In this document: positions 1-64,000 of the stretch, one piece after another
How positions within the stretch are numbered: position 1 is the first letter of the stretch
Layout of the letters: each line of letters starts with the position of its first letter
From: Kofleriaceae bacterium
Lineage (GTDB): Bacteria > Myxococcota_A > Polyangia > Haliangiales > Haliangiaceae
Assembly (NCBI GenBank): GCA_041389925.1
Contig: JAWKQX010000006.1
Span: 151,837 to 215,836, forward strand
Direction of reading: 5' to 3'
DNA: 64,000 nt
Translations under genes and position numbers: made by a program
Notes under the pieces: generated by a model
The model's database searches: none
Told to the model about the DNA's origin: nothing
Seen by the model: only the letters and a program-made list of their open reading frames with translations

Positions 1-4
1 GGCG

Positions 5-364
5 TCAGTAGGCGCCGCCCTCGAGCTTGATCCGCTCGAGCAGCGCGCTCAGCGCGGCGCGGGACTCGGGGTCGGCCTCGAGGATGCGCACGCCGAAGCC
101 GGTCGGAAACTCCTCGGCCTCGGCGCTCCCGGCCTCCACCACGCGGACCACGAGCGCCTTGCAGCGTACGGTTTGGTCATAGCCAAAGAGCTCCAGCGCC
201 AACGTGGAGCCGACGCGAAACGGATAGGCACGCGTCACCTTCGTATACAGGAACACGCCATGCTCGGAGACATCGCGCGTGCGAAAGACCAGCTCGTGGC
301 CGTCGCCGTGCACCTTGACGAAGGCGTCGACAGGGACTCGCTCGGCACGCCGTGCATTTGCCAT
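5..364 (-). CDS. PilZ domain protein (c-di-GMP receptor), 119 aa; start is the internal ATG of a 460-aa artefact ORF
   Basis: C-terminal 119 aa of ORF 5..1387(-) carry the PilZ RxxxR (RRAER) and DxSxxG (DVSEHG) motifs. The upstream part of the ORF is Arg/Pro-rich junk antisense to the 621..3314 gene. The ATG at 364..362 was checked in the sequence. Confidence 0.6.
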   Translation of the reverse strand: MANARRAERVPVDAFVKVHGDGHELVFRTRDVSEHGVFLYTKVTRAYPFRVGSTLALELFGYDQTVRCKALVVRVVEAGSAEAEEFPTGFGVRILEADPESRAALSALLERIKLEGGAY

Positions 365-620
365 CGGTGCGCATCGTACTCGCGCGTCGCCAGGGCGTCG
401 ACCTCCGGGCGGCGCCGCGCCGCGCGGCTCCAACGGGCCGCCCAAGCAAGGAGGTTGGCCTTCCGGCAGGGCCTCGCACCCGGGCGGGGCCGGTGCGGGG
501 AGATGTACGTCCGGGGTTCGCCGATGGACCGTGGGTGCCCTCACGGATTCGATAGGAAACCTCTCGCGGCGCTGGCCACGGCATGCCAGAGAGGGCAAGA
601 TCACCACGGTCCCACCAAGT

Positions 621-3314
621 ATGGATGTTCGCTGCGAGAAGTGTTCAGCCGAGTATGAACTCGAGGAATCTCGCCTGAAGCCGGGCGGGGTGACCGTCAA
701 GTGCACCAACTGCAACCACACGTTCAAGGTCCGCAAGGCCTCGGCGCCTGGTCCGGTGGTCTCCACGATGGCCGGCTTGCCGCAGGGCAAGCCTCCGGCC
801 GCGCGGTCCAGCACCGAGGGCGCCAGCGGGGAGCGCCAGTGGTTGTTGCGGCTGGAGAACGGTGAGACGCGGAGCTGTCGAGAGCTCGCGACCCTGCAGC
901 AGTGGATCATCGCCGGCGAGGTCACGCGCGACGCGCTGATCTCGCGCTCGGGCAAGACCTGGAAGCTCCTCGGCGACATCGTCGAGCTGGGCACGTACTT
1001 CACGATCGCGGAGGAGGCGCGCACCGAGCGCGCCCGTCGCGAGTCGATCAAGCAGACGCCCAAGAAGGCCAAGCCGGAGGAGCCGCGCAGCACGCTCGTG
1101 GGCGTGGGCATCGTCACCTCGGGGGCCATGGCGCTCGGCGACCTCGATGACGAGGAGGTTGGTGACAACGACCCGACCACGGCGCGTCGGCTGGTCGTCG
1201 ACGGGCCGAGCACGGCGCCGATGCGCATCGCGGATCCGGAGCCGATCGGGCGCACGACCGCGCCCCACGCCGCCGGCGCGGAGCCGGTCTCCGCAGCCGG
1301 CAAGGCGAGCCCAACTGGCGCGCCGATGTCGCGGCCAGCCGCGACGCCGCCGGGCTCGTCGAGCTCATCGGGCGCGATGGCCCCCATGCCGCCGGGCTGG
1401 GGCCCGACGAGCCCATCCTTTCAGCCCGCGTCCCAGCCCGTGGTTCAGCCGGCGTCGCAGTCGGCCTCGCAGGCGGCCTCGCAGCCGGCGTCGCAGCCGG
1501 CCTCGCAGCCGGCCTCGCAGCCTCTGGCCCAGTCCACCACCACCGCCGCCACCGTCGCGCTCGGCCCGAGCGCAGGCGCGTCGTCGAGCAGGGCGGGCTC
1601 GGCGGCGAGCGCCGGGGGGCCTGCCGTCCCTGCGGGGCAAGCGTCGATCCCCTGGGTCGGGCCGCGCGGCGCCGCGGCGGCCACCGGACCGGGGCCCAGC
1701 GCCGGTCCCGTCCATGGCCGCTTCCAGCAGGCCGTGGTGGACGAGCCCGCCTTCGCGGGCGGCGTCGGCCCGCGCAGCCCTGGGGCGGTCAGCATGCCGT
1801 TCACCGGCGCCGCGCGTGACACCGGCGCGACGCTGCCAGACAGCCTGGCCGGCGCCGGCCGCTTCGCCCCCGACGAAGATCGCGGCCCCGACGTCGCGCC
1901 GCGCGGCTCGCGCGCGGGCCTGGTGATCGCCATCGCCTCGCTGGTGGTGATCGCCGCCGGCTTCGCGGTCGTCTACTTCCTCGTCATCCGCGCGCCGGCG
2001 AGCGCCGTCGTGCCGCGGCCGGCGACGGAGGACGCCGGCGTCGACGCAAGTACCATGGCGCTCGCGACCGACGCCGCCGCGCCGACGCCCATCGACGCCG
2101 CCGCGGCGACGCCCGCGCCGCTGGAGGCCGCGCTCACCGAGCTGGCGGGCAACGTCGAGAGCCGGATGCGCGTCGCGCTGACGTCGCTGAGCGAGTCGGA
2201 CCAAAAGGATGAGCCGTCGGTGCTGGCGATGCGCGCCCGGCTGTCGCTGGCGATCGCGCAGTCCCTCGAAGATCGCGCCGCGCTCCTGCCGTCCACGGAG
2301 CGCAGCGCCGCGAGCAAGCTTCGCCAGGAGAGCAAGGCCGCGGTGCTCGCCGCCATCCCCTGGGCGCAGCGCGCGCTCAAGGCGGCCGTCGGCGACGGCG
2401 CCGCGAACCTGGCGATGGCGGACCTGCTCCGTCTACAGGGCAAGTCGGCGCGCGATCAGCGGCGCTACCTGGACGCCGCGCGGGCCTCTTCGCCCGGCGC
2501 CGTCGAGCTGGCCCTCATCGAGGGCCTCTCGCTGGCGCGCGACGGCAAGCTCGGCGACGCACGCGCGCGGTGGGCCGCGGCGGACGCGGGCGAGGTGCGG
2601 CTGGAGCAGAGCGGCGATGTCCGCTTGCGCATGCGCGTCGCGCTGGGCGCCTTCGCGGACGGCAAGGCGGTGGAGTCGCGCGCCGCGGTGGACGCGGTGC
2701 TCGCGGCGCAGCCGGAGCACGAGGTCGCCAAGGCCCTCGTCGACCGCCTGGACCACGCCGTCACCGACACCGATCCGCTGCCGCCGGAGGAGGGCAACAC
2801 GGGCGCCGAGGACACCGGCAGCACCGCGGCCAGCTCGTCGGACTCGTACGACAAGCTCGTGCAGAAGGGCAACCGCATGGCGGAGAAGTCCTGCACCAAG
2901 GCCATCGCGCTCTACCAGGCCGCGCTGGACAAGCAGCCGACCGGCGTCGAGGCCCTGGTCGGCATGGGCTACTGCCACATCGACACCAAGCAGTTCTCCA
3001 GCGCCAACTCGCGCTTCCGCACCGTGCTCGCGCTGCATTCCAAGAACGAGCGCGCGCTGTGGGGCATCGCGCAGGCGTATCAGGAGCAAGGCCTCAAGGC
3101 GCAGGCGATCGAGGCGTACCAGCGGTACCTGGAGGTCTTCCCCGGCTCGGCGCCGGCCAAGCGCCAGCTCGATCGGCTCGGCGCCGGCGCCGAGGAGCCC
3201 TCCGCCCCGAGCGGCGCGGGCGAGCCGGAGGGGACCAGCCCGCCGCCTGCTCCAGCTCCGACGCCCGCGCCCGAGGAGCCCGCGCCCTCGTCCGAGCCCG
3301 TGACCGAGCCGTAG
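621..3314 (+). CDS. MJ0042-type zinc-ribbon / single-pass membrane / C-terminal TPR-repeat protein (about 897 aa)
   Basis: Starts MDVRCEKCSAEYELEE...VKCTNCNHTF (CxxC...CxxC zinc ribbon). Long Ala/Pro/Ser/Gln-rich linker, then a TM helix (LVIAIASLVVIAAGFAVVYFLVI), then TPR-like repeats (AIALYQAALD..., AQAYQEQGL..AIEAYQRYLE). ATG at 621 sits inside the longer 279..3314 ORF. Confidence 0.7.
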   Translation: MDVRCEKCSAEYELEESRLKPGGVTVKCTNCNHTFKVRKASAPGPVVSTMAGLPQGKPPAARSSTEGASGERQWLLRLENGETRSCRELATLQQWIIAGEVTRDALISRSGKTWKLLGDIVELGTYFTIAEEARTERARRESIKQTPKKAKPEEPRSTLVGVGIVTSGAMALGDLDDEEVGDNDPTTARRLVVDGPSTAPMRIADPEPIGRTTAPHAAGAEPVSAAGKASPTGAPMSRPAATPPGSSSSSGAMAPMPPGWGPTSPSFQPASQPVVQPASQSASQAASQPASQPASQPASQPLAQSTTTAATVALGPSAGASSSRAGSAASAGGPAVPAGQASIPWVGPRGAAAATGPGPSAGPVHGRFQQAVVDEPAFAGGVGPRSPGAVSMPFTGAARDTGATLPDSLAGAGRFAPDEDRGPDVAPRGSRAGLVIAIASLVVIAAGFAVVYFLVIRAPASAVVPRPATEDAGVDASTMALATDAAAPTPIDAAAATPAPLEAALTELAGNVESRMRVALTSLSESDQKDEPSVLAMRARLSLAIAQSLEDRAALLPSTERSAASKLRQESKAAVLAAIPWAQRALKAAVGDGAANLAMADLLRLQGKSARDQRRYLDAARASSPGAVELALIEGLSLARDGKLGDARARWAAADAGEVRLEQSGDVRLRMRVALGAFADGKAVESRAAVDAVLAAQPEHEVAKALVDRLDHAVTDTDPLPPEEGNTGAEDTGSTAASSSDSYDKLVQKGNRMAEKSCTKAIALYQAALDKQPTGVEALVGMGYCHIDTKQFSSANSRFRTVLALHSKNERALWGIAQAYQEQGLKAQAIEAYQRYLEVFPGSAPAKRQLDRLGAGAEEPSAPSGAGEPEGTSPPPAPAPTPAPEEPAPSSEPVTEP

Positions 3315-3350
3315 CGGCGGTCGACGCCGCTCGAGGCCGCGCCTGCTCGA

Positions 3351-3375
3351 GGGTCGCGCTCCACCTGCGCGACCC
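3351..3375. terminator. perfect 9-bp stem-loop (gggtcgcgc-tccacct-gcgcgaccc) between convergent genes, candidate bidirectional terminator
   Basis: Inverted repeat read directly. It lies in the 95-bp gap between the stop of the + gene (3314) and the stop of the - gene (3410). No clean U-tract, which is common in high-GC genomes. Confidence 0.35.
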
Positions 3376-3409
3376 GCGCGATCTTGTCAGGTCGCCGGCG
3401 TGGCGCGGG

Positions 3410-4192
3410 TCAGCGCTTGCCCGACTTGCGCGGCGCGCGTCGGGGCGCCGGCTCGGCGTCCTCGGCGTCCTCGGCGTCCTCGGCGCCCTTCGCCGGACAG
3501 CGCAGCGCCACGTGCGTGAGCCGCCCCTTGGCCGCGGCGCCGGCGACGATCTCATAGCGGAGGGACCCCTGCGACTTCGGGCAGAACTCCACCTGCGGAT
3601 CGCCGGTGGAAGGCGACTTGGCCACCTGCTTGCCGTCGAGATCGAACACCCGCAAGGTGAGCGACGAGTGCCCGGGGCCGCCCGCGGCGACGATCCGCAG
3701 GCAGCCTTCCCCTTCCAGGCGCACCAGCCTCGACACGGTCCCGCTGGTGTACTCCGACGTCGGCGCCCCGAGAGGCTGACATCCTCGCTCGCCGAGCTGG
3801 GTCGCCACGATCGCGACGCGATCCGCGCCCGCGCCGCCAAAGCCCAGCCGGGCCGGCAGATCGAACACGGTGATCGAGATGATCACCGGCGCGGCCAGCA
3901 TGCTGAGCAGGGTCATCACCCGCCCCCAGCGCACCTCGCTGCGGCGCGCCTTGCGGTCCTCGCGCTCGCGACGGCGTTCGTGCGCGTCACGTTCGCGCTG
4001 AAGGTGGGCCGCCACCTCGGCCACGCGCTGCTCGCGCTCCTCGCGCCTCTGCGCCAGCCACGCCTGCTGGCGCGCGGCGAAGTCCGGCACCTGCAGCACC
4101 GCGCCGCAGTAGGAGCACTTCATCGTGCTGGCCTCCAGCGCCTCGGGGACCAGGATGGTGGCGTGACACTCGTTGCAGCGGATCATCGACAC
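3410..4192 (-). CDS. zinc-ribbon membrane protein (N-terminal CxxC..CxxC, one TM, periplasmic domain), last gene of a three-gene operon
   Basis: MSMIRCNECHATILVPE...CSYCGAV zinc ribbon, Arg/Glu-rich coiled stretch, TM (LLSMLAAPVIISITVF), then a globular region. The C-terminus EDAEDAEDAE is encoded by a 9-bp tandem repeat (gtcctcggc x3) at 3461-3490. Confidence 0.65.
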   Translation of the reverse strand: MSMIRCNECHATILVPEALEASTMKCSYCGAVLQVPDFAARQQAWLAQRREEREQRVAEVAAHLQRERDAHERRREREDRKARRSEVRWGRVMTLLSMLAAPVIISITVFDLPARLGFGGAGADRVAIVATQLGERGCQPLGAPTSEYTSGTVSRLVRLEGEGCLRIVAAGGPGHSSLTLRVFDLDGKQVAKSPSTGDPQVEFCPKSQGSLRYEIVAGAAAKGRLTHVALRCPAKGAEDAEDAEDAEPAPRRAPRKSGKR

Positions 4193-4295
4193 GGTGGTCT
4201 ACTTTCGCAAGACAGGTTGACGGATCGCAAGCGCGGGGCGACGACCGCCCACGCGCGACGCGCGGTCGCCCACGCGAGACGCGAGCGATGCGTGC

Positions 4296-5102
4296 TCAGA
4301 TCGCGCGCGGGCGTCCGGCGGCCACCCACGCCTCTTCCTGATCCGCGGTGAACTGGTACCACTGCTCCATGCGCTTGCGGACCTCGAGCTCCGGATCGCG
4401 TGCGAGCTCGGGCTCGAACCACGCCCGCGACGCCAGGTAGCGGCGCCAGTACGCGATCTGCGCGGCCTCGCTCGCCTTGAGCAGCGCCAGCGGGCACGGC
4501 GAGCGCGCGCCGCGGCACGCGCGGTCGGCCGCGCGCATCGCCGCGGCCTCTTGCCCCGCCGCCTCGTGCGAGACCGGGTGCGTCCCGATCGCGCCCGCCG
4601 ACTTCATCAGGTCGCCGGGGTCGTAGCGCACCGCCGCGCCACAGGAAGGACACGCGAGGTCCACCAGGCGGAACGTGTGCGGTGCCTGATGATGCGCGCC
4701 GCACGCAGCGCACGCCAGCGGGGGCAGCGCCGCGGCCGCCACCTGGTAGCGCGCCCGCGCGAGCTCGGCGAGCAGGGTGATCTCCACCGCGTCACGCGCG
4801 TCCTCCAGCTCGTGCCCCAGGGCGATGCCCTTGTGGCACGCCGCGTCGCGCGCCTCCACCGGGTTGCCCTCGTCGAGGATCGCGTCATCCACCTGGGCGT
4901 GCCAGGTGTCCATGATCTTCGACTCCAGCTCCTGCAGGCGGTGCTTGATCGCGCCCAGCCGATGCGACATCGGCAGGTAGTCGCCGCCCGCCGCGATGGA
5001 CGCGATGAACGCGCGCTCCGCCGCCAGCGCCTCGGCGCGCACCTGCTCGTGGCGCCCCTTGATCTGGGCCAGGAACGCGTCCCAGCGGGCCAGCGCCGAC
5101 AT
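4296..5102 (-). CDS. hypothetical zinc-ribbon protein (268 aa)
   Basis: Real start is the internal ATG at 5102..5100 of ORF 4296..5615(-). It overlaps the upstream gene's stop as TGATG (read on the - strand). Contains LACAACGAHH...LACPSCGAAV (CxxC-x17-CxxC). The N-terminal 171 aa of the ORF are Arg-rich artefact. Confidence 0.6.
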   Translation of the reverse strand: MSALARWDAFLAQIKGRHEQVRAEALAAERAFIASIAAGGDYLPMSHRLGAIKHRLQELESKIMDTWHAQVDDAILDEGNPVEARDAACHKGIALGHELEDARDAVEITLLAELARARYQVAAAALPPLACAACGAHHQAPHTFRLVDLACPSCGAAVRYDPGDLMKSAGAIGTHPVSHEAAGQEAAAMRAADRACRGARSPCPLALLKASEAAQIAYWRRYLASRAWFEPELARDPELEVRKRMEQWYQFTADQEEAWVAAGRPRAI

Positions 5103-6157
5103 CAGAACTTGATGTCGACGTCGGTGGTGACGCCGGGGTACTTGGCCGCGAACTTCGCCTTGACCGCCTCGTGCATGGCGTTGAACTGCTGCCAGTTGCG
5201 CTGCACCGTGCGGTTCATGTAGTAGCCCATGAACGCCGACAGATCGGTCCAGTCCACGACGGTGAGGCCGCAGCCCTTGAGGACCTCGATCGGATCGCGG
5301 CCCTGCTTGGAGCCGTAGTCCTGCTCGTAGAGGATCTCCCAGTACTGCTCGATCGTCATCGGCGGCTCCATCGAGAGCTCGCGATTGGCGGCGCGCGCGG
5401 CATTGGCCTCGCGGGCGTAGTCGCCGTACTTGCCCTGCGACGCGGCCTGGAAGGCGTTGCCGTACACCGTGGTGATCGCGAAGGTGGTGTCGCGCGCCAT
5501 GCGCGCGTTCCACTCGCCGGAGACGCGCTCCCAGCGCGCGGGATCGATGCCGTTGCTGCGCAGCAGGTCCTCGTGGTTCATGCCGCTGGCGATCGCCGCG
5601 TTCATCGCGGCCCACTTCTCCAGCGAGATCCCCTCGACCGGGTTGAGCTCACCGGACGCGGCCGCGCGCTGCGTCTGCTGCTGCTGGTGGCGCTGCATCT
5701 GCCCCATGCTCCAGTTGACCTGCCGCTGCGAGACCTCCTCGATCGAGCCGTACTTGCGCGCGAGCACGGAGAAGACCGAGTCGCGCACCGTCTGCCAGTG
5801 CATGCGATCGCGGATGCCGAAGCGCTGCATGATCTCGGCGCGGCTCTCGTCGGTGCCGCCGAACATGCCCTCGGACTCCATGTGCCTCATCGCGTCGAAG
5901 AACGTCTCCTCGTCCTCGGGGTTGAAGCCGGCGAGATCGAACGCCTCCTCGCTCGAGTCCTCCTCCTCCTCGGCCTGGTGCTGCTCGGGGGCGCCGTATG
6001 CATGCGCGTGGCCCGGATGCCCGTGGCCCGGGTGGCCGGGGTGCTGGCCGGGATGCCCATGACCGGGGTGGCCGTGCTGGCCCACCTGGTTCATCGCTTG
6101 CTCGGCCCTTGCCTTCGCGCCACCAAACAAGTTCTTCAACGTATCGAGAAAGCCCAT
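5102..6157 (-). CDS. hypothetical protein with N-terminal His/Pro/Gly repeat (GHPGHGHPGQHPGHPGHGHPGHAHA) and acidic stretch, 351 aa
   Basis: Normal amino-acid composition. GGAGA Shine-Dalgarno 6 nt upstream of ATG 6157 (read on - strand). Translationally coupled to the downstream gene through an ATGA overlap. The His-rich repeat is a candidate metal-binding tail. Confidence 0.7.
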   Translation of the reverse strand: MGFLDTLKNLFGGAKARAEQAMNQVGQHGHPGHGHPGQHPGHPGHGHPGHAHAYGAPEQHQAEEEEDSSEEAFDLAGFNPEDEETFFDAMRHMESEGMFGGTDESRAEIMQRFGIRDRMHWQTVRDSVFSVLARKYGSIEEVSQRQVNWSMGQMQRHQQQQTQRAAASGELNPVEGISLEKWAAMNAAIASGMNHEDLLRSNGIDPARWERVSGEWNARMARDTTFAITTVYGNAFQAASQGKYGDYAREANAARAANRELSMEPPMTIEQYWEILYEQDYGSKQGRDPIEVLKGCGLTVVDWTDLSAFMGYYMNRTVQRNWQQFNAMHEAVKAKFAAKYPGVTTDVDIKF

Positions 6158-6292
6158 GCGTGTTCTCCAGCGGGGAAAAAGTGCACTCGGAGGGTGTCAC
6201 AAGCGGACGCCTCGACGCCTCGAGAAAGGCGTCAAATTGTATATTGCGGCACCGAATTTATGCAGCTACGAAAATCGACTAAGGGGTGACAT

Positions 6293-7072
6293 TCAGAAGG
6301 CTAGCGAGAGCGCCGACTGCAACGCGGTGTCGGTGCGGTTTGTTCCATCCGGTGGCCGCGAGTCGTGCCCCAGGGTGAAGGCGGTCTTGTACGAGATCGA
6401 GGAGGACAGCGCAACGGTGAGACCTGCCTCGATGAGCACACGCAGATCTCGCGGGGCATCCAGGCGCGGCTGCACATATGCGGTCGCGTGGACGCGCACC
6501 TTCGGGTCCCGGGCATAGGCACCGGTGACGTAGCTCGAGACCCGGTGCGCCGCGCTGCCGCGGCCGCTGTCGGCGCCGCCGTCATCGGGGCGCAGCTCGT
6601 ACTCGAACATGTACGCCACGCCGACGTGCGCGGTGAGCTCGTCGGCGGACGCCACCGTGAGCCGCGGCCCGGCGCCGGCCAGCGCGCGCAGCCGCAGGCG
6701 GCGAAACTCGTCGGCCTCGTTCTGCGCGAACACCTCCGCGGTCCAGCGCGGCGACGCCGACCAGCGGTAGCGCACGTGCTCGAACGTCTTGGAGAGGTAC
6801 TTCGTCAGCGGGGAGCCGCTCTGGCCGTAGTCCCCCCGCACGATCGCGAACCCGCGGTGCGGGCCGCAGGCGTACTGCAGCGCGGCCGCGGCGCCGACGC
6901 GGAGCAGCCGCGTGTTGCCGGTGCGCCAATCGCCGGACGCCTCCACCTTGCCGGACACGCCGGGCTCGGGCTCGTCCTCGAGCAACGCCTGGACATTCAC
7001 GATCTGCGCCGAAGCCACGCGTGCCAGTCCGAGCAACGCGACGACGCACCCCCCCATCAGTCGAGGCCTCAT
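6293..7072 (-). CDS. outer-membrane beta-barrel protein (signal peptide, C-terminal Phe), 259 aa
   Basis: Internal start MRPRLMGGCVVALLGLARVASAQ (signal peptide). Alternating amphipathic strands and terminal ...ALSLAF typical of OMP beta-barrels. ATG 7072..7070 verified. Confidence 0.6.
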   Translation of the reverse strand: MRPRLMGGCVVALLGLARVASAQIVNVQALLEDEPEPGVSGKVEASGDWRTGNTRLLRVGAAAALQYACGPHRGFAIVRGDYGQSGSPLTKYLSKTFEHVRYRWSASPRWTAEVFAQNEADEFRRLRLRALAGAGPRLTVASADELTAHVGVAYMFEYELRPDDGGADSGRGSAAHRVSSYVTGAYARDPKVRVHATAYVQPRLDAPRDLRVLIEAGLTVALSSSISYKTAFTLGHDSRPPDGTNRTDTALQSALSLAF

Positions 7073-7280
7073 CGCCCCGTCGTACCGTCGGAACGCGGCG
7101 GGGTCAACCGCGCGCCGGCGGCAACGCTCGAGGGAGCGCGGTCCGTGGCGCGCGGTCGGCGGCGCGCGGTGCGCGTCGGCTCGGACGACGCGCTCGCACG
7201 AGGCCGGCGCGAGGATCTCCCAGCGGTCCAGGGCCACGCGGTCCCATGGCCGCGGCGGGATCCGCTATGGTGCCGATCCG

Positions 7281-10004
7281 ATGGCCCACGGCGAAGGCGC
7301 TCCCAAGGCAGAGACCGCGGAGCCGCACACGCAGGCGGTCGCGTTCAAGCGGCGCTTCTTCTTGCCCGCGGTCATCTTGCTCGCGGCGGAGGTGCTGGGC
7401 GTCGGGCTCCCGCTGTGGTGGATGTTCGACTTCTCGTCGATCCCCAACGCCGTCCTGGTGCGCACCGCGCTCCCCGTGGCGATCTCGGCGATCCTCCTGT
7501 GGAGCGCGGCCGTGGTGGTGTGGCTCTGGCCGGTCCGGGCGGTGGTGCTGGCGCGCCGGCAGGGGCGCAAGCCCGAACCGGAGGTCGCGGCCCGCGCGGA
7601 GCGGTTCACCGAGCGCGCCGCGGTGCGCGCGCTGGTCCTGCGCACCGCGCTGTGGGCCGGCGCGGCGGCGACCACCGGCTTCTTCTTCCTCAAGTACGCG
7701 GGCTGGCGCGCGCCTCAGCTCGCCGAGATGACCGCCGTGGCGGCGCTGCACGCGTACGCGGTCTCGTGCCTGCGGGCCGTGTGGTGGCACAGCATCCTCT
7801 TGCGCGTGCGCGCGCGCCTGTTCCACGCCGCCTCCGCGCAGCGCTTCGGCGACGCACACTTCCGGCAGCTCCTGCTGGTGACCATGGTGGTGGCCGGCGG
7901 CGTGCTCGCCGCCCAGGCCGCGTTCACGTACTACTTCGTGCCCATCAGCTTCGAGCAGTACCTGCAGCTCCAGACCTACCTCCCGCTCGCGGCCGCCGTC
8001 GGGCTCGCGGCGTGGACGCTCCTGGCGCACGGCATGACGTCCTCGCTGCGGCGCTACTCGCGCTCGGCGCGCGGCGAGGTCAGCGCCCTGTCCAGCGAAC
8101 CCGCGGCGGTGATCTATCGGCGCGCCCAGGAGGTCCCGTACCGGCTCGCCCTCTTGACGATCGCCATCTGGATGGTGATCGCCGCGCTCGGGTTCCTGGT
8201 CGCCCGCCTGCACCTGGACCTGGAGCTCGACGACGCCGCGATCCTCGCGGTCGCCGTCGTCGTGCTGGCCCTGACCGGCGCGATCTACGAGGCCCTGTGG
8301 CACCGCGACACGCTGGCGCCCCTGCTCGCGCACGTCACCCAGCGCCACCGCGTCCCGATCCGCACGATCGAGCCGACGCTGTCGTTGCGCTCGAAGCTCC
8401 TCTTGTCCTTCGGCGGCATGGTCCTGCTCGCCTGCGGCATGGCCTTGCTCTGGGGCTTCGTCCAGTACAAGACCCTCGCGACCGACGCCGCCCTCCGCCA
8501 GACGGAGATCGGCCTGCAGTGGGTCCGGTCCGAGGTGCAGGCCGAGATCGCCGCGCAGCCGCAGCCGCCCACCGCCGCGCTGGTGCGAGAGGCGCTGCGC
8601 CACCTCGGCGCGCGCGCGCCCGAGGCCAGCACCGTGCTCTACTACCTCTCGCCCGGCGAGGATCCCATCCACTTCGCGGACCTGCTCGCGGTCGGCGGCG
8701 GGCCGATGGGCGCCCCCAAGCTGCCCTGGTACGTGCGCGCGCGCCTGCAGGTCCCCAAGCGCGGCGTGATCAACCTCGGCGCCGCCCAGCTCACCGGCCG
8801 CACCGCGCGCCTCAACCTGCCGTGGCACGGCAAGGTCTACGACCTCGGCGGCATCGCGGTGTTCTATCCGAGCTACCGCGGCCGCGGCGAGTCCATGGTG
8901 CGCCCGCTCAAGGAGCTGCTGGTGTTCTTCCTCGTGCTCTTCGCCGCGTGCGGGGGCATCGTCGTGGTGACGGTGGCGCAGTTCGTCTCGCCGATCCGCC
9001 AGCTCGAGAAGCGCGCCGACGGCATGGCCCGCGGCGAGCTCATCGACCCGGTCAGCGCCGGCAGCGAGGGCGACGAGATCGGGCGGCTGACCTTCGCGCT
9101 GGAGGAGATGCGCCGCGCGCTGCGCGACAAGCTGCGCTCCACCGAGGAGGTCAACCTGGACCTGGAGCGCGCGGTGCAGAACCGCACCGCCGACCTCGCC
9201 AAGAAGAACCGCGAGCTGGCCGAGGCGCTCGACAAGCTCACCCAGGCGCAGGCCCAGCTCGTGCGCTCCGAGAAGCTGGCGTCGATCGGCCAGCTCGTCG
9301 CCGGGATCGCGCACGAGATCAACAATCCGGTGAACGCGATCGTCAACACCGTCGGGCCGCTCGAGGAGGCGATCGCCGAGCTCGACGCCCCCGACGAGGC
9401 CGCGCGGCAGGAGGCCTCGCGCGACATCCGCGAGATGGTCCGGGTGGTGCAGCGCGGCGCGCAGCGCACCAAGGCGATCGTCCGGGCGCTGCACAACTAC
9501 TCCCGGACCGACGAAGAGAGCGTCGTGGAGTTCGACATCGACCGCACCATCGACGACTCGCTGGAGCTCTTGCGCCACCTGCTCAAGCAGCACGTCACCG
9601 TCGACAAGCGCTACGGCGACGCCGGCCGCGTGCGCGGCCACGCCGGGCAGATCGGCCAGGTGTTCATGAACCTCCTGACCAACGCCGCGCAGGCGGTCGC
9701 CGGCCGGGAGCACGCCGAGATCCAGATCGAGTCCCGCGGCGACGACGATCGCGTGATCATCAAGATCACCGACAACGGCGCCGGCATCCCCGCGCAGGTC
9801 CTGCCCCGCATCTGGGACCCGTTCTTCACCACCAAGGACGTCGGCGAGGGCACCGGCCTGGGCCTCTCCATCGTGCACGAGCTGGTGGAGCGCCACGGCG
9901 GCACCATCGAGGTCGACACCGAGCTCGGCCGCGGCACCTCGTTCACCGTCACCTTGCCGCGCGCCGCCGACAGCGCCCACCCGACCCGCGGCCGCGCCGG
10001 GTAG
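7281..10004 (+). CDS. multi-pass membrane sensor histidine kinase (about 8 TM, HAMP, HisKA, HATPase_c), 907 aa
   Basis: Start MAHGEGAPK (ATG 7281) inside ORF 6912..10004. Multiple hydrophobic helices. HAMP-like IRQLEKRADGMARGELIDPV. Phospho-acceptor H-box EKLASIGQLVAGIAHEINNP. N/G1/G2 boxes (NLLTNAAQA, DNGAGIP, GTGLGLSIV). Confidence 0.85.
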   Translation: MAHGEGAPKAETAEPHTQAVAFKRRFFLPAVILLAAEVLGVGLPLWWMFDFSSIPNAVLVRTALPVAISAILLWSAAVVVWLWPVRAVVLARRQGRKPEPEVAARAERFTERAAVRALVLRTALWAGAAATTGFFFLKYAGWRAPQLAEMTAVAALHAYAVSCLRAVWWHSILLRVRARLFHAASAQRFGDAHFRQLLLVTMVVAGGVLAAQAAFTYYFVPISFEQYLQLQTYLPLAAAVGLAAWTLLAHGMTSSLRRYSRSARGEVSALSSEPAAVIYRRAQEVPYRLALLTIAIWMVIAALGFLVARLHLDLELDDAAILAVAVVVLALTGAIYEALWHRDTLAPLLAHVTQRHRVPIRTIEPTLSLRSKLLLSFGGMVLLACGMALLWGFVQYKTLATDAALRQTEIGLQWVRSEVQAEIAAQPQPPTAALVREALRHLGARAPEASTVLYYLSPGEDPIHFADLLAVGGGPMGAPKLPWYVRARLQVPKRGVINLGAAQLTGRTARLNLPWHGKVYDLGGIAVFYPSYRGRGESMVRPLKELLVFFLVLFAACGGIVVVTVAQFVSPIRQLEKRADGMARGELIDPVSAGSEGDEIGRLTFALEEMRRALRDKLRSTEEVNLDLERAVQNRTADLAKKNRELAEALDKLTQAQAQLVRSEKLASIGQLVAGIAHEINNPVNAIVNTVGPLEEAIAELDAPDEAARQEASRDIREMVRVVQRGAQRTKAIVRALHNYSRTDEESVVEFDIDRTIDDSLELLRHLLKQHVTVDKRYGDAGRVRGHAGQIGQVFMNLLTNAAQAVAGREHAEIQIESRGDDDRVIIKITDNGAGIPAQVLPRIWDPFFTTKDVGEGTGLGLSIVHELVERHGGTIEVDTELGRGTSFTVTLPRAADSAHPTRGRAG

Positions 10005-10056
10005 GGCGAGCACGCCGGTCTCGGAGGCCGAGCGCGCCGCGTCGTTTTGCGGCGGC

Positions 10057-10611
10057 TCACCCGCCCAGCGCCAGCTGCTCGCGCACCCACAGCATGAGCG
10101 CGCGCACCGCGGCGGCCTCCTCCGAGGAGCCGGCCGCGCCGTACATCGCGTCGATCGCGTCCTCGTGGAGCCAGGCGTCCTGCTGGAGGGCCTCGAACTC
10201 GGGCTCCGTGAAGGCCTCGCGCAGCACCGCGAGGATCTTCGCCGTCGTCGGGTCTGCCGGCGTCCCACCGGACGTCGCCGCGGGGCCGGCGCTCGCTCGC
10301 CGATCGCGCTGCCGGGGCTCTCGCTCAAGCTCGCTCCGTGCCCGGATCACGCCGACCAGGTGCGCCTGCAGCGAGGTGGCGCGCGGGTTCCAGGGCCGCG
10401 CCCCGGTCACCGTCGCGTCCAGCGCTTCGCGCACCAGCTCACGCGCGCCCGCGCCGCTCGACCGGGCCTGGCTCGCGGCGTAGCGAAGCAGCCGCGCGAC
10501 CAGCTTGGCCGTCGCCTGAGCGTGGAACGCCTGGGACCAGCTCCGCGAGCCGCGCCAGCGCGCGCGCTCGCCCGTGACGCGCGCCACGTCCCGCGGCGGC
10601 TCGGTCACCAT
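10057..10611 (-). CDS. hypothetical protein (about 184 aa); start uncertain
   Basis: The C-terminal half of ORF 10057..11091(-) has ordinary composition (…ILAVLREAFTEPEFEALQQDAWLHEDAIDAMYG…). The N-terminal 160 aa are Arg/Pro-rich and probably not translated. Start taken at the internal ATG (MVTEPP). Confidence 0.35.
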   Translation of the reverse strand: MVTEPPRDVARVTGERARWRGSRSWSQAFHAQATAKLVARLLRYAASQARSSGAGARELVREALDATVTGARPWNPRATSLQAHLVGVIRARSELEREPRQRDRRASAGPAATSGGTPADPTTAKILAVLREAFTEPEFEALQQDAWLHEDAIDAMYGAAGSSEEAAAVRALMLWVREQLALGG

Positions 10612-11156
10612 CGCGCCGCCGTCCCCGCGCGTCTGGAGCTCGCCTCGCGCGGTGTCCGCGACGCCCGCGGTTTTCCCGCGCGAGGTCGGCGTTCGATCGT
10701 CGCCTCCGGCGCGCGCGCCGGGACTCGCTCGCGGTTCCTCGGTGCGTGAACGAGGCAGGACCAGGGGGAGCTGAGCGCGGCCATCACTCGCTACATCGGC
10801 GGGCCGGTCGAGGCGTAAAGTCGGAGCGTCGCCGCGCGGCTGGAGCCGACGCTCGAAGCGAGGTCGCGACGCGGTAGCCGCTCGGCGTCTGGGTCCGCCA
10901 GGACCCTCGTGAGGCGCTTGCGTCGGGTGCAGCGCGACGCAGCGCGGCGCTCGTGGCGACCCACAAGGTGAGCGCTCGCGCGGCGAGGTTGCGGGATCTT
11001 GTGGGACTCCCAACCAATTGACTGGACGACGATGACGAGGCGCGTGCTGCGGCTGCCATCTCTGCACCCCTTTGTCCACCACGTCGTCCATCGCGATCCG
11101 TCGTCATCGGCGCCCGGCGGTTGTCGTCGCGTATCCTCGAACGTTAGCTTGCGCGA

Positions 11157-12410
11157 ATGAAGGACATCAGCAAGGTAGTGATCGCCGGGGCGGGCCCCGG
11201 CGGATTGACCGCAGCGCTGGCGCTGCGCGATCGAGGCGTGGACGTCCGCATCTTCGAGCGCGTCGATCGCGAGCACATGCTCGCCGACGTCGGCGGCGCG
11301 TACGACCTCAGCCCGCATGTGTTCGAGGCGATGGACGACCTCGGGGTCGGGGAGGCCTTGCGCAAGGACGCCTCCCACATCTCCGCGCTCAAGACGTTCA
11401 GCTCTTCGGGAGAGGAGATCGGAACGCTCACGATCCCCGACTCGATCGACACGGTCAGCCTCCGGCGCTCGGTCTTGCAGCGGCGGCTGCTCCACACCTT
11501 CGGCGTGGAGCGAGTCACGGCGAGCGCCAAGGTGATCGGCTACCGGGAAGACGAGGCCGGCGTCACGGTGGAACTCGAGGGGGGGCAGACCCACCGGGCC
11601 GACGTCCTGATCGGCGCGGACGGAATCCACTCCATGGTGCGCGCAGGCGTGCTGGGCGAGCAGCCCGCGCATTTCTGCTCGTGCATGTGCTCGTGGGGGC
11701 GCGTGAGCGACACCGAGTTCGCGCAGCTGGCCGAGCTGCCGGCCGACGGCGTCACCTGGTTCGGGCGAGGCGCGTGCTTCATCCTGGGGCACCTGGACGG
11801 GCTCATCATCTGGTCGGCCTTCTGGCACGCCGACGAGTACGCGAGGTCCGCGAGCCGCGCCGCCACCAAGGCGCTGATCCTCGATCGCTTCGCCGAGTAC
11901 CCCGACTTCGTGCGCGCACTCATCGAGTCCACCCCCGACGACACGCTCGCCGAGACCGGGATCTGGGACCGCGATCCCAGCCCGGGCTGGACCAAGGGCC
12001 GCGTGGCCCTCCTCGGCGACGCGGCGCACCCGACGACGCCGTTCCTCGGGCAAGGCGCCAACAGCGCCATCACCGATGGCTACGTCCTCGGCAGCTACCT
12101 CTCGGGGATGCCGTACGCGGAGGCGTTCGAGCTGTACGAGCAGCGACGCATGAAGGTGGTGGCCAAGAACGTCAAGACCGCGCGCCGCATCGGCGAGATG
12201 ATGACCGGCGACCGCTGGTGGTCGAGCCTGGCGACGCGCGTCCTCTTTGGCTGGCTCCCCGATCAGTGGTTGGTGAAGGGCATCCTCACGGCCGATGAGG
12301 CCAACGACATGCGCGACCTCATCGAGGCGCATCGCGATGACGGCAGGTCCGCGGTCACCTCGGGGCGCTGGGCGCGGGCGCGCGACACCACGGGCGCGCC
12401 GCCGACCTGA
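11157..12410 (+). CDS. FAD-dependent monooxygenase (UbiH/salicylate-hydroxylase family)
   Basis: N-terminal dinucleotide-binding VVIAGAGPGGLTAALAL. Later GDAAHPTTPFLGQGAN (FAD/DG motif of class A flavoprotein monooxygenases). ATG 11157 verified. Confidence 0.85.
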   Translation: MKDISKVVIAGAGPGGLTAALALRDRGVDVRIFERVDREHMLADVGGAYDLSPHVFEAMDDLGVGEALRKDASHISALKTFSSSGEEIGTLTIPDSIDTVSLRRSVLQRRLLHTFGVERVTASAKVIGYREDEAGVTVELEGGQTHRADVLIGADGIHSMVRAGVLGEQPAHFCSCMCSWGRVSDTEFAQLAELPADGVTWFGRGACFILGHLDGLIIWSAFWHADEYARSASRAATKALILDRFAEYPDFVRALIESTPDDTLAETGIWDRDPSPGWTKGRVALLGDAAHPTTPFLGQGANSAITDGYVLGSYLSGMPYAEAFELYEQRRMKVVAKNVKTARRIGEMMTGDRWWSSLATRVLFGWLPDQWLVKGILTADEANDMRDLIEAHRDDGRSAVTSGRWARARDTTGAPPT

Positions 12411-12495
12411 GAGCTCGGCCGCGACGGCTGGCGGACCGCGGGATCGCTGCCATTTTGTCAACCCGCCGCCCGGGACCTGCCAGGCTGGCAGCAGC

Positions 12496-12510
12496 GGCTC
12501 GCGGCTTGCA
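12496..12510 (+). promoter_or_regulatory. candidate sigma-54 (-24/-12) promoter GCGG-N10-TTGCA upstream of the NtrC-type gene
   Basis: Sequence gcGGctcgcggcTTGCAa: GG at 12496-97 and GC at 12508-09 with the canonical 10-nt spacing. TTGCA matches the -12 consensus. The -24 element is GGCT rather than GGCA. About 70 nt upstream of ATG 12583. Confidence 0.3.
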
Positions 12511-12582
12511 AAGATGGGGCAAGCAATTCTCGATATTTGCGGGAATCAGGGTTGGCATCCCGTGTGTTAGTAGACCATCCCC

Positions 12583-14097
<1,515 letters not shown>

Positions 14098-14108
14098 CCG
14101 CGCCGCCC

Positions 14109-14327
14109 ATGAGCACCCCCATGCCGACCCTCGAACGTACCTTCTGGATCGTCGCCATCGTCGCCGTGCTGGTGTGCGCCTCGCTCACCATCCGGGCCGG
14201 AGCGGCGCTGCTCGAGACGGGCCTCCTCCGCGACTCGGCGAGCTCGCGGGCGCTCCCTTGGGGGAGCGCGCGGAGTGCGCCCGTCGACCTCCCCCAACCC
14301 TCGCCGCTGTCCACGCGCTGGTCGTAA
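14109..14327 (+). CDS. small membrane ORF paralogous to the GspC N-terminus (72 aa); possible duplication relic or pseudogene
   Basis: ERTFWIVAIVAVLVCAS...LLRDSASSRA aligns with GspC IKRYFWIVPVVAVMLCAF...VLGDSKTAPPARA. The DNA is also similar. ATG 14109 is 12 nt after the NtrC stop. Confidence 0.35.
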   Translation: MSTPMPTLERTFWIVAIVAVLVCASLTIRAGAALLETGLLRDSASSRALPWGSARSAPVDLPQPSPLSTRWS

Positions 14328-14343
14328 GACGCCGGAGCCCCGC

Positions 14344-15264
14344 ATGCAGGATCAAATCAAGCGCTACTTTTGGATCGTCCCCGTCGTCGCCGTGATGCTG
14401 TGCGCGTTCTACGCCGCCAAGGCGACCGCGCACATCGTGGAGGCGAAGGTCCTCGGCGACTCGAAGACGGCGCCGCCGGCGCGCGCGACCGTGCTCGCCG
14501 CGGCGGAGCCCCGCGTGGTGCGCCACAGCAAGGACGGCGTGCAGCTCACGCAGCGCAACATGTTCTGCTCCGGGTGCACGCCCGCCGTGGCGGTGGTCAC
14601 CGATCCCTCGCAGGTGCCGATGACGAGCCTGTCGCTGCTCCTGGTCGCGACCAACGTCAGCCAGGATCCGACGCTGTCGTTCGCCTCGGTGGTCAACGCC
14701 GACACCCAGGTCCAGGGCGGCTACCACGTCGGGGACAAGCTCCCCGGCGCCGGCCCGATCAAGGAGATCCACTACAAGTACATCGACTTCGAGAACAGCG
14801 GTCGCATCGAGCGCCTGGTGCTCGCCGGCCTGACCGAGCCGGTCATCGCGGCCGCGCCGGAGCCGCCGCCGGCGGTCGCCGCGATCGGCGACAGCAAGGA
14901 CGAGCTGCAGGCGGCGCTCGACAGCGGCATCCGCAAGCTGAGCGACACCAGCTTCGAGGTCGATCGCGCGCTGGTCGACAAGGCGCTCGCCAATCCCATG
15001 GCCATCGCCAAGGGCGCGCGCATCGTCCCCTCGGTGAAGGACGGCAAGCCGGATGGCTTCAAGCTGTACGCGATCCGGCAGAACTCCGTCTATTCCAAGC
15101 TGGGCTTGTCCAACGGCGACACGCTGCAGTCGATCAACGGGTACGGGCTCACCTCCGCGGAGGCGGCGCTCGAGGTCTACACCAAGCTGCGCGAGGCCAC
15201 CGCTCTGGAGGTCTCGGTGAGCCGCCGCGGCAAGCCCGTCACCCTCAAGTATTCGATCCGCTAG
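14344..15264 (+). CDS. gspC: type II secretion system protein GspC (TM anchor + C-terminal PDZ domain)
   Basis: Start MQDQIKRYFWIVPVVAVMLCAF (ATG 14344, GGAG 10 nt upstream). C-terminal PDZ-like IRQNSVYSKLGLSNGDTLQSINGYGLTSAE. First gene of the gsp cluster. Confidence 0.8.
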   Translation: MQDQIKRYFWIVPVVAVMLCAFYAAKATAHIVEAKVLGDSKTAPPARATVLAAAEPRVVRHSKDGVQLTQRNMFCSGCTPAVAVVTDPSQVPMTSLSLLLVATNVSQDPTLSFASVVNADTQVQGGYHVGDKLPGAGPIKEIHYKYIDFENSGRIERLVLAGLTEPVIAAAPEPPPAVAAIGDSKDELQAALDSGIRKLSDTSFEVDRALVDKALANPMAIAKGARIVPSVKDGKPDGFKLYAIRQNSVYSKLGLSNGDTLQSINGYGLTSAEAALEVYTKLREATALEVSVSRRGKPVTLKYSIR

Positions 15265-15290
15265 CTCGCTAGCCTGACCTACGAGAGCCC

Positions 15291-17732
15291 GTGAAAGTCA
15301 TGATGTCGAACCAACCCGCCCCGAATCCTCGCCTCGCTCGCTGCCGGCGCTTCTCCTCTGCGCTCGCGCTCGCGCTTGCGCTCGTGGCGTCGGCCGCGGT
15401 CGTCCGGCCCGCGCAGGCGCAGCCGGCGTCGACCGACGATCAGATGTACAACTGCAACACGAAGGCCAAGGGGCCGATGACGGTGACCCTCAAGGGCCCG
15501 GAGACCGAGCTGAAGGATCTCATCTCGTGGATGATGACCTTCAACTGCAAGAACTTCGTGTTCGAGCCGCGGATCATCTCGTCGGGCAAGAAGGTCACCA
15601 TCATGGCCCCGCTCAAGATGACGCCCCAGCAGGCCTACGACGTCTTCTTGGTGGCGCTCTCCACGATGGGCCTGACCGTCGTGCCCAAGGGCAACGTGAT
15701 GCGCATCATCGAGTCCGCCACCGCGCGCACCGAGACGCTGCCGCTGCGCCGCGGCTCGCCCGGCAACCGCGACGAGATGATCCGCTTCATCCTCCGGCCG
15801 TCCTACCTGAAGGTGGACGAGCTGCGCACGGCCTTGAGCACGATGCAGTCGCCCGCCGGGCAGGTCAACACGATCGGCTCGGTGCTGGTCATCACCGACT
15901 ACGCGAGCCAGGTGCGCGACATGGTCGCCCTCACCCGCGCGGTGGACGTCCCGGGCGGCAGCGACGGCATCTACACCATCGCGGTGCAGCACGCCGACGC
16001 CAAGGATCTGGCCTCCAAGATCAGCGAGATCCTCGGCATCACCCAGGGCGCGCCTCCCACCCCGCAGGCCGCGGGGCGCGCCGGCAACGCGGTGCAGACG
16101 AAGGACGTCGCCGCGGCGGTGCCCTCGAAGATCCTCGTCGATGAGCGCAGCAACTCGCTGCTGCTCGTGGCGAGCGAGGCGGCGTACCTGCGCGTGCGCG
16201 CGCTGGTGCAGCGGCTGGACGTCGAGCTCGACACCACCTCGGGGAGCTCGATCCACGTCTACCCGCTGGAGAACGCGATCGCGGAGGAGCTCGCCAACAC
16301 GATCAACGGCGCGCTGCAGGGGCAGTCGCAGCAGCCCAAGCCGGGCGGCGCGCCGCCGCGCGGGCCGGGCGGCCGCGTCGACATCGGCGCCACCATCGAG
16401 GGCCAGGCGCGCGTGTTCGGCGACAAGCCGACCAACTCGCTGGTGGTCATGTCGTCCGGGCGCGACTTCGTCGCCCTCAAGGAGGTGATCCGCAAGCTCG
16501 ACATCCCGCGCCGCCAGGTGTTCATCGAGGCGCTGATCCTGGAGGTCCAGCTCTCGGATCGCTTGAACCTCGGCACCAGCTCGCACGCCGGCGTCCCGGT
16601 GTTCGGCACGAGCCTCCTGCTCGGCGGCGTCCAGGTCGGGGCGGTGAGCTCGCTCAACCCGAGCTCGCTCGCCGCCGCCCAGGGCTTGATCGGCGGCCTG
16701 CTGGGCAAGCCGCTCACCAACCTCTCCAACTTCGGGCTCGGCGCCGCCGGCACCGTCGTGCCGTCGTACGGCCTGGTGGGGCAGGCGCTCCTGTCAAGCG
16801 CCAACACCGACCTGCTGTCCGCGCCGCACTTCATCGCCATCGACAACGAGAAGACCGAGTTCTCCGTCGGCCGCAACATCCCGTACAAGGCCGGCCTCAC
16901 GTTCGGCGGCCTGGGCCTGCCCACCGGGGGCGGCTCCGGCGGGATCGCCGGCTCGATCGGCCAGAACATCCAGCGCGAGAAGCTGAACCTCACCCTCAAC
17001 GTCACGCCGCACATCAGCGGTAACGACATGGTCCGCCTCGAGATCGACGGCGAGATCAAGGACCGCGGCGAGGACGAGCAGGATCTCGGGCCGACCTGGA
17101 CCGAGCGCAAGATCAAGACCCAGGTGGTGGTGCGCGATCAGCAGGCCGTCATCCTGGGCGGGCTCATCCAGGAGTCCTTGCTCTACAGCGAGGTCAAGGT
17201 CCCCATCCTCGGCGACATCCCGGTGCTGGGCTACCTCTTCAAGTCCACCCGGAAGGAGAAGCGCAAGAGCAACCTGCTCATCCTCCTCACCCCCTACGTC
17301 ATCAAGGACCAGCTCGAGCTCCAGCAGATCCGCGAGCGCAAGGAGCGCGAGCGCGCGGAGTACGTGCGCTCGTTCTCGAACCTCAGCGAGGCGCGGTTCC
17401 AGCCCAAGGTGAACTACGCGCGCAAGCGCGGCCTGCTCGAGGAGATCAACCGGACCCTGCAGAACGTCGATGACGACATCCTGGAGCTGCGCTCGCTGGG
17501 GCAGCAGGACCTGGTGCCCGACGGCCCCGTCAACTACACGGTGCCGAGCGACCTCGACGGCGGCGGCACCGGCGGCACCGCCGAGGCGGACGCGCCGAGC
17601 ACCGAGGGCGAGGCGGACGGCGCGGCGGCGACGGCCACCGTCGAGGTCAAGCCCGCCGCGGTGACCCTCAAGCCCGCCGCTAGCGTCAAGCCCGCCAAGG
17701 CCAAGTCCAGGGCGGCGAAGGTGAGCCCCTAG
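15291..17732 (+). CDS. gspD: type II secretion system secretin GspD
   Basis: Signal peptide. N0-N3 domains. Secretin core (VVVRDQQAVILGGLIQESLLYSEVKVPILGDIPVLGYLFKSTRKEKRKSNLLILLTPYVIKD). Low-complexity C-tail. Start GTG 15291 or ATG 15300. Confidence 0.9.
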   Translation: MKVMMSNQPAPNPRLARCRRFSSALALALALVASAAVVRPAQAQPASTDDQMYNCNTKAKGPMTVTLKGPETELKDLISWMMTFNCKNFVFEPRIISSGKKVTIMAPLKMTPQQAYDVFLVALSTMGLTVVPKGNVMRIIESATARTETLPLRRGSPGNRDEMIRFILRPSYLKVDELRTALSTMQSPAGQVNTIGSVLVITDYASQVRDMVALTRAVDVPGGSDGIYTIAVQHADAKDLASKISEILGITQGAPPTPQAAGRAGNAVQTKDVAAAVPSKILVDERSNSLLLVASEAAYLRVRALVQRLDVELDTTSGSSIHVYPLENAIAEELANTINGALQGQSQQPKPGGAPPRGPGGRVDIGATIEGQARVFGDKPTNSLVVMSSGRDFVALKEVIRKLDIPRRQVFIEALILEVQLSDRLNLGTSSHAGVPVFGTSLLLGGVQVGAVSSLNPSSLAAAQGLIGGLLGKPLTNLSNFGLGAAGTVVPSYGLVGQALLSSANTDLLSAPHFIAIDNEKTEFSVGRNIPYKAGLTFGGLGLPTGGGSGGIAGSIGQNIQREKLNLTLNVTPHISGNDMVRLEIDGEIKDRGEDEQDLGPTWTERKIKTQVVVRDQQAVILGGLIQESLLYSEVKVPILGDIPVLGYLFKSTRKEKRKSNLLILLTPYVIKDQLELQQIRERKERERAEYVRSFSNLSEARFQPKVNYARKRGLLEEINRTLQNVDDDILELRSLGQQDLVPDGPVNYTVPSDLDGGGTGGTAEADAPSTEGEADGAAATATVEVKPAAVTLKPAASVKPAKAKSRAAKVSP

Positions 17733-17734
17733 CG

Positions 17735-19566
<1,832 letters not shown>

Positions 19567-19567
<1 letters not shown>

Positions 19568-20820
19568 TGGCGCTCTACGAATGGAAAGGCGTCAACGCCA
19601 GCGGCAAGGCCGTCAGCGGCACGCGTGAGGCGGACTCGCCCAAGACGCTGCGCCAGGTGCTGCGCCGCGACGGCGTCGTGGTCACCGGCTTCGAGCTGTC
19701 CAAGGGCAACGCGAAGGCCAAGGAGGCCGCCGCCAAGTCGCGCGGCCTGTCCCGGCAGGTCGATCTCGGCGGCCTCTTCGGCGGGGTCAGCAAGGTCGAG
19801 ATCGCCAACTTCACCCGGCAGATGGCCACCCTGCTCAAGGCCGGCATCCCGCTCGCCGAGACGCTGTCGGCGCTGACCGAGCAGGTCACCAACCTGCGCT
19901 TCCGCACCTCGCTGAGCGAGGTGCGCGCCGCCGTCAACGAGGGCTCGAACCTCGCCGACGCGCTCGCCAAGCACCCCAAGCTCTTCGACGAGCTGTTCGT
20001 CTCCATGGTGCGCGCCGGCGAGGCCGCCGGCAACCTGGACGAGGTGCTCACCCGCCTCGCCGACTTCCTGGAGAGCGCGCAGAAGCTCAAGTCCAAGGTG
20101 CAGAGCGCGATGGTCTACCCGATCGTCATGCTCGTCGTCGGCATGATCATCATGGTCGTGCTGATGGCCAAGGTGGTGCCGCAGATCACCGAGATGTTCG
20201 TGACGCAGGGCAAGACCCTGCCGATCAACACGCGGATGCTCATCTGGAGCTCGAACTTCATCGGCGGCAACTTCCTCTGGCTCATCATCGGCACGGGGCT
20301 CGCGGTGTTCGGCTTCATGAAGTGGTCCGCGTCGAAGGACGGCAAGCCGATCTGGCATCGCGCCGTCCTCAACATGTGGGTCGTGGGGCCGCTGGCGCGC
20401 AGCCTCAACGTGGGCCGCTTCGCCCGCACCCTGGGCACCATGCTCAAGAGCGGCGTGCCGCTCCTGCGCGCGCTCGATATCGCCAAGCAGATCGTCGGCA
20501 ACGTCGTCATCCGCGAGGCCATCGAGAACTCCAAGAAGGCGGTCACCGAGGGCGAGTCGCTCGCCACCACGCTGCGCAAGAGCGGCCAGTTCCCGCCCAC
20601 CATGATCCACATGGTCGCGGTCGGCGAGCGCGCCGGCCAGCTCGAGGCTATGCTTGAGCGTGTCGCGGACACCTACGAGTCCGAGGTGGACATCAAGCTC
20701 GGCCGCATGGCGTCGCTGCTCGAGCCGCTGATGCTCGTGCTCATGGGCGGCGCGGTCGCCTTCATCGTCTTCTCCATCCTCCAACCCATCATGGACCTCG
20801 GCCAGCTCGGTGGCCGCTAG
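19567..20820 (+). CDS. gspF: type II secretion inner-membrane platform protein GspF
   Basis: Duplicated GspF/PilC domain architecture with 3 TM segments. ATG overlaps the gspE stop. Confidence 0.9.
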
Positions 20821-20836
20821 CTTGCAAGGAGCTCTC

Positions 20837-21274
20837 ATGCGCATGTCGAAGATCGCCCTATCCCCCCGACGCCTCAGGGCGTCCCGCAACGCCAAGCGTC
20901 GCCAGAAAGGCATGACGCTGCTGGAGATCATGATCGTGCTCGCCATCTTGGCGCTGATCATGGGCCTGGTGGTTGGGCCTCGCGTCATGAAGCTGTTCAG
21001 CAAGTCCAAGGAGGACATCGCCGCCGCGACCGTCCGCAAGTACGCCAGCGAGGCGTTCCCGCTGTGGGCGCAGGCCAACCCGGACAAGGCGTGCCCGCCC
21101 AACATCGAGGCGCTCAACGAGTACATGAACAACAAGGAGAACAAGGACACCTGGGGCCAGCCGTACCGCTTGCTCTGCGGTCCCACGTTGCCCGCCGGCG
21201 CCCAGGGCATCGGCATCGTGTCCAACGGCCCCGACCAAAAAGAGAACACCGCGGACGACATCAAGTCCTGGTAG
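20837..21274 (+). CDS. gspG: major pseudopilin GspG (prepilin with unusually long 25-aa leader)
   Basis: Prepilin signature RRQKG/MTLLEIMIVLAILALI. AAGGAG Shine-Dalgarno 5 nt upstream of ATG 20837. Leader MRMSKIALSPRRLRASRNAKRRQKG is longer than the typical 6-10 aa. Confidence 0.85.
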   Translation: MRMSKIALSPRRLRASRNAKRRQKGMTLLEIMIVLAILALIMGLVVGPRVMKLFSKSKEDIAAATVRKYASEAFPLWAQANPDKACPPNIEALNEYMNNKENKDTWGQPYRLLCGPTLPAGAQGIGIVSNGPDQKENTADDIKSW

Positions 21275-21277
21275 CCC

Positions 21278-22081
21278 ATGCCCCTTCGCCGCCTCCATCC
21301 TACGCGCCTGACCATCGCCGCCTCGCGGCGGCGGCAGCGCGGCATCACCCTGCTGGAGATCATGATCGTGCTCGCGATCATGGGCGCCTCGCTGGGGCTG
21401 GTGCGGAGCGGCTTTCGCATGGTCACCAAGGCGGATCTGGCGGAGAACGCGGTGGAGCTGGTCGCGATGCTGCGGCGCACCAACCAGCTCGCGATCGAGA
21501 CCGGCGAGATGCACCGGCTGGTCCTCGATCTCGACAAGCACGCCTACGCCATCGAGGTGTGCCAGGGCCAGGCCGCGATCAGCCGCAACGAGGCGGTCAA
21601 GGTCGAAGAGGACGTCAAGCAGCGCGCGATCCTGCGCATGCAGGGTCGGCTCGGCGGCGCCTCGCCGGAGGCGCTGTCGACCGATCCGGAGGACGCCACC
21701 AAGAAGGCGCTCGCGCTGGCCGGGCACCACGTGGCGGATCGCTCGTGTGAGCAGGCGGCCGCGGGCCTCACCGGCGACTCGCAGGGCCGCGGCTGGGCCC
21801 GCGAGCTGCGCAGCAACAAGGGCATCAAGTTCCGCGAGGTCTGGGTGCAGCACCAGGACAAGAGCAGCACCGACGGTCAGGTCGCCATCTACTTCTTCCC
21901 GATCGGCTCGGCGGAGAAGGCGGTGATCGAGCTGACCGACGGCACGGACGTGTTCTCGGTCCTGCTGTTCGGCCTGACCTCGCTGGTGCAGATCCACGAC
22001 GGCACGCTGCCGGACGTCGAGGACCACATGTTGCGCAACATCAAGGGTGACCGCGACAAGGTCCGGGAGTCCAACCGATGA
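21278..22081 (+). CDS. gspH: minor pseudopilin GspH-like
   Basis: Prepilin N-terminus RRQRG/ITLLEIMIVLAIMGA. Position in the cluster. The ATG overlaps the next gene as ATGA. Confidence 0.75.
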   Translation: MPLRRLHPTRLTIAASRRRQRGITLLEIMIVLAIMGASLGLVRSGFRMVTKADLAENAVELVAMLRRTNQLAIETGEMHRLVLDLDKHAYAIEVCQGQAAISRNEAVKVEEDVKQRAILRMQGRLGGASPEALSTDPEDATKKALALAGHHVADRSCEQAAAGLTGDSQGRGWARELRSNKGIKFREVWVQHQDKSSTDGQVAIYFFPIGSAEKAVIELTDGTDVFSVLLFGLTSLVQIHDGTLPDVEDHMLRNIKGDRDKVRESNR

Positions 22082-22857
22082 TCACCGTGTGCCGTCTTGC
22101 GCGACGATCCAGGCGCGGCCGCACCGCCGCCGGCTTCACGCTGGTGGAGGTGATGCTGGCGCTGGCCATCCTCGGGATGGCGCTGATGATGCTGATGCGC
22201 AGCGCCACCGGCAGCCTGTTTGCCACGTCGCAGGCGCAGATGCTCGGCGTGGTCACCGATCTCGCGCGCGGCAAGATGTACGATCTCGAGGAGAAGGTCA
22301 CCAAGGAGGGCTTCTCCGACAGCAAGCAGACCGAGCAGGGCACCTTCGAGGCGGAGGGCTGGGAGTCGGTGGAGTGGGAGGCGACGATCGAGCCGGTCGA
22401 GCTGCCCAACCTGTCGACGGTGCAAGAGGTGGGCAAGAGCGCGGCGGCGAACAACACCAAGCCGTCGCCCAACGGCTCGGGGAGCGGCTCGGACGTGCAG
22501 GCCGCGCAAGACGCCACGGGCGGCTTCATCGAGCAGTTCTACGGCGTGATCTCGCAGGTGCTCAAGGTCGCCATCCGCAAGACCACGCTGGTGGTGAAGT
22601 GGAAGGTGCTGGGGCGCGATCGCGATCTGAAGGTCATCACGTACTTCACCAAGCCGGCGGCGATGGTCAACGCGATCAACGAGATCACCGGCGCGCTCGG
22701 CGGTGGCGGTGGCGGTGGCGGCAGCGGCGGCAGCAGCGGCGGTGGTGGCGGCAGCAGCGGCGGCGGCGGCAGCAGCGGCGGTGGCGGTAGCAGCGGCGGT
22801 GGCGGCAGCAGCGGCGGTGGCGGTAGCAGCGGCGGCGGCCGAGGTGGCGGCTCGTGA
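22078..22857 (+). CDS. gspI: minor pseudopilin GspI-like with C-terminal (GGGGSS)n tail
   Basis: AAGFTLVEVMLALAILGMAL prepilin motif. The C-terminal about 55 aa are Gly/Ser repeats encoded by an 18-bp tandem DNA repeat. Confidence 0.75.
   Translation: MITVCRLARRSRRGRTAAGFTLVEVMLALAILGMALMMLMRSATGSLFATSQAQMLGVVTDLARGKMYDLEEKVTKEGFSDSKQTEQGTFEAEGWESVEWEATIEPVELPNLSTVQEVGKSAAANNTKPSPNGSGSGSDVQAAQDATGGFIEQFYGVISQVLKVAIRKTTLVVKWKVLGRDRDLKVITYFTKPAAMVNAINEITGALGGGGGGGGSGGSSGGGGGSSGGGGSSGGGGSSGGGGSSGGGGSSGGGRGGGS
22700..22854 (+). repeat. 18-bp tandem repeat (ggcggcagcagcggcggt-like) encoding the GGGGSS tail of GspI
   Basis: Read directly: repeated ggcggtggcggtagcagcggcggtggcggcagcagc units. Confidence 0.8.
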
Positions 22858-23558
22858 GCCCTCGACGTTCCTGCGCGCGCGCGCGCGGCATGACCCTCCT
22901 GGAGGTCATGATCGGCCTGGCCATCCTCGGCATGATGATGGCGCTCACCTGGTCGACCATCTCCAACAGCTCGCGCGCCAAGCGCAGCTCGGAGGCGATC
23001 GAGCAGCGCAACCACGAGATCCGCGTGGCGATGGGCCAGGTGGTCCACGACTTCGAGAGCGCCTACCTCTCGCTCAACGAGGACACCAACTCGCAGAACC
23101 GGCGCACGCTGTTCATCGGCAAGAGCGGCAACAAGGTGCCGGAGATGCGCTTCTCTACGCTCAACCACCGCGTCCTCACCGCGGACGCCAACGAGTCCGA
23201 GCAGACGCAGATCTCCTACGAGGCGATGCGGGATCGGCAGGACGGCGACAAGACCAACTGGATCCGCCGCGAGCAGCGCCGGCTGTCCAACGAGAACCCC
23301 GAGGACGAGCCCGCGGAGTACGACGTCCTGGTCCACGACATCGAAGAGGTGCAGTTCGAGTTCTGGGACTGGAACCGCGAAGAGTGGAAGGACCGCTGGG
23401 ACTCCACCGCCAGCGACGGCGAGCGCGGGCGCCTGCCGGAGCGGGTGCGCATCACGCTCAAGATCAAGACGCCCAAGGGCGAGATCTCCACCCGCACCAC
23501 GCAGGCGAGCTTGCTCATGCAGGACTCCTTGCAGTTCAACCCAGATCGGGGGCCCTGA
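22854..23558 (+). CDS. gspJ: minor pseudopilin GspJ-like
   Basis: ARARG/MTLLEVMIGLAILGMMMAL prepilin motif. GTG start overlaps the gspI stop (GTGA). Position in the cluster. Confidence 0.75.
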   Translation: MSPRRSCARARGMTLLEVMIGLAILGMMMALTWSTISNSSRAKRSSEAIEQRNHEIRVAMGQVVHDFESAYLSLNEDTNSQNRRTLFIGKSGNKVPEMRFSTLNHRVLTADANESEQTQISYEAMRDRQDGDKTNWIRREQRRLSNENPEDEPAEYDVLVHDIEEVQFEFWDWNREEWKDRWDSTASDGERGRLPERVRITLKIKTPKGEISTRTTQASLLMQDSLQFNPDRGP

Positions 23559-24859
23559 TGCGCCGCCTACGCGTCCAGCGACCTCGCCTGGTCCGCGGCA
23601 AGCTGTTCGCCAGCCGCGAGCGCGGCATCGCGCTGGTGATGGTGATGATCGCGATCTCGATCATCCTCGCCATCACCAACCAGTTCGGCACCAACGCCAA
23701 CATCGACATGATCGCCGCGGCCAACTACCGCGATCAGATGCGCGCGCACTTCCTGGCGCGCACCGCGCTCAACGTCTCCGAGCTCGTCATCCGCATGCAG
23801 GTCGAGCTGGAGAAGCAGTTCAAGGGCCTGGACCTCACCAGCTACGCGGACCAGTTCATGATGGCGTTCTGCGGCAACCGCGCCGAGATCAGCGAGGCGC
23901 TCGGCGTCCCGGTGGAGCGGCTCGACGGGCTCGGCGGCGACATCGGCAACTGCGGCCTCATCCCGGCGATCACCACGGACGACAGCAAGATCAACCTCAA
24001 CTGTGCGTACAGCTCGAACAACAAGACGTTCGAGAGCCTGCGCGATCGGCTGATGTCGCTCTTGTCGTTCTCCGCGTACGATCCGGTGTTCGACGAAGGC
24101 GACGCCGAGGCCTGGCGGCGCAACCGCGAGACCCAGGTGGCGGCCCTGCTCGACTACGTCGACAAGGACTCGCTGCGCATGCGCGACCGCGGCTCGACGG
24201 AGGACTACGGCTACGAGTCGCTCAAGGACAGCTACCGCGCCAAGCAGAACCTCCTGGACACGGTCGGCGAGTTGCGGCTGGTCCGCGGCGTCGACGACCG
24301 CTTCTGGACGCTGTTCGGCAAGGCGTTCACCGTCTACGGCGGGTGCAAGATCAACCTCCAGGCGGTCGACAACGTCGCGCTGCTCGCCTCGATCCTGCGC
24401 CAGGCCGCGGAGAACCCGACCGACCCCGTGCTGCAAGATCAGCAGAAGCTGTGGCTCCTGGCCACGGTGATCATCAAGGCGCAGGAGTTCGGCCAGACGT
24501 TCAAGGACTCCGACGAGTTCATCGACTTCGTCAAGGACCCGGCGGCCGCGTTCAGCCTGCCCGGCCAGAAGGGCGGGCCTCCGCCTCAGATCCCCGGCCT
24601 CCCGCCGGGAGTGAAGGTCGGCCTGGCGCTCAAGAAGAGCGAGCTCGATCCCATCGTCACCTTCGGCGCGCGCATCACCTATCGCGTCACCGCGTGGGGC
24701 GAGATCAACCGCGCCCAGGTCGATGACAAGGGCAACCCCATCTTCCCCCCGGTCCGCCGCACGATCACCGGCGTCTGGGACACGGGCAAGACCCCCCAGC
24801 ACGTGCGCAAGGAACGGGAGGCCGGCAAGGGCGCCTGGGTCTTCCTGAAGGAGGAGTAG
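23558..24859 (+). CDS. gspK: minor pseudopilin GspK
   Basis: Start MRRLRVQRPRLVRGKLFASRERG/IALVMVMIAISIILAI (ATG 23558, TGATG overlap with gspJ). Lies in the C-terminal frame of artefact ORF 22703..24859. Large periplasmic domain typical of GspK. Confidence 0.8.
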   Translation: MRRLRVQRPRLVRGKLFASRERGIALVMVMIAISIILAITNQFGTNANIDMIAAANYRDQMRAHFLARTALNVSELVIRMQVELEKQFKGLDLTSYADQFMMAFCGNRAEISEALGVPVERLDGLGGDIGNCGLIPAITTDDSKINLNCAYSSNNKTFESLRDRLMSLLSFSAYDPVFDEGDAEAWRRNRETQVAALLDYVDKDSLRMRDRGSTEDYGYESLKDSYRAKQNLLDTVGELRLVRGVDDRFWTLFGKAFTVYGGCKINLQAVDNVALLASILRQAAENPTDPVLQDQQKLWLLATVIIKAQEFGQTFKDSDEFIDFVKDPAAAFSLPGQKGGPPPQIPGLPPGVKVGLALKKSELDPIVTFGARITYRVTAWGEINRAQVDDKGNPIFPPVRRTITGVWDTGKTPQHVRKEREAGKGAWVFLKEE

Positions 24860-24861
24860 CC

Positions 24862-26508
24862 ATGAGTCGGAACTTCGTCGTCGATCTCGGAGCATGGAGC
24901 GTCAAAGTGGCGGTCGCGGTTCCGGGCTTGCGCGGCGGCACCATCACCCACGTCGTCGAGCGCCTCATCCCCCCGGGGGAGGACGCGGTGGGCCCGCGCG
25001 CGGTGGCCGTGCTCGACGACCTGGTCAAGGAGCTGAACCTCCACAACGACACGATGTACTTCGCCGTGCGCGGCGATCAGCTCTTCACGCAGATCCTGGA
25101 TCTGCCGTTCCGCAACCTGCGGCGCACCGAGCTGGAGAAGGCGGTCGGCGGCGAGCTCGAGGGCGTGATGCCCGTCGATCTCGAGGACATGGTCTTCGCG
25201 TTCGAGCCGATCGCGGACGTCGCCACCGCCGCGCCGGTCGGCGAGGCCGAGGGCGAGCCGGCGCGCGGCCGCGCCCCCGACGCCATCGAGGGCATGCGCG
25301 TCCTGACCTACGCGATGCGCACCGACCGCGCCGAGGAGCTCATCGCCGAGGGCCAGGAGGCGGGCCACGATCCGCGGGCGCTCTTCCCGGTCGCGGCTGG
25401 CGCGGCGCGCGTGCTGGAGCGGTCCGGCGTGAGCACGCAGCTCGCCGGCGCGCCGATCGCCGTCCTCGATCTGGGGCACGAGCGCACCGAGGTCGCGCTG
25501 GTGCGAGGCGCGCAGATGCTGTTCAGCCGTAACCTGGCGCGCGGCGGCAAGCAGCTCACCGAGGCGATCGCGCGCACCTGGAAGCTCTCCTTCTACGACG
25601 CCGAGCAGGTCAAGCACACCGACGGCTTCGTCGCGTCCGCGGCCGAGCCCGCCACCTCCGAGGTGTGGTCGCGGCTGCACGGCGTCACGTCGGTGGAGCT
25701 GATGCCGCTGGTCCGCGACCTGCGGCAGACCTTCGCGGGCGCGCGCGCCCGCACCGGCTGCACGCCGACGGCGCTGCTCCTGGTGGGCGGCGGCTCGCGG
25801 CTGCGCGGCCTGGCCTCGTTCCTCTCCGAGCAGCTCGGCCTGCCGGCGCGGACGCTCTCGGAGATGGAGCGCGCCGCGATGGTCGGGCCCAAGGTGCCGG
25901 ACCTGTCCTCCGTCGACAGCCTGGCGATGACGATCGGCCTGTTGCACGAGTCGCTCACCGGCCGGCCCGCGTTCAACCTCCGCCAGGGCGAGCTGGCGGT
26001 GAAGGTCGACCTGTCGTTCTTGCGCACCAAGCTGTGGGCGCTGGGCGCCGCCGCCGTCGCGGTGGCGACGTTCGCCGCCGGCAGCGCGTACGCCAACATG
26101 TATCGCCTGCGCAAGGCCGAGAAGGTCCTCCAGCAGCGGCTCGCCGATGAATCGACGCAGCACTTCGGCACCAAGAAGACGGCGGACGAGGTCCTGTCCG
26201 CGCCGGGCGCCACCGCGGGCCTGGCGATCTCTCCGATGCCCAAGATGTCGGCGTATGATCTCCTCCTGGACATCAGCGCGCAGGTCCCGGGCAAGGACAA
26301 GATCACGCTGGACATCCTCCGGCTCGACATCACGGACTCGAAGGTCGACCTGGAGGGGACGGCGAAGAAGGCCGAGGAGATCGACCTGTTCCAGGGGGAG
26401 CTGAAGAAGAAGATCACCTGCTTCGAAGAGGTCACCCGCGGGACGACGGAGAGCGCCGAGAACGACGTTCAGCACTTCAAGATCAACATCAAGTCGAAAT
26501 GCATGTGA
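24862..26508 (+). CDS. gspL: type II secretion protein GspL (cytoplasmic actin-like domain, one TM, periplasmic domain)
   Basis: AAGGAGGAG Shine-Dalgarno before ATG 24862. Cytoplasmic domain, then TM LWALGAAAVAVATFAAGSAYA, then a periplasmic region. Position between gspK and gspM. Confidence 0.8.
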   Translation: MSRNFVVDLGAWSVKVAVAVPGLRGGTITHVVERLIPPGEDAVGPRAVAVLDDLVKELNLHNDTMYFAVRGDQLFTQILDLPFRNLRRTELEKAVGGELEGVMPVDLEDMVFAFEPIADVATAAPVGEAEGEPARGRAPDAIEGMRVLTYAMRTDRAEELIAEGQEAGHDPRALFPVAAGAARVLERSGVSTQLAGAPIAVLDLGHERTEVALVRGAQMLFSRNLARGGKQLTEAIARTWKLSFYDAEQVKHTDGFVASAAEPATSEVWSRLHGVTSVELMPLVRDLRQTFAGARARTGCTPTALLLVGGGSRLRGLASFLSEQLGLPARTLSEMERAAMVGPKVPDLSSVDSLAMTIGLLHESLTGRPAFNLRQGELAVKVDLSFLRTKLWALGAAAVAVATFAAGSAYANMYRLRKAEKVLQQRLADESTQHFGTKKTADEVLSAPGATAGLAISPMPKMSAYDLLLDISAQVPGKDKITLDILRLDITDSKVDLEGTAKKAEEIDLFQGELKKKITCFEEVTRGTTESAENDVQHFKINIKSKCM

Positions 26509-26514
26509 GCCGCC

Positions 26515-27105
26515 ATGTCAACCTTCGCAGATAACGCCAGCGACTGGTGGGAACGCAAGAACCCGCGCGAGCGCATGCTCTTGATGTCCCTCGCCGTGGT
26601 CGTGCCGATCACGCTCGCGGTCTACCTGGGCTCGTACATCAGCGACGGGCTCGCGAAGATCGAGAAGAACAACGCCACTACCCGGCGGGCGCTGTCGACG
26701 CTCGCCGATCTGCGCGCGCGCGGGCCGGTGGATCAGCCCACCGATGATCTGCTCGCCGCGATGCCGACGGAGCCGATCGGCCTGGAGAGCTACCTATCCC
26801 GCGCCGCCGAGAAGGCGAAGATCAAGATCCCGCGGTTCAACCCGCGGACGCCGGTCACCAAGGGCGGCTTCGTCACCCAGTCGATGCAGATCGACCTCAA
26901 CGACGTCTCGCTCGAGCAGGCGCGCGCCTTCCTCGAGGCGGTGGAGAAGGACTCGAACTACGTGGCCGTCACCGCGCTCAACGCAAGCCGGAAGTTCGGC
27001 GTGCAGGAGCGGCTCAACTTCAAGCTCGAGATCTCGTCGTACGCCAAGGAGCCCCCCGCGGTGAAGGCCGAGGCCGAGGGCAGCGGCTCAGGCGGAGGGA
27101 GCTAG
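26515..27105 (+). CDS. gspM: type II secretion protein GspM
   Basis: Small bitopic protein (TM LLMSLAVVVPITLAVYLG) following gspL. Confidence 0.75.
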   Translation: MSTFADNASDWWERKNPRERMLLMSLAVVVPITLAVYLGSYISDGLAKIEKNNATTRRALSTLADLRARGPVDQPTDDLLAAMPTEPIGLESYLSRAAEKAKIKIPRFNPRTPVTKGGFVTQSMQIDLNDVSLEQARAFLEAVEKDSNYVAVTALNASRKFGVQERLNFKLEISSYAKEPPAVKAEAEGSGSGGGS

Positions 27106-27108
27106 TCC

Positions 27109-28371
27109 ATGAGGCTTCTCGGCATCACCATCGGCTCGCGTGGGATGGCGCTCCTGCGCGCGATCGGGTACGTCGCGCTCGCGCTGGGCTCGTTCGTCTT
27201 CGCGCTGCAGCTCACCTTCCCGTACGGGCGGGTCAAGGATCGCCTCGTCGAGGTCCTCTCCACGAAGTACGACGTGGTGATCGGCGGCGTGGAGCGCGGC
27301 CTCTTGCCCGGCAAGATGATCCTCAACAACGTCAGCTTGAAGACGCGGGTGACCGAGCCCAACCAGGTGCCGTCGCTCTTCTACGTGAAGCGGATCGCGA
27401 TCGACCTCGGCGTGCTCGCCCTGCTCAGCAAGAAGGCCGTCCTCGACATCGAGGCGACCATCGGCACCGGCACCCTCGAGGGGACCGCGAGCTTCTCCAA
27501 GGAGCGCGCGCAGCTCGCGTTTCACAGCGACTCGCTGCCCGGCATGAACCTGCCGTTCCGCGAGCTGGTCGGCCTGCCGGTGCTCGGCGAAGTGGCGTTC
27601 AACCTGGACTTCGACTTCCAGCTCGTCCGCAACACGGTGGACTGGACCAAGGCGCGCGGCGACCTGACGCTGGAGTGCCCGCGCGGCTGCACCGTCGGCG
27701 ACGGCAAGACCAAGATCCGCCCCGCGGTCACGCGGCCGAACCAGGCCGAGTTCGTCAAGGACGGCATCGAGTTCAACAAGCTCAAGCTCGACAAGTTCTT
27801 GATGAAGCTCGAGGTCAAGAAGGGCACCGCGAAGCTCACCAAGTGGGAGGTGCCGTCGAAGGACGGCGAGGTGCACGTGGACTTCGAGGCGGCCCTGGAC
27901 AAGGTGCTCAACAACTCGCAGGTCACCGGCTGCCTGCGCTTCAACGGCTCGAAGGACCTGGAGAAGCGCGACTACCGGACCTTCGCGCAGCTCCGCACGC
28001 TGGGCGCGCCGCTCGGCCCTGACAACCTGTTCCACATTCGCCTCACCGGCCCGCTGAGCAAGGTCCGGCGCCTGGCGCAGGTCTGTGGCCCGGCCGCGGC
28101 GGGCGCCAACAGCGGCTCCTCCGGCGGCGGGACCTTCACGCCATCGCCGGCCGCCCCCGAGCCGCTGGTGCCGCCTCCTTCGCCGCCGCCCGAGCCGACG
28201 CCGCCTCCGGCGATCCCTCCGCCGACGCCGCCGACGCCTGCCGCGACCCCCGCGGTGCCGGGGGCCCAGCCGGAGCCGCAGCCGGCCGACGCGACCGCAC
28301 AGCCGGCGAACGCGCCGGCGGATCCCGCCGCGGAGAACCCCGCGGCCGCCGCGCCGGCCGTCGCAGAGTAG
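27109..28371 (+). CDS. gspN: type II secretion protein GspN with Pro/Ala-rich C-terminal tail
   Basis: N-terminal TM, large periplasmic domain, last gene of the gsp cluster. About 90-aa PAPEPLVPPPSPPPEPTPPPAIPPPTPP tail. Confidence 0.7.
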   Translation: MRLLGITIGSRGMALLRAIGYVALALGSFVFALQLTFPYGRVKDRLVEVLSTKYDVVIGGVERGLLPGKMILNNVSLKTRVTEPNQVPSLFYVKRIAIDLGVLALLSKKAVLDIEATIGTGTLEGTASFSKERAQLAFHSDSLPGMNLPFRELVGLPVLGEVAFNLDFDFQLVRNTVDWTKARGDLTLECPRGCTVGDGKTKIRPAVTRPNQAEFVKDGIEFNKLKLDKFLMKLEVKKGTAKLTKWEVPSKDGEVHVDFEAALDKVLNNSQVTGCLRFNGSKDLEKRDYRTFAQLRTLGAPLGPDNLFHIRLTGPLSKVRRLAQVCGPAAAGANSGSSGGGTFTPSPAAPEPLVPPPSPPPEPTPPPAIPPPTPPTPAATPAVPGAQPEPQPADATAQPANAPADPAAENPAAAAPAVAE

Positions 28372-28476
28372 CGCCCCGGGTGGTCGGGCGTGGGAGCGTC
28401 AGCGGCCTCGGCGGTGTGATGGCGCCCGCTGCGCTGGCGGTGGTATCTTCGCCGCGGCGTTGCCGCACGGTCACTC

Positions 28477-29025
28477 ATGAAGGGCATCATCTTCAACCTG
28501 CTTGAGGAGTTCGTTCAGCGAGAGCTCGGCGCGGATGCCTGGGACGCGGTGCTCGCCAGCGCCGGCAGCGAGGGCGTATACACCTCGCTCGGCAACTATC
28601 CGGACGCGGAGCTGTCCGCGCTCGTGGGAGAGATCTCGGCGCGGCTCGGGCAGTCGGACGAGGATACCTTGCGCGCGTTCGGGGCCGCGGCGCTGCAGCG
28701 TCTGGCCGAGCGCTACCCGGTGTTCTTTCGGGGCCACCAGTCCATCCAGTCCTTCTTGCCCACGCTCAACGACGTCATCCACAAGGAGGTGCGGAAGATC
28801 TACGCGGGCGCGGAGGCGCCGGACTTCGGGTACGCGCACGCGTCCGAGGGGCACTTCGTCCTCACGTACAGCTCCGCGCGCGGCCTGTGCGCGCTGGCCG
28901 AGGGCTTCATCCATGGCGCCGCGGCCTTCTACGAGGAGGCGGCCGCGCTCCAGCAGCTCGAGTGCATGCACCGAGGGGACGCCCGCTGCGTCTTCGACAT
29001 CTCGTTTCGCAAGCGCGCGTCGTGA
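28477..29025 (+). CDS. hnoX: H-NOX (heme nitric oxide/oxygen-binding) sensor domain protein
   Basis: MKGIIFNLLEEFVQRELG N-terminus characteristic of stand-alone H-NOX. Candidate proximal His in DVIHKEV. YxSxR heme-propionate motif (YSSAR). 182 aa. Confidence 0.85.
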   Translation: MKGIIFNLLEEFVQRELGADAWDAVLASAGSEGVYTSLGNYPDAELSALVGEISARLGQSDEDTLRAFGAAALQRLAERYPVFFRGHQSIQSFLPTLNDVIHKEVRKIYAGAEAPDFGYAHASEGHFVLTYSSARGLCALAEGFIHGAAAFYEEAAALQQLECMHRGDARCVFDISFRKRAS

Positions 29026-29037
29026 AGTTGACCCCGC

Positions 29038-30342
29038 ATGACCCAGCCCGACGATCTCTCCGAACACCTGCTGCGCCGCCGCCTCGAGCGCGAGCGGCGA
29101 GGGCGCCTGGAGGCCGAGGCGATCGCCGAGCGCGCGCTGCGCGAGCTCTACGACAAGAACGAGGCGCTCATGCGCGAGATGTCGGAGCGCCAGGAGGTGG
29201 AGGCGCAGTTTCGCCAGTCGCAGAAGATGGAGGCGATGGGCGTGCTCGCCGGCGGCGTGGCGCACGACTTCAACAACCTGCTCACGGTCATCAACGGCTA
29301 CGCCGACGTGATCCTCACGCGCCTGCCGGCGGACAGCCCGCTCCAGGATCTGGTCCGCCACATCGCCGAGGCCGGGGAGCGCGCGGCGCTCCTGACGCAG
29401 CAGCTCCTCGTGTTCAGCCGCAAGCAGGTCCTCGAGCCCAAGGTGCTGAACCTCAACACGGTGGTCACGGGCGTGGCGAAGCTGCTCCGGCGCCTGATCG
29501 GTGAGCACATCCAGCTCGAGCTCGCGCTCGACGCGACGCTCCGGCCGATGCGCGGCGATCCCGGCCAGCTCGGGCAGGTGCTCCTCAACCTCGCGATCAA
29601 CGCGCGCGACGCGATGCCCGGCGGCGGCGTGCTGACCGTGAAGACGACCAACGTCGAGGTCGGGGATCTCCATCGCCACGGGCTCATCGAAGCGCGCCCC
29701 GCCAGGTACCTGCGGCTGGAGGTCTCCGACACGGGCCACGGGATGGACGAGGCGACGCGCGCGCGCGTCTTCGAGCCGTTCTTCACCACGAAGGATCCGG
29801 GCAAGGGTACGGGCCTGGGGCTCGCCACCGTCTACGGCGTCGTCAAGCAGAGCGAGGGGCACATCGCGGTCGCGAGCGCGCCGGGCTGGGGCGCGACGTT
29901 CCGGCTGTACTTCCCCAGCGTCGAGGCGGCGCCCGCGGAGGAGCCGATCAGCGAGACGCAGCGCGCGCTGACCGGCTCGGAGACGGTGCTGCTCGTCGAG
30001 GATGATCCGGCGGTGTGCGAGCTCGCCCGGTACACGTTGGAGGGCCAGGGCTACACCGTGCTGGAGGCGCGCGACGGCGACGAGGCGCTGCGCCTCGCCG
30101 AGCTGCACCCCGAGCGGATCGATCTGCTCGTGACCGACGTGGTGATGCCAGGCCTCGGCGGCCGCGCGGTGGCGGAGCGGCTGCGCGCGCGTCGCCGTGG
30201 CGTGAAGGTCCTTTATATGTCGGGCTACGCGGGCGACTTCGGCGCCGAGGCGCGCCGCGTGGAGGACGATCGCATGCTGCAAAAGCCGTTTGCGCCGCGG
30301 GACCTGTTACTGCGGGTCCGCGAAGCGCTTCGCTCTTCCTAG
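29038..30342 (+). CDS. hybrid histidine kinase (HisKA + HATPase_c + C-terminal receiver), H-NOX-associated kinase
   Basis: H-box [24 protein letters not shown] boxes. C-terminal receiver [15 protein letters not shown]...[13 protein letters not shown]. Starts 13 nt after the H-NOX stop. Confidence 0.88.
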
Positions 30343-30568
30343 GATGCAGAACCTCTCGGAGTCCGCGACCCGACCGGCGGGGGCGCCGTCGCGTGGTTCT
30401 GGAATATCTCATGGAATTCCATATCGTTGGATGCCTGCTCCGGGTGGAGCGCCGAGCCTCGGTGTCGCACCACTGGCGCCGCCGAGTGGGCTTCCCGGTA
30501 CGATCAAACGGCCGGAGAATCCTGCCAATCCGCCGCACGGCGACGTGGAAAAGAGGTAGGTTGCGGCC

Positions 30569-31408
30569 ATGGATTCGATGCTTGGCATGCTCGGGGGTTC
30601 CGCTGGCGCCGCGACGGCACTGATCCCGGCGTTTGCGTTGCTTGGCTACTTCTACATTCTGCTGGATCGTCGACGGGACGACAGCATCAGCAAGGGAGAC
30701 GGCCAGGTCGGCGCCAAGCTGGTGCTGTGCGGCTTCATCCTGTTCGGCCTGATGACGGCCGCGGGCGGGGCCATCCAGCTCCTCGCGTTCATCCTCGGCG
30801 GCTTCAAGAACACCGGGGAGCTCAAGGCCGCGTTCGCCGGCATCGTCGGCGGCGGCGTGATCGGCGGCGCGGCGTTCGCGCTCGGGCTGCGCCGGACCAA
30901 CAACGACAAGCACGCGCAGGTCGCGCGCTTCGCCGCCGGCGTCGTCAGCCTGGGAGCGGGCCTCGCGGCCTCCGCCTCGTTTGTCGCGCTGCTCAACGCG
31001 CTGTTCCTCGGCGGCGGCTGGGACGGCATCCGCGGCACGCTCTCGCCGCTGGTCGTCTACGGCGCCCTCGCGTTCGTGTCGCTATCGATGCACGGCAAGA
31101 TGTCGGGCATCGTCTCCGCGATGCCGGCGCCGCAGCCGGCGGCCGGGTACGGCCAGGCAGGCTACGGCCAGCAGGGCTACGGTCAGCAGGCGGGCTACGG
31201 CCAGCAGGGCTATGGCCAGCAGGGTCAGGCGCAGGCGGGCTACGGTCAGCAGTCGCAACCGCAGGCGGGCTACGGCCAGCAGCCGCAGGGCTACGGCCAG
31301 GCGCAGCCCCAGGCCGGGTACGGCCAGCAGGGCTACCCGCAGGGCGGCCAAGGTGGCGGCTACCCGGGCGGCGGTCAGGGCGGCCAGGGCGGCTACGGCC
31401 AGCGCTGA
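30569..31408 (+). CDS. polytopic membrane protein with C-terminal (GYGQQ)n low-complexity tail
   Basis: AAGAGGTAGG Shine-Dalgarno before ATG 30569. 5-6 hydrophobic helices. The C-terminal about 85 aa are [11 protein letters not shown] repeats (about 15-bp DNA repeat, 31141-31405). Confidence 0.7.
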
Positions 31409-31421
31409 GGTTGCTCGGTCG

Positions 31422-31447
31422 CGGCGCTCCGATCTCGTCGAGCGCCG
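31422..31447. terminator. 8-bp perfect stem-loop (cggcgctc-N10-gagcgccg) between convergent genes
   Basis: Inverted repeat read directly. Lies in the 50-bp gap between stop 31408 (+) and stop 31458 (-). Confidence 0.35.
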
Positions 31448-31457
31448 TGCGCAGATC

Positions 31458-32324
31458 TCACTGAAGGATCTGTACCTTGCTGAGGCCGCGCAGGTCACCT
31501 GCGACGCGCCAGCCTTCGCCTGACTTCTTGTAGGTCCGGTAGCGCAGCGCCCCTTGCCGGTTGAGCTTCACGAACGGCACCGAGGTCGCCTCGTCGAGAT
31601 CCTCCGCCTCGAGCGTGAGGTTCAGCTCCCCGCCGGTGAGCAGCAGGCGCTTGCCGGCCGGCGCCTTGGCGGCCGCGAGGATGGAGCTGAGCTTCCACCC
31701 CTTGTGCTCGCCGGTGTCATCGGTGGGCTCGTTGTCCTGCGGCAGCCCGAGGAGCTGCTCGCCGCGGAGCTCGACCTTGTTCCCGCCGTGCTCGATGGTG
31801 AGGGTGAGCGCGTTGGGATCCGTCGCCTCGCCGCCCATGTGATCGTTCTGGCCGCGCGCGCCGCTGGTGTCGAGCTCCACGCGCAGCGTCCGCAGCTCAT
31901 CGAAGCTGATCTTGGGCTCGCCCTTGCGCGCGAGCTCCACGGGATCGAACAGGCCCAGGCTCACCCCGGCGCCCGCGCGCGACGGAAAGAGCGCGGGGAC
32001 CAGCGAGCCGTACAGCGCGCCCGGCTTCTTGATCTCGAACGGTCCCTTCGCGCGCTCTCCGCGCAGCGCGAGCCACGTGCCGTAGCGGCGCGCGTTCGCG
32101 GGCATCAGCGAGTCCAGGCGAGGCCACGTCGCGGCCTTGTCGCGATCGATGACGTCGATCTTGGATTCTCCTACGTACAACTCGGTCGCGCCGAGCGCGG
32201 CCGGCGCCGGCTCCGTCGCGCTCGTGGGCGGCGGCGCGGGCGAAGCCTTCTCCTTGCACGCTGTTCCCCCAAGCGCGCCAAGCAGCGCGAAGGCGCACAT
32301 GTAGTGAGCTCGTTGCCGTTGCAT
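31458..32324 (-). CDS. putative secreted lipoprotein, hypothetical (288 aa)
   Basis: Internal start MQRQRAHYMCAFALLGALGGTAC (signal peptide with Cys). The rest of the 893-aa ORF upstream is antisense to the 32388..34349 gene. Confidence 0.6.
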   Translation of the reverse strand: MQRQRAHYMCAFALLGALGGTACKEKASPAPPPTSATEPAPAALGATELYVGESKIDVIDRDKAATWPRLDSLMPANARRYGTWLALRGERAKGPFEIKKPGALYGSLVPALFPSRAGAGVSLGLFDPVELARKGEPKISFDELRTLRVELDTSGARGQNDHMGGEATDPNALTLTIEHGGNKVELRGEQLLGLPQDNEPTDDTGEHKGWKLSSILAAAKAPAGKRLLLTGGELNLTLEAEDLDEATSVPFVKLNRQGALRYRTYKKSGEGWRVAGDLRGLSKVQILQ

Positions 32325-32387
32325 CCAGAAACAGTAGCGAGCGAAACGAGTTGGAGCCAGGGGAGCGCCTTGCGATAATGCGCGGAA

Positions 32388-34349
32388 ATGGTGCACGAGA
32401 AGCTTCGTGGTTGGCGGAGGTGCGCGGCGCTGCTCGTAGCAGCAACGGCGCTCACCGCTTGTGGCAGCGGTGACGGGCCGGACTACTCCACCGCGCATCC
32501 GCGCATCTACCTGGAGCGCAACCGCGATCGCCTGAGCGCTTCGCTCGCGGCCAACACGCCGGCGGCGACGCGCTTCAAGGATCTCGTCGATCGCTGGGTC
32601 GGCGGCTCGAACATCTACGGCTTCTCCGCGTGGTACGCCGCGCTCCTGGGCCAGCTCACCGGCGACGAGAAGTACTGCGCCAAGGCGGTCTCCGCCGTCG
32701 ACGACTGGGTCAAACAGGAGGAGGCGATGATCTCCGCGGGCCGCGCGCCGGCCGCGGCGCACGACAGCTACCTCGAGGTGGGCGACCTGGTCGGGGACGT
32801 CGTGCTGGTCTACGACTGGTGCTACGGCCAGGCCTCGTCGAGCCAGCGCTCGCGCTGGCTGGCGTACGCCGAGCAGGCGGTGTGGAACGTGTGGCACCCG
32901 GAGGAAGCGAAGTGGGGCGGGAAGGTCATCCCGTGGAACGGCTGGTCGATCGACAACCCGTCCAACAACTATTACTACTCGTTCTTGCGGGCGACGATGC
33001 TGCTCGGCCTCGGCGCGCACGGCGAGTCCGGCGACTCGGACTGGCTCACCTTCTTCCGCGAGGAGAAGATCCTCGGTCAGCTTGTGCCCACGTTCGACGC
33101 CGACCTCCAGGGCGGAGGCTCGCGCGAGGGCACCGGGTACGGCGTCTCCATGCAGCGCCTCTGGGAGCTCTACGATCTCTGGCAGGGCTCCACGGGGGAG
33201 GATCTCGCGAGCAAGAGCGGGCACGCCAGGACCTCGATGCTGACCTTCATGCACCAGATCGTCCCCACCCTCGATCGGGTGGCCCCGACGGGAGATCACT
33301 CGCGCGACGCGACCGCGGCGCTGTTCGACTATCACCGCAACTACCTGCTCGAGCTCGCGCACCTCTACCGTCAGGACCCGATCGCCAAGCACGCGGTCTA
33401 TCTCGCCGAGCACTCGTCGGTGCCGCGGATGGAGTCGCAGTTCATGATCCCGTACGACTTCCTCTACGAGAGCGCCCTCACGCCGGCGCCGCTCGACGCG
33501 CTCGGGCTCGCGCACTACGCGCCGGGCATCGGTGAGCTCTACGCGCGCTCGAGCTGGGCTCCCGACGCCACCTGGGTCAACTTGATCGGCGGACCGTTCA
33601 CGGAGTCGCACGCGCACCAGGATCAGGGCTCGTTGCTCTTCTACAAGGAAGAGTGGCTCGCGTACGACCCGAACATCGAGTCGAGCAGCGGGCTCGAGCA
33701 GGGCGTGGAGGTCCACAACCTCCTCCGGTTCGTCAAGTCCGGCGCGCCGGTGCCCCAGCGCAACGGCGTGTCCAGCGTCGTCGCCGTGCACCGCGGCGAC
33801 GGCTGGGTGCACGCCGCCGTCGACACCAAGCCGGTGTACGCGGATGCGTCGGTGCAGCGCGCCGAGCGAGAGCTCGTCTTCCTGGAGCCGGACTGCGTCG
33901 TGGTCTTCGATCGCGCCAGCTCCGCCGCGACCACCTCGCAGGTCTGGCAGCTCAGCTCGCCGGTGCGGCCCACGGTCGCCGGCGCCAAGGCGACCTTCAC
34001 CGGCGCCAAGCACACGCTCTCGGTGCAGCGGCTCGCTCCGGCCGACGCGGTCTCGTCGGTCGCCGCGTGGGGCGGCACCATCGGCGGCGGGTTCCGCCTG
34101 GAGGAGACCACGAGCGGCGCGAACCGCCAGCACCTGCACGTCCTGTGGGCGGACGGCGCGGTGACCGCCGTGACGCGCAGCGACGACAACTCGGGTCGAA
34201 TCGGGGTGGAGCTCCAGCTCGCCGGCGGCAGGACCGCGACCGTGCGCTTTAGCCCGACGGCCGTCGACGGCACGTTGGCGGTGACCGGCGGCAACCCGGT
34301 GAGCGTCACGCTGTCTCCGGGGGTCGATCGACTGCCCGAGCTGCGTTGA
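32388..34349 (+). CDS. large secreted lipoprotein, hypothetical (possibly polysaccharide-lyase/heparinase-like), 653 aa
   Basis: Lipoprotein signal LLVAATALTACGSG. Globular aromatic-rich sequence (WNGWSIDNPSNNYYYSFLRA). C-terminal beta-rich region. The functional assignment is only a guess. Confidence 0.65.
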   Translation: MVHEKLRGWRRCAALLVAATALTACGSGDGPDYSTAHPRIYLERNRDRLSASLAANTPAATRFKDLVDRWVGGSNIYGFSAWYAALLGQLTGDEKYCAKAVSAVDDWVKQEEAMISAGRAPAAAHDSYLEVGDLVGDVVLVYDWCYGQASSSQRSRWLAYAEQAVWNVWHPEEAKWGGKVIPWNGWSIDNPSNNYYYSFLRATMLLGLGAHGESGDSDWLTFFREEKILGQLVPTFDADLQGGGSREGTGYGVSMQRLWELYDLWQGSTGEDLASKSGHARTSMLTFMHQIVPTLDRVAPTGDHSRDATAALFDYHRNYLLELAHLYRQDPIAKHAVYLAEHSSVPRMESQFMIPYDFLYESALTPAPLDALGLAHYAPGIGELYARSSWAPDATWVNLIGGPFTESHAHQDQGSLLFYKEEWLAYDPNIESSSGLEQGVEVHNLLRFVKSGAPVPQRNGVSSVVAVHRGDGWVHAAVDTKPVYADASVQRAERELVFLEPDCVVVFDRASSAATTSQVWQLSSPVRPTVAGAKATFTGAKHTLSVQRLAPADAVSSVAAWGGTIGGGFRLEETTSGANRQHLHVLWADGAVTAVTRSDDNSGRIGVELQLAGGRTATVRFSPTAVDGTLAVTGGNPVSVTLSPGVDRLPELR

Positions 34350-34472
34350 ACGCTCATCGCATAAGCTCCTGTTACAAAAGAAGATGTCCGCTTGGACGTC
34401 AGGGAAAACGTAGCCTGATGGACGGGCTAACCTCGAAGAGATAGCGCTCGGGCACGGCGATCAGGTTGGAGA

Positions 34473-37034
34473 TTGGGCGCTTGCGTCGTTTCCCGGGCGT
34501 CACGCAACTTCGGGAAACAAGGGTATCGCTCGCTCATCCTCCACGGGTATCCTGGGGAGGTGACTTGGGTCGTACCGCTCGCGCTGGGCACCTTGGCCCT
34601 CAGCATCATCGTGGTGTTCACGATCCTGGCTGGGAGGAAGCGCCACCGGATGGCGCAGATGCCGGCCATGGTCGCCGGCCCACGCGTGCTCATCCACGAC
34701 ATCAACGATGACCGCTGCACCGGCTGCGACGCGTGCGTGGCCGTGTGCCCGACCAACGTGCTGGATCTGATCAGCAACAAGAGCCGCGTGGTGCAGTTCG
34801 GCGAGTGCATCCAGTGTGAGGAGTGCGCCCGCGCGTGTCCGACCGCGGCGCTGGTGATGTTCCCCGAGGGAGGGACGCCGCCGCCGCTGAAGGTGCCGGA
34901 GATCGATGAGAACTTCCAGACCGTGGTGCCCGGCCAGTACCTCATCGGCGAGGTCGCGGGCAAGCCGCTGGTCAAGAACGCGGCGAACCTCGGCCGCGCC
35001 GTCGTCGAGCACATGCTGATGACCGGCTTGCGGCCGGGCGCGCTCGGCCCGGGCGGGCCGGGCTCCCAGCACGTCGACGTGGCGATCGTCGGCTCGGGGC
35101 CGGGCGGGCTCTCGGCGGCGCTGACCTGCATCAACCGCGGGCTCTCGTACGTCATCCTGGAGAAGGAGCAGCTCATCGCCTCGACGATCGCGCGCTACCC
35201 CAAGGGCAAGCTCGTCATGGCGGAGCCGTACGACTCGTACAACCTCTCGCTCTTGCCCGTGTTCGACTCCTCGAAAGAGCAGATCATCCCCATCTGGAAA
35301 GAGCTCTTCGATCGCATCGGCTTGCGCATCAACCTCGGGGAGTCCGTGGAGTCCGTCACGCCGGGCGGCGGCGTCTTCGACGTGAAGTCGACCGTGGCGC
35401 ACTATCGCGCGCAGCGCGTGGTCCTCGCGATCGGCTCGCGCGGCAAGCCCAGGACGCTGCAGGTCCCGGGGGAGAACCTGCCGAAGATCTACAGCTTGCT
35501 GGAGGATCCAGACGAGTGGCGCGGCCGCGCCGTGCTCGTGGTCGGCGGCGGCGACAGCGCCGTCGAGGCGGCGCTCGCGCTCGCGGACGCGGGGGCGAAG
35601 GTGATCATCTCGTACCGCGGACGAGGCTTCAACCGCGCCCAGCCGAAGAACCGGCAGGCGATCGAGCAGTACACCGCGCAGGGGCGCATCAAGTCCAAGC
35701 TCGGCTCGCAGGTGGTGGTGTTCGACCCGGACGCCGTGACGCTCGCGCTCGCGGACGGCTCGCACAAGAAGTACCCCAATGAGGCGGCGTTCGTGCTGAT
35801 CGGCGCCGATCCGCCGGTCGCCTGGCTCGAGAAGCTCGGCGTGCGCTTCGTCGATCGACCGCACCAGCACCAGATGGGCAAGACCGACGACATCCTGCGC
35901 CGGTTCGTGGCCCACGCGATCGAGTGCCCGGAAGACGCCGCGCGGGCCGCCGCGCAGGTCCTGGGGCAGCCGCTCGACGCGGTGCCGCAGCCGCCGCAGA
36001 TCCCGGTCGACGCGCAGCTCCCCGCGGAGATGTATCCGGAGAACCTCAGCGGCCCGCGCAAGTGGCTGCGCTCCGCGACGAGCATCTTCTCCAACCGTCG
36101 CGGCGACTCCATGATCGGCCACCTCTCGGACTTCCCGGAGATCGAGCGGGCGGCGCAGCAGCGCCCGCCGACGACCGGCCAGCTCGCCCCGCCGCCGCCG
36201 CCGCGGCCAGCGGCGATGGACACCAAGCGCGACGCCAGGCGCCCCGACGGCGGGCGTCACCTCGACGGGCCCGTGCCGCTGTCGGAGTTCGCGCGGCGCC
36301 AGCATCGCACCGGCATCAATCACACCGGTCACGGGCGGCGCGATCAGCTCTCCGCGGGCGAGCGGACGCGCATCCTCCGCATGCTGCGCGACGAGGGCGG
36401 CCGCATGGCGGACGAGGACTCGCAGGTGTACATCGGCTCGGCCCCTGGCCGAGCGAACGATCCTGACTTCGATGATCTGCCCGCGGCGCCGCCGGCGGCG
36501 CGCGCGGACCTTCCCGCTCGACCGGTCGTCGTCGGTCTGGCGCAAGGCCAGCCTCCAGCGCCGCGGCGGCGCGGCGCGCCGACCAGCGTGCCGCCCCCGC
36601 TGCCCGTGGGCGGGCGTGTGCCGCCTCCGCCGCCGCGCGGGGCCCGGCCGGGGCCCGGCCAAGAGGTGCCGTCGTTCACCGAGCAGCGGACGCGCCAGGT
36701 CGATCAGCATCTCGTCGCCGCGGTTCGTCAGCAGCCCGCCGCCGAGGCGTTCGACGAAGAGGCGACGCGGATCAACGAGCCGATGTTCCCTGACGGCGAC
36801 GCGACGATGCTGGGGTCGGTGGATCCTCGGATGTGGGCCTTCGAGGAGTCCGAGCGCCAGTCGGCGCGTCAGCTCGCGGGGTTCGAGGACCAGCGCGACG
36901 AGGCGACGACGCTCGGCACGCTCGAGGGCTTCGATCACGCGGCGCCGCCGATGCGCGGCCCGCCAGCGCCGCGCGATCGACGCGGTGAGCCGCGGGATCC
37001 CAGGCTGCCCGACGTGGACTGGGACCTGGAGTAG
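34473..37034 (+). CDS. 2x[4Fe-4S] ferredoxin-domain / FAD-NAD(P)-binding oxidoreductase fusion with about 380-aa disordered Pro/Arg-rich C-terminal tail; start uncertain (TTG 34473 or ATG 34650)
   Basis: [12 protein letters not shown] and [12 protein letters not shown] ferredoxin motifs. Dinucleotide-binding [15 protein letters not shown] and [17 protein letters not shown] (pyridine nucleotide-disulfide oxidoreductase-like). A predicted TM helix precedes the ferredoxin domain if the upstream start is used. The C-terminal half is low complexity. Confidence 0.65.
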
Positions 37035-37091
37035 CGCGGTGCGGCCGCTCCGGAGCGGCGCGGGTCGCGCCGTCGCGGTAGCATCCAAGCA

Positions 37092-40000
37092 ATGACGCGC
37101 GACGGCGAGCCCATGGGCGCACAGTCCGAGGAGGCCCGCGCGGAGACGGGGACGGAGGCGGCGGCGGAGACGGTGACGGTGACGGTAGCGGAGACGGAGA
37201 CGGTCGCGGAGACGGAGACGGTCGCGGAGACGGAGACGGTGACCGTGACGGTAGCGGGGGCGGAGACGGAGGCGGGGACGGAGACGGTAGCGGAGACGGA
37301 GACGGTAGCGGAGACGGAGACGGTAGCGGAGACGGAGACGGAGGCGGGGACGGAGACGGTAGCGGAGACGGAGACGGTGACCGTGACGGTAGCGGGGACG
37401 GAAGCGGTAGCGGGGACGGATGCGGTCGCGGATGCGGGAGCGGAGACGGTCGCGGTCGCGGAGGCGGGGACGGAGGCGGTCGCGGAGACGGTCGCGGTCG
37501 CGGAGGCGGGGACGGTCGCGGAGACGGTCGCGGTCGCGGAGACGGTCACGGTCGCGGACACGGGGACGGTCGCGGAGGCGGTCGCGGTCGCGGAGACGGT
37601 CACGGTCGCGGACACGGAGACGGTCGCGGCCACGGTGGACCCACGGGTGCCCTCGGCGCACCGGGCGGTCACCGTCGCCGCGCGAGGTCTGGGCGATCGC
37701 GTCGGCTCCACGGCGCGCGGGCCGATCGCGCACCTCGACACCGTCAACGACAGCGCGCCACGCGCGAACGCCGCGGAGGCTCGCCCCGACTCCGCGCCGC
37801 CGGAGTCGCGCTACGCCGGACGTCGCGAGCTCGGCCGCGGCGGCATGGGGCGCGTGCTGGAGGCCGTGGATCGCCACCTCGGGCGTGTCGTCGCCGTCAA
37901 GGAGTCGTTCGCCACCGACGAAGATGGACGACAGCGCTTCGCCCGAGAGGTCGCGATCACGTCGCGGCTGGAGCACCCGGCCATCGTGCCGCTCTACGAC
38001 GCCGGCACCACCGCCCAGGGCCGGCCGTACTACGTCATGCGCAAGCTCACCGGGCGCGGCCTCGATCAAGTGATGACCGCGGCGACCACCCTCGACGAGC
38101 GCATCGCGCTCTTGCCCGCGCTCCTGACCGTCTGCGACGCGGTCGCCCACGCCCACGCGCGCCGCGTCGTGCACCGCGACATCAAGCCGGGCAACATCTT
38201 GATCGGCGATCACGGCGAGACCATGGTGATCGACTGGGGCCTCGCGAAGGTCATCGGCGAACCCGCCGACGGGCCGGCCGACGCCGCTTCCAAGCCCCAC
38301 GTCCTGCCGCCCGACGCGCCCACCGCGCCGCCGCGCGGCGAGCACCCCCCGCTGCCGGTCGACGAGCTCAAGACCGTCGTCGGCTCGGTGTTCGGCACCC
38401 CGGGCTTCATGTCCCCCGAGCAAGCGCGCGGGGAGCAGCTCGACCTGCGCGGCGACGTCTACGCCCTCGGCGCGACGCTGTATCACCTGCTGGCGGGGCG
38501 GCCGCCGCACGTGGGCAGCTCCGCGACCGAGGTGATCGATCGCGTCCGCGTCGAGCCGCCGCCGCCCTTGCCGGAGGTCTGCCCGGGCGCGCCGGCGGAG
38601 CTCGTCGCCATCGTCGACAAGGCCATGGCGTTCGAGATCTCGGACCGCTACGCCGACGCCTCCGCGCTCGCGGGGGATCTGCGCCGGTTCCTCGCCGGGC
38701 AGCTCGTCGCCGCGCACCGCTACACGCTGTGGCAGCGGCTCCGCCGCGCCGCGCGTCGGCACCGCGCCGCGTTCCTCGTCGCGGGCGGCTCGCTGCTGGT
38801 GGTCGCGACGCTGGCGACCCTCAGCGTCGTCCGCATCATCAGCGAGCGCGATCACGCCGACGCGGCGCGCCGGATCGCGCAGCTCGAGCAGCGGCGCGCG
38901 GAGGAGGCCCGTGACGAGGCGGCCCTCCGCGCGGAGGAGCTGATCGTCGCGCAGGCGCACGGCCTCATCGAGCCGAACCCGACCGCGGCGCTCGCGCTGC
39001 TCAAGCGCCTCGCGCCGGGCTCGTCGGCGTGGCCCAAGGCGCGGATGATCGCGATGGCGGCGCAGGCGGAGGGCATCACCCGCGCCGTGCCGGCGAGCCG
39101 CACGCGCGTGCCCTCGATCTTCGCCATGAACCCGCGCAGCGATACCCTGCTCATCGGCGAGGATCAAGGGCGCATCCGGCTGCTCGACCTGGAGTCGCTC
39201 CGCATCCGCGAGCTGCTCGATGTCGGCGGGCGCGCGTTCGGCTGCTGGGTCAACGGCGGCGCCGCCGTGCTGCTCGCGAACGAGGCGGTCGGCATGGTGC
39301 TCCACGACGTCGCGTCCAAGCAGACGCGCACGGTGCCCATCTCGGCGCCGGTGAGTGCGCTGGAGTGCCAGGGCGGCAAGGGCGCGGCCTACCTCGACAA
39401 GGCCGGCGGCCTCTGGGTGGTGGACTCGGTGCTCGCGCAGGTGCGTCGGGTCGAGGCCGGCCTCGCGGTCGAGCACCTCGCGGTGACCCCGGACGGCGAG
39501 TGGCTGATCGTCGGCGGGCGAGGCGAGGCCGCGATCCTCGATCGCGACGGGGGCGTGCACCGACGCTTCTCCGGGGAGACCCTCCGGGTCCTCACGTCCG
39601 CGGGCGGGCGCGTCGGCATCTTCTTCCGCGATCGCGCGCTGGAGCTCGATCCGAAGAGCGACGCCGCGCCCACGGAGATCCCCTTGCCGAAGTTCCCGCT
39701 GGCGATCTTCTTCGTCGGCGAGAAGCTGCGCGTGCTCAACGGGCAGAACCGCCTGTGGTTCTCCGACGGCACGCTGGATGTGGAGCTGCCCACCACCCCG
39801 CAGGGGAGCGCGCCGCTCGGCGATCGCACCGCCGCGTTCGGCCTCCACGACGGCTCCGTGTGGCTCACCGGCTGGTGGGGCGCGCGCATGCTGCGCACAC
39901 CGGCGACCAGCGCGCTGGTCCGGCTCGCGGGCCGCGCGGGCTCGCCGTGGCTCGCCGCATGGACGACCGAGGGCGTGCTGGTCTGGAACCTCAGCGGCGC

Positions 40001-41036
40001 GATCCCGCGAGCCATCGCGCTGCCCGCGTCCGTGACGCAGGTCCTGTTCGTCGGGGAGCATCGCCTGCTCGCCGCCGGCAACAACGACTGGATGTGCCTC
40101 GATCTCCAGAGCGGCGACCTCACGCAGCTCACCGCGGACCTGCCGTTCTTCGGGAGTCCGGTCGCCGATCTCGAGCGCGGGGATGTGCTGATGATCGACG
40201 TGCTGATCGGCCGGGTGATGTGGCTTCGTTGGGCCTCCAAGCAGCTCGTCAACGCGCCGGGCGAGCGGGTGGGCAGCGCCGCGCTCCTGGCCGATGGCAA
40301 GGTCGCGCTCGGTGCCACGGACGGGCGCCTGCTGATCGTCGATGATCAGCGCCGCAACCAGACCTTCACGCTTCGCCACCCGATCGTTGCGCTCAGCCGC
40401 CTCGGCGCGCACGGCGTGTTCGCCGCGGATCAGGAGGGCGAGGTCCTGGTCGTTGACGCCGCGACCGGAAAGGCGACGCGCGGTTCCCTCGGCGAGGCTC
40501 CGGACGGGCCCGCCACGGACGACGGCGAGGGCGGCGTGGTGCTCTCGGCTGGCGGCCGCCTGCTGCGCTGGCGCGCCGGCACGGTGGAGGAGCTGCTCCG
40601 CCTGGAGCATCCGGTCTCCGCCCTCACCCGCTACGAGCGGCACCTCGCGCTGCTCACCGCGACGGAGCTGTTCACGCTGGACCTCGATGCGCCGCCGCGG
40701 CTCCGGCGCATCTCGGTCGCCGCGAAGGATCAGCAGCTCAGCGACGGCGCGCGCTGGTCGATCGGCACCGGGCCGCGCGGCCTGGCCGACCTGGTGGACA
40801 TCGCCACCGGCGTGCGCTGGACCAAGTCGATGGTCGGCGGCCGCGCGACGTTCGCGGTCTCGCCGCGCGGCGACCACGTCGCGCAGGTGGTGGGACGACA
40901 GGTGGCGCTGTGGACGTACGAGGTGCCCGAGGATCCTGCGGAGCTGCGCGCGTGGCTCGATCGCGCGACCAACGCCGCGGTGGACGACAACCTCGACGTG
41001 GTGTGGACCGCGCCGAGCGTGCCGGCCGCGCCCTAG
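37092..41036 (+). CDS. Ser/Thr protein kinase with N-terminal (E/A/T-V) repeat region and large C-terminal beta-propeller-like domain; true start may be downstream (e.g. GTG about 37633)
   Basis: Hanks kinase motifs: [41 protein letters not shown] after the kinase ([22 protein letters not shown]). The C-terminal about 650 aa carry repeated G/W/D blades. The first about 180 codons are the GTSACS hexanucleotide repeat, in-frame with high GC3. Confidence 0.8.
37141..37636 (+). repeat. period-6 hexanucleotide tandem repeat (gagacg/gtcgcg/gtagcg/gtgacg units) inside the 5' end of the kinase ORF
   Basis: Read directly. About 80 units. The same repeat family occurs at 48105-48340, 49869-49920, 50452-50945 and 51608-51672. 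Confidence 0.85.
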
Positions 41037-41052
41037 GCCCGCGCGACGAGGG

Positions 41053-41907
<855 letters not shown>

Positions 41908-41939
41908 CGAGGGGAGTATGCACCAAGGCGGACGCGTCC

Positions 41940-42030
41940 CAGGTCTATTCTGGCGAGCATTGAAGCCATTAATCACTTGAAATCAATCAAGATCATCCTT
42001 GGAGACTTGATCAAGGATGGTAGCCCGCCG
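41940..42030. promoter_or_regulatory. AT-rich divergent intergenic region with imperfect inverted repeat (tcatccttgg-N10-ccaaggatgg) and direct tgatcaag repeats; candidate operator or promoter
   Basis: Local GC drops well below the window average. The IR was read directly between the aguB start (41907) and the + strand ATG 42116. Confidence 0.3.
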
Positions 42031-42115
42031 CGCCGTCTGTGCCTGTCGGTCCGAGATCCGGATCCGGCCGCCAAGAAACTTGCTTCCCGGGCCTCGCATC
42101 TGCACCATCGATCCG

Positions 42116-42388
42116 ATGAGCGAAGCCCACGCGATCCAGGTCGAGCCGCTCACCGAGCTGATGACGTGGGCGCAGATCTGCGCGCGGTATCCCGACCAAT
42201 GGGTCGCGGTTGTCGAGATGGACTGGGACGACGAGGCCGACGACTTCACCGTGGCGCGCGTCGCCGGGCACGGCATCACACGGCGAGCACCGTTCGATCA
42301 GATGCGCGCGGCCGGTCTCAACTACGAGCACGTCGGGCACTTCTTCACCGGCCGCGTGCGTCCGCACGCGATCGACTTCGCGCGCTGA
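42116..42388 (+). CDS. small hypothetical protein (91 aa)
   Basis: MSEAHAIQVEPLTELMTWAQICARYPDQWVAVVEMDWDDEADDF... Ordinary composition. ATG 42116 verified. Its stop lies 4 nt before the next gene. Confidence 0.5.
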   Translation: MSEAHAIQVEPLTELMTWAQICARYPDQWVAVVEMDWDDEADDFTVARVAGHGITRRAPFDQMRAAGLNYEHVGHFFTGRVRPHAIDFAR

Positions 42389-42391
42389 CCC

Positions 42392-42793
42392 GTGAAGGTC
42401 AGGCGCTTCGATCCCGATGACGATCTGATCATCATAAAGGCGAAGGTCTTCGGGAAGCACGGGAGCCGCGTCGTGAGCCTCGCGCTCGATACCGCAGCGT
42501 CGCACACGCATGTCTCGCCAGACATCGTCGACGAGCTCGGCTACAGCCCGGTTGAGGGCGAGGCGATCACGTCGGTGCGCTCGGCCGTCGGCAAGGAGCC
42601 TGGCTACATGCTGCGCGTGCGGCGCTTCGAGTCGCTCGGCTTCGCGTTCGACGACTTCCCGATCCACGTCCACGACCTTCCGGCCGGCTTCGGGATAGAC
42701 GGGTTGCTCGGGCTGAGCTTCCTCAAGCGCTTCAACTACGAGATCCGATCCCTCGAGGGCCGCATCCTTGTGAGTCCTGCCGACGGCAGATAG
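42392..42793 (+). CDS. retropepsin-like (clan AA) aspartic protease domain protein, 133 aa
   Basis: LALDTAASHTHV (hydrophobic-hydrophobic-D-T/S-G/A-A motif). ...IDGLLGLSFLKRF, matching bacterial gag-polyprotein-type aspartyl protease domains. GTG start. Confidence 0.65.
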   Translation: MKVRRFDPDDDLIIIKAKVFGKHGSRVVSLALDTAASHTHVSPDIVDELGYSPVEGEAITSVRSAVGKEPGYMLRVRRFESLGFAFDDFPIHVHDLPAGFGIDGLLGLSFLKRFNYEIRSLEGRILVSPADGR

Positions 42794-42952
42794 CAGGGGG
42801 ATGAACAACACCGCGAAGCGGCGTTGTTCTCGGCGAGATCGGGCACGGGCACGGGCACGGGGCAGGATGGCTGAAGAACGCGACTCCGCCGCGTTCTTCA
42901 GCATCCTGCTAGCTCTACCCCTGCGCATCCCGACCGGCTGGCTCGGGATCAA

Positions 42953-43996
42953 CTACGGGCGCGTCGGCTGCTGCTGCGTCGAGCAATGGAAGGCGCCGCC
43001 GCCGACCACCACCGGCTTGCCGGCCAGGCCCACGGCGCGGCGACCGGGAAACAGCTTGGCGATCGCGGCGACCGCGGCGTCATCGGCGGCGACCCCGTAG
43101 GTCGGCACCACCACGGCGGTGTTGGACAGATAGAAGTTCATGTAGCTCGCGGGCAGGAGCACGCCGCTGCGATCGCGCACCTCGCCGGGCGAGGGCACCG
43201 CGACCACCTCCAGCGCGTGGCCGCCGGGGCGCGCGGCGCGCAGATCGTCGAGGATGCCGCGCAGCGCGTCGCGGTTGGGATCCCCCGGCGCCGGCTCCAT
43301 CGCCGCGACCACGCCGGGCGCGACGAAGCGCGCCAGCGTGTCGATGTGGCCATCGGTGTGATCGTTCTCGAGGCCGCGGTCGAGCCAGATCACGTGCTCT
43401 ACGCCGAGCGCCCAGCGCAGCCGCGCCTCCAGCGCGGCCTCGTCGAGGCCGGGGTTGCGCGCGCCGCCGAGCAGGCACTGCTTGGTGGTGAGCAGCCGCC
43501 CCTCGCCGTCCACCTCGATCGCGCCGCCCTCGAGGACGAAGTCGTACGCCGCGCCGGACAGCCCGCACGCACGGGTGACGCGCGCCGAGACCTCGCGATC
43601 GCCGTCCATCAGGTACTTGCCGCCCCAGCCGTCGAAGCCGAAGCGCGCCGCGGTCACCTCGCCGGCGCGGGTGAGGAAGATCGGCCCGGTGTCGCGCAGC
43701 CAGACGTCGCCGTAGCGGCCGTGGTGGAAGCGCACGCCGGTCGCGGCGGCGCCGAGCAGCGCGCGGGCGGCGGCCTCGTCCACCGGGCCGCGCACCAGCA
43801 GCTCCACGCGCTCGCCGCGCGGTTGGCCGTGGTCGTCGAGATCGACGATCGCCGCGCACATCGCCATGAGCGCGCGCTGCGGCTCGTCGAGCCCCTCGGT
43901 CCACTGCTCGGGATCGTGCGGCCACGCGGTCCACACCGCGTCATGGGGCGCCCACTCGGCGGGCATGGTGAAGCGCTCGCGGTTCGACGTCCTCAT
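42953..43996 (-). CDS. aguA: agmatine deiminase (porphyranase-type PAD family)
   Basis: Internal start MRTSNRERFTMPAEWAPHDAVWTAWPH (ATG 43996). ...GGAFHCSTQQQP C-terminal catalytic Cys motif. 347 aa. GGAAGG Shine-Dalgarno inside the end of yebC. Confidence 0.88.
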   Translation of the reverse strand: MRTSNRERFTMPAEWAPHDAVWTAWPHDPEQWTEGLDEPQRALMAMCAAIVDLDDHGQPRGERVELLVRGPVDEAAARALLGAAATGVRFHHGRYGDVWLRDTGPIFLTRAGEVTAARFGFDGWGGKYLMDGDREVSARVTRACGLSGAAYDFVLEGGAIEVDGEGRLLTTKQCLLGGARNPGLDEAALEARLRWALGVEHVIWLDRGLENDHTDGHIDTLARFVAPGVVAAMEPAPGDPNRDALRGILDDLRAARPGGHALEVVAVPSPGEVRDRSGVLLPASYMNFYLSNTAVVVPTYGVAADDAAVAAIAKLFPGRRAVGLAGKPVVVGGGAFHCSTQQQPTRP

Positions 43997-44001
43997 GTGG
44001 G

Positions 44002-44709
44002 TTAGCCTTCCAGTCCGACGTAGAGGTGCTGCACGTCGTCGTCCTCGTCGAGGGCGGCGAGGAACGCCTCCACCTCCTCGCGCTGGGCCGCGTCGTCGAG
44101 CTTGACCGGGTTCTTGGCGCGCCAGCCCAGCCGCATCCCGCTGACCGACCAGCCCAGCCCGCCGAGCGCGCGGCTGACCGCGTCGAGGTCGCCGGGTTCG
44201 GTGTAGAAGCGCGTGGTGCCCTCCTCGGCGTCGACCTCGAAGTCCTGGGCGCCGGCCTCGATCGCCGCGGTCTCGGCGTCGGCGGTGCCGTCGCTGGCCG
44301 CGGCGTCGATGAACCCCAGGTGGGCGAAGTCCCACGACACCGCGCCGCTGGTGGCGAGCTGGCCCTTGCGGAAGAGCACGCGCAGGTTCGGCGTGGTGCG
44401 GTTCTTGTTGTCGGTCAGGCACTCGACGATCACCGGCACCCGGTGCGGCGCGAAGCCCTCGAAGGTCACCGTCTCGTACTGCGCCGCGCCGTCGAGCAGG
44501 CCGGCGCCCTTCTTGATGGCGCGCTCGAGCGTGTCGCGCGGCATGGAGGCCTTCTTCGCGGCCTCGACCATCACGCGCAGCGCCGCGTTGTGCGCGGGAT
44601 CGGCGCCGCCGCGCGCGGCCAGCGCGATCTCCTTGGCGAGCTTGCTGAAGATGCGGCCCCTGGCGTTGGCGGCGTCCTGACGACCTTTGTGCTTCCACTG
44701 AGCGCCCAT
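44002..44709 (-). CDS. YebC/PmpR-family DNA-binding regulatory protein
   Basis: MGAQWKHKGRQDAANARGRIFSKLAKEIALAAR matches the YebC N-terminus (MAGHSKWANIKHRK...). AGAGGA Shine-Dalgarno 6 nt upstream of ATG 44709. Its stop is 5 nt from the aguA start. Confidence 0.85.
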   Translation of the reverse strand: MGAQWKHKGRQDAANARGRIFSKLAKEIALAARGGADPAHNAALRVMVEAAKKASMPRDTLERAIKKGAGLLDGAAQYETVTFEGFAPHRVPVIVECLTDNKNRTTPNLRVLFRKGQLATSGAVSWDFAHLGFIDAAASDGTADAETAAIEAGAQDFEVDAEEGTTRFYTEPGDLDAVSRALGGLGWSVSGMRLGWRAKNPVKLDDAAQREEVEAFLAALDEDDDVQHLYVGLEG

Positions 44710-44802
44710 GGCGTCCTCTGTACCAGAGGTCGCCGGGGCGGCCAAGCTAACCCGGGGCGCACCTGGGTTGCCCCGCCCGCGCCCGAGCGGGCGGGCCGGC
44801 GC

Positions 44803-46401
44803 CTACGGCTCGTAGAGCACGTCCAGGTACGCGCGCATCAGGTCGCCCACCGCGCTGCGCACCGGCAGCGTGCCGGCGAGGCCATAGATCGGCGCCATGC
44901 CGCCGCGCTCCTCGGGGTGGGCGCGCACGTGTGCCACCGCCTCGCGCAGGTCGCGCAGGAAGCGCTCGGCGACGCCGGGCTGGGTGTGGCGCAGCGTGAC
45001 GCAGAGGTGCACCGCCGGCGGCAGGTGCAGGCCGTTGAGGTTCCAGCGTCGCTTCGTCATCACGTCGAGCACGCGGTAGATGTCCAGCGCCGGCGCGCCG
45101 CGCCGCGCCGGGGGCTCGGCCGCGAACGCGATCACCCAGAGCGGCTCGCCGAGCACGCGCAGCCCGTCGATCGCGGCGATGCCCTCGCGCAGCGCGCGGG
45201 CGGTCTCGAGGATCTGCGCGGTGGCGTCGAGGTAGCCCTGCTTGCCGAGCGAGACCATCGCCGCCCAGCACGCCGCGGACAGCGCGCCGGGGCGGCTGCC
45301 GGCGAAGGTCGGCGAGAGGTACATGCCGCCCGGCCAGTCGGTGGCGGTGAAGTATTGATGGCGGCGCAGCGCGGCGGAGCGGTAGAGGACGACGCTGGTG
45401 CCCTTGGCGGCGTAGCCGTACTTGTGCGTGTCGGCGGACATCGACGTGACGCCGGGCAGCGCGAAGTCGAACGCGGGCACCGAGTAGCCCAGCTCGCGCG
45501 CGAACGGCAGCACGAAGCCGCCGAGGCACGCGTCGGTGTGAAAGCCGACGCCCCGCGCGCGCGCCAGCTCGGACAGCTCGGCGATCGGATCGATGCCGCC
45601 GTGCGGGAACGCCGGCGCCGAGCCGACCAGGCAGATCGTCCGCGCGGTGAGGGCGCGGCGGGTGGCCTCGACGTCGGCGCGGGTGTCCGGGCCGACGGGC
45701 ACGCGCACCAGCTCCAGGCCAAAGCACTGCGCCGCCTTGTCGAAGGCGACGTGCGCGGTGCTCGGCGCGATGACCTGCGGCCGGGTGACGCCGCGCTCGG
45801 CGCGCGCCCAGTCGCGGTAGGTCTTCATCGCCAGCATGATGCTCTCGGTGCCGCCGGACGACACCACGCCGACGACCGGACCGGGCAGGGCGTCGCCGGG
45901 CGCGCCCGCCGGCACGTGGGCGGCGCCGAGCATCGCGGCGGTCATCGCGATGATCTCGGCCTCGTACTTGACCACCGAGGGCCACAGATCGGCGTGCAGC
46001 GGGTTGGTCTGCGAGAACGCGGCGTAGACCTCGGAGAGGAACGCGGTGTGCGCGTCGTCGCCGTGGTAGACGGCGCCGGAGACGAAGCCGTCGTGCCAGC
46101 GCTCGCGCTCGCGCGCGGCCAGCGCGCGCATGTCGGCGAGCACGTCGGCGCGGGCGCGGCCGTGCGGCGGCAGCTCGACGGTGCGCGGCGTGTCGTTGGC
46201 GTACGGCTTGGCGCCGCGCCGGATCTCCGCCAGCATCTTCTCGGACTCCGCGGCGATGCGCGCGCCGACGATCGGCAGCCGCTTGGCGCGCTGGAACGCC
46301 GCGTCGAGCGCGCGGCGGCCGAGGCGATCGAGCCGGCGCCGCAGCGGCGCCAGCGAGGCGAGCGAGGGGCCCGGGGGGCCCGCGGGGCGCGAAGGACGCA
46401 T
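44803..46401 (-). CDS. PLP-dependent group II decarboxylase (sphingosine-1-phosphate lyase / glutamate decarboxylase-like fold type I); start uncertain
   Basis: [19 protein letters not shown] (PLP-Lys motif of group II decarboxylases). GGTESI. About 530 aa. Confidence 0.75.
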
Positions 46402-46434
46402 GCCCGTGCGTAGCACGCCGCGGCGGCGTCGCGG

Positions 46435-48012
<1,578 letters not shown>

Positions 48013-48104
48013 GGCCGCGAGTGTACCCGCAACGGGCGCGGGTTCGTCCCAGGTGTCAGCGAGGGGCCTCCGTCCAACGTGTCAGCGATGTCTTGATCCG
48101 TTCC

Positions 48105-48340
48105 CCGCCGCCGCCACCGTCCCCGTCGCGGCCACGGCCACCGCCACCGTCACGGTCACCGTCCCCGTCACGGTCGCCGTCCCCGTCACGGCCACCGCCA
48201 CCGTCACGGCCACCGTCACGGTCACGGCCACCGCCACCGCCACCGTCACGGTCACCGTCCCCGTCACGGCCACCGCCCCCGTCACGGCCACCGCCACCGT
48301 CACGGCACGCCTCCGTCACCGTCACCGTCGCCGCCTCCGT
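48105..48340. repeat. GTSACS hexanucleotide repeat tract abutting the IS left end
   Basis: Read directly (ccgtcacggtcaccgtccccgtcacggccacc...). Continues on the other side of the IS (49869-49920). Confidence 0.8.
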
Positions 48341-49868
48341 CTATCGATCCCGCACAAGTTTCCGGATCAATTCAGTCCCTTAGCCTTCTCCGTCGAAAAA
48401 ACGTCAGATGGTCGTGATCCCCTCGGTCGATGAAAGAGCGGCTGGACGAGGATGCCATCGGTCGAATGCAGGACGACTTGAGCCGGTCCGACCTTGGGGA
48501 TCCCCGGCGGGTCTCTCGTGCACAACAGATCGTCGCTCGCCTAGCGGCGTCCCCGGGGTCTTCGCTTCCCGAAGCCCTGGTCACCGATGCGGAACTGGAG
48601 GGGGCCTATCGACTCTTCAACAACGACCGCGTGACCTTTGAGCAGCTCTTCGATGCTCATGCGGGGGGCACCGTCGAACGAGCGCGAGGTCGCAAGCTGG
48701 TCCTCGCGATCCACGACACCACGGCGTGCTCGTTCCGACATGCGGATCCTCGAGAGATCGGGTACCTCCACACGGGGAAGCCAGGGTTTCTGTTGCACAT
48801 GACGATGCTCGTCGATACGGAGCAGTGGCGGCGGCCTTTGGGGCTCACCCATGCAGAGGTCCTCACGCGCGACAAACCGAGCAGTCGCAAATCGCGCATG
48901 TCGGGGGGAGAGACGGCGAAGCTCGCCGACCGGGAATATCTTCGCTGGCAACGTGGCATTTCGGTCTCCGAGGCCCGGTTGCAGCAAGCGGGCGCGTCGA
49001 TCATCCACGTGGCAGACCGCGAGAGCGATTCGTACGAGTTGATGGCGACGTGCGTGTCCCTCGGGCAGCGGTTCATCCTTCGAGCCAAGACGCATCGCAC
49101 CGTGGACCTGGACGGCCAGCGTGTTGGAATTCGGGATTTCGTCGTCGAGCAAGGGCGTGTCCGATTGGAGCGCGAGGTCCCGTTGTCACGGCGCCTCGGT
49201 ACCTCCATGCCCAATCGACGGCGCGACCATCCGCCACGCGAGAGCCGCGTCGCTAAGCTTTGCTTCTCGACGACGCAGGTGACGTTGCGTCGCCCCAACA
49301 TCGTTCCCGCGCGCAACGCGCCCCCCACGCTTGAGGTCAACGCGCTGCACGTGTTTGAGCCCGAGCCGCCGCCTGGCCAAGAGGCCGTCGACTGGTTGCT
49401 GTACACGACGGAGCCCCTCGGTACACGGCAGGAGATCGAAGACGTCGTCGACTACTACCGATGCCGTTGGCAGATCGAAGAACTCAACAAGGCGCTCAAG
49501 ACGGGCTGCGTGGTGCAGGAACGCCAGCTCGAGTCATTCGACGCGCTCACCACGATGCTGGCGCTCTCGCTCCCCATTGCCGTCGAGTTGCTTGCGCTTC
49601 GTACCCTCGCTCGCTCCGACGAGACGGCCCCCGCCACGGAGGTGCTCTCAGAGGACGAGCTTGCCGCTCTTCGCCACATGAGCCATCGGCCCCTCCCGGA
49701 CCGCCCCACCGTGCAGGACGCTCTCTGGTGCATCGCCGGGATCGGTGGACACATCAAGAATAATGGCTCGCCGGGTTGGCAGGTCCTCCAACGCGGCATG
49801 GAAAAGTTCATGTCTTTCGCGGCCGGATGGTGCGCGGCAAAGGCCGCCGACTTGTGATCAATCGATAG
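48341..49868 (+). mobile_element. IS4-family insertion sequence (about 1.53 kb) with imperfect terminal inverted repeats and a 10-bp target-site duplication
   Basis: Left end ctatcgatcccgcacaag. Right end cttgtgatcaatcgatag (the inverted counterpart). Flanked by the direct repeat ccgcctccgt at 48331-48340 and 49869-49878. A single transposase ORF lies inside. Confidence 0.8.
48430..49857 (+). CDS. IS4-family DDE transposase (475 aa)
   Basis: YYRCRWQIEELNKALK = Y-2-R-3-E-6-K signature of IS4-family transposases. DDE-type catalytic-core composition. ATG 48430. Confidence 0.85.
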   Translation: MKERLDEDAIGRMQDDLSRSDLGDPRRVSRAQQIVARLAASPGSSLPEALVTDAELEGAYRLFNNDRVTFEQLFDAHAGGTVERARGRKLVLAIHDTTACSFRHADPREIGYLHTGKPGFLLHMTMLVDTEQWRRPLGLTHAEVLTRDKPSSRKSRMSGGETAKLADREYLRWQRGISVSEARLQQAGASIIHVADRESDSYELMATCVSLGQRFILRAKTHRTVDLDGQRVGIRDFVVEQGRVRLEREVPLSRRLGTSMPNRRRDHPPRESRVAKLCFSTTQVTLRRPNIVPARNAPPTLEVNALHVFEPEPPPGQEAVDWLLYTTEPLGTRQEIEDVVDYYRCRWQIEELNKALKTGCVVQERQLESFDALTTMLALSLPIAVELLALRTLARSDETAPATEVLSEDELAALRHMSHRPLPDRPTVQDALWCIAGIGGHIKNNGSPGWQVLQRGMEKFMSFAAGWCAAKAADL

Positions 49869-49920
49869 CCGCCTCCGTCACCGTCTCCGCCCGTCTCCGC
49901 CACCGTCTCCGTCTCCGTCA
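49869..49920. repeat. short GTSACS hexanucleotide tract between the IS right end and the four-helix-bundle gene A
   Basis: ccgcctccgtcaccgtctccgcccgtctccgccaccgtctccgtctccgtcac read directly. Confidence 0.7.
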
Positions 49921-49948
49921 CAAAATGGCGCCCTTGCCGCCTCGAACG

Positions 49949-50272
49949 TCACCGAGGGGCTGCGAGCCGGTAGAGCATGCCGCCGAGCCGGTCCGCGATG
50001 GCATGGGGCGACTCGGTGCCGTCGAGCCAGCCCTTGGCCGTCGCGAGCGCCAGCGCGCTGCGCACCTCGCGGAGGCTGCCGTACGCGATGCGGAACAGCT
50101 GCACGCGGTCACCGCCGAAGCGCCCGCCGGCCTCAGCGAGGTTCAGCGCGACGCTATCCGCGGCGCGATCGAGCTGACGAGCAAGGTCTCGGTCGCGCTG
50201 GCGAACCGCCGCGAGCGGGCCGCGAAGACTACGAACCAGGTCGAGCGAGAGGTCATAGGCGAGAAAGGGCAT
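49949..50272 (-). CDS. four-helix-bundle protein (TIGR02436 / 23S rRNA intervening-sequence protein / Avd-like), copy A, 107 aa
   Basis: MPFLAYDLSLDLVRSLRG...LARQLDRAADSVALNLAEAGGRF...QLFRIAYGSLREVRSALALA. Conserved xxAxSIxxNIAEG and LxEL motifs of the family. GGAGA Shine-Dalgarno 9 nt upstream. Confidence 0.8.
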   Translation of the reverse strand: MPFLAYDLSLDLVRSLRGPLAAVRQRDRDLARQLDRAADSVALNLAEAGGRFGGDRVQLFRIAYGSLREVRSALALATAKGWLDGTESPHAIADRLGGMLYRLAAPR

Positions 50273-50421
50273 CGGTCATCTCCAGGGGTGGTTTCTCCCC
50301 CCAAGCGGAACGAACCGTGACGCGCGCTGAAAAAACCAACGCTCGCGCTCTCGTCCACACTCTCTCGCGCGCGGCGCGGTTCTTTCCGCGTCCGGGAGAA
50401 CCACCCCTGGAGATGGCCGAT
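50270..50421. promoter_or_regulatory. about 150-bp imperfect palindrome duplicating the RBS/start context of copy A in inverted orientation (CATCGGTCATCTCCAGGGGTGGTTTCTCCCC ... GGGAGAACCACCCCTGGAGATGGCCGATG)
   Basis: Arms read directly. Left arm includes ATG+SD of 49949..50272(-). Right arm gives an identical SD+ATG (50419) for the + strand TV-repeat ORF. Inner arms also partly palindromic. Confidence 0.6.
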
Positions 50422-50949
50422 GCCCGGCTCGACCTGAGCTCGCTCCTGACCGCCGTGGCCGTGACCGTGACCGTGGCCGTGACCGTGACCGTGGCCGTCG
50501 CCGAGACCGCGACCGTGGCCGTCGCCGAGACCGTGGCCGTCGCCGAGACCGCGACCGTGGCCGTCGCCGGGACCGCGACCGAGACCGTCGCCGGGACCGC
50601 GACCGAGACCGTCGCCGAGACCGCGACCGTGGCCGTCGCCGAGACCGCGACCGTGGCCGTCTCCGAGACCGCTGCCGCCACCGTCTCCGTCTCCGTCACC
50701 GTCACCGTCACCGTCTCCGTCTCCGTCACCGTCACCGTCACCGTCTCCGCCACCGCCACCGCCACCGTCTCCGTCTCCGTCTCCGCCACCGTCCCCGTCT
50801 CCGCCACCGCCACCGCCACCGCCACCGCCACCGTCTCCGTCTCCGTCTCCGTCTCCGCCACCGCCGCCGCCGCCGTCACCGCCTCCGGCTCCGTCACCGA
50901 GGCCGTTTCCGCTGCCGAGGCCGTTTCCGCTGCCGAGGCCCGCGGCTGA
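50419..50949 (+). CDS. putative repeat protein ORF-X (MADARLDLSSLL + about 150 aa of TV/AV/ET dipeptide repeats); may be a non-functional by-product of the palindrome
   Basis: Same SD (ctGGAGAtggccgATG) as the four-helix-bundle gene. The first 15 aa resemble the four-helix-bundle N-terminus. The body is encoded entirely by the hexanucleotide repeat, in a high-GC3 frame. Confidence 0.3.
   Translation, partial: DARLDLSSLLTAVAVTVTVAVTVTVAVAETATVAVAETVAVAETATVAVAGTATETVAGTATETVAETATVAVAETATVAVSETAAATVSVSVTVTVTVSVSVTVTVTVSATATATVSVSVSATVPVSATATATATATVSVSVSVSATAAAAVTASGSVTEAVSAAEAVSAAEARG
50452..50945. repeat. largest GTSACS hexanucleotide tract (about 75 units) followed by two 18-bp repeats (gccgaggccgtttccgct)
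   Basis: Read directly. Every frame on both strands is open through the tract. Confidence 0.85.
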
Positions 50950-51001
50950 CACCGGGCTGCTTCGGTCCTCGTCGGCAGGGGCTCCTTGGGGCGGCGAAGT
51001 C

Positions 51002-51194
51002 AGGCCGTCGTCCGTCGTCGTCTCGCCCCGCGCCCCGACGCGCACCGGCCCGCGCCGAGCGCCGGGGGCGCGGTGCAGGAGCGGGTGGCCGCCGCATGAA
51101 CAGGGTTGGAGGAGGCGCGCGCGTCGAGGGGGCGCTCGTCACGGGCCGTGCGCGTTGGGGGCGCTGGGGGCGAGAGACGACGACGGACGACGGC
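51002..51194. mobile_element. MITE-like element: 28-bp inverted repeats (aggccgtcgtccgtcgtcgtctcgcccc / ggggcgagagacgacgacggacgacggcct) flanking about 135 bp, just upstream of four-helix-bundle gene B
   Basis: Arms read directly at 51002-51029 and 51166-51194. No convincing ORF between them. Confidence 0.4.
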
Positions 51195-51228
51195 CTGCTC
51201 TTAGGCCCCTCACCAAAGGAGTTCCCTA

Positions 51229-51552
51229 ATGCCTTTCGATGTTCTCGAAACCTCCCTCAGCGTCATGGAGCGGCTCACGCCAGTCGAAGCGAAGCTCCGC
51301 CAGCGCCGAAAGTCCCTTGCCGATCAGGTCGGCCGAGCCGCGGAGAGCGTGTCGCTCAACATCAGCGAAGCGCGCGAGCGCGCCGGCCTCGATCGCGCGG
51401 ATCTCTTCCGACGCGCGGCCGGCTCCGCGAGCGAGCTCACGACGGCGCTGCGAATCGCGCAGCTCCGTGGCTACATCACGGCAGCAGACTTCGCGGCAGT
51501 CGACGCCATGCTGGATCGTGTCCGCGCGATGCTCTGGCGGCTCACTCACTGA
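51229..51552 (+). CDS. four-helix-bundle protein (TIGR02436 / 23S-IVS / Avd-like), copy B, 107 aa
   Basis: MPFDVLETSLSVMERL...LADQVGRAAESVSLNISEARERA...DLFRRAAGSASELTTALRIAQ. AAGGAG Shine-Dalgarno 9 nt upstream. Paralog of copy A in opposite orientation. Confidence 0.8.
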   Translation: MPFDVLETSLSVMERLTPVEAKLRQRRKSLADQVGRAAESVSLNISEARERAGLDRADLFRRAAGSASELTTALRIAQLRGYITAADFAAVDAMLDRVRAMLWRLTH

Positions 51553-51587
51553 CGGCACGCCAAGGGCGCCTCGGCTGCCGCGGCGGT

Positions 51588-51607
51588 GACTTGCGACCAA
51601 TCGATAG
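51588..51607 (+). mobile_element. solo IS4-family right-end remnant (gacttgcgaccaatcgatag) followed by a hexanucleotide tract
   Basis: Matches the IS right end gacttgtgatcaatcgatag at 18 of 20 positions, in the same orientation relative to the adjoining repeat tract. Confidence 0.5.
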
Positions 51608-51672
51608 CCGTCACGGCCACCGTCACGGTCACGGTCACGGCCACCGTCCCCGTCCCCGTCACGTCCACCGTC
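51608..51672. repeat. GTSACS hexanucleotide tract read in-frame into the SDR gene's upstream ORF
   Basis: ccgtcacggccaccgtcacggtcacggtcacggccaccgtccccgtccccgtcacgtccaccgtc. Confidence 0.75.
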
Positions 51673-51690
51673 TCGAGTATGCTCCGCTCC

Positions 51691-52395
51691 ATGAGAACCC
51701 TCTCCAAGCGACATGTCGTGGTCACCGGCGCCACCGGCGCGCTGGGCAGCGCCGTGGTGGCCAGGCTGCTCGACCTCGGCGCGGAGTGCCACTTGCCGAT
51801 GCGCGAGCCGGCGGTGCCGGAGCACCTGCCCTGGCGCGGTCACGCCCAGGTCCACGCCACGCCGAGCGTCTCGCTCGAGGACGAGGCCGCGGTGACCGCG
51901 TACTACGCCGGCCTGCCCGAGCTGTGGGGCTCGGCGCAGCTCGTCGGCGGCTTCGCGATGAAGCCGCTGCTCGACACCTCGCTCGCGGAGCTGCACGCGC
52001 AGTGGAGCCTCAACGTCGCCACCTGCTTCCTCTGCTGCCGCGAGGCGGTGCGCGCCATGCGCCGCAGCGGCGGGGCCCAGGGCGGCCGCCTGATCAACGT
52101 CACGGCCCGCGCCGCGACGAGCGCCGCGCCCGGCATGCTCGCGTACACCGCGGCCAAGGCGGCGGTGGCGTCGCTCACCCAGACCCTGGCGGCGGAGCTC
52201 GCGCAGGAGCAGATCCTCATCAACGCGATCTCCCCGTCGCTGATCGACAGCGCCGCCAACCGCGCGGCCATGCCCGACGCCGACTTCGACAAGTGGCCCA
52301 AGCCCACCGAGCTCGCCGACGCCATCGCCTTCCTGCTCTCGCCCGACAACGCGCTGACCTCCGGCGCGATCGTTCCGGTGTACGGCCGCGCCTAG
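51691..52395 (+). CDS. SDR-family NAD(P)-dependent oxidoreductase; start uncertain (ATG 51679/51691; the ORF is open back to GTG 51586 through the repeat)
   Basis: VVVTGATGALGSAVVARL (TGxxxGxG). YTAAKAAV (YxxxK). ...LINAISPSLIDS. Confidence 0.8.
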   Translation: MRTLSKRHVVVTGATGALGSAVVARLLDLGAECHLPMREPAVPEHLPWRGHAQVHATPSVSLEDEAAVTAYYAGLPELWGSAQLVGGFAMKPLLDTSLAELHAQWSLNVATCFLCCREAVRAMRRSGGAQGGRLINVTARAATSAAPGMLAYTAAKAAVASLTQTLAAELAQEQILINAISPSLIDSAANRAAMPDADFDKWPKPTELADAIAFLLSPDNALTSGAIVPVYGRA

Positions 52396-52404
52396 CAGGG
52401 CTGG

Positions 52405-52851
52405 TCAGCGCACCAGCCGCGCCAGCGCCGAGCGCAGCGGCTCCTCGATCGCGCGCGGCCGCTGCGTCTGGCGATCGACGAACACGTGGGTGAAGTCGCC
52501 GTACGCGCGCGCGCTCGGGTCACCGGCGAGGAAGATCGCCACCTCGTAGCGCACGCTCGAGCTGCCCAGGTGCGCGACGCGCAGCCCGCCCTCCAGCGCA
52601 TCTGGATAGGCGACCGAGGCGGCGAACGTGCACGAGCTCTGCACCACGAAGCCCAGGCTCTCGCTGCGCTGTAGATCGAGCCCGCCCTCCTCGATCAGGT
52701 AGCGGTTGATCAGGCTGTCGAACAGCGCGTAGTAGACGACGTTGTTGAGGTGACCGTAGAGGTCGTTGTCCATCCAGCGCGTCTGCAAGGCGCAGACATG
52801 CGGGTACTCGGAGCGCTGCGGCGGTGCGGGGCGGGGCGGCATCGCGTCCAT
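52405..52851 (-). CDS. hotdog-fold acyl-CoA thioesterase (4HBT/YbgC-like)
   Basis: …RWMDNDLYGHLNNVVYYALFDSLINRYL… matches the 4HBT family motif (D-x-D-x-x-G-H-V-N-N). Confidence 0.75.
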   Translation of the reverse strand: MDAMPPRPAPPQRSEYPHVCALQTRWMDNDLYGHLNNVVYYALFDSLINRYLIEEGGLDLQRSESLGFVVQSSCTFAASVAYPDALEGGLRVAHLGSSSVRYEVAIFLAGDPSARAYGDFTHVFVDRQTQRPRAIEEPLRSALARLVR

Positions 52852-53001
52852 GGTGCGCGAGGACGCCACAAAAGCCAACGTCGCCCGAGCGCCGCCAGAA
52901 GCGCCGCCGCCTCGGCCGCGGACCGCGCGACGCCAGGAGCTGGCCGCGGCGCGCTGGGCACGGTCGGCACGGTCGGACTCGCGGCGCGGTCGACGCTCGC
53001 G

Positions 53002-54450
53002 CTACGGCCCGTACAGCGTGCCCTGCGGGGCGCCCCGTTGCACCAGCTTGGTCAGCGCCGCGAGGAGCTCGACCTCGGGCGCCAGATCCGCGTCGCCCAG
53101 CGCCGCGACGTCCGCGGTGAAGCGCTCCTGGGCCGCGAGCAGGATCCGCGCGGCCGCGAGTGGATCCTCCGCGTAGACCTTCGCCGCCTGGTGCATCGCC
53201 TCCGCGGCCACCCCGAGAGCCGTGGTGCGCGCCACCGCGCGCTGCGAGAAGCCCTGGCCGCGCTCGTCGAGCGGGCCGTCGTACGAGAACGGCAGCGACT
53301 CCTCCACCGGCTGCCCGGACGGCTCAACATAGCGCAGATCGAAGTGACCGCTCAACGCGAGCGCCGGGGTGGCGGTCGGCTCCAGGGCGACCAGCAGCGC
53401 GCCCTTGCGCCTCGACAGAAACACCGACGCCGCCTTGAGGCCGACCTGGGACTCGTCGTCGGCGGCCGGGAACCCGAGGCCGCGGTTGATCCCCCAGCCC
53501 GCCGCGAGGTCCGCGTTGACCTTCAGATCGTACGCGATCGGCGTGGTGAACCATGGATAGCTCTCCTCCATGAACTCGGCGATGTGCGAGACCCTGGTCA
53601 GGCTGTAGGCGTTGGCGCCGCGTAGGCTCGCCATCGCGCGCAGCACCTCGGGGCCGATGCCCACGCCGAGCGCGAGCACGCTGGTGTGGACGTCCTGCGC
53701 CGCCGCCTCGGCCACCATGGTCTGGAACTCCGAGGGGCCGGTCGCGCCGACGTTGGGCTGGACATCGGTGAAGACGATCACCCGGACCTGGTCGGTCTGG
53801 CCGCGCGCGCTTCGGCCGAGCTGGTACGCCAGGCGCATCCCCGCCTCCATGTCCGTGGAGCCGTTGGTCCGGAGCTCATCGACCCGGCGATGCCCGAGCT
53901 CGCGCTCTCCACCCGAGGTGAGCGGCAACACCTCGGACACGTTGTCGCCGTAGGTCACCAGCGCGAGCCGATCGTCCGGCATCAGCTTGTCGATGAGCTG
54001 GTGCAGGAGCGCGCGGGACAGCTCCCCGGCCGAGGCGGAGTCCTCGCGGGGTGCGCGGCCCCAGCCCATCGATCCGGAGACATCGACGGTGAAGATGAAC
54101 GTCGTGGACGGGCGCTGCCAGGTCGCCGGTTCGATCGTCGAGGAGAGGCCGACCTGCGCCCAGCCGCGCTTGTCGCCGCCGAGCTCAGGCGCGATGCCCG
54201 CGGCGGCGCGCAGGCACAGCGTCCTCGCGCACGTCGGCCCCTCCAGTCCCAGCTCGTGCTCCGCAAACATGGCCTCCACCAGCAAGGCGTCCGGCGGCGG
54301 GACCAGCCCGGCCTCGATCAGCTCGCGCGCCAGCTTCAGGTCCTTCACGCCGCCGGGCGTGGCGCCGAGGCCCGAGTCGAACTGGTCACCGACGCAGGCG
54401 CTCACGATCAACAGAGAACAGATCGCGCAGACGGGTTTGGAGAGATGCAT
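53002..54450 (-). CDS. von Willebrand factor type A (VWA) domain lipoprotein
   Basis: Start MHLSKPVCAICSLLIVSAC (lipobox). MIDAS motif TFIFTVDVSGSM...GSTDMEAG...VIVFTD. Confidence 0.75.
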   Translation of the reverse strand: MHLSKPVCAICSLLIVSACVGDQFDSGLGATPGGVKDLKLARELIEAGLVPPPDALLVEAMFAEHELGLEGPTCARTLCLRAAAGIAPELGGDKRGWAQVGLSSTIEPATWQRPSTTFIFTVDVSGSMGWGRAPREDSASAGELSRALLHQLIDKLMPDDRLALVTYGDNVSEVLPLTSGGERELGHRRVDELRTNGSTDMEAGMRLAYQLGRSARGQTDQVRVIVFTDVQPNVGATGPSEFQTMVAEAAAQDVHTSVLALGVGIGPEVLRAMASLRGANAYSLTRVSHIAEFMEESYPWFTTPIAYDLKVNADLAAGWGINRGLGFPAADDESQVGLKAASVFLSRRKGALLVALEPTATPALALSGHFDLRYVEPSGQPVEESLPFSYDGPLDERGQGFSQRAVARTTALGVAAEAMHQAAKVYAEDPLAAARILLAAQERFTADVAALGDADLAPEVELLAALTKLVQRGAPQGTLYGP

Positions 54451-54646
54451 GGGCCCTGCTAGAGCAAGCTCGCGACCAGGCGCGGCGATAGCGATCTTGC
54501 GAGCTTCCCTGGCCTCCGATGCCCCTTCATCCACGAGAACCGGACATCCTTGTCATGGTCGAGGGACGGCGGCGAGCGCCCTTTGGGGTTTGCGTCGAGG
54601 TGGGATCTGCGTAGCCTCGCGGAGTGCCATCGCACCCGAGGTGCCC

Positions 54647-56881
54647 ATGACTCTTCGCGGCAACGTCTCCCGCTACCTCTTCGCGCCGCTCCTCCTGGCG
54701 CTCGCCGTCACCGCCTGGGCGGACCTCCGCCCGGCCCCCGCGCCGACCAAGCCGCCCGAGACCACACCTCCCCCGCCGCCAGCGCCGCCGAGCGACGCGC
54801 CGATCGCGCTCGCCGATCCGCACGCGCGCGCGGTCCACGTGCCGAGCGCCGCCACCGCGTGGGGCGGCGCGCGCACCGGGCAGGAGCCGACGCTCTCCGA
54901 TCGCGTGGTCACCTACGACATCTCCGCCACGCTCGATCCGGTCAAGCACACCATCGAGGGGAAGGAGCGCCTGACCTGGAGGAACCGCAGCGATCGCCAG
55001 GTCGGCGCCGTCTACCTTCACCTCTACCTCAACGCCTTCGCCGGCTCCGGCAGCACCTTCTTCACCGAGAAGCGCACCCTCGGGTTCGACTTTCGCAGCG
55101 ACGTCGACGTGAAGGAAGGCGAGTGGGGCCACATCGAGCTTGGGCGCGTGCAACAAGGAGATGCCCCCGTGCCGTGGACGTTCGTCCAGCCCGACGGCGG
55201 CCCTGCGACCGATCAGACGGTGGTGCGCCTGGACCTGCCGGAGCCGGTCGCGCCCGGCGGCACGCTGACGCTCGATCTGACCTTTCAGGATCAGCTCCCG
55301 CGCGTGATCGCGCGCACGGGCTACTTCGGGACGTTCCACCTCGTCGGGCAGTGGTTCCCCAAGATCGGCGTGCTGGAGCTGCCCGGCGAGCGCGGCGCCA
55401 CCGAGCCGCGCTGGAACTGCCATGAGTTCCACCTCCACAGCGAGTTCTACGCCGACTATGGACTCTTCGACGTCAAGCTGACGGTCCCCAAGGGGTTCAC
55501 CGTCGGCGCCACCGGCGAGGAGCAGGGCGAACCTGTGGAGCGGAACGGCCTGGTGACCCACCGCTTCGTGCAGGGCGACGTGCACGACTTTGCGTGGACC
55601 GCGGACTCACGCACCGCGCCGCCCCTCGTCGACACCTGGACCGGGCCAGGCAGCCCCGAGGTGAAGGTCCGCGTGCTGTTCCCGCCGGAGTATCGCGCCA
55701 GCGCCGCGCCAGCGCTTCAGGCGACCAAGGACGCGCTGACGTACTTCTCCTCCACGCTCGGTCCCTACCCGTACAAGACCGTGACGGTGGTGATCCCGCC
55801 GATGAACGCCGACGAGGCCGGCGGCATGGAGTACCCCACGTTCTTCACCGCGATCGGCATGGCGGAGGTCCCGGCGAACACGCTCGCGTCGTACGCGCTG
55901 GAGTTCGTCACCATCCACGAGTTCGGCCACGGGTACTTCTATGGGTTACTCGGCTCCAACGAGTTCGAGGAGCCCATGCTCGATGAAGGCCTCAACGACT
56001 ACTGGGACCAGCGCATGATGCGCGCGCGGGGGCAGCCCGTGCACCTGACCACGCGGTGGCTGCGCCGCCTCGGCATCGCGCCGGCCCTGGCCGGGTTCGA
56101 GGTAGAGCGCCTCACCGCCATGGTGCGCGAGCCGGGCGACGCGCTGGGCGCCAACTCGTGGGACCGGCTGTCGAGCCGCAGCTACGGCGCGGTCTACGCG
56201 CGCACCGCGACCACGATGCACGATCTCGAGGCGCACCTGGGCACCGAGGTGATGGAACGCGCGTTCAAGACCTACTACGAGCGCTGGAAGTTTCGCCATC
56301 CCAGCGCCGCCGACCTGCGCGAGACCCTGGCCGAGGTCAGCGGGCAGCGCGAGCTCGTCGAGCGCACCTTCGCGCAGCAGGTGTACGCCACCCAGAAGGT
56401 GGATGACCGCATCGAGTCACTCACCAGCGAGGAGCAGCGCCCGCAGCCGGGCACCTCGCGGGTCGAGGGCAAGTGGGTCGAGCTCACCAAGGAGGACGCC
56501 GACAAGCGGGCCCGCGCCGCCCGTGACGCCTGGGACAAGGCGCACCCGGACGCCAAGGTCGGCGGTCCGTTCCCGTACGAGACCGTCGTCACCGTGCGGC
56601 GCCTCGGCGCGGCGGTGCCACAGACGCTCGTGGTGACGTTCGCCGACGGCAGCACCCAGACGGCGCGGTGGAACGAAGATCGCCCGTGGGCTCGCTTCCG
56701 CTGGACCACGTCCGCGCGCGCCGTGTCCGCCCAGCTCGATCCCGAGCGCCAGAACCTCCTCGACGCCAACAAGCTCGACGACAGCCGCAAGCTCGAGCCA
56801 TCCTCCCGCGCCGCCCGCCGCTGGACCAGCCACGCCGCCGCGGTGGTGCAGTCGGTGGTCTCTCTCCTGGTGACGCTATGA
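54647..56881 (+). CDS. secreted M1-family-like zinc metallopeptidase (HEXXH-x18-E gluzincin)
   Basis: Signal peptide MTLRGNVSRYLFAPLLLALAVTAWA. TIHEFGHGYFYGLLGSNEFEEPMLDEGLNDY (HExxH plus downstream Glu in LNEG-like motif). Start is internal to ORF 53987..56881. About 744 aa. Confidence 0.75.
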   Translation: MTLRGNVSRYLFAPLLLALAVTAWADLRPAPAPTKPPETTPPPPPAPPSDAPIALADPHARAVHVPSAATAWGGARTGQEPTLSDRVVTYDISATLDPVKHTIEGKERLTWRNRSDRQVGAVYLHLYLNAFAGSGSTFFTEKRTLGFDFRSDVDVKEGEWGHIELGRVQQGDAPVPWTFVQPDGGPATDQTVVRLDLPEPVAPGGTLTLDLTFQDQLPRVIARTGYFGTFHLVGQWFPKIGVLELPGERGATEPRWNCHEFHLHSEFYADYGLFDVKLTVPKGFTVGATGEEQGEPVERNGLVTHRFVQGDVHDFAWTADSRTAPPLVDTWTGPGSPEVKVRVLFPPEYRASAAPALQATKDALTYFSSTLGPYPYKTVTVVIPPMNADEAGGMEYPTFFTAIGMAEVPANTLASYALEFVTIHEFGHGYFYGLLGSNEFEEPMLDEGLNDYWDQRMMRARGQPVHLTTRWLRRLGIAPALAGFEVERLTAMVREPGDALGANSWDRLSSRSYGAVYARTATTMHDLEAHLGTEVMERAFKTYYERWKFRHPSAADLRETLAEVSGQRELVERTFAQQVYATQKVDDRIESLTSEEQRPQPGTSRVEGKWVELTKEDADKRARAARDAWDKAHPDAKVGGPFPYETVVTVRRLGAAVPQTLVVTFADGSTQTARWNEDRPWARFRWTTSARAVSAQLDPERQNLLDANKLDDSRKLEPSSRAARRWTSHAAAVVQSVVSLLVTL

Positions 56882-57765
56882 CCGCTCGCTCCTCGACGTC
56901 GTACTTCTCGGTCCTGCTCCGCGCGGCCGCCGCGGCGCTGCAAGGTCGCCTGCTCGTCTTGTGGCTCGTCGGGCTCTGGCTCCCGACGGCCATCGTCTCG
57001 CTGCCGCTCTTCGCCGCGCTGCGCGCCGCGCTCGATCACTCGCTGGCGTCGGACGTGCTCGCCGTCCGGTTCGACGGCGCGCTCCTCGGCGATGTCCTCG
57101 CCAGCGTCGGCGATCAGCAGGCGCTGCCGGGCGCCGCGCTGCTCGCCGCCGCGGTGACGCTGCTGCTCTCACCGCTCCTGTCGGGCCTGGTGATCACCGC
57201 GATCCGCGGCGAGCGCCGCCTCGGCTTCGCCCAGCTCCTCCAGGGCGCCGTCGTCGAGTACGGTCCGCTGTTGCGCCTCCTGATCTTGGGCCTCGTCTTG
57301 CTCGGCGCCGCGGCCGCCGTCGGCGGCTCGCTCCTCGACGCCGCGGACCAGGCCTCGAAGCGCGCCATCGTCGAGACCGAGGTGGCCGGCAAGGCGCGCT
57401 GGGCGCTGATCGCCACGCTCGCCCTGCTCGGCCTGGTGCACGCGACGCTCGAGGCCGCGCGCGCCCAGCTCGCCGCCGACGCGGCGCTGCGCTCCGCCCT
57501 GCGCGCCTGGTGGCGCGGGGTCAAGCAGGTCGTCCGCCGCCCGCTGGCCACGCTGGGGACGTACGCCGCCTTCGGCGTCGTCGGCTACCTGGTCGTCGCG
57601 GTCCTCGGCCTCTGGCGCCTGCGCCTGCCCGCGGCATCTACCTCGGGCTTCATCCTGGCGCTCGTCGTCACCCAGCTCCTCTCGCTCGCCACCGCGTGGA
57701 TGCGCACCGCCCGCCTGTTCGCGCTCGCCCACCTCGCCCGGCCCGCGAGCGCCGCCGACCGCTGA
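56878..57765 (+). CDS. polytopic membrane protein, hypothetical (295 aa), translationally coupled to the peptidase
   Basis: ATG 56878 overlaps the peptidase stop (ATGA). At least 6 hydrophobic helices (LLVLWLVGLWLPTAIVSLPLFAAL...). Confidence 0.6.
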   Translation: MTARSSTSYFSVLLRAAAAALQGRLLVLWLVGLWLPTAIVSLPLFAALRAALDHSLASDVLAVRFDGALLGDVLASVGDQQALPGAALLAAAVTLLLSPLLSGLVITAIRGERRLGFAQLLQGAVVEYGPLLRLLILGLVLLGAAAAVGGSLLDAADQASKRAIVETEVAGKARWALIATLALLGLVHATLEAARAQLAADAALRSALRAWWRGVKQVVRRPLATLGTYAAFGVVGYLVVAVLGLWRLRLPAASTSGFILALVVTQLLSLATAWMRTARLFALAHLARPASAADR

Positions 57766-57773
57766 CGCCCGCG

Positions 57774-59243
57774 CTACTTGCGCACGTACTCGATCGTGAG
57801 CGAGCCCTGCTCCAGTGTCACCGCGCTGGCGGGGCCGGTGGCGGGCAGCGCGAAGCGCAGCCGGAGCTGCGGGCCAACGGCGAAGAACGCGCCGTCCTGG
57901 GTCGGCAAGAGCTCCACGGCGCTCTGCCCGACCGGCTTCATCGCGATGCCGTGCTCCGTCGCGGAGACCGAGACCGAGAGGATGGCCGCGATCAGCCCCG
58001 GCGACAGCTTCTGCTCGAGGAGCGCCTCCTGGCTGGCCTTGGTGAGCTCGTACTCCCCGGTCACGCGCGCCACCACCGCGAGATCGAGCACGCCGGGGAT
58101 CCACTTCGTCAACGGCCGCGCCGGGCCTCCGAGCGCGGCCTCGACCGCCGCGCGCCCGATCGGATCCGCGCTGACGTCGAGCACGTTGCTCCACGCCACG
58201 ACCACCAGATCCGCGTCGGGGACCCGCCAGTAGATCGTGCTGAAGCCATCGATGCCGCCGTTGTGCCAGACCGCGGGGTGCCCCTGGATCGACTTCACGA
58301 CCCAGGCGTAGGCGTAGTCGTTGAGCGCGGGCGCGTACAGCTTCGCGCGGGACGCCGCGCTCAGGATCGCGTCTCCGCTCAGCGCGCGGTGCCAGCGCAC
58401 CAGGTCGCTCGCCGTCGAGCGCACCCCGCCGGCGGCGTAGGGCCCGGACATGTCCATCGGGCCGCTCTGCACGAGCTGCTCGCCCTCATGCTGATAGCCC
58501 TCGGCGCGATCGGCCGCGCCCTCGGCGTCGCCGACCTCGGTGCGGGTCAACCCGGCGGGCGCGAACAGCTCCTCGGCGAGGAACGCGGCGTAGCTCCGAC
58601 CGCTGACCCGCTCGATGATCGCCCCGAGCACGTCGTAGTTGCTGTTGGAGTACGCGAAGCGGCTACCGGCGGGGAACAGCAGTGGCTTGTCCCAGAACAG
58701 CGCGAGCAGCTCGGCGGGTGTGTAGCGCTGCGCCGGGCGCGCTTGCACCTCCGGATCCGCGAGCAGGTCGGGGATGCCGCTGGTGTGGGTGAGGAGCTGG
58801 TGGAGGGTGAGCTCGCGGCCCGGCGCCGGGTACTCGGGGAGGTGCTTGCCGATCGGATCGTGGACCGAGAGCTTCCCCTGTTCCTCGAGCTTGAGGATGG
58901 CTGCGGCGGTGAACTGCTTGGTCACCGAGCCGACGCGGAACGAGGTGTCGGCCGTGGCCGGTGTCGCGCGCGCGCGATCGGCGAAGCCGTAGGCGCGGCT
59001 GAAGATCGGCTGATCGTGCTGCGCGACGAGGACGTAGCCGCTGAAGGCCTGGTTCGGATCGCCCATCGAGACGCTGTCGATGAACGCCGGCAGCTTGGCG
59101 CTCAGGCCGGCGAGGTCGACGCCGAGATCCCCGGGCGCGGGCATCGTCGTCGCCGGCGCTGGGGCCTGGGGAGCCGGCGCGGCCCCACAGCCCTGCAGCG
59201 CGAGGGCGGTGAGCGAGAGCAGCAGCCAGTGGCGCGAGGTCAT
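57774..59243 (-). CDS. serine hydrolase of the beta-lactamase / penicillin-binding-protein (class C) family, lipoprotein
   Basis: Signal/lipobox MTSRHWLLLSLTALALQGC. S-x-x-K motif (GSVTKQFTAAAIL). Y-x-N (YSNSNY). Real start is internal to the 885-aa ORF. Confidence 0.8.
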   Translation of the reverse strand: MTSRHWLLLSLTALALQGCGAAPAPQAPAPATTMPAPGDLGVDLAGLSAKLPAFIDSVSMGDPNQAFSGYVLVAQHDQPIFSRAYGFADRARATPATADTSFRVGSVTKQFTAAAILKLEEQGKLSVHDPIGKHLPEYPAPGRELTLHQLLTHTSGIPDLLADPEVQARPAQRYTPAELLALFWDKPLLFPAGSRFAYSNSNYDVLGAIIERVSGRSYAAFLAEELFAPAGLTRTEVGDAEGAADRAEGYQHEGEQLVQSGPMDMSGPYAAGGVRSTASDLVRWHRALSGDAILSAASRAKLYAPALNDYAYAWVVKSIQGHPAVWHNGGIDGFSTIYWRVPDADLVVVAWSNVLDVSADPIGRAAVEAALGGPARPLTKWIPGVLDLAVVARVTGEYELTKASQEALLEQKLSPGLIAAILSVSVSATEHGIAMKPVGQSAVELLPTQDGAFFAVGPQLRLRFALPATGPASAVTLEQGSLTIEYVRK

Positions 59244-59323
59244 GCCCTGCTGTAGCACGGTGCGCCGGTCGTCACTGCGCTCCCGCTGTGCATCGGCGCA
59301 CAGAAGAGCTCGCAAGCGCGGCG

Positions 59324-60901
59324 TCAGCGCGTGAGCGGCGCCACGCCGCTGCGCTGCGCGTTGCCGCCCCAGGTCGGCCAGCCGTCGACGGTAGGGTCCT
59401 TGGTGTCGATCGCGACGAGCCGCCCGTCGTCGGTGCCGATGTAGATCCAGCCGCCGGCGAGCACCGGCTGCGAGCGCACGCGGCCGCCCACCTGGTAGCC
59501 CTTGAGCAGCTTGCCGTTCGCCGCGTCGCGCCGCTGCACGTCGCCGCCGAGGGTCACGTACAGGATCGAGTTGCCGGCGGGCACCGGCGCCGTGGCGAGC
59601 GCGCCGCCGGCGGCCAGATCGCCGCTGACCTTCTCGCGCCACAGCACCGAGCCGGTCTCGGCGTCGGTCGCGATGACCTCGTCGCCCATGGTGTTGACGT
59701 TGCGCGCGCCCAGCCGCAGGACGCGCGAGCCCTGGAAGCCCTGCATGGACGAGACGCTCTTGACACCGACGTTCTGCGCGGCCATGCCCGCGTTCGCCGA
59801 GGCCGGCGCGCCGCCGCCGAACCCGTTGCCGGAGTCCGCCGCCGAGGCCTCCACCGCGTAGTCCGAGTCGAACTGGACCTTCTTGTCGATGTACGCGGCC
59901 TTCTTGCGCGCGGCCTTGTAGCGCGTCTTGGGCTCGTTGTGATCGGCGCGGATGATCATCTCCTCGGCGCTGCCCTGCTCCGCGTCGCCGCGGCGCGTGT
60001 AGTACATGGACTCGACGCCGTCCTGAAACTGCACGACCGGCGCGGACGTCGCGCTCGCCTTCATCGCGTAGCGGACCTTGCCGGTCGCCTGCTCGAGCTT
60101 GATCACCGTGCCCGCGAACGTCGTCACGTACACGAACTCGCCGGCCGCGACCGGCGAGCTCATCACGTCGCTGTCGAGCCAGAGCTGCCACAGCGACGTC
60201 CCCTTCTGGAGATCGAACGCGGCGAGCACGTGCGATGCGCCCGCGGGCAGGGGCTTGCCGTCCGCGGTGCCGGCCGCCGGGAACGACGTGAACACGCGGC
60301 CCCCGGCGATCGTCGGCGCGCTGGTCAGCGGGTCGCCGAGCCACCACGACCACAGGTGCTTGCCGGTGTCCGCGGCGATCGCGAAGATCGTGCACGACTC
60401 CGTGTTGATGACACAGACGCCTTGATCGCACGCCGGGTTCGAGGGCCCGTCGTCGTCGAGAGCGAGGCCCCAGACCGGCTTGCCGGTGGTGGCCTCGAAC
60501 GCGAAGAGCTGCCTGGAGTTGAAGCCGCCGGACACCAGCACCTTGCGGTCGTACACGGTGGGCGTGGTGATCATCGCCGAGCCGAACTTCACCTCGTAGC
60601 CCTGGGCCGTCTTGACCGGCTTGGGCGCCGCGCGCGCGGTGACGTGACCGGTGCGGAACGTGCTGGGCGGACGCCCCAGGTGGCTCGCGTTCATCGCCAG
60701 CACTCGATCCGTGATGATCTCGGCGTCGGGCGGCGGCCCGTCGTCAGGCTGCGGCGTCGCGGGCGCCGCGCTCGCCGGGAGCGCGGCGCTCCCCGCGCTC
60801 CCGGACGATGCGCTCGGGACCTCGCGCGGCAGCTGCGCACGGCAGCTCATGGCCGCGAGCGCGGTGAGGACCCAGGTGCCGGACGAAGCGAGAGACCTCA
60901 T
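59324..60901 (-). CDS. PQQ-like / BamB-like beta-propeller repeat protein with signal peptide
   Basis: Start MRSLASSGTWVLTALAAMSCRAQ with GGAGG Shine-Dalgarno 4-5 nt upstream. Repeated blades with …GKxLW… and …G.VY.GT.DG.L.A.D…GK..W motifs. Confidence 0.7.
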   Translation of the reverse strand: MRSLASSGTWVLTALAAMSCRAQLPREVPSASSGSAGSAALPASAAPATPQPDDGPPPDAEIITDRVLAMNASHLGRPPSTFRTGHVTARAAPKPVKTAQGYEVKFGSAMITTPTVYDRKVLVSGGFNSRQLFAFEATTGKPVWGLALDDDGPSNPACDQGVCVINTESCTIFAIAADTGKHLWSWWLGDPLTSAPTIAGGRVFTSFPAAGTADGKPLPAGASHVLAAFDLQKGTSLWQLWLDSDVMSSPVAAGEFVYVTTFAGTVIKLEQATGKVRYAMKASATSAPVVQFQDGVESMYYTRRGDAEQGSAEEMIIRADHNEPKTRYKAARKKAAYIDKKVQFDSDYAVEASAADSGNGFGGGAPASANAGMAAQNVGVKSVSSMQGFQGSRVLRLGARNVNTMGDEVIATDAETGSVLWREKVSGDLAAGGALATAPVPAGNSILYVTLGGDVQRRDAANGKLLKGYQVGGRVRSQPVLAGGWIYIGTDDGRLVAIDTKDPTVDGWPTWGGNAQRSGVAPLTR

Positions 60902-61022
60902 GATTCCTCCTCGAAGGTTGCGGACATTGGTCCGCAAACGTCCGAGCGGCGCGTTCGATCTACCTACGCGCTCGCCGCGCGCACGCGCCATTTCGCTCCG
61001 GCGCTCCGCGCGCACACGCTGC

Positions 61023-61871
61023 TCATTTGCGCAGCGGCTTGGTCGCCGGCCGCACCTTCTCCTGCAGCTTGGCCAGCGAGAACACGTAGCTGTCGCTCGC
61101 CTTGGGCTTGTGACACGCCAGGCACATGGCCTGGTTCAGCTCCGCCCGCGGCGCCTTCTCTCCGGTGAACAGCCCGTAGTTCCACGTGCCGTTGCGCAGG
61201 AGCTCCGGGATGTCCTTGCCCCAACCCGCGCGCGCCTCCATCCCGGCGAACGACTGGGCCTCGCCGACGGCATACCCGTCGCCCTCGCGGATCGGCTGCT
61301 TCTGCGCGTCGAGCTTGGCGGCGTAGTTACCGACGATGATCACGCTGCCGTTCGGCAGTGGCTTGCCGGCGCGGATCGCCGCGACCGCCGCCGCGTTGGC
61401 GTACGACCGCGACACCGCGCCCTCTTCCGCGCTGAACTCGGTGTGATAGATGATGAAGCCTCTGGGGAACGCCTTGGGGAAGGTCATCTTCGTGTTGCGG
61501 CTGGGCAGGGTCGCCGCGGGCACCTCGGCGTCGCTGCCCGCCGGCTCCTGGATCCAGAACGCCGCCAGGTTCTCCACGTCGGCGTCGCTGAGCTGCGAGG
61601 CGATCGCGTTCATCAAGCCATTCTTGCGATCGCCCTTCTTGAACGCCTTGAGCTGCCTGGTGAGGTAGCTAGCCCGCTGTCCGACGAGGCGCGGCACCTC
61701 GGAGTCCGGGTTTGCCGAGATGTGGCAGGCCTGGCAGGCGAGCGCCTTGGCCTTGCCCGCCGCGGCGTCGCCGCCGGCGAGCGCGGCGCCCGCGGGCAAC
61801 CCCAGCGCGGCCGCGCACGTGAGGGCGAGACTTGAGATCAGGATCGACTTCGAGCGTGAGCTGCGAGACAT
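61023..61871 (-). CDS. dihaem c-type cytochrome (two CxxCH motifs), secreted
   Basis: Start MSRSSRSKSILISSLALTCAAALG with AGGAG Shine-Dalgarno 5 nt upstream. CQACH and CLACH haem-binding motifs. Confidence 0.8.
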   Translation of the reverse strand: MSRSSRSKSILISSLALTCAAALGLPAGAALAGGDAAAGKAKALACQACHISANPDSEVPRLVGQRASYLTRQLKAFKKGDRKNGLMNAIASQLSDADVENLAAFWIQEPAGSDAEVPAATLPSRNTKMTFPKAFPRGFIIYHTEFSAEEGAVSRSYANAAAVAAIRAGKPLPNGSVIIVGNYAAKLDAQKQPIREGDGYAVGEAQSFAGMEARAGWGKDIPELLRNGTWNYGLFTGEKAPRAELNQAMCLACHKPKASDSYVFSLAKLQEKVRPATKPLRK

Positions 61872-62024
61872 GGGGCTCCTGTGCGGATGATGCGAGGCCA
61901 AGGCCAGCGCGTCTGGACTCGCCGCAGCTTCGCACCGGCGCGCGGCCCACGTCCCGCGCATTTGCTGGCAATCGCGCGCGCGGCGTCTCGCCTGCTGTCG
62001 CAGGGGAGGACGCGGCGCACGCGA

Positions 62025-63470
62025 TCAGCCCATGGGATACATCTCCGCGTAGTCTTGCGCGGGCGTCGCGCGGAGCTCGACGACGCGCTCGTGGGACAGG
62101 AGCCCGGCCACCGAGTCCGCGTAGAACATCCCTTTCGGCGAGAGCCGAAGCTCGCGCTTGTCGCGGAGGATCAGCCCCGCCTCCTCCAGCACCTGCCAGT
62201 GCGGCGCGAACTCCTCCAGCGCATGGGCGCGAAAGGCGCGCTTGTACGCCGCGCGGTCTACCACGCCGCGCGACAGTCCTCGCGTCAGGTGCAGGAGGCG
62301 CAGATCTTGCGGCGTGTAGAGGAAGAAGCCGTCCACCGGCGAGTCGCCCTCCCGGACCTTCGCGGCGAACTCGGCGCTGGTGCCGACGTTCATCGTCTTC
62401 TGCGCCATCGGGCGGCGGAACGCGGTGAACGTCGAGATCGCCCCGGGGCCGAAGCCGATCGCGTCGTACGTCGCCGGATCGAAGCTCGCGCGCTCGTAGA
62501 CAAACCGCTTCGGGCTCTGCGCTACGTCCGCGCGCTCGAAGTTGGTGAGCGTGGTCTGCTCGAACCCGCGCGCGAGCAGGTGCTCGCGCAGCGCCAGCCA
62601 CGTCGCCAGCGCGGTGTCTTGATCGGGGCGCGCCTCCAAGAGCGAGCCGTCGCTTGCCCATTCCGTGCCGAGGTCCGGCGTCAGCACCAGGTTGTAGAGG
62701 CAGATCTGATCGAAGCCCAGCTCGATCGCCGTCTCCACATCGGCGAGCGAGAGCTCGCGCGGGGCGCCGGGCAGGTTGAACAGGAGGTCCGCCGACGCGG
62801 TGAAGCCTCGCGCGTGCGCCGCCGCGACGACGCCCCCGATCTCGTCGCGATCGCCGAACGCGTCGCGCCCCATGCGCCGCAGCCAGCCGTCGTCGAAGGT
62901 CTGCACGCCCATGCTGATGCGGCGGTGGCGGACGCCGGCCCGCGCGAGCACCTCGAGCAGCGCGTCGTCGTGCAGGCGGAAGTAGCGCGGCACGCCCTCC
63001 AGCGTCAGCTCGGCGCCGCCCAGCTCGAACACCTCCGAGAGCCGCGTGCACAGGGCCGCCAGCTCCTCGGGCGGCGTGAGGTTGGCGGTGCCGCCGCCGA
63101 AGTACACCGCGTCGACCCGCCGCTCGCGGAGCGTGGGGTCGCGCTTCGCGGCGCGCTCGATCTCCACGCACACTTGCTCGACGACCTCGCGCATCGGCTC
63201 CTTGCCGAACTTCTCGTGGGGGAACGTGCAGAACCCACAGCCGCGAACCTTGGGGTTGCAGAACGTGTGCGGCAAGACGCCGACGATCAGCGGCCGCGAC
63301 GGGTTGCGGATCACGTTCAGCCGCCTCCCCGTGCGCCGCAGCAGCGGCGCCATCGGATAGCCTTGCAACAGCCGATGCCGCTGCGGCCGCGCCATCCGCC
63401 GCGCCAGCTCCGCGCGCAGCTCGGTGAGGCGCGCCTCGCGCGCAGCTCGGTTCTTGCGAAAGCTCAACAT
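62025..63470 (-). CDS. radical SAM protein of the HemN/HemW (oxygen-independent coproporphyrinogen oxidase / haem chaperone) family
   Basis: Cys cluster FCNPKVRGCGFCTF. VYFGGGTANLTP (GGGTP motif of HemN-like enzymes). About 480 aa. Confidence 0.75.
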   Translation of the reverse strand: MLSFRKNRAAREARLTELRAELARRMARPQRHRLLQGYPMAPLLRRTGRRLNVIRNPSRPLIVGVLPHTFCNPKVRGCGFCTFPHEKFGKEPMREVVEQVCVEIERAAKRDPTLRERRVDAVYFGGGTANLTPPEELAALCTRLSEVFELGGAELTLEGVPRYFRLHDDALLEVLARAGVRHRRISMGVQTFDDGWLRRMGRDAFGDRDEIGGVVAAAHARGFTASADLLFNLPGAPRELSLADVETAIELGFDQICLYNLVLTPDLGTEWASDGSLLEARPDQDTALATWLALREHLLARGFEQTTLTNFERADVAQSPKRFVYERASFDPATYDAIGFGPGAISTFTAFRRPMAQKTMNVGTSAEFAAKVREGDSPVDGFFLYTPQDLRLLHLTRGLSRGVVDRAAYKRAFRAHALEEFAPHWQVLEEAGLILRDKRELRLSPKGMFYADSVAGLLSHERVVELRATPAQDYAEMYPMG

Positions 63471-63796
63471 GGAGTCTCCTCGGCGATCACGGCATGACGC
63501 TCCACGAGCTAGCAGTAGCAGATCTGGAGACGCGGCTGCAAAGTTCCGCGCCGGCGCTGGCCGTCGAGGAGCTGTAGTGTCCCCCTCAAGTCAAGACACT
63601 CGCGCGCTCGGGATTCGGATGGTTCGAGCGTGCGGGTGAGCGTGGCGCCGGCGAGGCTCCGCGCGGCAGGCGAACAGAGTCCCTCGCATCCAGCGCCAGT
63701 GCCGCGCGGTGCGGTCCTCGCGCGAGGCAGGCGCCTCGCGCTGCGGTCCGCCCGGGTTTGGCGAGCACGTGTGATGGGGGCGAGGTGGCGCATGGG

Positions 63797-64000
63797 TCAG
63801 GCTGCGACGGCTGTGGTCGCGGCAGGCGCCGCGAGCTTGGTGGCGCGCCACTCGGCGGGTGTCATCCACTCGAGCGACTGGTGAGGGCGAGCGGTGTTGT
63901 AGTGCCGCAGCCAGGTGGCGACGGCTTCGCGCACCTCGTCGAGGCTCTCCCAGTCGCGGAGCCAGATGACCTCTTCCTTGAGGGTGCGGATGAAGCGCTC
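63797..64000 (-). CDS. 3' end of an IS3/IS481-family rve-integrase-type transposase (gene continues beyond the window)
   Basis: Reverse-strand translation of 63797-64000 gives ...ERFIRTLKEEVIWLRDWESLDEVREAVATWLRHYNTARPHQSLEWMTPAEWRATKL*, the conserved C-terminal block of the rve integrase core (ERFNRTLK...YNxxRPHxxL). Confidence 0.6.
   Translation of the reverse strand, partial: ERFIRTLKEEVIWLRDWESLDEVREAVATWLRHYNTARPHQSLEWMTPAEWRATKLAAPAATTAVAA

Follow-up and report, generated by a model that had tools for sequence, protein, structure and literature searches.

A stand-alone H-NOX protein and a sensor-less hybrid histidine kinase with a conserved N-terminal helix in a Kofleriaceae bacterium

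In a 64-kb stretch of Kofleriaceae DNA (the window, by which we mean the whole of the sequence analysed), an H-NOX gene and a hybrid histidine kinase gene lie side by side. We consider it probable, at roughly 0.7 for the reading as a whole, that they encode a two-gene cytoplasmic module in which an H-NOX protein acts through a partner helix on a kinase that has no sensor domain of its own, in which the signal is NO, oxidation or both, and in which the position next to gspN is a lineage-specific feature of gene order. The gene pair in itself is of little import, since H-NOX/kinase modules are well known and NCBI already lists the identical H-NOX protein under the name 'heme NO-binding domain-containing protein [Kofleriaceae bacterium]'. 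Following the partner gene over ~100 loci revealed a sharply conserved N-terminal helix that is common to all H-NOX effector classes, and the pair would bring Myxococcota into the range of the H-NOX/hybrid-kinase system of Caulobacter type (zinc-site, group 3).

Results

The hnoX gene (28477-29025, + strand) is an ATG-initiated open reading frame that encodes a stand-alone H-NOX haem sensor of 182 residues (MKGIIFNLLEEF...). Its product matches the Pfam HNOB family (PF07700) with 134.1 bits against a cutoff of 25.5 (E 5.6e-39), the match running over residues 2-157 and covering profile positions 1-160 of 163, and Pfam also recognises a V4R-like C-terminus. An earlier note made from the letters of this DNA had called the protein a 182-residue stand-alone H-NOX with a YxSxR motif and had pointed to the PF07700 profile as a check; the profile match agrees, as does the presence of the proximal His and the YxSxR motif on alignment. 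The nearest PDB sequence match is Shewanella oneidensis (So) H-NOX (4u99/2kii, E 1e-26), and in Foldseek the AlphaFold2 model of the protein (pLDDT 86, pTM 0.82) matches 4u99 with a TM score of 0.88 and E 3.7e-15.

The predicted proximal haem ligand, His102 (codon at 28780-28782, + strand), occupies in alignment the position of So His103 and Tt His102 and does not vary among 64 homologues (alignment A4). The haem-propionate motif, Y131-S-S133-A-R135 (28867-28881, + strand), is invariant in alignment A1, and alignment A4 shows no variation at S133 or R135 and at least 90% conservation of Y131. The haem-distorting proline, Pro115, is present and conserved in both alignments. From these residues we conclude that the hnoX product is an H-NOX protein with an intact predicted haem pocket. 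In the distal pocket, Trp9, Asn74 and Tyr140 of Tt H-NOX are replaced in alignment A1 by Leu9, Ala72 and Leu140, all apolar, and lacking the distal Tyr/Trp/Asn network the protein is predicted to be of the non-O2-binding type. Absence of the distal tyrosine is the criterion for the NO-selective, non-O2-binding H-NOX class (PMC12329717), and a check of the distal pocket that the earlier note had proposed places the protein on the NO-type side.

Near the C-terminus the protein carries a predicted zinc site (28888-28989, + strand) composed of Cys138 (28888-28890), Gln160 (28954-28956), Cys163 (28963-28965) and Cys171 (28987-28989), residues that align with the So H-NOX zinc ligands Cys139, His161, Cys164 and Cys172 (PMC7108781). 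The three cysteines are invariant across the 64 homologues, and position 160 is Gln or His in every aligned A1 homologue. Identity is highest among characterised proteins to the Caulobacter (Cc) H-NOX, at 48% when calculated with a Cc sequence transcribed from an OCR'd supplement, and amounts to 30-36% to the So, Vibrio (Vc) and Legionella (Lp) proteins, with 32-36% for So, Vc and Lp1, and to 25% for Tt H-NOX. Genome matches at 47-54% identity include Mycobacteriales and Pseudomonas. Zinc-site H-NOX proteins make up groups 2 and 3 of Yukl's grouping, group 3 being the Caulobacter/Mycobacterium/Pseudomonas type (PMC7108781), and it is with group 3 and not group 2 that the window H-NOX falls, as judged from pairwise identity and its nearest genome matches. 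The sequence comparisons thus place the protein in a Caulobacter-like clade with a 3Cys+Gln zinc-site motif.

On the same strand and after a spacer of 12 nt (29026-29037) follows an ATG-initiated gene (29038-30342, + strand) for an HnoK/HqsK-like hybrid histidine kinase of 434 residues, with a CckA-like core and no TM segment. The HisKA-HATPase-receiver hybrid that the earlier note described is indeed there; its figure of 13 nt for the spacer is off by a trivial single nucleotide. Pfam finds HisKA (residues 70-130), HATPase_c (173-294) and Response_reg (317-427; 29986-30318, E 2.1e-19) and nothing that resembles a sensor domain, residues 1-69 being modelled as a single helix. CckA-like models are the best NCBIfam matches, all of them under their curated cutoffs, and orthologues at 65-73% identity share the same architecture of ~440 residues. 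The predicted phospho-accepting His76 (codon at 29263-29265, + strand; H-box AHDFNN) lies within the HisKA match and is invariant in a 32-sequence alignment (A3), as are the predicted receiver phospho-acceptor Asp367 (codon at 30136-30138, + strand) and receiver residues K416, E321 and D322; S395 is conserved in at least 90%. The partner of H-NOX is, by these features, a soluble, sensor-less, CckA-like hybrid kinase in which phosphate is predicted to pass from His76 to Asp367.

The earlier note had also suggested a search for cognate c-di-GMP enzymes or an HnoB/HnoD-like regulator. Among the scanned ORFs of the 64-kb window there is no HnoB/C/D-like regulator, c-di-GMP enzyme, REC-EAL, REC-HD-GYP or Hpt protein. 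Downstream partners of H-NOX systems, such as Hpt and HnoB/C/D-type proteins, are frequently unlinked. The gene 3' of the kinase (30569-31408, + strand) encodes a 279-residue hypothetical protein with a Gly/Gln/Tyr-rich tail and no Pfam or NCBIfam family; it is a neighbour of the kinase in relatives as well, homologues at 61-63% identity lying 3' of the kinase in loci L004, L097 and L098.

Residues 10-41 of the kinase (29065-29160, + strand) form a conserved N-terminal helix, a motif shared by H-NOX partner proteins. Its consensus, R-x2-RER-x-AR-x-EAE-x-(I/L)(A/L)E-x3-R-x-LY, spans ~32 residues, and every one of 75 partners of varied architecture has R18, R23, E27 and L37. An HMM of the helix, against which the window kinase scores 48.4 bits, finds a match 20-90 nt after H-NOX in 86 of 87 loci drawn from many phyla and zero elsewhere in 1.37 Mb. 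In the reverse test, all three proteins retrieved by the helix motif alone carry H-NOX immediately upstream. More divergent versions of it are present in Vibrio, Legionella, Pseudoalteromonas, Persicobacter and others, Bacteroidota included. The helix is present whether the output is a kinase, GGDEF-EAL, HD-GYP or SpoIIE; in the partners of this H-NOX clade GGDEF is found in 42/75, EAL in 40/75 and GAF in 68/75. The helix is a mark of H-NOX partners across bacteria and is independent of their output domains.

A phmmer search with the 48-residue kinase N-terminus gave 20 significant matches, every one at a protein N-terminus, the number being small because the query is so short, and their use was confined to seeding the reverse test; a word-index homologue search with the 62-residue N-terminus gave no matches, and a comparison of the helix with PDB sequences gave none of meaning. 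The helix is undescribed in Pfam, NCBIfam, the PDB and the literature open to searching, in which its motif gave no match. Published HDX-MS work, as cited in PMC7108781, maps the H-NOX face of the interface to helices alpha-A to alpha-C and alpha-F. In the AF2 monomer model of the window kinase the conserved helix is part of one continuous helix, residues 5-95, that includes DHp helix 1 with His76, and from this continuity with the phospho-accepting helix it probably takes the H-NOX signal.

Upstream of hnoX lies a delta-type T2SS operon (14275-28371, + strand) with gspC-D-E-F-G, pseudopilins and gspK-L-M-N, recognised by the Pfam families T2SSC, Secretin, T2SSE, T2SSF, T2SSG, N_methyl, T2SSK, PilM_2 and T2SSM; gspC matches NCBIfam GspC_delta with 319.6 bits against a cutoff of 150. 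Its last gene, gspN (27109-28371, + strand; TIGR04411 GspN (GspN_Lepto), 97 bits against a cutoff of 50), is separated from hnoX by 105 nt, exactly the distance that the earlier note had given. No terminator and no promoter of the sigma-70 or sigma-54 type is recognisable in this spacer (28372-28476, + strand), and its RNA fold is not unusual (z-score +0.75). Scanned for sigma-70 promoters and terminators, the region 27800-31000 gave no match on the + strand, and without a terminator downstream of gspN read-through from the T2SS operon is possible. The sigma-54 pattern TGGCAC-N5-TTGC, with up to two mismatches, occurs 43 times in the window against 58 expected, and neither the gspN-hnoX spacer nor the DNA upstream of gspC contains a match; nothing points to a sigma-54 link.

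Candidate dedicated regulators of the T2SS are found at 6831-14097 (+ strand), where Pfam identifies a HAMP-HisKA-HATPase kinase (6831-10004), a sigma-54-dependent, AtoC/NtrC-like response regulator (12583-14097) and, between the two, an FAD monooxygenase. The best NCBIfam match of this kinase is NF038348 T2SS_HK, with 198.5 bits, under the 450 cutoff. The same model was considered for the kinase of the hnoX pair and rejected, as it gives 94.7 bits against 450 and covers the CA domain only; the 6831-10004 kinase is the better match, itself still sub-threshold.

The T2SS neighbourhood is not shared by related loci. T2SS genes lie within 10 kb of H-NOX in 0/86 related H-NOX loci, and H-NOX or the kinase follows gspN in 0/9 related gspL-M-N loci. 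In L096, a close relative with the same T2SS, a methyltransferase gene and the kinase gene come in that order after gspN; H-NOX is missing, and no remnant of it lies between the two (best E 1.5). In L097 and L098 an internal deletion joins residues 1-35 of H-NOX to residues 148-182, leaving 66 residues with neither His102 nor YxSxR. These three loci are those of the nearest relatives, and all of them retain the kinase with its helix despite the absence or deletion of H-NOX, which suggests that the kinase may also work without it. Adjacency to the T2SS appears to be a recent, lineage-specific gene order; it looks accidental, and the link to secretion weak.

Discussion

We propose that H-NOX would dock on, or signal through, the N-terminal helix of the kinase (residues 10-41), which is modelled as continuous with the DHp helix 1 that carries His76. 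Activated H-NOX would inhibit autophosphorylation of the kinase, as it does in the Vibrio, Shewanella and Caulobacter pairs (PMC12329717), and less phosphate would then flow via Asp367 to an Hpt protein and a response regulator. The module may be activated by NO acting on the haem, by oxidation at the zinc-thiolate site or by the two together, oxidation being what the closest characterised relative uses, and the position after gspN would be a recent lineage-specific order and not a conserved functional link. Haem binding, zinc binding, NO binding and kinase inhibition by the window pair are all predicted from homology.

The docking role of the helix is suggested by co-occurrence and by the monomer model. 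A bolder idea, to which we give somewhat less than even odds, is that the helix is a portable 'H-NOX receiver', a docking and transduction site that serves unrelated outputs and is seen here in minimal form, fused directly to the DHp helix. If so, H-NOX targets would be predictable from sequence via the helix, there would be a defined interface with which to approach the old problem of partner control by bacterial H-NOX proteins, and the H-NOX loss and the 'mini-H-NOX' of the sister lineages would be natural experiments on that interface. The helix of the window kinase offers a concrete, mutable target in the transmission of the H-NOX signal.

Kofleriaceae belong to the myxobacteria, a group that is mostly aerobic, as is Caulobacter, and a host presumably aerobic like Caulobacter fits one alternative to our reading, that of a pure redox sensor in which oxidation of the Cys138/Cys163/Cys171 zinc site produces the kinase-inhibiting H-NOX and the haem is structural or irrelevant to the switch. 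The Cc protein, the sole characterised member of the clade, forms an Fe(II)-NO state that does not inhibit the hybrid kinase HnoK, whereas cysteine oxidation does inhibit it (PMC12329717). The window protein is closer to it than to any other characterised H-NOX, has the three invariant cysteines with Gln or His at position 160, and is likewise paired with a kinase-REC hybrid (PMC12329717). However, this is a single precedent, in which NaOCl also alters the haem, according to its authors (PMC12329717); Vc H-NOX responds to both NO and oxidation (PMC7108781); and His102, Pro115 and YxSxR are conserved across the clade, which argues that haem chemistry is still under selection. We regard a purely oxidative switch as possible but distinctly less probable than a module open to NO, oxidation or both. 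The Cc results do call for caution in naming every H-NOX that lacks the distal tyrosine an NO sensor, since the only clade member tested responds to thiol oxidation, and NO-state regulation of the partner should not be assumed when the Fe(II)-NO state of the closest characterised relative forms and yet is non-inhibitory. NO-responsiveness of the window protein is plausible. Of the NO-responsive hnoX-hnoK system that the earlier note described, the architecture stands, being that of known hnoX-hnoK/hqsK pairs; that NO is the signal is less certain, the protein being in the Caulobacter-like clade, whose characterised member is switched by oxidation.

The earlier note went on to suggest that NO might co-regulate secretion or biofilm behaviour here. 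In its full form, a canonical NO-selective hnoX-hnoK pair whose NO-bound H-NOX inhibits the kinase and which is co-regulated with, or regulates, the adjacent T2SS or biofilm behaviour, this seems to us unlikely. The NO-type distal pocket is consistent with it, as are the shared strand, the 105-nt gap in which no terminator is predicted, the occurrence in L096 of the kinase 3' of the same T2SS, and the inhibition of Shewanella and Vibrio kinases by NO-bound H-NOX (PMC12329717). Against it stand the lack of this adjacency at all 86 related H-NOX loci and all 9 related gspL-M-N loci, the methyltransferase in place of H-NOX in L096, the T2SS's own upstream kinase and sigma-54 regulator, the non-inhibitory NO form of the closest characterised relative, and the want of a c-di-GMP enzyme or HnoB/C/D-like regulator among the scanned window ORFs; these comparisons do not support the proposed co-regulation. 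A decaying or orphaned remnant with no present signalling role is very improbable: the nearest relatives have indeed lost H-NOX (L096) or keep only the 66-residue fusion (L097 and L098), but both window genes are full length with all catalytic and ligand residues intact, their GC3 values (hnoX 0.91, kinase 0.94) are typical for genes of this 71% GC window, and the tight 12-nt spacing is kept. An O2 sensor like the Tt H-NOX of obligate anaerobes has the common fold alone in its favour and is hardly credible, the Tt Tyr140, Trp9 and Asn74 being exchanged for Leu140, Leu9 and Ala72, with no MCP fusion in the window H-NOX and 25% identity; we rejected it on the distal pocket. The reading we prefer remains the two-gene module with NO, oxidation or both as its signal.

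Comparison with known systems

Of the systems compared, the closest is the H-NOX (CC2992)/HnoK (CC2993) pair of Caulobacter crescentus (PMC12329717, PMC10746521), whose H-NOX belongs to the same clade as the window protein. Both H-NOX proteins have the 3Cys + His/Gln zinc motif and lack the distal tyrosine, although the fourth zinc position is His in the Cc protein and Gln in the window protein, and both adjoin a kinase with a C-terminal receiver. Cc HnoK is much larger, at 69 kDa with receiver Asp543, than the 434-residue window kinase with Asp367, and in the window kinase no domain separates the N-terminal helix from the DHp. Caulobacter and the window organism are presumably alike in being aerobic-type, non-denitrifying hosts.

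The H-NOX-HqsK pairs of Vibrio harveyi and V. parahaemolyticus also combine a stand-alone H-NOX with an adjoining kinase-REC hybrid, with HqsK feeding LuxU; NO-bound H-NOX inhibits HqsK autophosphorylation, according to the summary in PMC12329717. The V. harveyi-type H-NOX, in contrast to that of the window, belongs to group 4 with another Cys pattern (PMC7108781), and the window has no LuxU-like Hpt among its scanned ORFs and no quorum-sensing context.

The same operon logic, hnoX and then a sensor-less kinase, is seen in the HnoX-HnoK-HnoB/C/D c-di-GMP network of Shewanella oneidensis and Vibrio cholerae. So H-NOX 4u99 is the closest solved structure, its zinc-site positions are those of the window protein, and HnoK-type kinases beside H-NOX in Pseudoalteromonas and Vibrio coralliilyticus have a divergent form of the window helix. 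H-NOX identity to this network is, however, 33-36%, and the REC-EAL and REC-HD-GYP proteins were not found among the window's scanned ORFs. The HnoK proteins of So and Vc are not known to be hybrid kinases.

The H-NOX of sGC beta1 shares its fold with the window H-NOX (Foldseek matches) and acts on a coiled-coil signalling helix, an idea that resembles our model of a long helix leading into a catalytic module; sGC has its domains covalently joined, a PAS lying between them, whereas the window proteins are separate and the contact between them is one that we infer. In the H-NOX/HaCE pairs of Shewanella woodyi and Legionella pneumophila, H-NOX directly controls GGDEF-EAL enzymes. The window kinase differs from these in its phosphorelay output and in having no GAF domain, but HaCE-type proteins, which usually have a GAF first, are the commonest kind of partner in the window H-NOX clade and carry the same N-terminal helix as the window kinase.

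The H-NOX/hybrid kinase pair

The window, which has a GC content of 71%, holds two ORFs at the positions assigned to them in the earlier note: hnoX (28477-29025; 182 aa), which starts 105 nt past the end of gspN, and, after a spacer of 12 nt, a hybrid kinase gene (29038-30342; 434 aa). Pfam profile searches of both ORFs confirm the observation of a stand-alone H-NOX followed by a hybrid kinase, the former matching HNOB (E 5.6e-39) with a V4R-like C-terminus and the latter HisKA, HATPase_c and Response_reg. The H-NOX has an exact match in NCBI, titled "heme NO-binding domain-containing protein", and the pair is a genuine module of an already known type.

The closest solved structures to the window H-NOX are those of Shewanella oneidensis (So) H-NOX (E 1e-26 by PDB sequence comparison), and an AlphaFold2 model made from 64 homologues has a pLDDT of 86 and gives a TM of 0.88 when superposed on 4u99. 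Alignment with So H-NOX and the O2-binding reference Tt H-NOX locates the expected proximal His (His102) and Y131-S133-R135 as well as Pro115, all of which are conserved throughout the H-NOX clade. Where Tt H-NOX has Trp9, Asn74 and Tyr140 to hydrogen bond O2, the window H-NOX has Leu9, Ala72 and Leu140. Because a distal Tyr divides O2 binders from NO-type H-NOX in the literature (PMC12329717) and Tyr140 is replaced here, the pocket is of the non-O2 type. Opposite the So zinc ligands Cys139, His161, Cys164 and Cys172 (PMC7108781) the alignment places Cys138, Gln160, Cys163 and Cys171 of the window H-NOX, and its three cysteines are invariant among 64 homologues.

The catalytic core of the kinase is of the CckA-like hybrid type, which is very common; its NCBIfam matches all lie far under the equivalog cutoffs, and relatives containing PAS or GAF number in the thousands. 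In the homologue alignment His76 (H-box AHDFNN) and the N, G1, F and G2 boxes are invariant, as are receiver residues E321/D322, D367 and K416, and S395 is at least 90% conserved. The kinase has neither a TM segment nor a sensor domain, and its ~440-aa layout is the same in orthologues of 65-73% identity. In the AlphaFold2 model (pLDDT 77) residues 5-95, His76 included, form a single unbroken helix. The window ORFs that were scanned contain no GGDEF, EAL, HD-GYP, Hpt or orphan receiver through which the kinase might signal.

A conserved helix in the partners of H-NOX

The by-product of greatest interest is a helix of ~32 residues. Nearly all H-NOX partners, taken as the gene directly 3' of H-NOX in the fetched loci, share one N-terminal sequence; the window copy is kinase residues 10-41 (29065-29160), and the helix is found at the start of the post-H-NOX gene among comparison loci L001-L086 and L099-L111. 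Among 75 partners R18, R23, E27 and L37 are 100% conserved, E31, E19, R15 and R35 92-98% conserved, and Ala22, Ala26 and Ala30 86-89% conserved. Beyond the helix the Pfam architectures of the 75 differ, with GAF_2 in 68, GGDEF in 42, EAL in 40, HATPase_c in 29, REC in 16, Hpt in 5, HD-GYP in 2 and SpoIIE in 1. A 32-residue HMM matches 20-90 nt past H-NOX in 86 of 87 loci, a count that takes in 11 loci outside the HMM-building set, and has no other match in a six-frame translation of 1.37 Mb. For a reverse test, three proteins were taken that the motif alone had brought up in a phmmer search of 1.84 billion representatives, and each of the three is directly preceded by an H-NOX gene. Neither Pfam and NCBIfam models nor PDB entries cover the motif, and the searchable literature yielded no description of it.

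A looser version starts the partners in more distant plasmid H-NOX loci, as in Pseudoalteromonas (YKRAFERERRARDELEGLLEAQTRRLYEAN), Vibrio coralliilyticus (YQRAYERERLARTEAERLLADKTRDLYDN) and Legionella (FERSYYRERKAREEAELLLENKTRELH), and occurs also in Persicobacter, Pseudooceanicola and a Comamonadaceae bacterium. The helix is absent from the archaeal locus L105 (Natrinema salinisoli plasmid). There (4001-5658) a stand-alone H-NOX with 28% identity to that of the window is followed by a pyridoxamine-5'-phosphate-oxidase-family gene in place of a kinase or c-di-GMP enzyme.

A sharply conserved helix marks H-NOX partners of all output types in many phyla. From this co-occurrence and the monomer model we infer that the helix receives the H-NOX signal and that, in the GAF-less window kinase, it would act straight on the DHp. 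The most likely mechanism is one in which activated H-NOX would inhibit kinase autophosphorylation through this N-terminal helix, which is worth direct testing. As related in PMC7108781, published HDX-MS experiments map the H-NOX face of the contact to helices alpha-A to alpha-C and alpha-F.

Relation to the T2SS operon

Upstream of hnoX, the genes gspC to gspN (14275-28371) make up a complete T2SS operon of the delta type, and from this placement possible co-regulation of secretion or biofilm behaviour by nitric oxide had been suggested. Comparative evidence does not support a link to secretion: none of 86 related H-NOX loci has T2SS genes within 10 kb, none of nine related loci (25-45% identity) has an H-NOX or this kinase downstream of gspL-M-N, and the T2SS-adjacent kinase of locus L096 is without an H-NOX. 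Upstream of the closest H-NOX homologues (60-64% identity) are a bpMoxR/bpX5/bpX6 system, HipA or other genes. The 105-nt gspN-hnoX spacer contains no terminator, sigma-70 or sigma-54 promoter or unusual structure; read-through from gspN into hnoX is conceivable, and nothing speaks positively for co-regulation. The likely dedicated regulators of the operon are encoded a short way 5' of gspC: a large HAMP-HisKA-HATPase kinase (6831-10004), whose best NCBIfam match, T2SS_HK, is sub-threshold, and, past an intervening FAD monooxygenase (11157-12410), a sigma-54-dependent AtoC/NtrC-like response regulator (12583-14097). The search for a sigma-54 promoter of the operon gave no convincing match.

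The nearest relatives of the kinase bear on the age of this junction. The L096 kinase, the closest orthologue (73% identity), sits past a T2SS operon 75-92% identical to that of the window, in the order, over L096 7541-11311, gspN, a 243-aa SAM-methyltransferase gene, a 379-nt gap and the kinase. No H-NOX remnant is detectable in L096, and its kinase retains the partner helix with Tyr38 replaced by Gln. The next relatives, in L097 and L098 (67% identity), have a bpMoxR system upstream of the pair and the same downstream genes as the window, encoding a 279-aa protein, a 650-aa protein and a Fer4/Pyr_redox protein. The 279-aa protein (30569-31408 in the window) has no family match and carries at its C-terminus a long repeat rich in Gly, Gln and Tyr (GYGQQ...); it is conserved 3' of the kinase at 61-63% identity in L004, L097 and L098. 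Directly 5' of the kinase, L097 and L098 (each at 9801-10001) encode a 66-aa 'mini-H-NOX' in which residues 1-35 are fused in frame to 148-182, without the haem His and YxSxR; this kinase is recorded on five contigs, of which these two were inspected. The mini-H-NOX could be a pseudogene, or else a haem-less remnant in which helix alpha-A and two zinc cysteines survive. On these gene orders, the stable unit is (H-NOX)-kinase plus downstream genes, and the T2SS junction is recent.

Several other features were observed. GspN (27109-28371) ends in an ~80-residue Pro/Ala-rich low-complexity tail (residues ~340-420), of which tblastn matches in related loci span little or none. In L001, L003, L005, L097 and L098 a bpMoxR-bpX5-bpX6 cluster (a MoxR-type ternary system) and a HipA/HTH toxin-antitoxin pair precede the H-NOX/kinase pair. 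An IS4/Tn5-like transposase (48430-49857; Tnp_DNA_bind and DDE_Tnp_1) lies within a stretch of poor coding signal (~48.1-51.5 kb), and a PilZ-domain ORF (5-1420, minus strand) overlaps a Zn-ribbon/TPR ORF (228-3314, plus strand), both with gene-like GC3 bias. A cytochrome c/cytochrome P460 fusion protein (61023-62024, minus strand) may connect to nitrogen-oxide metabolism, since P460 proteins act on hydroxylamine and NO, although it is encoded 31 kb from hnoX.

The H-NOX clade and its activating signal

Against characterised H-NOX sequences transcribed from OCR text of the PMC12329717 supplement, which makes the figures approximate, the window H-NOX shows 48% identity to Caulobacter crescentus (Cc), 36% to V. 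cholerae, 33% to S. oneidensis, 32% and 30% to L. pneumophila H-NOX1 and H-NOX2, and 25% to both Nostoc and Tt H-NOX. Its nearest genome homologues (47-54% identity) are spread very broadly over phyla, with hosts including Mycobacteriales, Pseudomonas, Bradyrhizobium, Massilia, Acidobacteriota, Rhodothermales, Nitrospiraceae and Myxococcota. This range matches the "group 3" defined by Yukl and co-workers, where Mycobacterium, Caulobacter and Pseudomonas sequences are placed (PMC7108781).

The sole characterised group 3 member, Cc H-NOX, adjoins a kinase-REC hybrid and forms a normal 5-coordinate Fe(II)-NO complex, a state that does not inhibit the kinase; inhibition by H-NOX follows oxidation of the zinc-site cysteines (PMC12329717). 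Of the earlier description as an NO-responsive hnoX-hnoK system, the architecture holds and NO is a candidate signal; because the Cc kinase is inhibited by Cys oxidation and not by Fe(II)-NO, the label is unsafe for this clade. Activation of the window H-NOX could be by NO, thiol oxidation or both, and the pair as a whole is most like the Caulobacter H-NOX/HnoK.

Follow-up and report, generated by a model that had tools for sequence, protein, structure and literature searches.

A mobile two-gene cassette encoding a retropepsin-like protein at the aguA-aguB junction of a Kofleriaceae bacterium: a possible toxin-antitoxin-like or defence module

Introduction

The described system closest to the locus reported here is PDC-M08, a PADLOC phage-defence candidate in which a gene for a protein of ~86 aa is followed, in the same direction, by a gene for a protein of ~93-128 aa. 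PDC-M08 is cassette CAS_00054 (FAM_03167>>FAM_00414) of Payne et al. (10.1101/2024.01.29.577857). It has 381 occurrences in RefSeq and owes its nomination to being found inside BREX, DISARM or type I RM loci; it is among the 145 systems that stand as candidates only in that survey (10.1101/2024.01.29.577857), and its label of defence candidate derives from guilt by embedding only. In the literature searched, we found no functional study of PDC-M08, of DUF5678 proteins or of retropepsin toxin-antitoxin pairs.

Single-domain retropepsin-like proteins of clan AA have been described in several bacterial settings. Rickettsia APRc is anchored in the membrane, whereas the Rlo enzymes are secreted proteins (PMC4140852, PMC12239564), and there are also cytoplasmic members with regulatory roles, such as Pseudomonas RimB (PMC11957791). 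In the pepsin family, the change from D-T-G to D-T-A in pregnancy-associated glycoproteins is thought to inactivate them; the alanine at position 34, in place of Gly, is considered to push out the catalytic water and to leave the peptide-binding cleft in place (PMC4890903).

Here we analyze a pair of genes, referred to as gene A and gene B, that lies between aguA and aguB in a 64,000-nt stretch of Kofleriaceae DNA (the window). We tentatively read the pair as a toxin-antitoxin-like or defence-type module gained by horizontal transfer, a putative function that we weigh below against other explanations.

Results

In the window, aguA and aguB are separated by ~1 kb of DNA with genes on the opposite strand, an arrangement claimed in the initial annotation and borne out by the open reading frames and by the profile matches of both flanks (Table 1). 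Besides aguA and aguB, the neighbours annotated in the window are a YebC-type regulator, a decarboxylase-like ORF and a kinase. The locus lies outside any defence island and adjoins no BREX, DISARM or RM genes. No second copy of the cassette occurs within the window, the ORF list and ARAGORN placed no further phage gene, no integrase and no tRNA close to the locus, and an Rfam search returned chance-level matches only. An IS4-like transposase is also encoded in the window, 5.5 kb from the cassette.

Table 1. Positions of the genes and DNA features at the aguA-aguB locus, numbered along the window.
Feature	Position	Strand	Description and evidence
aguB, N-carbamoylputrescine amidase	41053-41907	-	TIGR03381 (4.3e-130, 433 bits vs 410 cutoff); PF00795 (2.6e-52)
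Insert between aguB and aguA	41908-42952		Two + strand genes, antiparallel to flanks
Spacer common to divergent aguB and cassette starts	41908-42075		Context-specific, AT-richer, GC down to 0.59
Leader inverted repeat	41994-42001 / 42012-42019		8-nt arms, CATCCTTG / CAAGGATG; overlaps palindrome CTTGATCAAG
Conserved upstream block	42076-42115	+	AAACTTGC, then CTGCACC; TTG 42080-42082 invariant
Putative promoter	42080-42085 / 42103-42108	+	-35-like TTGCTT / -10-like CACCAT
Gene A	42116-42388	+	90-aa acidic alpha/beta protein; ATG, stop included; homologue alignment
Gene B	42392-42793	+	133-aa single-domain retropepsin-like protein; GTG, starts 3 nt past gene A stop
Hairpin downstream of gene B	42803-42829	+	GAACAACACCGC-GAA-GCGGCGTTGTTC, 10 nt past gene B stop; inverted repeat and fold
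Strong hairpin between convergent gene B and aguA ends	42862-42909		~20 bp; inverted repeats and fold
aguA, agmatine deiminase	42953-43990	-	PF04371 (2.2e-102); TIGR03380 (3e-65) and NF010070 (5.9e-70), both below equivalog/subfamily cutoffs

The comparison of aguA-aguB spacing with relatives supports the proposal that the two genes form a small inserted cassette, as do the other contexts of the pair and a local dip in GC content. The pair is missing from the junction in all 43 Kofleriaceae-type relatives in which the junction could be assessed, and it occupies this position in one strain only, represented by the window and by contigs L091 and L092. The premise that aguA and aguB are normally adjacent holds for 24 of these relatives, in which the gap is at most 100 bp, but not for the other 19, in which the junction harbours other, unrelated cargo. 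The aguA/aguB junction is a general and recurrent gene-gain site in Kofleriaceae. The closest relatives are 83-84% identical in AguA; the intergenic DNA of relatives with tight junctions is too diverged to align with the insertion boundaries, and the insert is bordered neither by a target-site duplication nor by terminal repeats. The GC profile across the insert shows a compositional discontinuity, with a GC content of 0.642 compared with a window mean of 0.710 (sd 0.029), a value as low as this being found in 0.4% of equally long segments. GC3 is 0.87-0.88 in the cassette pair and 0.95-0.96 in aguA and aguB. Cassette GC was 2-9 points below that of the flanks in six of the seven hosts examined and equalled that of the left flank in the seventh (locus L086).

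Gene A encodes 90 aa, and not the 91 aa first assigned to it, its start Met being common to 42 homologues. A 123-aa ORF beginning at the ATG at 42017 was rejected because homologues start at the Met of the 90-aa protein and conservation does not extend upstream of it. The conserved residues and segments are W18, YPDQWV (25-30), ARVxGHG (47-53), R56, P59, Q62, Y70 and GHFFTG (74-79). The window protein has no Pfam match at E values up to 1 and no NCBIfam match, and it matches PDC-M08A weakly (8e-4, over 25 of 86 profile positions). Within the gene A family, PDC-M08A is matched by 58 of 84 diverse members (best 2e-5), with no other PADLOC model matched, and the phage copy described below aligns to positions 2-53 of 86 (1.5e-5). 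The family consensus resembles DUF5678 (PF18929; 3.2e-4) but, at 20.9 bits, does not reach the gathering score of 23.2, and weak DUF5678 matches occur in eight of the 84 members (best 0.016). Gene A would accordingly be a small protein like those of DUF5678, with a Y-x-x-x-W-V-a-l-V type core, that differs from them in its length (~90 aa vs a 49-position model) and in its extra conserved ARVxGHG and GHFFTG segments. No solved structural relative was found for its AF2 model (pLDDT 81), the family profile recovered nothing meaningful from PDB sequences (E >= 0.35), and neither profile nor structure searches found a recognisable DNA-binding or known antitoxin domain. Gene A-like proteins fall into 594 or more clusters when grouped at 50% identity, and no cluster among these has been named. 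The profile matches point to gene A being a distant DUF5678/PDC-M08A-like protein below Pfam recognition.

Gene B had been assigned a clan-AA aspartic protease domain, and both the profile search and the predicted retropepsin fold confirm this. The protein exceeds the gathering scores of PF13650 (Asp_protease_2; 2.9e-11, 44.3 bits vs 24.3) and PF13975 (7.9e-9, 36.4 bits vs 28.2); its sole NCBIfam match, TIGR02281 (1.9e-5), is below the cutoff of that model. All five PDC-M08B models are matched, best by PDLC04405 (1.3e-11, positions 6-117 of 127), and a PHROGs search returned nothing. In a Foldseek search of the PDB with the AF2 model (pLDDT 88.4), the top nine matches were Rickettsia APRc chains (best 5c9f, E 2.4e-6, TM 0.67), followed by HIV/SIV protease and then DDI1; the gene B family profile found nothing meaningful among PDB sequences (E >= 0.15). 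Gene B has in common with APRc, RimB and the Rlo enzymes a single-domain clan AA fold, a hydrophobic-hydrophobic-Gly motif (GLLG, 104-107) and an expected homodimeric state, but it differs from them in sequence (~20% identity), in its D-T-A motif and in being paired obligately with a small gene upstream. Gene B, in which we saw neither a signal nor a membrane segment, is predicted to be cytoplasmic and should act as a homodimer.

The LALDTAAS motif singled out in the initial annotation is present (residues 30-37), but in it D33-T34-A35-A36 replaces the catalytic D-T-G-A. In a census of 120 clusters that are at least 60% identical, the motif reads DTAA in 116 and DTG in two, and more distant relatives retain DTGA or DTGS. 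Conserved residues include His40, His92, His94 and Asp95, of which His40 and His94 appear together with D-T-A, His92 and Asp95 having been conserved already before. The segment G104-L105-L106-G107-L108 is conserved across the clade, with L106 nearly invariant (>= 90%) and the other four residues invariant in two gene B alignments, and 45 residues are invariant across 14 aligned proteases, whose identity to the window protein is 59% or higher. Because D-T-A in place of D-T-G is near-invariant in the clade, gene B may have been remodelled or may have lost its protease activity. Both cassette genes are functional and under purifying selection, with dN/dS values of 0.14-0.31 for gene A (unsaturated comparisons) and of 0.14-0.26 for gene B, except for one comparison at 0.40.

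The spacer between the divergent aguB and cassette starts, in which aguB's own promoter is presumably located, has no alignable counterpart upstream of the other cassette copies. It had been described as an AT-rich leader with an inverted repeat. The repeat exists, but when the 208-nt spacer is shuffled with its dinucleotides preserved, 7.7% of the shuffles yield an arm as long or longer, and the repeat is missing from the other cassette copies in the upstream alignment; it is not part of the cassette. It was dropped as a candidate operator, given its shuffle-level chance and lack of conservation. In an alignment of seven cassette upstream regions, the only conserved DNA is the block directly preceding gene A, similarity beginning ~40-55 nt before the ATG. 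This block may contain a promoter whose -35-like and -10-like elements would be separated by a 17-nt spacer, in which case the gene A mRNA would be near-leaderless; a consensus promoter scan, including sigma-70, gave no site in the cassette leader.

The hairpin downstream of gene B, which has no U-tract, is the likely terminator of the cassette transcript; a consensus terminator scan had no match, at this hairpin or elsewhere. The stronger hairpin between the convergent gene B and aguA ends lies in a 146-nt region with a folding energy of -75.9 kcal/mol (z = -5.9, 0/200 shuffles as good), is unique in the window and is found elsewhere only in the same-strain contigs. The segment 42873-42914 resembles the first hairpin inverted, being 74% complementary to 42788-42829. 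The stronger hairpin is likely a bidirectional terminator, which would uncouple aguB transcription from aguA.

A search for the same pair elsewhere recovered it, coupled, in unrelated contexts in other Kofleriaceae and Myxococcota contigs and in a phage contig. Gene A precedes gene B on one strand in the window and in all other copies examined, and in other Myxococcota contigs proteins of 87-90 aa and then 130-134 aa are encoded with a 3-nt gap or a 4-nt overlap. Three cassette contexts adjoin PADLOC candidates (PDC-M31A/B, 8e-177 and 5e-93; PDC-S03, 5.5e-15; PDC-S09, 4e-7), one adjoins a NACHT-CHAT protein and another an IS66 transposase. The phage copy, on a 36.6-kb IMG/VR contig (L093), is a moron on the opposite strand between neck and head-tail-adaptor genes and adjoins the major head gene; it is 55% identical and has the canonical D-T-G-A motif. 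Among 2.9 million viral contigs, one locus was found with gene A and none with gene B, and tblastn with gene B against plasmid and phage GenBank collections (50,697 phage records) gave no match.

Among metagenome loci seeded with gene A, gene B sequence lies directly downstream in 53 of the 63 that could be assessed, and in most of these 53 its start is at -3 (a 4-nt overlap) or at +2/+3. Of these 63 loci with an intact gene A, 38 also have an intact gene B; a frameshift interrupts gene B in 4 others, 11 have it truncated and 10 lack it, so that gene B is damaged or lost in 25 (~40%). The count is biased in that loci were seeded with gene A only and metagenome assemblies contain frameshift errors. 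At one locus (L003), an intact gene A stands beside a gene B from which the active-site segment has been lost. One subfamily has a tandem-duplicated gene A (177-201 aa) beside a single gene B, which would fit a gene B dimer.

Discussion

Judged from its profile matches, the pair appears to be a divergent myxobacterial branch of PDC-M08. It shares with PDC-M08 two co-directional genes in the same order; gene B of the window matches all M08B models, and the gene A family matches M08A alone. It departs from PDC-M08 in the strong divergence of the window gene A, in its position away from BREX, DISARM and RM genes and in the D-T-A that its clade has in place of D-T-G. The PDC-M08 matches agree with the guess in the initial annotation that the two genes are a toxin/antitoxin-like or defence-associated pair. 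The cassette also resembles type II toxin-antitoxin systems, with a small upstream and a slightly larger downstream gene joined by a 4-nt overlap or 3-nt gap, a patchy occurrence in variable contexts including phage, and a gene B that often decays while gene A persists. It differs from them in that no toxin or antitoxin fold described so far was recognised, and neither a DNA-binding domain in gene A nor a conserved operator was found.

A module of toxin-antitoxin-like or defence type is the best of the readings that we considered, though it falls somewhat short of an even chance. The 1-kb cassette of two translationally coupled genes would have been acquired horizontally and landed antiparallel in the aguA/aguB junction. 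Gene B would be the effector and gene A its stoichiometric partner, with one gene A protein per gene B protomer, keeping gene B silent or coupling it to a trigger; were gene A lost or displaced, proteins of the cell or of a phage would become targets of gene B. We infer from this model a physical interaction between the two proteins, toxicity of gene B and possibly an anti-phage role. With D-T-A and two new histidines, gene B may bind its targets and not cleave them, or may have an altered chemistry.

Taken further, this last point leads to an unlikely alternative in which the D-T-A clade would be a retropepsin fold re-purposed as something other than a protease, forming with its DUF5678-like partner an undescribed toxin-antitoxin or abortive-infection module. 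The Gly-to-Ala change would abolish or alter catalysis, His40 and His94 beside His92 and Asp95 could provide a metal or ligand site, and the retroviral-protease fold would serve as a peptide-binding sensor or a non-proteolytic effector. The same Gly-to-Ala change stands beside the catalytic Asp-Thr in pregnancy-associated glycoproteins, a precedent that would argue against a simple model of protease as toxin (PMC4890903). These are eukaryotic, two-lobed and secreted proteins of the A1 family, and the analogy is one of chemistry and not of system homology.

There is a similarly small chance that gene B is a domesticated regulatory protease and gene A its adaptor or substrate, comparable to RimB of Pseudomonas RimABK, with a housekeeping or stress role that is possibly polyamine-linked by position. 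The cytoplasmic regulatory precedents (PMC11957791) are in keeping with such a role, as are the purifying selection on both genes, the position outside a defence island and the strong hairpin, which would split aguB from aguA transcription so that the operon architecture does change. However, such a role is difficult to reconcile with a pair found at aguA/aguB in a single strain and in none of 43 relatives, and whose other copies lie beside unrelated genes, in phage, and near transposase and defence-candidate genes. The frequent degradation of gene B is also unlike a housekeeping gene.

We also give a low probability to the pair being a phage-derived moron or prophage remnant, serving for example in superinfection exclusion or host takeover and stranded after prophage loss. 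This explanation overlaps with a toxin-antitoxin-like or defence-type module because such modules are often phage-borne. The D-T-G-A pair on the opposite strand among the structural genes of contig L093 and the transposase near the cassette would be consistent with it, but the yield of the viral searches was one gene A locus in all and no gene B, the window locus has no other phage genes, integrase or tRNA nearby, and most copies are in plain chromosomal contexts.

Retropepsins favour hydrophobic or aromatic residues at P1/P1'. Gene B could conceivably cleave gene A, for instance after GHFF-TG, freeing an active peptide or protein. Such a pairing of precursor and processing enzyme would suit the tight coupling of the genes and the invariant GHF(F/Y)TG of gene A, which is followed by a variable low-confidence tail, but we regard it as quite improbable. 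The AF2 model places GHFF in a beta-strand of the core (E74-77, block pLDDT ~88) and not in an exposed linker, the pair travels without modification, export or immunity genes, and the D-T-A motif of the clade speaks against efficient cleavage. Inert passenger DNA, that is, a decaying insertion devoid of current function, is most improbable, for although gene B is damaged or missing in so many gene A-seeded loci and the junction takes many kinds of cargo, the two window ORFs show no damage, remain coupled and have hairpins and a conserved upstream block on their flanks, dN/dS values stay well under 1 and invariant residues persist across the aligned proteases.

Conclusion

Our findings do not overturn current views; they sharpen a known candidate and reveal no new kind of system. 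For annotation, aspartic protease labels on members of the D-T-A clade may overstate their catalytic competence, and the aguA/aguB junction can be viewed as a place where Kofleriaceae repeatedly gain genes. The natural switch from D-T-G to D-T-A under purifying selection offers a ready comparison between an active and an altered fold. Most effectors known so far are nucleases, NADases or membrane disruptors. Should the cassette indeed work in toxin-antitoxin fashion or in defence, an effector with a retropepsin fold would join them, and DUF5678-like proteins would gain a function.

Results

As the initial annotation had proposed, aguB and aguA, identified here by their TIGR03381 and PF04371 matches, are split by approximately 1 kb of opposite-strand DNA that carries two plus-strand ORFs, gene A and gene B, in a high-GC (0.71) metagenome-assembled genome of the Kofleriaceae (Myxococcota). 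The product of gene A, previously put at 91 aa, is one residue shorter and is 100% identical to NCBI R3B48_24100. A 123-aa ORF starting at 42017 was rejected as gene A, since every homologue begins at the Met of the 90-aa form and the DNA upstream of it is not conserved. Two assemblies made from short reads of this strain show the same aguB-A-B-aguA arrangement.

Features of the aguB-aguA region and other elements of the window
Feature	Position	Strand	Description
aguB	41053-41907	-	TIGR03381, 4.3e-130, above cutoff
Gene A	42116-42388	+	ATG start; encodes 90 aa
Gene B	42392-42793	+	GTG start, three bases past the gene A stop; encodes 133 aa
Gene B residues 40, 92, 94, 95	42509-42511, 42665-42676	+	From alignments A3 and A5
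Hairpin 1	42803-42829		Between convergent ends of gene B and aguA
Hairpin 2	42862-42909		Between convergent ends of gene B and aguA; ~20 bp
aguA	42953-43990	-	PF04371, 2.2e-102
ORF run	17735-28371		Resembles type II secretion or type IV pilus-like cluster
Period-6 arrays	37140-37638, 48111-48341, 49869-49919, 50452-50940, 51608-51672		CCGTCA or GCGGAG-type hexamers, up to 68 copies
IS4-like transposase	48430-49857		Tnp_DNA_bind and DDE_Tnp_1; GC3 0.78
23S_rRNA_IVP protein	49949-50272		Four-helix bundle

The 1,045-bp insert has a GC content of 0.642 where the window averages 0.710 (sd 0.029), with only 0.4% of equal-length windows as low, and the GC3 of the pair is 0.87-0.88 vs 0.95-0.96 for aguA and aguB, which confirms a compositional break across 41.9-43.0 kb. 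In six of seven hosts examined, the pair has a GC content of 0.60-0.66, 2-9 points under its flanks; the exception is locus L086, where it equals the left flank and lies above the right one. Elsewhere in the window, the IS4-like transposase and the 23S_rRNA_IVP protein share a patch of low GC that lies 5.5 kb away from the cassette. Two of the hexamer arrays bracket this transposase, and one array is coding for the Thr/Val/Ala/Glu-rich N-terminus of a 1,314-aa Ser/Thr kinase ORF. Two further low-GC patches fall within the secretion- or pilus-like ORF run, judged from its translations (ATPase, platform protein, pseudopilin-like N-termini, PilM-like).

An AguA scan of one genome per species returned 80 loci, and the junction survey covered loci L007-L054 and window positions 41908-42952. 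Among the 43 Kofleriaceae-type relatives with both genes visible, the aguA-aguB gap measured 5-100 bp in 24, other DNA of 160-4,700 bp occupied the junction in 19, and the A/B pair was found there in none. In alphaproteobacterial and other outgroups the two genes abut (gaps of 2-22 bp); the expectation that they are normally adjacent is thus true in general but fails for the 19 relatives in the family that carry cargo. This cargo comprises a GNAT acetyltransferase, a flavodoxin-like reductase, an alpha/beta hydrolase, an RCC1-repeat lipoprotein with an outer-membrane-like protein, ArsR with an SRPBCC-like ORF, an eCIS_core protein, qNOR, and response-regulator/kinase sets. The junction is a recurrent site of gene gain in Kofleriaceae, and finding an insert there is therefore less surprising. 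The DNA between the two genes in the nearest relatives (AguA 83-84% identical) could not be aligned with the window, and no flanking direct repeats were seen around the insert. At one junction (L043) aguB is inverted relative to aguA, and the locus with the closest AguA (L006, 83%) has no aguB within 5 kb.

Conserved upstream DNA between cassette copies is confined to the ~40-55 nt before the ATG, a block that holds an invariant TTG. The upstream TTGCTT (42080-42085) could be read as a -35 element and CACCAT, 17 nt later, as -10-like, which would give gene A a near-leaderless mRNA; a consensus promoter scan found none. The AT-rich leader does contain the inverted repeat described initially, with 8-nt arms, but it is equalled in 7.7% of shuffles and missing from other cassette copies, and was rejected as an operator. 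No conserved DNA follows the gene B stop among the cassette copies. The 146-nt region holding the two hairpins folds at -75.9 kcal/mol (z = -5.9); its arms (42788-42829 and 42873-42914) are in inverted orientation, 74% complementary and each palindromic, and the element occurs once in the window and was seen elsewhere only in same-strain contigs. If the hairpins terminate transcription, they would end read-through from aguA into aguB, and aguB would then depend on a promoter in the AT-richer spacer at 41908-42075.

The A-then-B order recurs in unrelated neighbourhoods on long contigs of other Myxococcota, beside S8 peptidase and QRPTase (L001), Uma2 and OmpA (L004), TsiV and DUF4259 (L086), nucleotidyltransferase and SEC-C proteins (L087), IS66 transposase and APH (L088), or a NACHT-CHAT protein (L089). 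The pair is also present in a viral contig from IMG/VR (L093), on the opposite strand and flanked by neck-type and head-tail adaptor genes with a major head gene nearby, which is a typical moron position. Of 80 metagenome loci seeded with gene A, 63 were assessable; B sequence lies directly downstream of A in 53, in most of which B starts at -3 (a 4-nt overlap) or +2/+3 relative to A. These observations establish that A and B form one unit that moves between contexts. Beside intact A in the 63 loci, B is likewise intact in 38, carries a frameshift in 4, is truncated in 11 and is missing from 10, a count biased by the seeding with A and by frameshifts that occur in metagenome assemblies. At L003, A is retained next to a B that lacks its active-site segment. 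One 31.5-kb metagenome contig (Ga0335083_10001542; L133 and L139) bears two pair copies ~15 kb apart, the protease being intact in one and split by a frameshift in the other. Some gene A homologues in the representative library (P0380, P0386) finish with the protease's own C-terminal motif (...FLRHFNYEVRSQEGALRVERC; ...SSEGRILTTRA) and look like in-frame deletions that joined A to the tail of B and removed the protease core.

Gene B scores 44.3 bits against Pfam Asp_protease_2 (gathering score 24.3) and also matches gag-asp_proteas, in agreement with the clan-AA aspartyl protease domain first proposed. An AlphaFold2 model built from a 45-sequence alignment (pLDDT 88) has Rickettsia APRc chains as its nine best PDB matches (best E 2.4e-6, TM 0.67), followed by HIV/SIV proteases and DDI1; the predicted retropepsin fold is therefore sound. 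The LALDTAAS motif is present, but it reads D-T-A-A rather than the catalytic D-T-G-A. D33, T34, A35 and A36 are invariant across a 14-sequence alignment, and DTAA is the motif of 116, and DTG of two, of the 120 clusters that share at least 60% identity with the window protein. The canonical motif is retained in more distant relatives, including the phage copy (55% identical, DTGA) and that of L089 (DTGS), and DTG occurs in 8 of 36 full-length metagenome copies. In the D-T-A clade, the Gly-to-Ala change is accompanied by His40 and His94 (alignments A3 and A5), where DTG relatives have V, L or I and F or L, respectively; conservation of His92 and Asp95 extends beyond this clade. The four residues may form a new metal- or ligand-binding site beside the former active site. 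In pregnancy-associated glycoproteins of the pepsin family, the same substitution is considered to dislodge the catalytic water yet preserve the binding cleft (PMC4890903), and by analogy the D-T-A clade may be catalytically impaired or remodelled. Gene B is under purifying selection, with dN/dS of 0.14-0.26 in all comparisons except one (0.40, window vs L087).

Gene A has no Pfam or NCBIfam match. Its profile search returned 1,607 clusters at 90% identity, all of them unnamed and free of Pfam domains, and an exhaustive HMMER search gave 594 clusters at 50% identity (E up to 1e-3). Homologues are ~90 aa long and conserve W18, YPDQWV, ARVxGHG, R56, P59, Q62, Y70 and GHFFTG. The protein is acidic (pI 5.1), with a charge of -10 in its N-terminal half and +4 in its C-terminal half; its AlphaFold2 model (pLDDT 81) shows a small alpha/beta domain followed by a disordered C-terminal tail and has no meaningful neighbour in the PDB. 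A subfamily of 177-201 aa (P0163-P0201, P0249-P0252) arose by tandem duplication of the domain; at L089, such a tandem A (4001-4534) precedes a full-length D-T-G-S protease (4559-4948) and adjoins a 1,209-aa NACHT-CHAT protein.

Discussion

Gene B matches all five PDC-M08B models of PADLOC, and the gene order and sizes of the pair agree with PDC-M08. PDC-M08A is the sole PADLOC model that gene A matches: the window protein scores 8e-4, the phage copy scores 1.5e-5 (positions 2-53 of 86), and 58 of 84 diverse members hit it, the best of them at 2e-5. The family consensus reaches DUF5678 at 3.2e-4 and 20.9 bits, slightly under the gathering score of 23.2. PDC-M08, cassette CAS_00054 (FAM_03167>>FAM_00414) with 381 occurrences in RefSeq, is among 145 phage-defence candidates nominated through embedding in BREX, DISARM or type I RM loci, and one of its listed embedded variants, CAS_00963, adds FAM_00001, the type I specificity-subunit family (10.1101/2024.01.29.577857). 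Our literature search found no paper naming PDC-M08 and none on a DUF5678 function. We therefore class the locus as a divergent offshoot of the PDC-M08 architecture, a candidate rather than a proven defence system.

The most likely reading, by inference, is a toxin-antitoxin-like or abortive-infection-type module, as suggested by the coupling of a small upstream gene to a slightly larger downstream one, the patchy distribution, carriage by a phage, and the adjoining PADLOC candidates in some contexts (PDC-M31A/B, 8e-177 and 5e-93; PDC-S03, 5.5e-15; PDC-S09, 4e-7). At L152 (271-2708), an orphan gene A, its ORF extended to 176 aa and lacking the protease, is followed directly by PDC-M31A/B, an AAA_21/AAA_15 ATPase (8e-177) and its partner (5e-93). 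B would be the harmful partner and A its antidote, and decay of B beside a kept A is the asymmetry expected of such roles; the tandem-A subfamily beside a single B would fit a B dimer in which each protomer is paired with one A domain. A simple protease toxin is opposed by the D-T-A motif of the clade and by the lack of a recognisable antitoxin or DNA-binding fold in A.

A function in the phage life cycle, which overlaps with the module reading, is possible, although the pair occurs in only one viral contig. A RimB-type regulatory protease with a housekeeping role is disfavoured by the varied contexts and by how often B has decayed. A precursor with its processing enzyme is likewise disfavoured, as GHFF is predicted to be a core strand of gene A and no maturation or export genes accompany the pair. 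Inert DNA is made unlikely by dN/dS values of 0.14-0.31.

The initial interpretation of a small inserted toxin/antitoxin-like or defence-associated cassette is supported, and the finding is real: the locus represents a new and divergent form of a catalogued candidate system. Its most interesting detail is the changed catalytic motif, together with the histidines that co-vary with it.

Follow-up and report, generated by a model that had tools for sequence, protein, structure and literature searches.

A complete IS50/Tn5-like insertion sequence within a hexanucleotide repeat tract of a Kofleriaceae genome

The segment at 48341-49868 of the window (the whole stretch of 64,000 nucleotides that was analyzed) is, with a probability of about 0.9, an autonomous IS4-family DNA transposon, nearest to the IS50/Tn5 subgroup, that was inserted into a pre-existing hexanucleotide tract with a 10-bp duplication of its target. 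It is a new, unnamed IS50-like member and, as a single element, an ordinary one. Its preference for microsatellite-like tracts is well supported, and is unusual in an insertion sequence (IS) that is otherwise ordinary. The host is represented by a metagenome-assembled genome (MAG) of the Kofleriaceae (Myxococcota), in which the PGAP annotation already reads 'IS4 family transposase'.

The element, its transposase and its ends

The following features define the element:
48341-49868, plus strand: complete IS of 1,528 bp, IS4 family, IS50/Tn5-like, delimited by its inverted-repeat ends and by the stop of identity among copies with different flanks
48341-48359, plus strand: IRL CTATCGATCCCGCACAAGT, left terminal inverted repeat, OE-like, found by pattern search
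49850-49868, minus strand: IRR CTATCGATTGATCACAAGT, right terminal inverted repeat, IE-like, holding the transposase stop codon, found by pattern search
48430-49857, plus strand: transposase gene for a protein of 475 aa (stop codon counted in the end coordinate), with matches to PF14706, PF01609 and NF033590

The transposase matched the Pfam domains Tnp_DNA_bind (PF14706) and DDE_Tnp_1 (PF01609), and it scored 281.7 bits against the NCBIfam model NF033590 'IS4 family transposase', for which the cut-off is 160. The best solved structure was that of the Tn5 transposase, which aligned end to end (residues 18-471, E = 1.4e-38). The catalytic residues of the Tn5 transposase are D97, D188 and E326, and the catalytic triad of the protein studied here, D96/D196/E350, lines up with them. 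The Y(2)R(3)E(6)K signature is complete (Y343, R346, E350 and K357, within YYRCRWQIEELNKALK), and D96, D196, E350, Y343, R346 and K357 were invariant in an alignment of 20 sequences (A1). The YREK motif separates IS4 from IS701, ISH3 and IS1634 (PMC2266710). The first-pass annotation had described an intact IS4-family transposase with this signature, and both points were confirmed by the 475-aa reading frame, the model scores and the complete DDE and YREK residues. The family assignment could be refined: the Tnp_DNA_bind domain, the structure match and the best named matches, among which was IS50R at ∼30% identity, suggest that the transposase groups with IS50/Tn5.

The two 19-bp ends are identical at 15 of 19 positions, in agreement with the imperfect terminal inverted repeats noted earlier. 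When the entire window was searched for the pattern of the IS ends, IRL, IRR and one third site were recovered (0.03 expected). The ends of relatives were also defined by pattern, as a generic inverted-repeat finder gave blurred ends and was dropped. Among IS copies with differing flanks, the outermost C (of CT) and the outermost G (of AG) did not vary; the element thus runs from CT to AG, and its duplication measures 10 bp, not 11 or 12. The GC content of the IS is ∼0.64 vs. ∼0.73-0.75 in the flanking genes.

Members of the IS50 subgroup measure 1,350-1,550 bp, have the end consensus CW------Y---CA-A--W- and are flanked by a direct repeat of 8-9 bp (PMC2266710, Table 1). The size of 1,528 bp lies inside this range, and IRL and IRR each agree with all seven specified positions of the consensus. 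The direct repeat of 10 bp lies outside the 8-9 bp of subgroup members, a range that is descriptive and was not used as a clustering criterion (PMC2266710). Elements of the IS4 family at large have inverted terminal repeats and duplicate about one helical turn (7-13 bp) of their target, and the 19-bp ends and the 10-bp duplication found here agree with this.

The target site and an unoccupied counterpart

The surroundings of the element comprise the following features:
46435-48012, minus strand: FGGY-family sugar kinase gene (PF00370, PF02782)
48111-48340, no strand: left part of the interrupted hexanucleotide tract, with CCGTCA/CGGCCA/CCGCCA-type units (Tandem Repeats Finder: period 6, 38.8 copies)
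48331-48340, plus strand: left copy of the 10-bp target-site duplication, CCGCCTCCGT
49869-49878, plus strand: right copy of the 10-bp target-site duplication, CCGCCTCCGT
49869-49920, no strand: right part of the same tract, continuous in register with the left part after removal of one 10-mer
49949-50272, minus strand: four-helix-bundle gene A (23S rRNA IVS protein family; PF05635, TIGR02436), its 3' end facing the IS

The IS sits 328 bp upstream of the start codon of the FGGY kinase gene, and the interrupted tract terminates 29 nt 3' of gene A, where it had been placed by the first-pass annotation. Tracts without this IS are present at 37140-37640 and 50452-50940, and tracts make up ∼2% of the window. 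An Rfam scan of 47500-52500 gave no match, and a promoter and terminator scan was uninformative.

The direct repeat on both sides of the element is exact, as had been reported from the sequence, and removal of one copy of CCGCCTCCGT restores the hexamer register across the junction. As the tract is periodic, the two 10-mers might match through mere periodicity and represent no true target-site duplication, the IS having arrived by recombination or being a relic; a chance match of this kind was what the first-pass annotation had proposed as its own refutation. Two random 10-mers from the tract are identical with a probability of 0.0046, and with a probability of 0.049 if both are in the N-CG-N4-CG-N register. 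With an in-register chance of ∼0.05 the caveat is fair for the 10-mer taken alone. Further, among five metagenome contigs with the exact transposase and both flanks, none had a matching duplication, and in two of the five the flanks were on opposite strands; the mismatched flanks are probably due to chimeric assembly of a multicopy repeat or to IS-mediated rearrangement.

What speaks against periodicity, besides the restored register, is an unoccupied site. Exact look-ups of gene A and of protein P0124, made in search of such a site, returned no record, and a contig with the FGGY kinase gene ends 87 nt upstream of that gene, at the tract edge. Through cluster members of the gene A protein, however, a metagenome contig (L108) was reached in which the tract is uninterrupted and holds a single copy of the 10-mer. 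Its gene A copy is identical to that of the window at 318 of 324 nt. The two sequences share 99 consecutive identical nucleotides only if the IS and exactly one 10-mer are removed from the window, whereas models with two or zero copies of the 10-mer break at the junction. The right tract part (49869-49920) is identical to L108 over 52 nt; the match reaches only ∼18-22 nt beyond the junction, after which the tract diverges, and L108 may be a paralogous copy of a multicopy gene module described below rather than the orthologous locus. Target duplications were also seen in relatives of the element, matching at 10 of 10 positions in L032, L036 and L039, at 9 of 10 in L025 and L037, and at 8 of 10 in L020. 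Those with perfect or 9/10 duplications lie at weakly periodic sites, at tract edges or outside tracts. The relatives and L108 together answer the proposed refutation; an origin of the match by periodicity is already largely refuted and has very little probability left. The earlier proposals that the flanks are halves of one tract whose pre-insertion sequence can be reconstructed, and that an empty site might be found in related DNA, are both borne out by L108.

A solo end beside the A/B gene module

A further end-like site is located beyond gene A:
51589-51607, minus strand: solo IRR-like end CTATCGATTGGTCGCAAGT, also written CTATCGATTGGTCACAAGT, identical to IRR at 17 of 19 positions, found by pattern search

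This site is situated 36 nt 3' of four-helix-bundle gene B and abuts a tract at 51608-51672. BLAST of 49869-52400 against the IS revealed similarity in the ∼20-nt end only, and the 3' flank of gene B is therefore not a longer IS remnant. No partner end for a MITE or composite element was found elsewhere in the window at 14 or more of 19 positions. The sequence CTATCGAT at 31082 was also considered as an IS end; it lies inside a coding sequence and was rejected as coincidence. Hexanucleotide tracts also flank the apparently multicopy four-helix-bundle module that ends in the solo IS end.

The IS and the solo end could be the two ends of a larger transposon (48341-51607) with genes A and B as cargo. 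IRL (48341, plus strand) and the solo end (51607, minus strand) are inverted with respect to each other and bracket both genes; the source MAG seems to contain several copies of the A/B pair; and in contig L012 the outer boundary of the solo end is precisely where identity with the window ceases. Nevertheless, the 1,528-bp IS has a perfect duplication and an empty site of its own, and the 10-mers flanking 48341 and 51607, compared by eye, match at only 6 of 10 positions. Contigs L107, L108 and L012 hold gene A or gene B alone and lack the IS. Among the protein accessions of the MAG there are three for exact gene A, three for exact gene B and a single one for the transposase; by this count, which was taken from protein accessions only, the IS itself appears to be single-copy. 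A larger transposon is thus quite improbable, and we continue to regard the 1,528-bp segment as the complete element.

Tract preference across the clade

A single IS adds little, and the behavior of its clade is the part worth keeping. The lineage appears to insert almost only into hexanucleotide tracts. All flanks of copies with the exact transposase are tract-like, and relatives at 60-100% amino acid identity also lie in hexanucleotide tracts, of varying units, with an ACGT-NN-ACGT-like target and a 10-bp duplication. Relatives at 35-47% identity, in contrast, mostly lack tracts, and their duplications are mostly 9 bp and in some cases 10 bp long. The median lag-6 self-identity of 42-nt flanks was 0.57 in the close clade (44 flanks) and 0.28 in the relatives at 35-47% identity (98 flanks; Mann-Whitney p = 8e-17). 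Read outward from either end, the target consensus of 48 distinct end flanks was A-C-G-T-N-N, repeated, with CG at positions 2-3 in 41, at positions 8-9 in 35 and at positions 14-15 in 37 of the 48. Insertion into tracts characterizes the clade as a whole and is no accident of the copy in the window. In the literature we found no account of hexanucleotide tracts in Kofleriaceae or myxobacteria, and no IS4-family element that targets microsatellites.

In nine metagenome contigs the element differs from that of the window at three nucleotides, the same three in all nine, and is followed by at least seven different right flanks; one further contig is identical to the window in both the element and its right flank. 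A near-identical allele is thereby present at at least seven other tract sites in related metagenomes. From the occurrence of the nine-contig allele beside such varied flanks we infer transposition, which would indicate recent activity of the IS. In four contigs with inverted flanks (L026, L027, L030 and L035) the arms differ by one to three bases, and L030 and L035 have the same four-helix-bundle flank on opposite sides of the IS. An assembler artefact and insertion into a palindrome were considered; occupation of the same site in both orientations within a population would fit best.

The apparent preference could also be a matter of survivorship or sampling, insertions elsewhere being lost to selection or tract-flanked copies being the only ones seen. 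The tracts are intergenic and probably neutral landing sites, and all data stem from assemblies rather than from de novo insertion events. However, tracts make up a small share of the window and a minority of the intergenic DNA, and still every flank of the exact transposase is tract-like; assembly would be easier, not harder, for copies outside tracts; and distant relatives in similar soil metagenomes have no such context. Moreover, the first 10 nt outward from each end form the symmetric ACGT-NN-ACGT that target capture predicts. Although part of the bias could come from selection against insertions elsewhere, survivorship or sampling is unlikely to account for it, and a preference of the clade is retained.

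Proposed mechanism and possible excision footprints

By homology to Tn5, a transposase dimer would synapse both IS ends, and the IS would be cut out as a blunt-ended fragment via hairpin intermediates. Both 3' ends would then be joined to the target strands at cuts staggered by 10 bp, with gap repair giving rise to the duplication. Target capture would favor two CG(T) motifs spaced 6 bp apart, and a period-6 tract would therefore be an array of overlapping target sites.

Close to the right end of the IS a second duplication was noted:
49881-49900, no strand: perfect tandem duplication of the 10-mer CCGTCTCCGC, two copies, 12 bp from the IS

When five tracts of the window (∼1.3 kb) were scanned at k = 7-16, multiples of 6 excluded, no off-period perfect tandem duplication other than the CCGTCTCCGC pair was found. 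L108 has the pair as well, so that the pair is older than this insertion; it is possibly the footprint of an older excision, and a 2-bp deletion in a 12-bp-periodic tract would mimic it. Across 24 kb of close-clade flanks, k = 10 gave seven tandem duplications, k = 9 and k = 11 none; across 34 kb of flanks of the relatives at 35-47% identity, k = 9 gave seven, k = 10 none. In L025 and L029 a 10-bp tandem duplication directly abuts IRR, and in L075 9-bp tandem repeats adjoin both ends. Tandem duplications of exactly the target-duplication length beside the ends may be excision footprints.

It is conceivable, though rather doubtful, that the IS lineage makes or enlarges the tracts that it occupies. 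Tn5-type excision would leave blunt flanks, each with one copy of the duplication; their blunt re-joining would produce a 10-bp tandem duplication, and re-joining via the terminal ACGT microhomology would yield a net gain of 6 bp, i.e., one hexamer unit. The agreement between tandem-duplication and target-duplication length in both groups, the duplications that abut ends and the 10-mer pair of the window would fit such a process. On the other hand, loss of 2 bp from a periodic hexamer tract looks like a 10-bp duplication, replication slippage is a simpler source of hexamer expansion, tracts of ∼500 bp exist with no IS end nearby, and the tract of the window was continuous before the insertion; the tandem-duplication events in the flanks are also few and not all independent. 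A broader proposal, which we regard as unlikely, is that a Tn5-like clade of Kofleriaceae-like soil bacteria is specialized for hexanucleotide microsatellite tracts and helps to build them. Repeated insertion at ACGT-NN-ACGT, followed by excision and end-joining that leaves 10-mers or an additional 6 bp, would let the IS generate and extend its own landing pads.

The element is a DDE transposon with a symmetric 10-bp target that fits the period of a tandem repeat, so that a hexanucleotide tract would offer it a whole series of insertion sites. As a natural example of microsatellite-directed insertion in bacteria the clade would be a clear one, and it would offer a tractable system for target capture in the Tn5 family, in which the period is defined and the duplication length shifts from 9 to 10 bp. 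Tract targeting would also explain why short-read assemblies break at these elements and their neighborhoods. If the tandem duplications are excision footprints, transposon activity would be linked to the origin of bacterial simple-sequence tracts.

Comparison with known systems

The closest known system is IS50/Tn5. The two transposases can be aligned from end to end, N-terminal end-binding domain included, and share the DDE and YREK residues. IRL agrees with the outside end of Tn5 at 11 of 19 positions, among them CACAAGT at positions 13-19, and IRR agrees with the inside end of Tn5 at 13 of 19, TTGATCA among them. The layout is that of IS50R, with an OE-like end upstream of the gene and an IE-like end at or over its stop codon; in IS50R the latter follows directly after the gene as annotated. 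The identity to IS50R is only ∼30%. Tn5 has a weak target consensus, unlike the strongly periodic target described here. The duplication also differs, being 8-9 bp in the IS50 subgroup (PMC2266710) and 10 bp here.

The symmetric target consensus follows the same logic as in IS10/Tn10, which also belongs to the IS4 family. There, a symmetric consensus, NGCTNAGCN, within the duplicated target gives rise to insertion hot spots. IS10/Tn10 differs in its subgroup, its 9-bp duplication and its single-site consensus, which is not reiterated in tandem.

IS1397 and ISKpn1, which target REP/BIME elements, and IS110-family elements, which target REP, insert almost only into short repeated intergenic sequence. 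They resemble the present lineage in this near-exclusive use of one class of repeated intergenic sequence; they belong to unrelated families (IS3 and IS110), and their targets are palindromic, whereas those of the present lineage are hexanucleotide tandem tracts. IS231A, an IS4-family element, has a marked preference for sequence context, its preferred target being the ends of transposon Tn4430. It belongs to another subgroup, with CAT ends, and its target is not a microsatellite; it shares with the IS described here the family and the marked context preference. Its duplication, of 10-12 bp (PMC2266710), is comparable.

The insertion element and its target-site duplication

The insertion element (IS) and the features at its ends were delimited as follows:

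48341-49868, + strand: IS, 1,528 bp, bounded by two 19-bp inverted repeats
left end of the IS: left inverted repeat (IRL), CTATCGATCCCGCACAAGT
right end of the IS, read inward: right inverted repeat (IRR), CTATCGATTGATCACAAGT
48430-49857, + strand: transposase ORF, 475 aa, filling the IS interior as the sole ORF there
48331-48340 and 49869-49878: flanking 10-mer CCGCCTCCGT, directly outside both IS ends
48111-48340 and 49869-49920: period-6 tract in two parts, to which both IS flanks belong

The coordinates proposed in the first-pass annotation were all correct on re-examination. IRL and IRR were identical at 15 of 19 positions, and a search of the whole window for the IS-end pattern returned these two and one further site, with a chance expectation of 0.03. 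Because the first C and the last G of the IS were constant among copies with differing flanks, the ends were set to CT...AG and the duplication to 10 bp. The GC content of the IS was ∼0.64, compared to 0.73-0.75 in the adjacent genes.

The transposase matched Pfam Tnp_DNA_bind and DDE_Tnp_1 and scored 281.7 bits against NCBIfam NF033590 'IS4 family transposase' (cut-off 160). Residues 18-471 of the protein aligned with the solved Tn5 transposase (E = 1.4e-38). The catalytic residues were D96, D196 and E350, and the previously noted Y(2)R(3)E(6)K signature was located at Y343, R346, E350 and K357; none of these DDE and YREK residues varied among 20 aligned relatives. Pfam, NCBIfam, the Tn5 structure alignment and the signature all agreed with the proposed assignment to the IS4 family.

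The two flanking 10-mers lie within periodic sequence, where a match could arise by chance, as the first-pass annotation had cautioned. Two random 10-mers from the tracts of the window are identical with a probability of 0.0046, or 0.049 if both are in the N-CG-N4-CG-N register, and the match taken alone is therefore suggestive and short of decisive. The chance explanation was countered by three observations. The hexamer register was continuous once the IS and one 10-mer were removed and broken if both 10-mers were kept, which confirmed that the flanks are halves of one tract. Relatives of the element carried 10-bp duplications as well, matching at 10/10 (L032, L036, L039) or 9/10 positions (L025, L037). 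These duplications occur where periodicity cannot account for the match: L039 lies right at the border of a short tract, and L037 outside tracts. Finally, an unoccupied version of the site with a single 10-mer was present in locus L108 (ENA ERZ28655229), next to a copy of gene A, the four-helix-bundle gene right of the IS, that was identical at 318/324 nt. The 99 consecutive bases after its stop codon equaled the window minus the IS minus exactly one 10-mer, and comprised a 29-nt spacer, the 52-nt right tract including its irregularities and 18 nt of left flank. When compared to window models with two 10-mers or none, identity was lost at the junction; past the 99-base match the tracts differed. 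Taken together, register restoration, the duplications of relatives and L108 showed that the 10-bp target-site duplication is real and that the element had been read correctly.

Genes adjoining the element and a solo terminal repeat

The following features surround the IS:

46435-48012, - strand: FGGY kinase gene, with the IS 328 bp upstream of its start codon
49949-50272, - strand: gene A (PF05635, TIGR02436)
51229-51552, + strand: gene B, four-helix-bundle, divergent from gene A across a 490-bp tract
51589-51607, - strand: solo IRR-like end CTATCGATTGGTCGCAAGT, 36 nt past the gene B stop codon

The tract ends 29 nt past the gene A stop codon, i.e., immediately 3' of the gene as first described. 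The IS lies 81 bp beyond this stop codon, in opposite orientation to gene A and the FGGY kinase gene. Tracts were present on the 5' and 3' sides of both gene A and gene B, and in two other loci (L105, L106) the same IS was inserted in the tract 5' of an A-like gene. Four-helix-bundle genes or their remnants also adjoined the IS in L020, L030 and L035. In the source MAG exact gene A and exact gene B had three accessions each and at least seven adjacent A-like/B-like pairs were counted from accession numbers; the divergent pair appears to be a multicopy module.

The solo end matched IRR at 17/19 positions and its outer edge abutted the tract 51608-51672. Similarity of this region to the IS was confined to ∼20 nt, and no partner end was found in the window. 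In L012 the gene B cassette differed little from the window as far as the outer edge of the solo end, past which the tract was entirely different; a mobile-element boundary behaves in this way, and so does a hypervariable tract. L004 had a comparable solo end, TTATCGATTGGTCACAAGT, which faced the IS with 52 nt of tract in between. IRL and the solo end could bound a 3.27-kb composite carrying genes A and B, but this is unlikely, given that a duplication and an empty site belong to the IS by itself and that the outer flanks of such a composite match at only 6/10 positions.

A long and very stable hairpin was observed upstream of each four-helix-bundle gene (50270-50425, - strand; ∼50977-51226, + strand), neither of which had a match in Rfam. 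The gene A hairpin (MFE -102.4 kcal/mol, z = -9.4) includes the start codon in its stem base, and the 291 nt upstream of gene B fold at -198.2 kcal/mol (z = -7.1). The homologues of gene B (107 aa) formed more than 500 clusters (E <= 1e-10), one large cluster being named from a Gemmatimonadaceae MAG; most of those listed were ∼80% identical and on very short contigs. For a protein of this size, such conservation across phyla is unusually high. An 18-nt sequence, CGTCC(C/A)A(G/C)GTGTCAGCGA, was directly repeated at 48045-48062 and 48071-48088, 26 nt apart. Both copies are located between the tract and the start codon of the FGGY kinase gene, a position that may suit an operator or promoter.

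Association of the clade with hexanucleotide tracts

Transposase homologues numbered more than 1,000 at E < 1e-30, the contigs carrying them being almost all 1.5-2 kb long, and flanks were compared for 80 metagenome loci and others from genomes and exact look-ups. Relatives at 60-78% amino acid identity were located in hexanucleotide tracts of quite different units, among others CTCGAC (L018), GTTGAC-like (L020), AAACGT (L014), TAGGCG (L015), GTGGAC and GGCGAC. For flank statistics, IS ends were defined by a conserved motif and 42-nt flanks were used. The median lag-6 self-identity was 0.57 in the close clade (60-100% identity; 44 flanks) versus 0.28 in distant relatives (35-47%; 98 flanks; Mann-Whitney p = 8e-17), where it equaled that of control lags. 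Duplications in the distant relatives were mostly 9 bp (seven cases at 9/9), with a few of 10 bp.

When read in the outward direction at both ends, the 48 distinct flanks followed A-C-G-T-N-N repeated, with CG at positions 2-3 in 41, 8-9 in 35 and 14-15 in 37. Based on this consensus the 10-bp target is ACGT-NN-ACGT-like and symmetric, and CCGCCTCCGT is its local variant. The spacing of the two half-sites equals the tract period, i.e., the period of the clade-associated hexanucleotide tracts matches the target. In the window the tract was there first and is older than the insertion; tracts occupy ∼2% of the window, and those at 37140-37640 and 50452-50940 have no IS end.

GTSACS-type hexanucleotide tracts elsewhere in the window were intergenic and up to ∼500 bp long (37140-37640, 50452-50940 and 51608-51672), and the first of these was not adjoined by a four-helix-bundle gene either. 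The large tract that separates genes A and B ends in a perfect 18-bp tandem repeat, CCGAGGCCGTTTCCGCTG, of 2.4 copies (50897-50940).

Copy number and traces of mobility

The exact transposase has the accession MEZ4363287.1 ('MAG: IS4 family transposase [Kofleriaceae bacterium]') and is encoded on a contig of 543,886 bp. As this is its only NCBI accession, the IS appears to be single-copy in the source MAG. It was also present on 14 short metagenome contigs, 10 of which were fetched for nucleotide comparison. One was identical to the window and shared its right flank; the other nine differed from the window at three nucleotides, the same in all of them, and had seven or more distinct right flanks. 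Identical copies at many sites indicate recent transposition. None of the five exact-transposase contigs having both flanks showed a matching duplication, and in two of them the flanks were on opposite strands. These flanks may reflect chimeric assembly of a repeat present in several copies, or copies that have rearranged with one another; described causes of missing duplications include recombination between IS copies and deletions next to them (PMC11708052).

In L026, L027, L030 and L035 the two flanks of the IS were reverse complements of each other for 51-135 nt, as far as the contig extended, and mismatched at one to three positions. L030 and L035 came from different samples and their elements were 90% identical; the same four-helix-bundle gene flank was left of the IS in one and right of it in the other. 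One reading is that the IS may occupy a single site in either orientation within one population, the two forms having been joined by the assembler; this fits repeated excision and re-insertion. Inverted flanks were also observed in L001 and L005 and in the distant relatives L052, L053, L057, L063 and L075; in all these contigs they spanned tens to 135 nt, with a few mismatches and no direct duplication.

A possible excision footprint lies 12 bp from the IS:

49881-49900: tandem duplication of the 10-mer CCGTCTCCGC, two copies

It was the only off-period perfect tandem duplication (k = 7-16) in the tracts of the window. It breaks the hexamer register, equals the target duplication in length and shares its N-CG-N4-CG-N form. 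The pair was present in L108 too and is therefore older than the insertion. Excision of the Tn5 type followed by blunt re-joining would leave tandem duplications of exactly the duplication length. Tandem duplications with k = 10 numbered seven in close-clade flanks (24 kb), where k = 9 and k = 11 were absent, whereas in flanks of the distant relatives (34 kb) there were seven with k = 9 and k = 10 was absent. A duplicated 10-mer directly abutted the right IS end in L025 and L029, and 9-bp tandem repeats abutted both ends in L075. However, a 2-bp deletion in a regular hexamer tract yields the same pattern, and the CCGTCTCCGC pair may be an older footprint or such a deletion. The evidence for footprints is thin, since the events are few, not all independent, and mimicked by 2-bp deletions. 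Footprints would imply repeated visits of the element to the same site. If joining instead used the ACGT microhomology at the termini, the gain would be 6 bp, the size of one repeat unit; that transposon activity lengthens tracts by this route is speculative.

In L075 (transposase 39% identical) period-9 repeats of the ACGCCAAGG type recurred 114 nt away, in parallel to the link of period-6 tracts with the 10-bp clade. Many relatives at this identity level make 9-bp duplications.

Comparison with IS50 and Tn5

From homology and copy patterns, we infer that the IS would move by cut-and-paste chemistry, probably captures its target and may be currently active. According to De Palmenaer et al. 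(2008; PMC2266710, Table 1), members of the IS50 subgroup are 1,350-1,550 bp long, make 8-9-bp direct repeats and have the YREK motif and the end consensus CW------Y---CA-A--W-. The IS is alike in size (1,528 bp), and both its ends meet every specified consensus position. In IS50R, taken from plasmid NZ_CP129515.1, the outside end is upstream of the transposase gene and the inside end just past its annotated end, and the IS has the same arrangement. IRL matched the outside end at 11/19 positions, including CACAAGT at positions 13-19, and IRR the inside end at 13/19, including TTGATCA. Named plasmid-borne relatives of the transposase reached only ∼30% identity at most. The host record already annotates the transposase at family level; the IS belongs to the IS4 family as a new and so far unnamed element, to which IS50/Tn5 are closest. 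No published description of such a 10-bp, tract-associated IS50-like clade was found in the literature. A symmetric target is shared with other IS4-family elements, whereas the duplication of 10 bp, in place of 8-9 bp, and the strong clade-wide association with hexanucleotide tracts distinguish the IS and its close relatives from described IS50-like elements.

Follow-up and report, generated by a model that had tools for sequence, protein, structure and literature searches.

Evidence for a dispersed cassette of hexamer array, hairpin leader and four-helix-bundle gene in Kofleriaceae

The window, by which we mean the whole 64,000-nucleotide stretch of Kofleriaceae DNA analysed here, contains two genes of the PF05635/TIGR02436 four-helix-bundle family in opposite orientation, accompanied by long hairpins, by tandem arrays of the form (CCG NNN)n and by an IS4-family insertion sequence. 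The features, with their positions in the window and strand (a dot where none is assigned), are the following:

48052-48097, +: tract-start motif GGTGTCAGC-N29-GTGTCAGCGATGTCTTGA, abutting tract T1
48098-48340, +: tract T1a, outer array 3' of gene A, split by the insertion sequence; period 6; units CCGTCA, CGGCCA and CCGCCA
48341-49868, +: complete IS4-family insertion sequence; transposase at 48430-49857
49869-49921, +: tract T1b, T1 continued past the insertion sequence, with the strand type and unit flavour of T1a
49949-50272, -: four-helix-bundle gene copy A, A-type subfamily; 107 aa; TIGR02436 46.2 bits, PF05635 43.7 bits
50262-50430, -: hairpin leader of copy A; its 3' arm bears a Shine-Dalgarno site and ATG
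50413-50949, +: ORF-X (50419-50949 in the original prediction), probably not a gene; frame GNN-NCC of the (CCG NNN)n array
50441-50945,.: central (CCG NNN)n array between both leaders, made up of T2 and T3
50441-50660: T2, units CCGTGG, CCGTCG, CCGAGA and CCGCGA
50661-50945: T3, units CCGTCT, CCGCCA and CCGTCA; its end is (CCGAGG CCGTTT CCGCTG) x 2.4
50975-51235, +: hairpin leader of copy B (51002-51194 in the original prediction); AAGGAG at the stem base pairs with CTCCTT
51229-51552, +: four-helix-bundle gene copy B, B-type subfamily; 107 aa; TIGR02436 51.8 bits, PF05635 54.4 bits
51553-51588, +: short 3' flank common to other B-type genes (alignment A1, columns about 1027-1065)
51589-51607, +: solo IS4 right inverted repeat (ACTTGCGACCAATCGATAG), with no partner end and no transposase
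51608-51674, +: tract T4, units CCGTCA, CGGCCA and CGGTCA

Both proteins scored above the curated cut-offs for TIGR02436 (24 bits) and PF05635 (33.8 bits), confirming by HMM search the inverted pair of 107-aa TIGR02436-type paralogs that had been predicted; they are 42% identical to each other. The AlphaFold2 model of copy B (pLDDT 96.3) consists of four helices, at residues 2-26, 28-49, 54-79 and 85-106, and its best Foldseek matches were 2GSC and 2RLD (TM 0.82-0.89), followed by the Avd structures 4DWL and 8UB7 (TM 0.80-0.86). Sequence identity is 20-32% to the stand-alone 2GSC/2RLD clade versus 12-13% to Avd, and of the known systems compared the stand-alone proteins are also the nearest by sequence (E = 8e-7 to 2GSC). 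The 2GSC and 2RLD entries hold five chains each, A to E, and by analogy with these two structures and 4DWL the A and B proteins are probably pentameric barrels. Proteins of this family are widespread, being found in 23S rRNA intervening sequences (IVSs), in diversity-generating retroelements (DGRs) and near CRISPR loci; we know of no function for the stand-alone members. Neither protein matched a defence system in PADLOC, the viral contigs scanned with the B-type profile contained no relative, and the neighbours of the two genes in the window are metabolic genes.

Each gene is preceded by a long hairpin. The palindrome of copy A, with 27-nt arms (50267-50293 and 50399-50425) that are 96% complementary, measures 159 bp overall and folds at -113.6 kcal/mol (z = -9.8), while the leader of copy B has 29-nt arms (51001-51029 and 51169-51197) matching at 93% within a stem that spans 50975-51235 (-183 kcal/mol, z = -8.3). 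The two leaders are homologous and have in common a core with the 5' arm CCGCGCCG and the 3' arm CGTCACGG. In copy A the Shine-Dalgarno site and ATG are mirrored in the 5' arm because the 3' arm carries both; the imperfect palindrome proposed before this gene is thus real, mirrored start signals included, but position 50419 does not hold as the start of ORF-X. Likewise the inverted-repeat arms of the 193-bp MITE-like element proposed before copy B are genuine but form a conserved B-type leader rather than an independent element. As a MITE this element (51001-51197) was rejected, its flanks GCGAAGT and CTCTTAG giving no target-site duplication.

In related genomes a conserved hairpin leader of 160-260 nt lies upstream of most of the intact A-type and B-type genes examined. 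A long hairpin ending at the Shine-Dalgarno site was seen in the examined B-type leaders whose proteins are at least 70% identical to copy B, and the intact A-type leader of locus L120 also folds in this way, the leaders of L120 and L121 following the same design as that of copy A; in the more distant relatives L055, L059 and L069 the hairpin is less clear. Every leader homologue that we found, in a search restricted to four-helix-bundle loci, sits directly 5' of such a gene and ends at its Shine-Dalgarno site. Compensatory double changes occur in 20 of the 36 consensus pairs of the leader, around an invariant asymmetric core. The antisense strand gives the more stable fold in 40 of 54 loci, which are not independent of one another, with both window copies showing the opposite, so that an mRNA hairpin fits no better than a structure formed by the opposite strand or by DNA. 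A scan for sigma-70 promoters found none and one for intrinsic terminators returned a single weak terminator-like site, inside palindrome A. No Rfam family, rRNA included, was detected in the whole 64-kb window at the gathering threshold, and at E up to 1 the region yielded only a chance miRNA match.

The long open frame between the two leaders was originally read as a TV-repeat gene driven by a divergent twin start within palindrome A. This interpretation is not supported: the mirrored ATG at 50420 is out of the ORF-X frame and reaches a TGA after five codons; the in-frame ATG is at 50413, and 50419 is not a start codon. The frame GNN-NCC is stop-free in any (CCG NNN)n array, so the length of ORF-X carries no information, and the open frame appears as a by-product of the array. 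Its profile searches gave only sub-threshold matches to low-complexity families. We also weighed the broader idea that ORF-X and a mirror ORF on the opposite strand encode low-complexity repeat proteins of TV, TE or GD type. The mirroring of the Shine-Dalgarno site by the palindromes, and of the ATG at copy A and likewise at the left gene of L121, would suit it, as would the fact that in this genome all third codon positions of the open frame are G or C, and that accession numbers skip one between the genes in 4 of the 7 A/B pairs inferred for the closest MAG, as they would with an annotated gene in between. However, the pooled third-position G+C is about 44%, compared with some 90% or above for the majority of real genes in the window, CCGTAG units place stop codons in the other candidate frame, T1 and T4 have the same composition outside any such ORF, and no family was matched above threshold. 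A conserved coding frame was rejected as well: unit types and implied amino acids vary between homologous tracts, from one genome to another and even at the same locus in L001. Coding arrays are in our judgement very improbable, and ORF-X is probably not a gene.

The IS4-family element is complete. Its 19-bp ends (48341-48359 and 49850-49868; CTATCGAT....CACAAGT) match the pattern with 0 mismatches, a 10-bp target duplication CCGCCTCCGT occupies 48331-48340 and 49869-49878, and its transposase matches NF033590 with 281.7 bits (cut-off 160) as well as Tnp_DNA_bind and DDE_Tnp_1. There are exactly two occurrences of the motif CAATCGATAGCCG, at 49859 and 51598, where chance would give 0.09; both copies are on the + strand and hence in opposite orientation relative to genes A and B, and the order of elements is gene A, tract, motif on one side versus gene B, motif, tract on the other. 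The solo end is also present in L001, which represents the same locus at 95% identity, and is absent from all other fetched loci. Since the two motif copies are the right end of the IS4 element (49859) and the solo end, with no recurrence except in L001, CAATCGATAGCCG is not a gene feature: the pairing of motif and hexamer tract predicted 3' of both genes does occur, but the motif is not part of the system. A composite IS4 transposon reaching from 48341 to 51607 was rejected, its flanks CCGCCTCCGT and CCGTCACGGC being different and the insertion sequence alone having a perfect duplication. The IS4-family element would have entered the outer array later, and T1a and T1b have 12 nine-mers in common in direct orientation and 0 inverted; the solo end adjoins the other array.

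The remaining and most variable component is the array. A CCG phase is present in 120 of 123 tracts (C 85%, C 84%, G 87%), and the three positions that follow vary almost freely. Less than 1 kb from four-helix-bundle genes 11.7% of the bases lie in tracts, versus 0.25% beyond 2 kb, a roughly 47-fold difference; in the control loci, 181 kb in total, the share is about 0.08%. For B-type genes, 40 of 43 upstream tracts have CCG on the strand that is sense for the gene; all four tracts flanking the A-type genes of L120 and L121 are CGG on the sense strand, and downstream polarity is inconsistent (13 versus 7). The tract-start motif, allowing up to 3 mismatches, also abuts a tract in four copies of the element in the MAG MFD05502.bin.2.30 (L036, L037, L040 and L042). 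T4 ends 5-17 nt before the start of an SDR gene (ATG 51679 or 51691), and the tract at this position in L001 has at least 124 nt and different units. The tract adjoining copy B is in fact wholly different in L001 despite 95% identical flanks, and to judge from such sequence comparisons turnover is far more rapid in the arrays than in the flanking DNA. Loci of the same context drawn from four samples were identical to one another and so uninformative about tract polymorphism. The arrays show pure runs and higher-order periods of 12-54 nt. Single-base variants at CCG positions are only mildly depleted (30 versus 47, p = 0.07), so that composition suggests selection on CCG but does not prove it. 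Pairing across gene B is possible between T2 and T4 (62 nt at 79%), with tract polarity elsewhere not consistently inverted. Arrays reach up to 80 units, and this length, with the fast turnover, exceeds the needs of a binding site.

The same organisation recurs widely. The fetched relatives occupy 66 genomic loci; almost all of these are in MAGs of Kofleriaceae/Haliangiales, where a genome has at least 7-10, and A-type loci were sampled through L120, L121 and as partners in B-type loci. Copy A is 96% identical to proteins of a Kofleriaceae MAG that fall in an 11-member cluster; in all we found 91 A-type and 515 B-type relatives, most of them on contigs shorter than 2 kb, as would be expected because repeats break assemblies. 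For the closest MAG, gene order and copy number were derived from accession numbers, whose consecutive runs point to seven or more A/B pairs. Six different gene neighbourhoods encode the very same 106-aa protein, P0019, and the DNA unit common to these loci is about 700 bp long, 82-92% identical and bounded upstream by a tract, comprising about 350 bp upstream, the gene and about 30 bp after it. Between copies in general, homology stops sharply at tracts and 40-100 bp past the stop codon. The four-helix-bundle gene is under purifying selection, with dN/dS values of 0.07-0.12 among copies within a genome.

Inverted gene pairs numbered 23 among the fetched loci (11 head-to-head and 12 tail-to-tail), and in nine copies of the element in MFD05502 inverted-repeat arms of about 530 bp, 76% identical to each other, enclose a middle tract of 236-490 bp. 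L029 and L034 are orthologous loci whose upstream flanks share 82-87% identity but whose genes share only 71%, and a gene more diverged than its flank fits cassette replacement; as this pair and that of the window and L001 show, an element can persist in place while species diverge. We found no cassette transposase, target-site duplication or empty site at the loci examined, and the SDR orthologues that do not have the element (53-58% identity) are too distant to count as empty sites. Hairpin leaders and tracts, both present at dozens of related loci, therefore recur as the original prediction required, but the IS4-end motif does not. Simple repeats and spurious palindromes are frequent in high-GC genomes, and the two genes could in principle be ordinary paralogs among simple repeats with no recurring organisation; the recurrence at dozens of loci already refutes this, hairpin z-scores of -8 to -10 and control loci devoid of the organisation point the same way, and we give coincidence a negligible chance.

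The clustering of arrays around the genes also bears on the idea that arrays are only targets, pre-existing microsatellites in which cassettes and insertion sequences land, with no functional link to the protein. T1, T3 and T4 are of the same strand type and unit flavour and look like one old array interrupted by cassettes and by IS4, which itself lies in an array with a clean 10-bp duplication; an IS110-family element is inserted in the leader core of L121, a DDE-transposase gene ends about 300 bp upstream of the four-helix-bundle gene in L007, and tracts lacking any such gene occur at 37134-37640 of the window and at L081:3000-3153. Against this stand the steep fall in array density away from the genes and the near absence of arrays from the control loci, and free-standing targets seem rare. 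Moreover the arrays of MFD05502 begin at the same base after the conserved 3' flank and differ in unit type by copy (pure CCGAAG, CCGAAT or CCGATG), which growth in place fits better, and array polarity is fixed relative to gene type, as seen upstream of B-type genes and around the A-type genes of L120 and L121. We consider it unlikely that the arrays are targets and nothing else.

Among systems already described, the IVSs of 23S rRNA (helix 45 in Coxiella burnetii; Leptospira) encode proteins of the same family and are also small selfish inserts, in which an ORF moves with long inverted repeats forming an extended duplex. The cassette is not in rRNA, judging from the lack of any Rfam family in the window, and its hairpin is confined to the region upstream of the ORF, ending at the Shine-Dalgarno site, whereas that of the IVS encloses the ORF; it is furthermore multi-copy in each genome and often arranged as inverted gene pairs. 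We know of no report of (CCG NNN)n arrays flanking IVSs. The Coxiella IVS, which carries an S23p ORF and is excised by RNase III, has been described as selfish and horizontally acquired (PMC4990558). Its ORF is decaying and apparently not expressed, in contrast to the cassette ORF, which is under purifying selection.

DGRs offer a second comparison, PF05635 being the Pfam family most often found with them (PMC10053308). Avd, a pentameric barrel carrying positive charge, binds within the DGR ribonucleoprotein a structured RNA element that is dedicated to it and located in cis to its gene region (bioRxiv 10.1101/2023.10.23.563531). The two proteins could accordingly be orphan accessories, Avd-like partners of a reverse transcriptase encoded elsewhere, with the hairpin or arrays as template or target and NNN diversified. 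The fold is indeed Avd-like, Avd needs and binds structured RNA beside its template, and NNN varies with CCG kept, the array being rewritten between strains with 95% identical flanks. Pfam scans of ORFs from 34.4 to 63.6 kb, chosen by codon-position GC or length, nevertheless revealed no reverse transcriptase and hence none within 10 kb of the cassette, in agreement with what had been predicted, and no nuclease gene lies within 10 kb either; the precomputed Pfam matches of genes around ten related places were also free of reverse transcriptases. A repeat search of 49700-51800 found no template/variable repeat pair, its output being limited to the arrays, both hairpins and short pairs attributable to chance. 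The proteins are nearer to 2GSC/2RLD than to Avd, the cassette is multi-copy and paired, variation is not limited to possible template adenines, and the higher-order periods and pure runs are what slippage or unequal exchange, rather than random substitution, typically produces. An orphan retroelement accessory is for these reasons very unlikely, and the predicted uncharacterised, non-DGR association of four-helix-bundle genes with palindromes and hexamer tracts holds up.

The known proteins closest by sequence and fold, the stand-alone TIGR02436 members XCC0516 (2GSC) and BT_0352 (2RLD), do not explain the cassette locus because their function is also not known, and we know of no description of a cis-acting hairpin or tandem array accompanying them. 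For the arrays, a possible parallel is provided by TRAP, which reads GAG/UAG plus 2-3 nt, HutP, which reads UAG plus 4 nt, and the distal face of Hfq, which reads A-R-N: an invariant triplet with a free spacer is repeated again and again immediately 5' of a hairpin that regulates the gene downstream, although binding in the cassette is putative, the folds are unrelated, and the cassette arrays are longer (8-80 units), hypervariable and also found downstream of the gene. REP/BIME, Correia-type elements and MITEs resemble the cassette in being multi-copy and intergenic, with a strong hairpin and a conserved core, and relatives of IS110 sit in REP sequences, much as the IS110-family element of L121 sits in a leader. 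The cassette hairpin, however, is seen only with the four-helix-bundle gene and shows no target-site duplication, and the unit encodes a protein under selection. The literature that we searched, which covered few subscription journals, held no description of the arrangement of hairpin, array and four-helix-bundle gene, and the repeat unit is apparently undescribed before.

We are highly confident that array, hairpin leader, four-helix-bundle gene and 3' flank form a dispersed cassette family. Each cassette would comprise a (CCG NNN)n array, a conserved leader of 160-260 nt with the Shine-Dalgarno site in its 3' arm, a PF05635/TIGR02436 gene of roughly 107 codons and a short 3' flank, often followed by another array, with inverted pairs being common, as in the head-to-head arrangement of the A-type and B-type genes across the 500-bp array here. 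With moderate confidence, we take the stretch from about 48.05 to 51.67 kb to be a single copy of a composite repeat that is specific to the Kofleriaceae/Haliangiales lineage (Myxococcota) and present in many copies.

As for how such a cassette might work, the protein, if it resembles 2GSC, 2RLD and Avd in being a pentameric nucleic-acid-binding barrel, may bind its own hairpin or CCG array. In transcripts that contain both arms the hairpin would bury the ribosome-binding site, and translation would then require either that transcription begin within the hairpin or that RNase III cut the long duplex, the latter modelled on the 23S rRNA IVSs that carry genes of this family; hairpin control of translation is a proposal that we hold tentatively. 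The CCG triplets, with three free bases between them, may form a cis-acting array in one of two ways. An oligomeric protein could read one triplet per subunit, as TRAP, HutP and Hfq do, although binding of the array by the protein seems unlikely to us; or the array could serve as recombination-prone homology through which cassettes duplicate and exchange between loci, a possible but doubtful role. Finally, the parts could belong to a self-contained nucleoprotein system, in which the barrel would recognise, in RNA or single-stranded DNA, CCG triplets recurring every six bases, control its own hairpin-gated expression and promote array expansion, rewriting and recombination, allowing cassettes to spread and swap without a transposase. 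We regard this combined scheme as quite unlikely; if true, it would provide a first function for stand-alone PF05635 proteins.

The cassettes matter beyond their own mechanism. They visibly break short-read assemblies of soil myxobacteria, and their arrays yield long spurious ORFs that may be mistaken for genes by annotation pipelines. Arrays lie immediately before adjacent genes, in this case an SDR gene and in two others Ser/Thr kinase genes, and since they are also fast-changing they could act as contingency-type switches. Above all, a sub-lineage of a protein family of no known function is now paired, in many copies and under purifying selection, with two conserved cis elements, the hairpin with its invariant core and the CCG arrays, which opens the way to concrete experiments on binding and processing.

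The two genes and their surroundings are one member of a dispersed, multi-copy cassette family, in which a (CCG NNN)n array, a hairpin leader, a four-helix-bundle (4HB) gene of about 107 aa and a short 3' flank recur together. In the window (71% G+C) an A-type and a B-type gene stand head to head, and the pair was later struck by an IS4-family element, giving the following layout:

48098-48340: period-6 array (tract T1, first part)
48341-49868: complete IS4-family element (transposase 48430-49857, NF033590, 281.7 bits)
49869-49921: period-6 array (T1, second part)
49949-50272, minus strand: 4HB gene copy A, 107 aa, above the curated TIGR02436 and PF05635 cut-offs
50267-50293 and 50399-50425: arms of the copy A palindrome (-113.6 kcal/mol, z = -9.8)
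50441-50945: period-6 array (T2 and T3)
51001-51029 and 51169-51197: arms of the copy B palindrome, stem over 50975-51235 (-183 kcal/mol, z = -8.3)
51229-51552, plus strand: 4HB gene copy B, 107 aa, above the curated TIGR02436 and PF05635 cut-offs
51589-51607: solo IS4 right end
51608-51674: period-6 array (T4)

As the original prediction had it, the two opposite-oriented genes encode TIGR02436-type proteins, both passing the profile HMM check; they share 42% identity. The AlphaFold2 model of copy B is a four-helix bundle (pLDDT 96.3), whose best structural matches are 2GSC and 2RLD (TM 0.82-0.89), followed by Avd alone and Avd within the DGR ribonucleoprotein (TM 0.80-0.86, 12-13% identity); a sequence search for copy B relatives of solved structure recovered only 2GSC. 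That the proteins are Avd-like accessories of a reverse transcriptase encoded elsewhere would fit these matches, and we consider it very unlikely: a search within 10 kb of the pair found no reverse transcriptase or nuclease gene, bearing out the predicted absence of the former.

Relatives numbered 515 for copy B and 91 for copy A, most of them on contigs shorter than 2 kb. A B-type profile search of species-representative genomes gave 66 loci, nearly all in Kofleriaceae, Haliangiales and unclassified Myxococcota/'delta proteobacterium' MAGs, with single genomes carrying at least 7-10 loci. The closest matches to the window proteins (96-97% identity) lie in one Kofleriaceae MAG, which makes this the probable family of the window as well. 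In that MAG ten NCBI accession numbers were found for A-type and seven for B-type proteins; for seven A/B pairs the numbers are neighbouring or one apart, and gene order is deduced from this numbering. An identical 106-aa protein was encoded in six gene neighbourhoods, which share a DNA unit of about 700 bp (82-92% identical) with tracts at its upstream boundary. Moreover, dN/dS among copies inside one genome was 0.07-0.12, indicating that the gene copies are kept functional. Among the fetched loci, which are related and hence statistically non-independent, and in which A-type loci are thinly sampled, a second 4HB gene was found head to head at 11 and tail to tail at 12. The MAG MFD05502 holds nine copies with the window layout (array, minus-strand gene, leader, array, leader, plus-strand gene, array), which are 85-94% identical to one another, with arms of about 530 bp that are 76% identical as inverted repeats and a middle array of 236-490 bp. 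Inverted pairing is part of the cassette design.

The relatives' contigs measured mostly 0.5-2 kb and many genomic matches fell at contig ends; short-read assembly of soil Myxococcota seems to break systematically at these cassettes. The label 'Gemmatimonadaceae' on one protein cluster is probably a binning error, since a Kofleriaceae MAG contains the very same contig. L029 and L034, orthologous loci from two MAGs, agree in the position of the upstream tract and share 82-87% identity in the upstream flank, against only 71% in the 4HB gene; in L034 an additional 1.3 kb or so separates the tract from the gene. The comparison suggests cassette replacement or another insertion. The pair also shows that a locus can remain occupied across speciation.

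The hexamer tracts predicted near both genes were recovered as the period-6 arrays listed. In 120/123 pooled tracts a CCG phase (C 85%, C 84%, G 87%) precedes three positions that are almost unconstrained; single-base variants numbered 30 at CCG positions versus 47 at free ones (p = 0.07). Tracts cover 11.7% of the bases within 1 kb of 4HB genes versus 0.25% beyond 2 kb, and control loci at SDR homologues, 181 kb in total, held one tract region and no 4HB gene; coincidence can practically be dismissed. Of the 48 loci whose upstream sequence was long enough, 33 have a tract that ends within 450 bp upstream of the gene, usually at the base of the hairpin on its 5' side. Upstream of B-type genes the tract reads CCG on the gene's sense strand in 40 out of 43 instances, and the four tracts flanking the A-type genes of L120 and L121 all have CGG there, so that a head-to-head A/B pair can share one array polarity; in window tracts T1 and T4, units of both kinds, CCG and CGG, occur on the same strand. 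Unit types vary between genomes, between copies in the same genome and between both sides of one gene; among the MFD05502 copies, one conserved 3' flank leads directly into pure runs of (CCGAAG)n, (CCGAAT)n or (CCGATG)n. Slippage or unequal exchange is suggested by higher-order periods of 12-54 nt. That the arrays are mere insertion targets, as the position of the IS4 element within T1 might be taken to mean, is rather unlikely in our view, given their enrichment near 4HB genes and the steady tract polarity upstream of B-type genes.

Within the window, T2 (50454-50515) is complementary to T4 (51602-51663) over 62 nt at 79% (best 32 nt at 94%); if they paired, T3, leader B and gene B would be enclosed by a long stem, an arrangement that did not emerge as a rule at other loci. 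The motif GGTGTCAGC-N29-GTGTCAGCGATGTCTTGA (48052-48097) stands directly before T1 and recurs against a tract in four element copies of MFD05502.bin.2.30.

A further reading is that the arrays are coding, the central one as ORF-X, and the frame is indeed open; we regard this too as very improbable. The GNN-NCC frame of any (CCG NNN)n array is stop-free by construction and ORF-X is that frame, its implied amino acids are not conserved and its pooled third-position G+C is about 44%, for which reasons, all drawn from sequence, ORF-X was set aside as a gene. Nor did its proposed start at 50419 hold, since no start codon lies there (the in-frame ATG is 50413), and the mirrored ATG at 50420, thought to make the palindrome a divergent twin start, runs into a stop after five codons. 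Elsewhere in the window, a Ser/Thr kinase ORF (37092-41036) whose kinase domain begins only at residue 244 carries at its 5' end an in-frame (CGG NNN)n array (37134-37640) that has no 4HB gene beside it. The sole array of the control loci (L081:3000-3153) occupies the corresponding end of another Ser/Thr kinase ORF. Such arrays may represent leader DNA or low-complexity extensions of the N-terminus.

The imperfect palindrome upstream of each gene is real and folds very strongly. By sequence, the copy A palindrome and the 193-bp 'MITE' of copy B are one homologous leader, with a common core (5' arm CCGCGCCG, 3' arm CGTCACGG). The 193-bp stretch is thus no independent MITE-like element, because no target duplication flanks it and all copies seen accompany a gene; window positions 51039-51574 align with leader and gene together at B-type loci. 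A near-perfect hairpin of 200-250 nt was present in every leader folded for B-type genes with at least 70% protein identity to copy B, and folding was less clear in more distant relatives (L055, L059, L069). At the A-type locus L120 the leader folds likewise, and in L121 an insertion splits the hairpin. The 3' arm terminates in or at the Shine-Dalgarno site, at copy A also covering the ATG; the mirrored Shine-Dalgarno site and ATG are a by-product of the palindrome spanning the ribosome-binding site. In an RNAalifold consensus of 19 leaders, 20 of the 36 pairs carry double compensatory changes (one pair varies as UA:7 AU:4 GC:3 CG:3); they are arranged around an invariant core in which GCGC..CC...GCCGAGCGC pairs with GCGCTCGTCAYGG....GCGC and the C·A and C·T mismatches are conserved. 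The antisense strand folds more stably in 40 of 54 loci (p = 2e-4; the loci are related to one another), contrary to both window leaders, where the sense strand does.

The insertion in L121 (1491-2960) is an IS110-family element (DEDD_Tnp_IS110 and Transposase_20) inside the 3' arm of the A-type leader, between head-to-head genes and exactly at the conserved CGTC|ACGG core, possibly a site that IS110 elements prefer.

The 13-mer CAATCGATAGCCG occurs twice in the window versus 0.09 times expected by chance, and had been taken as an IS4-end motif 3' of both 4HB genes. One copy is instead the right end of the complete IS4 element, which has 19-bp terminal inverted repeats (CTATCGAT....CACAAGT) and a perfect 10-bp target duplication (CCGCCTCCGT, 48331-48340 and 49869-49878), and whose excision in silico leaves one uninterrupted array; the other is the solo end. 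Both 13-mers are on the plus strand, hence in opposite orientation relative to copies A and B, and the order of 13-mer and tract is not alike on the two sides. Among the fetched loci the solo end was found only in L001, which is the same locus on a metagenome contig of 654 bp. Its flanks are 95% identical, yet the tract beyond the solo end measures at least 124 nt (units CCGCAA, CCGCCT, CCGACT), against 67 nt in the window (CCGTCA, CGGTCA, CGGCCA), a sign of array turnover. The motif, an IS end that no other fetched locus has, is therefore no property of 4HB genes; of the flanking features expected to recur, palindromes and tracts do.

As to function, we infer that the 4HB protein would form a pentameric nucleic-acid-binding barrel and that the hairpin would gate translation by burying the Shine-Dalgarno site, with release possibly via an internal transcription start or RNase III, by analogy with IVS elements carrying this gene family. 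The CCG arrays would act as cis elements. The oligomer might read their spaced triplets, in a pattern like that of TRAP, HutP and Hfq, for which Avd's dedicated RNA element would be a precedent within the family; or the arrays might provide recombinogenic homology for cassette duplication and exchange, the single piece of support for exchange being the L029/L034 flank at 82-87% identity with a gene at only 71%.

Housekeeping genes surround the pair (FGGY kinase, PLP decarboxylase, YebC, SDR, thioesterase, VWA protein and others), a PADLOC search for defence systems gave no match and no relative was found in viral contigs. Within 51674-51691, the SDR gene starts 5-17 nt past the end of T4, and neither a promoter nor a Shine-Dalgarno site belonging to it is recognisable; the gene may rely on transcription through gene B and the array, in which case a change in array length could affect it. 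About 7 kb upstream, a small ORF (42389-42793) has a retroviral-type aspartyl protease domain (Asp_protease_2, E = 3e-11), with no further retroelement feature seen nearby.

On the features tested, the cassette belongs neither to DGRs nor to 23S rRNA IVSs nor to MITEs, and a literature search found no published description of hairpin, CCG array and 4HB gene in this arrangement. The nearest concept is the 23S rRNA IVS, a selfish insert that likewise pairs an ORF of the 4HB family with a long duplex; the cassette differs in genomic site, in having the hairpin before the gene, in its paired genes, in copy number and in its CCG arrays. The arrangement would count as a new category only once protein and array are shown to be linked.
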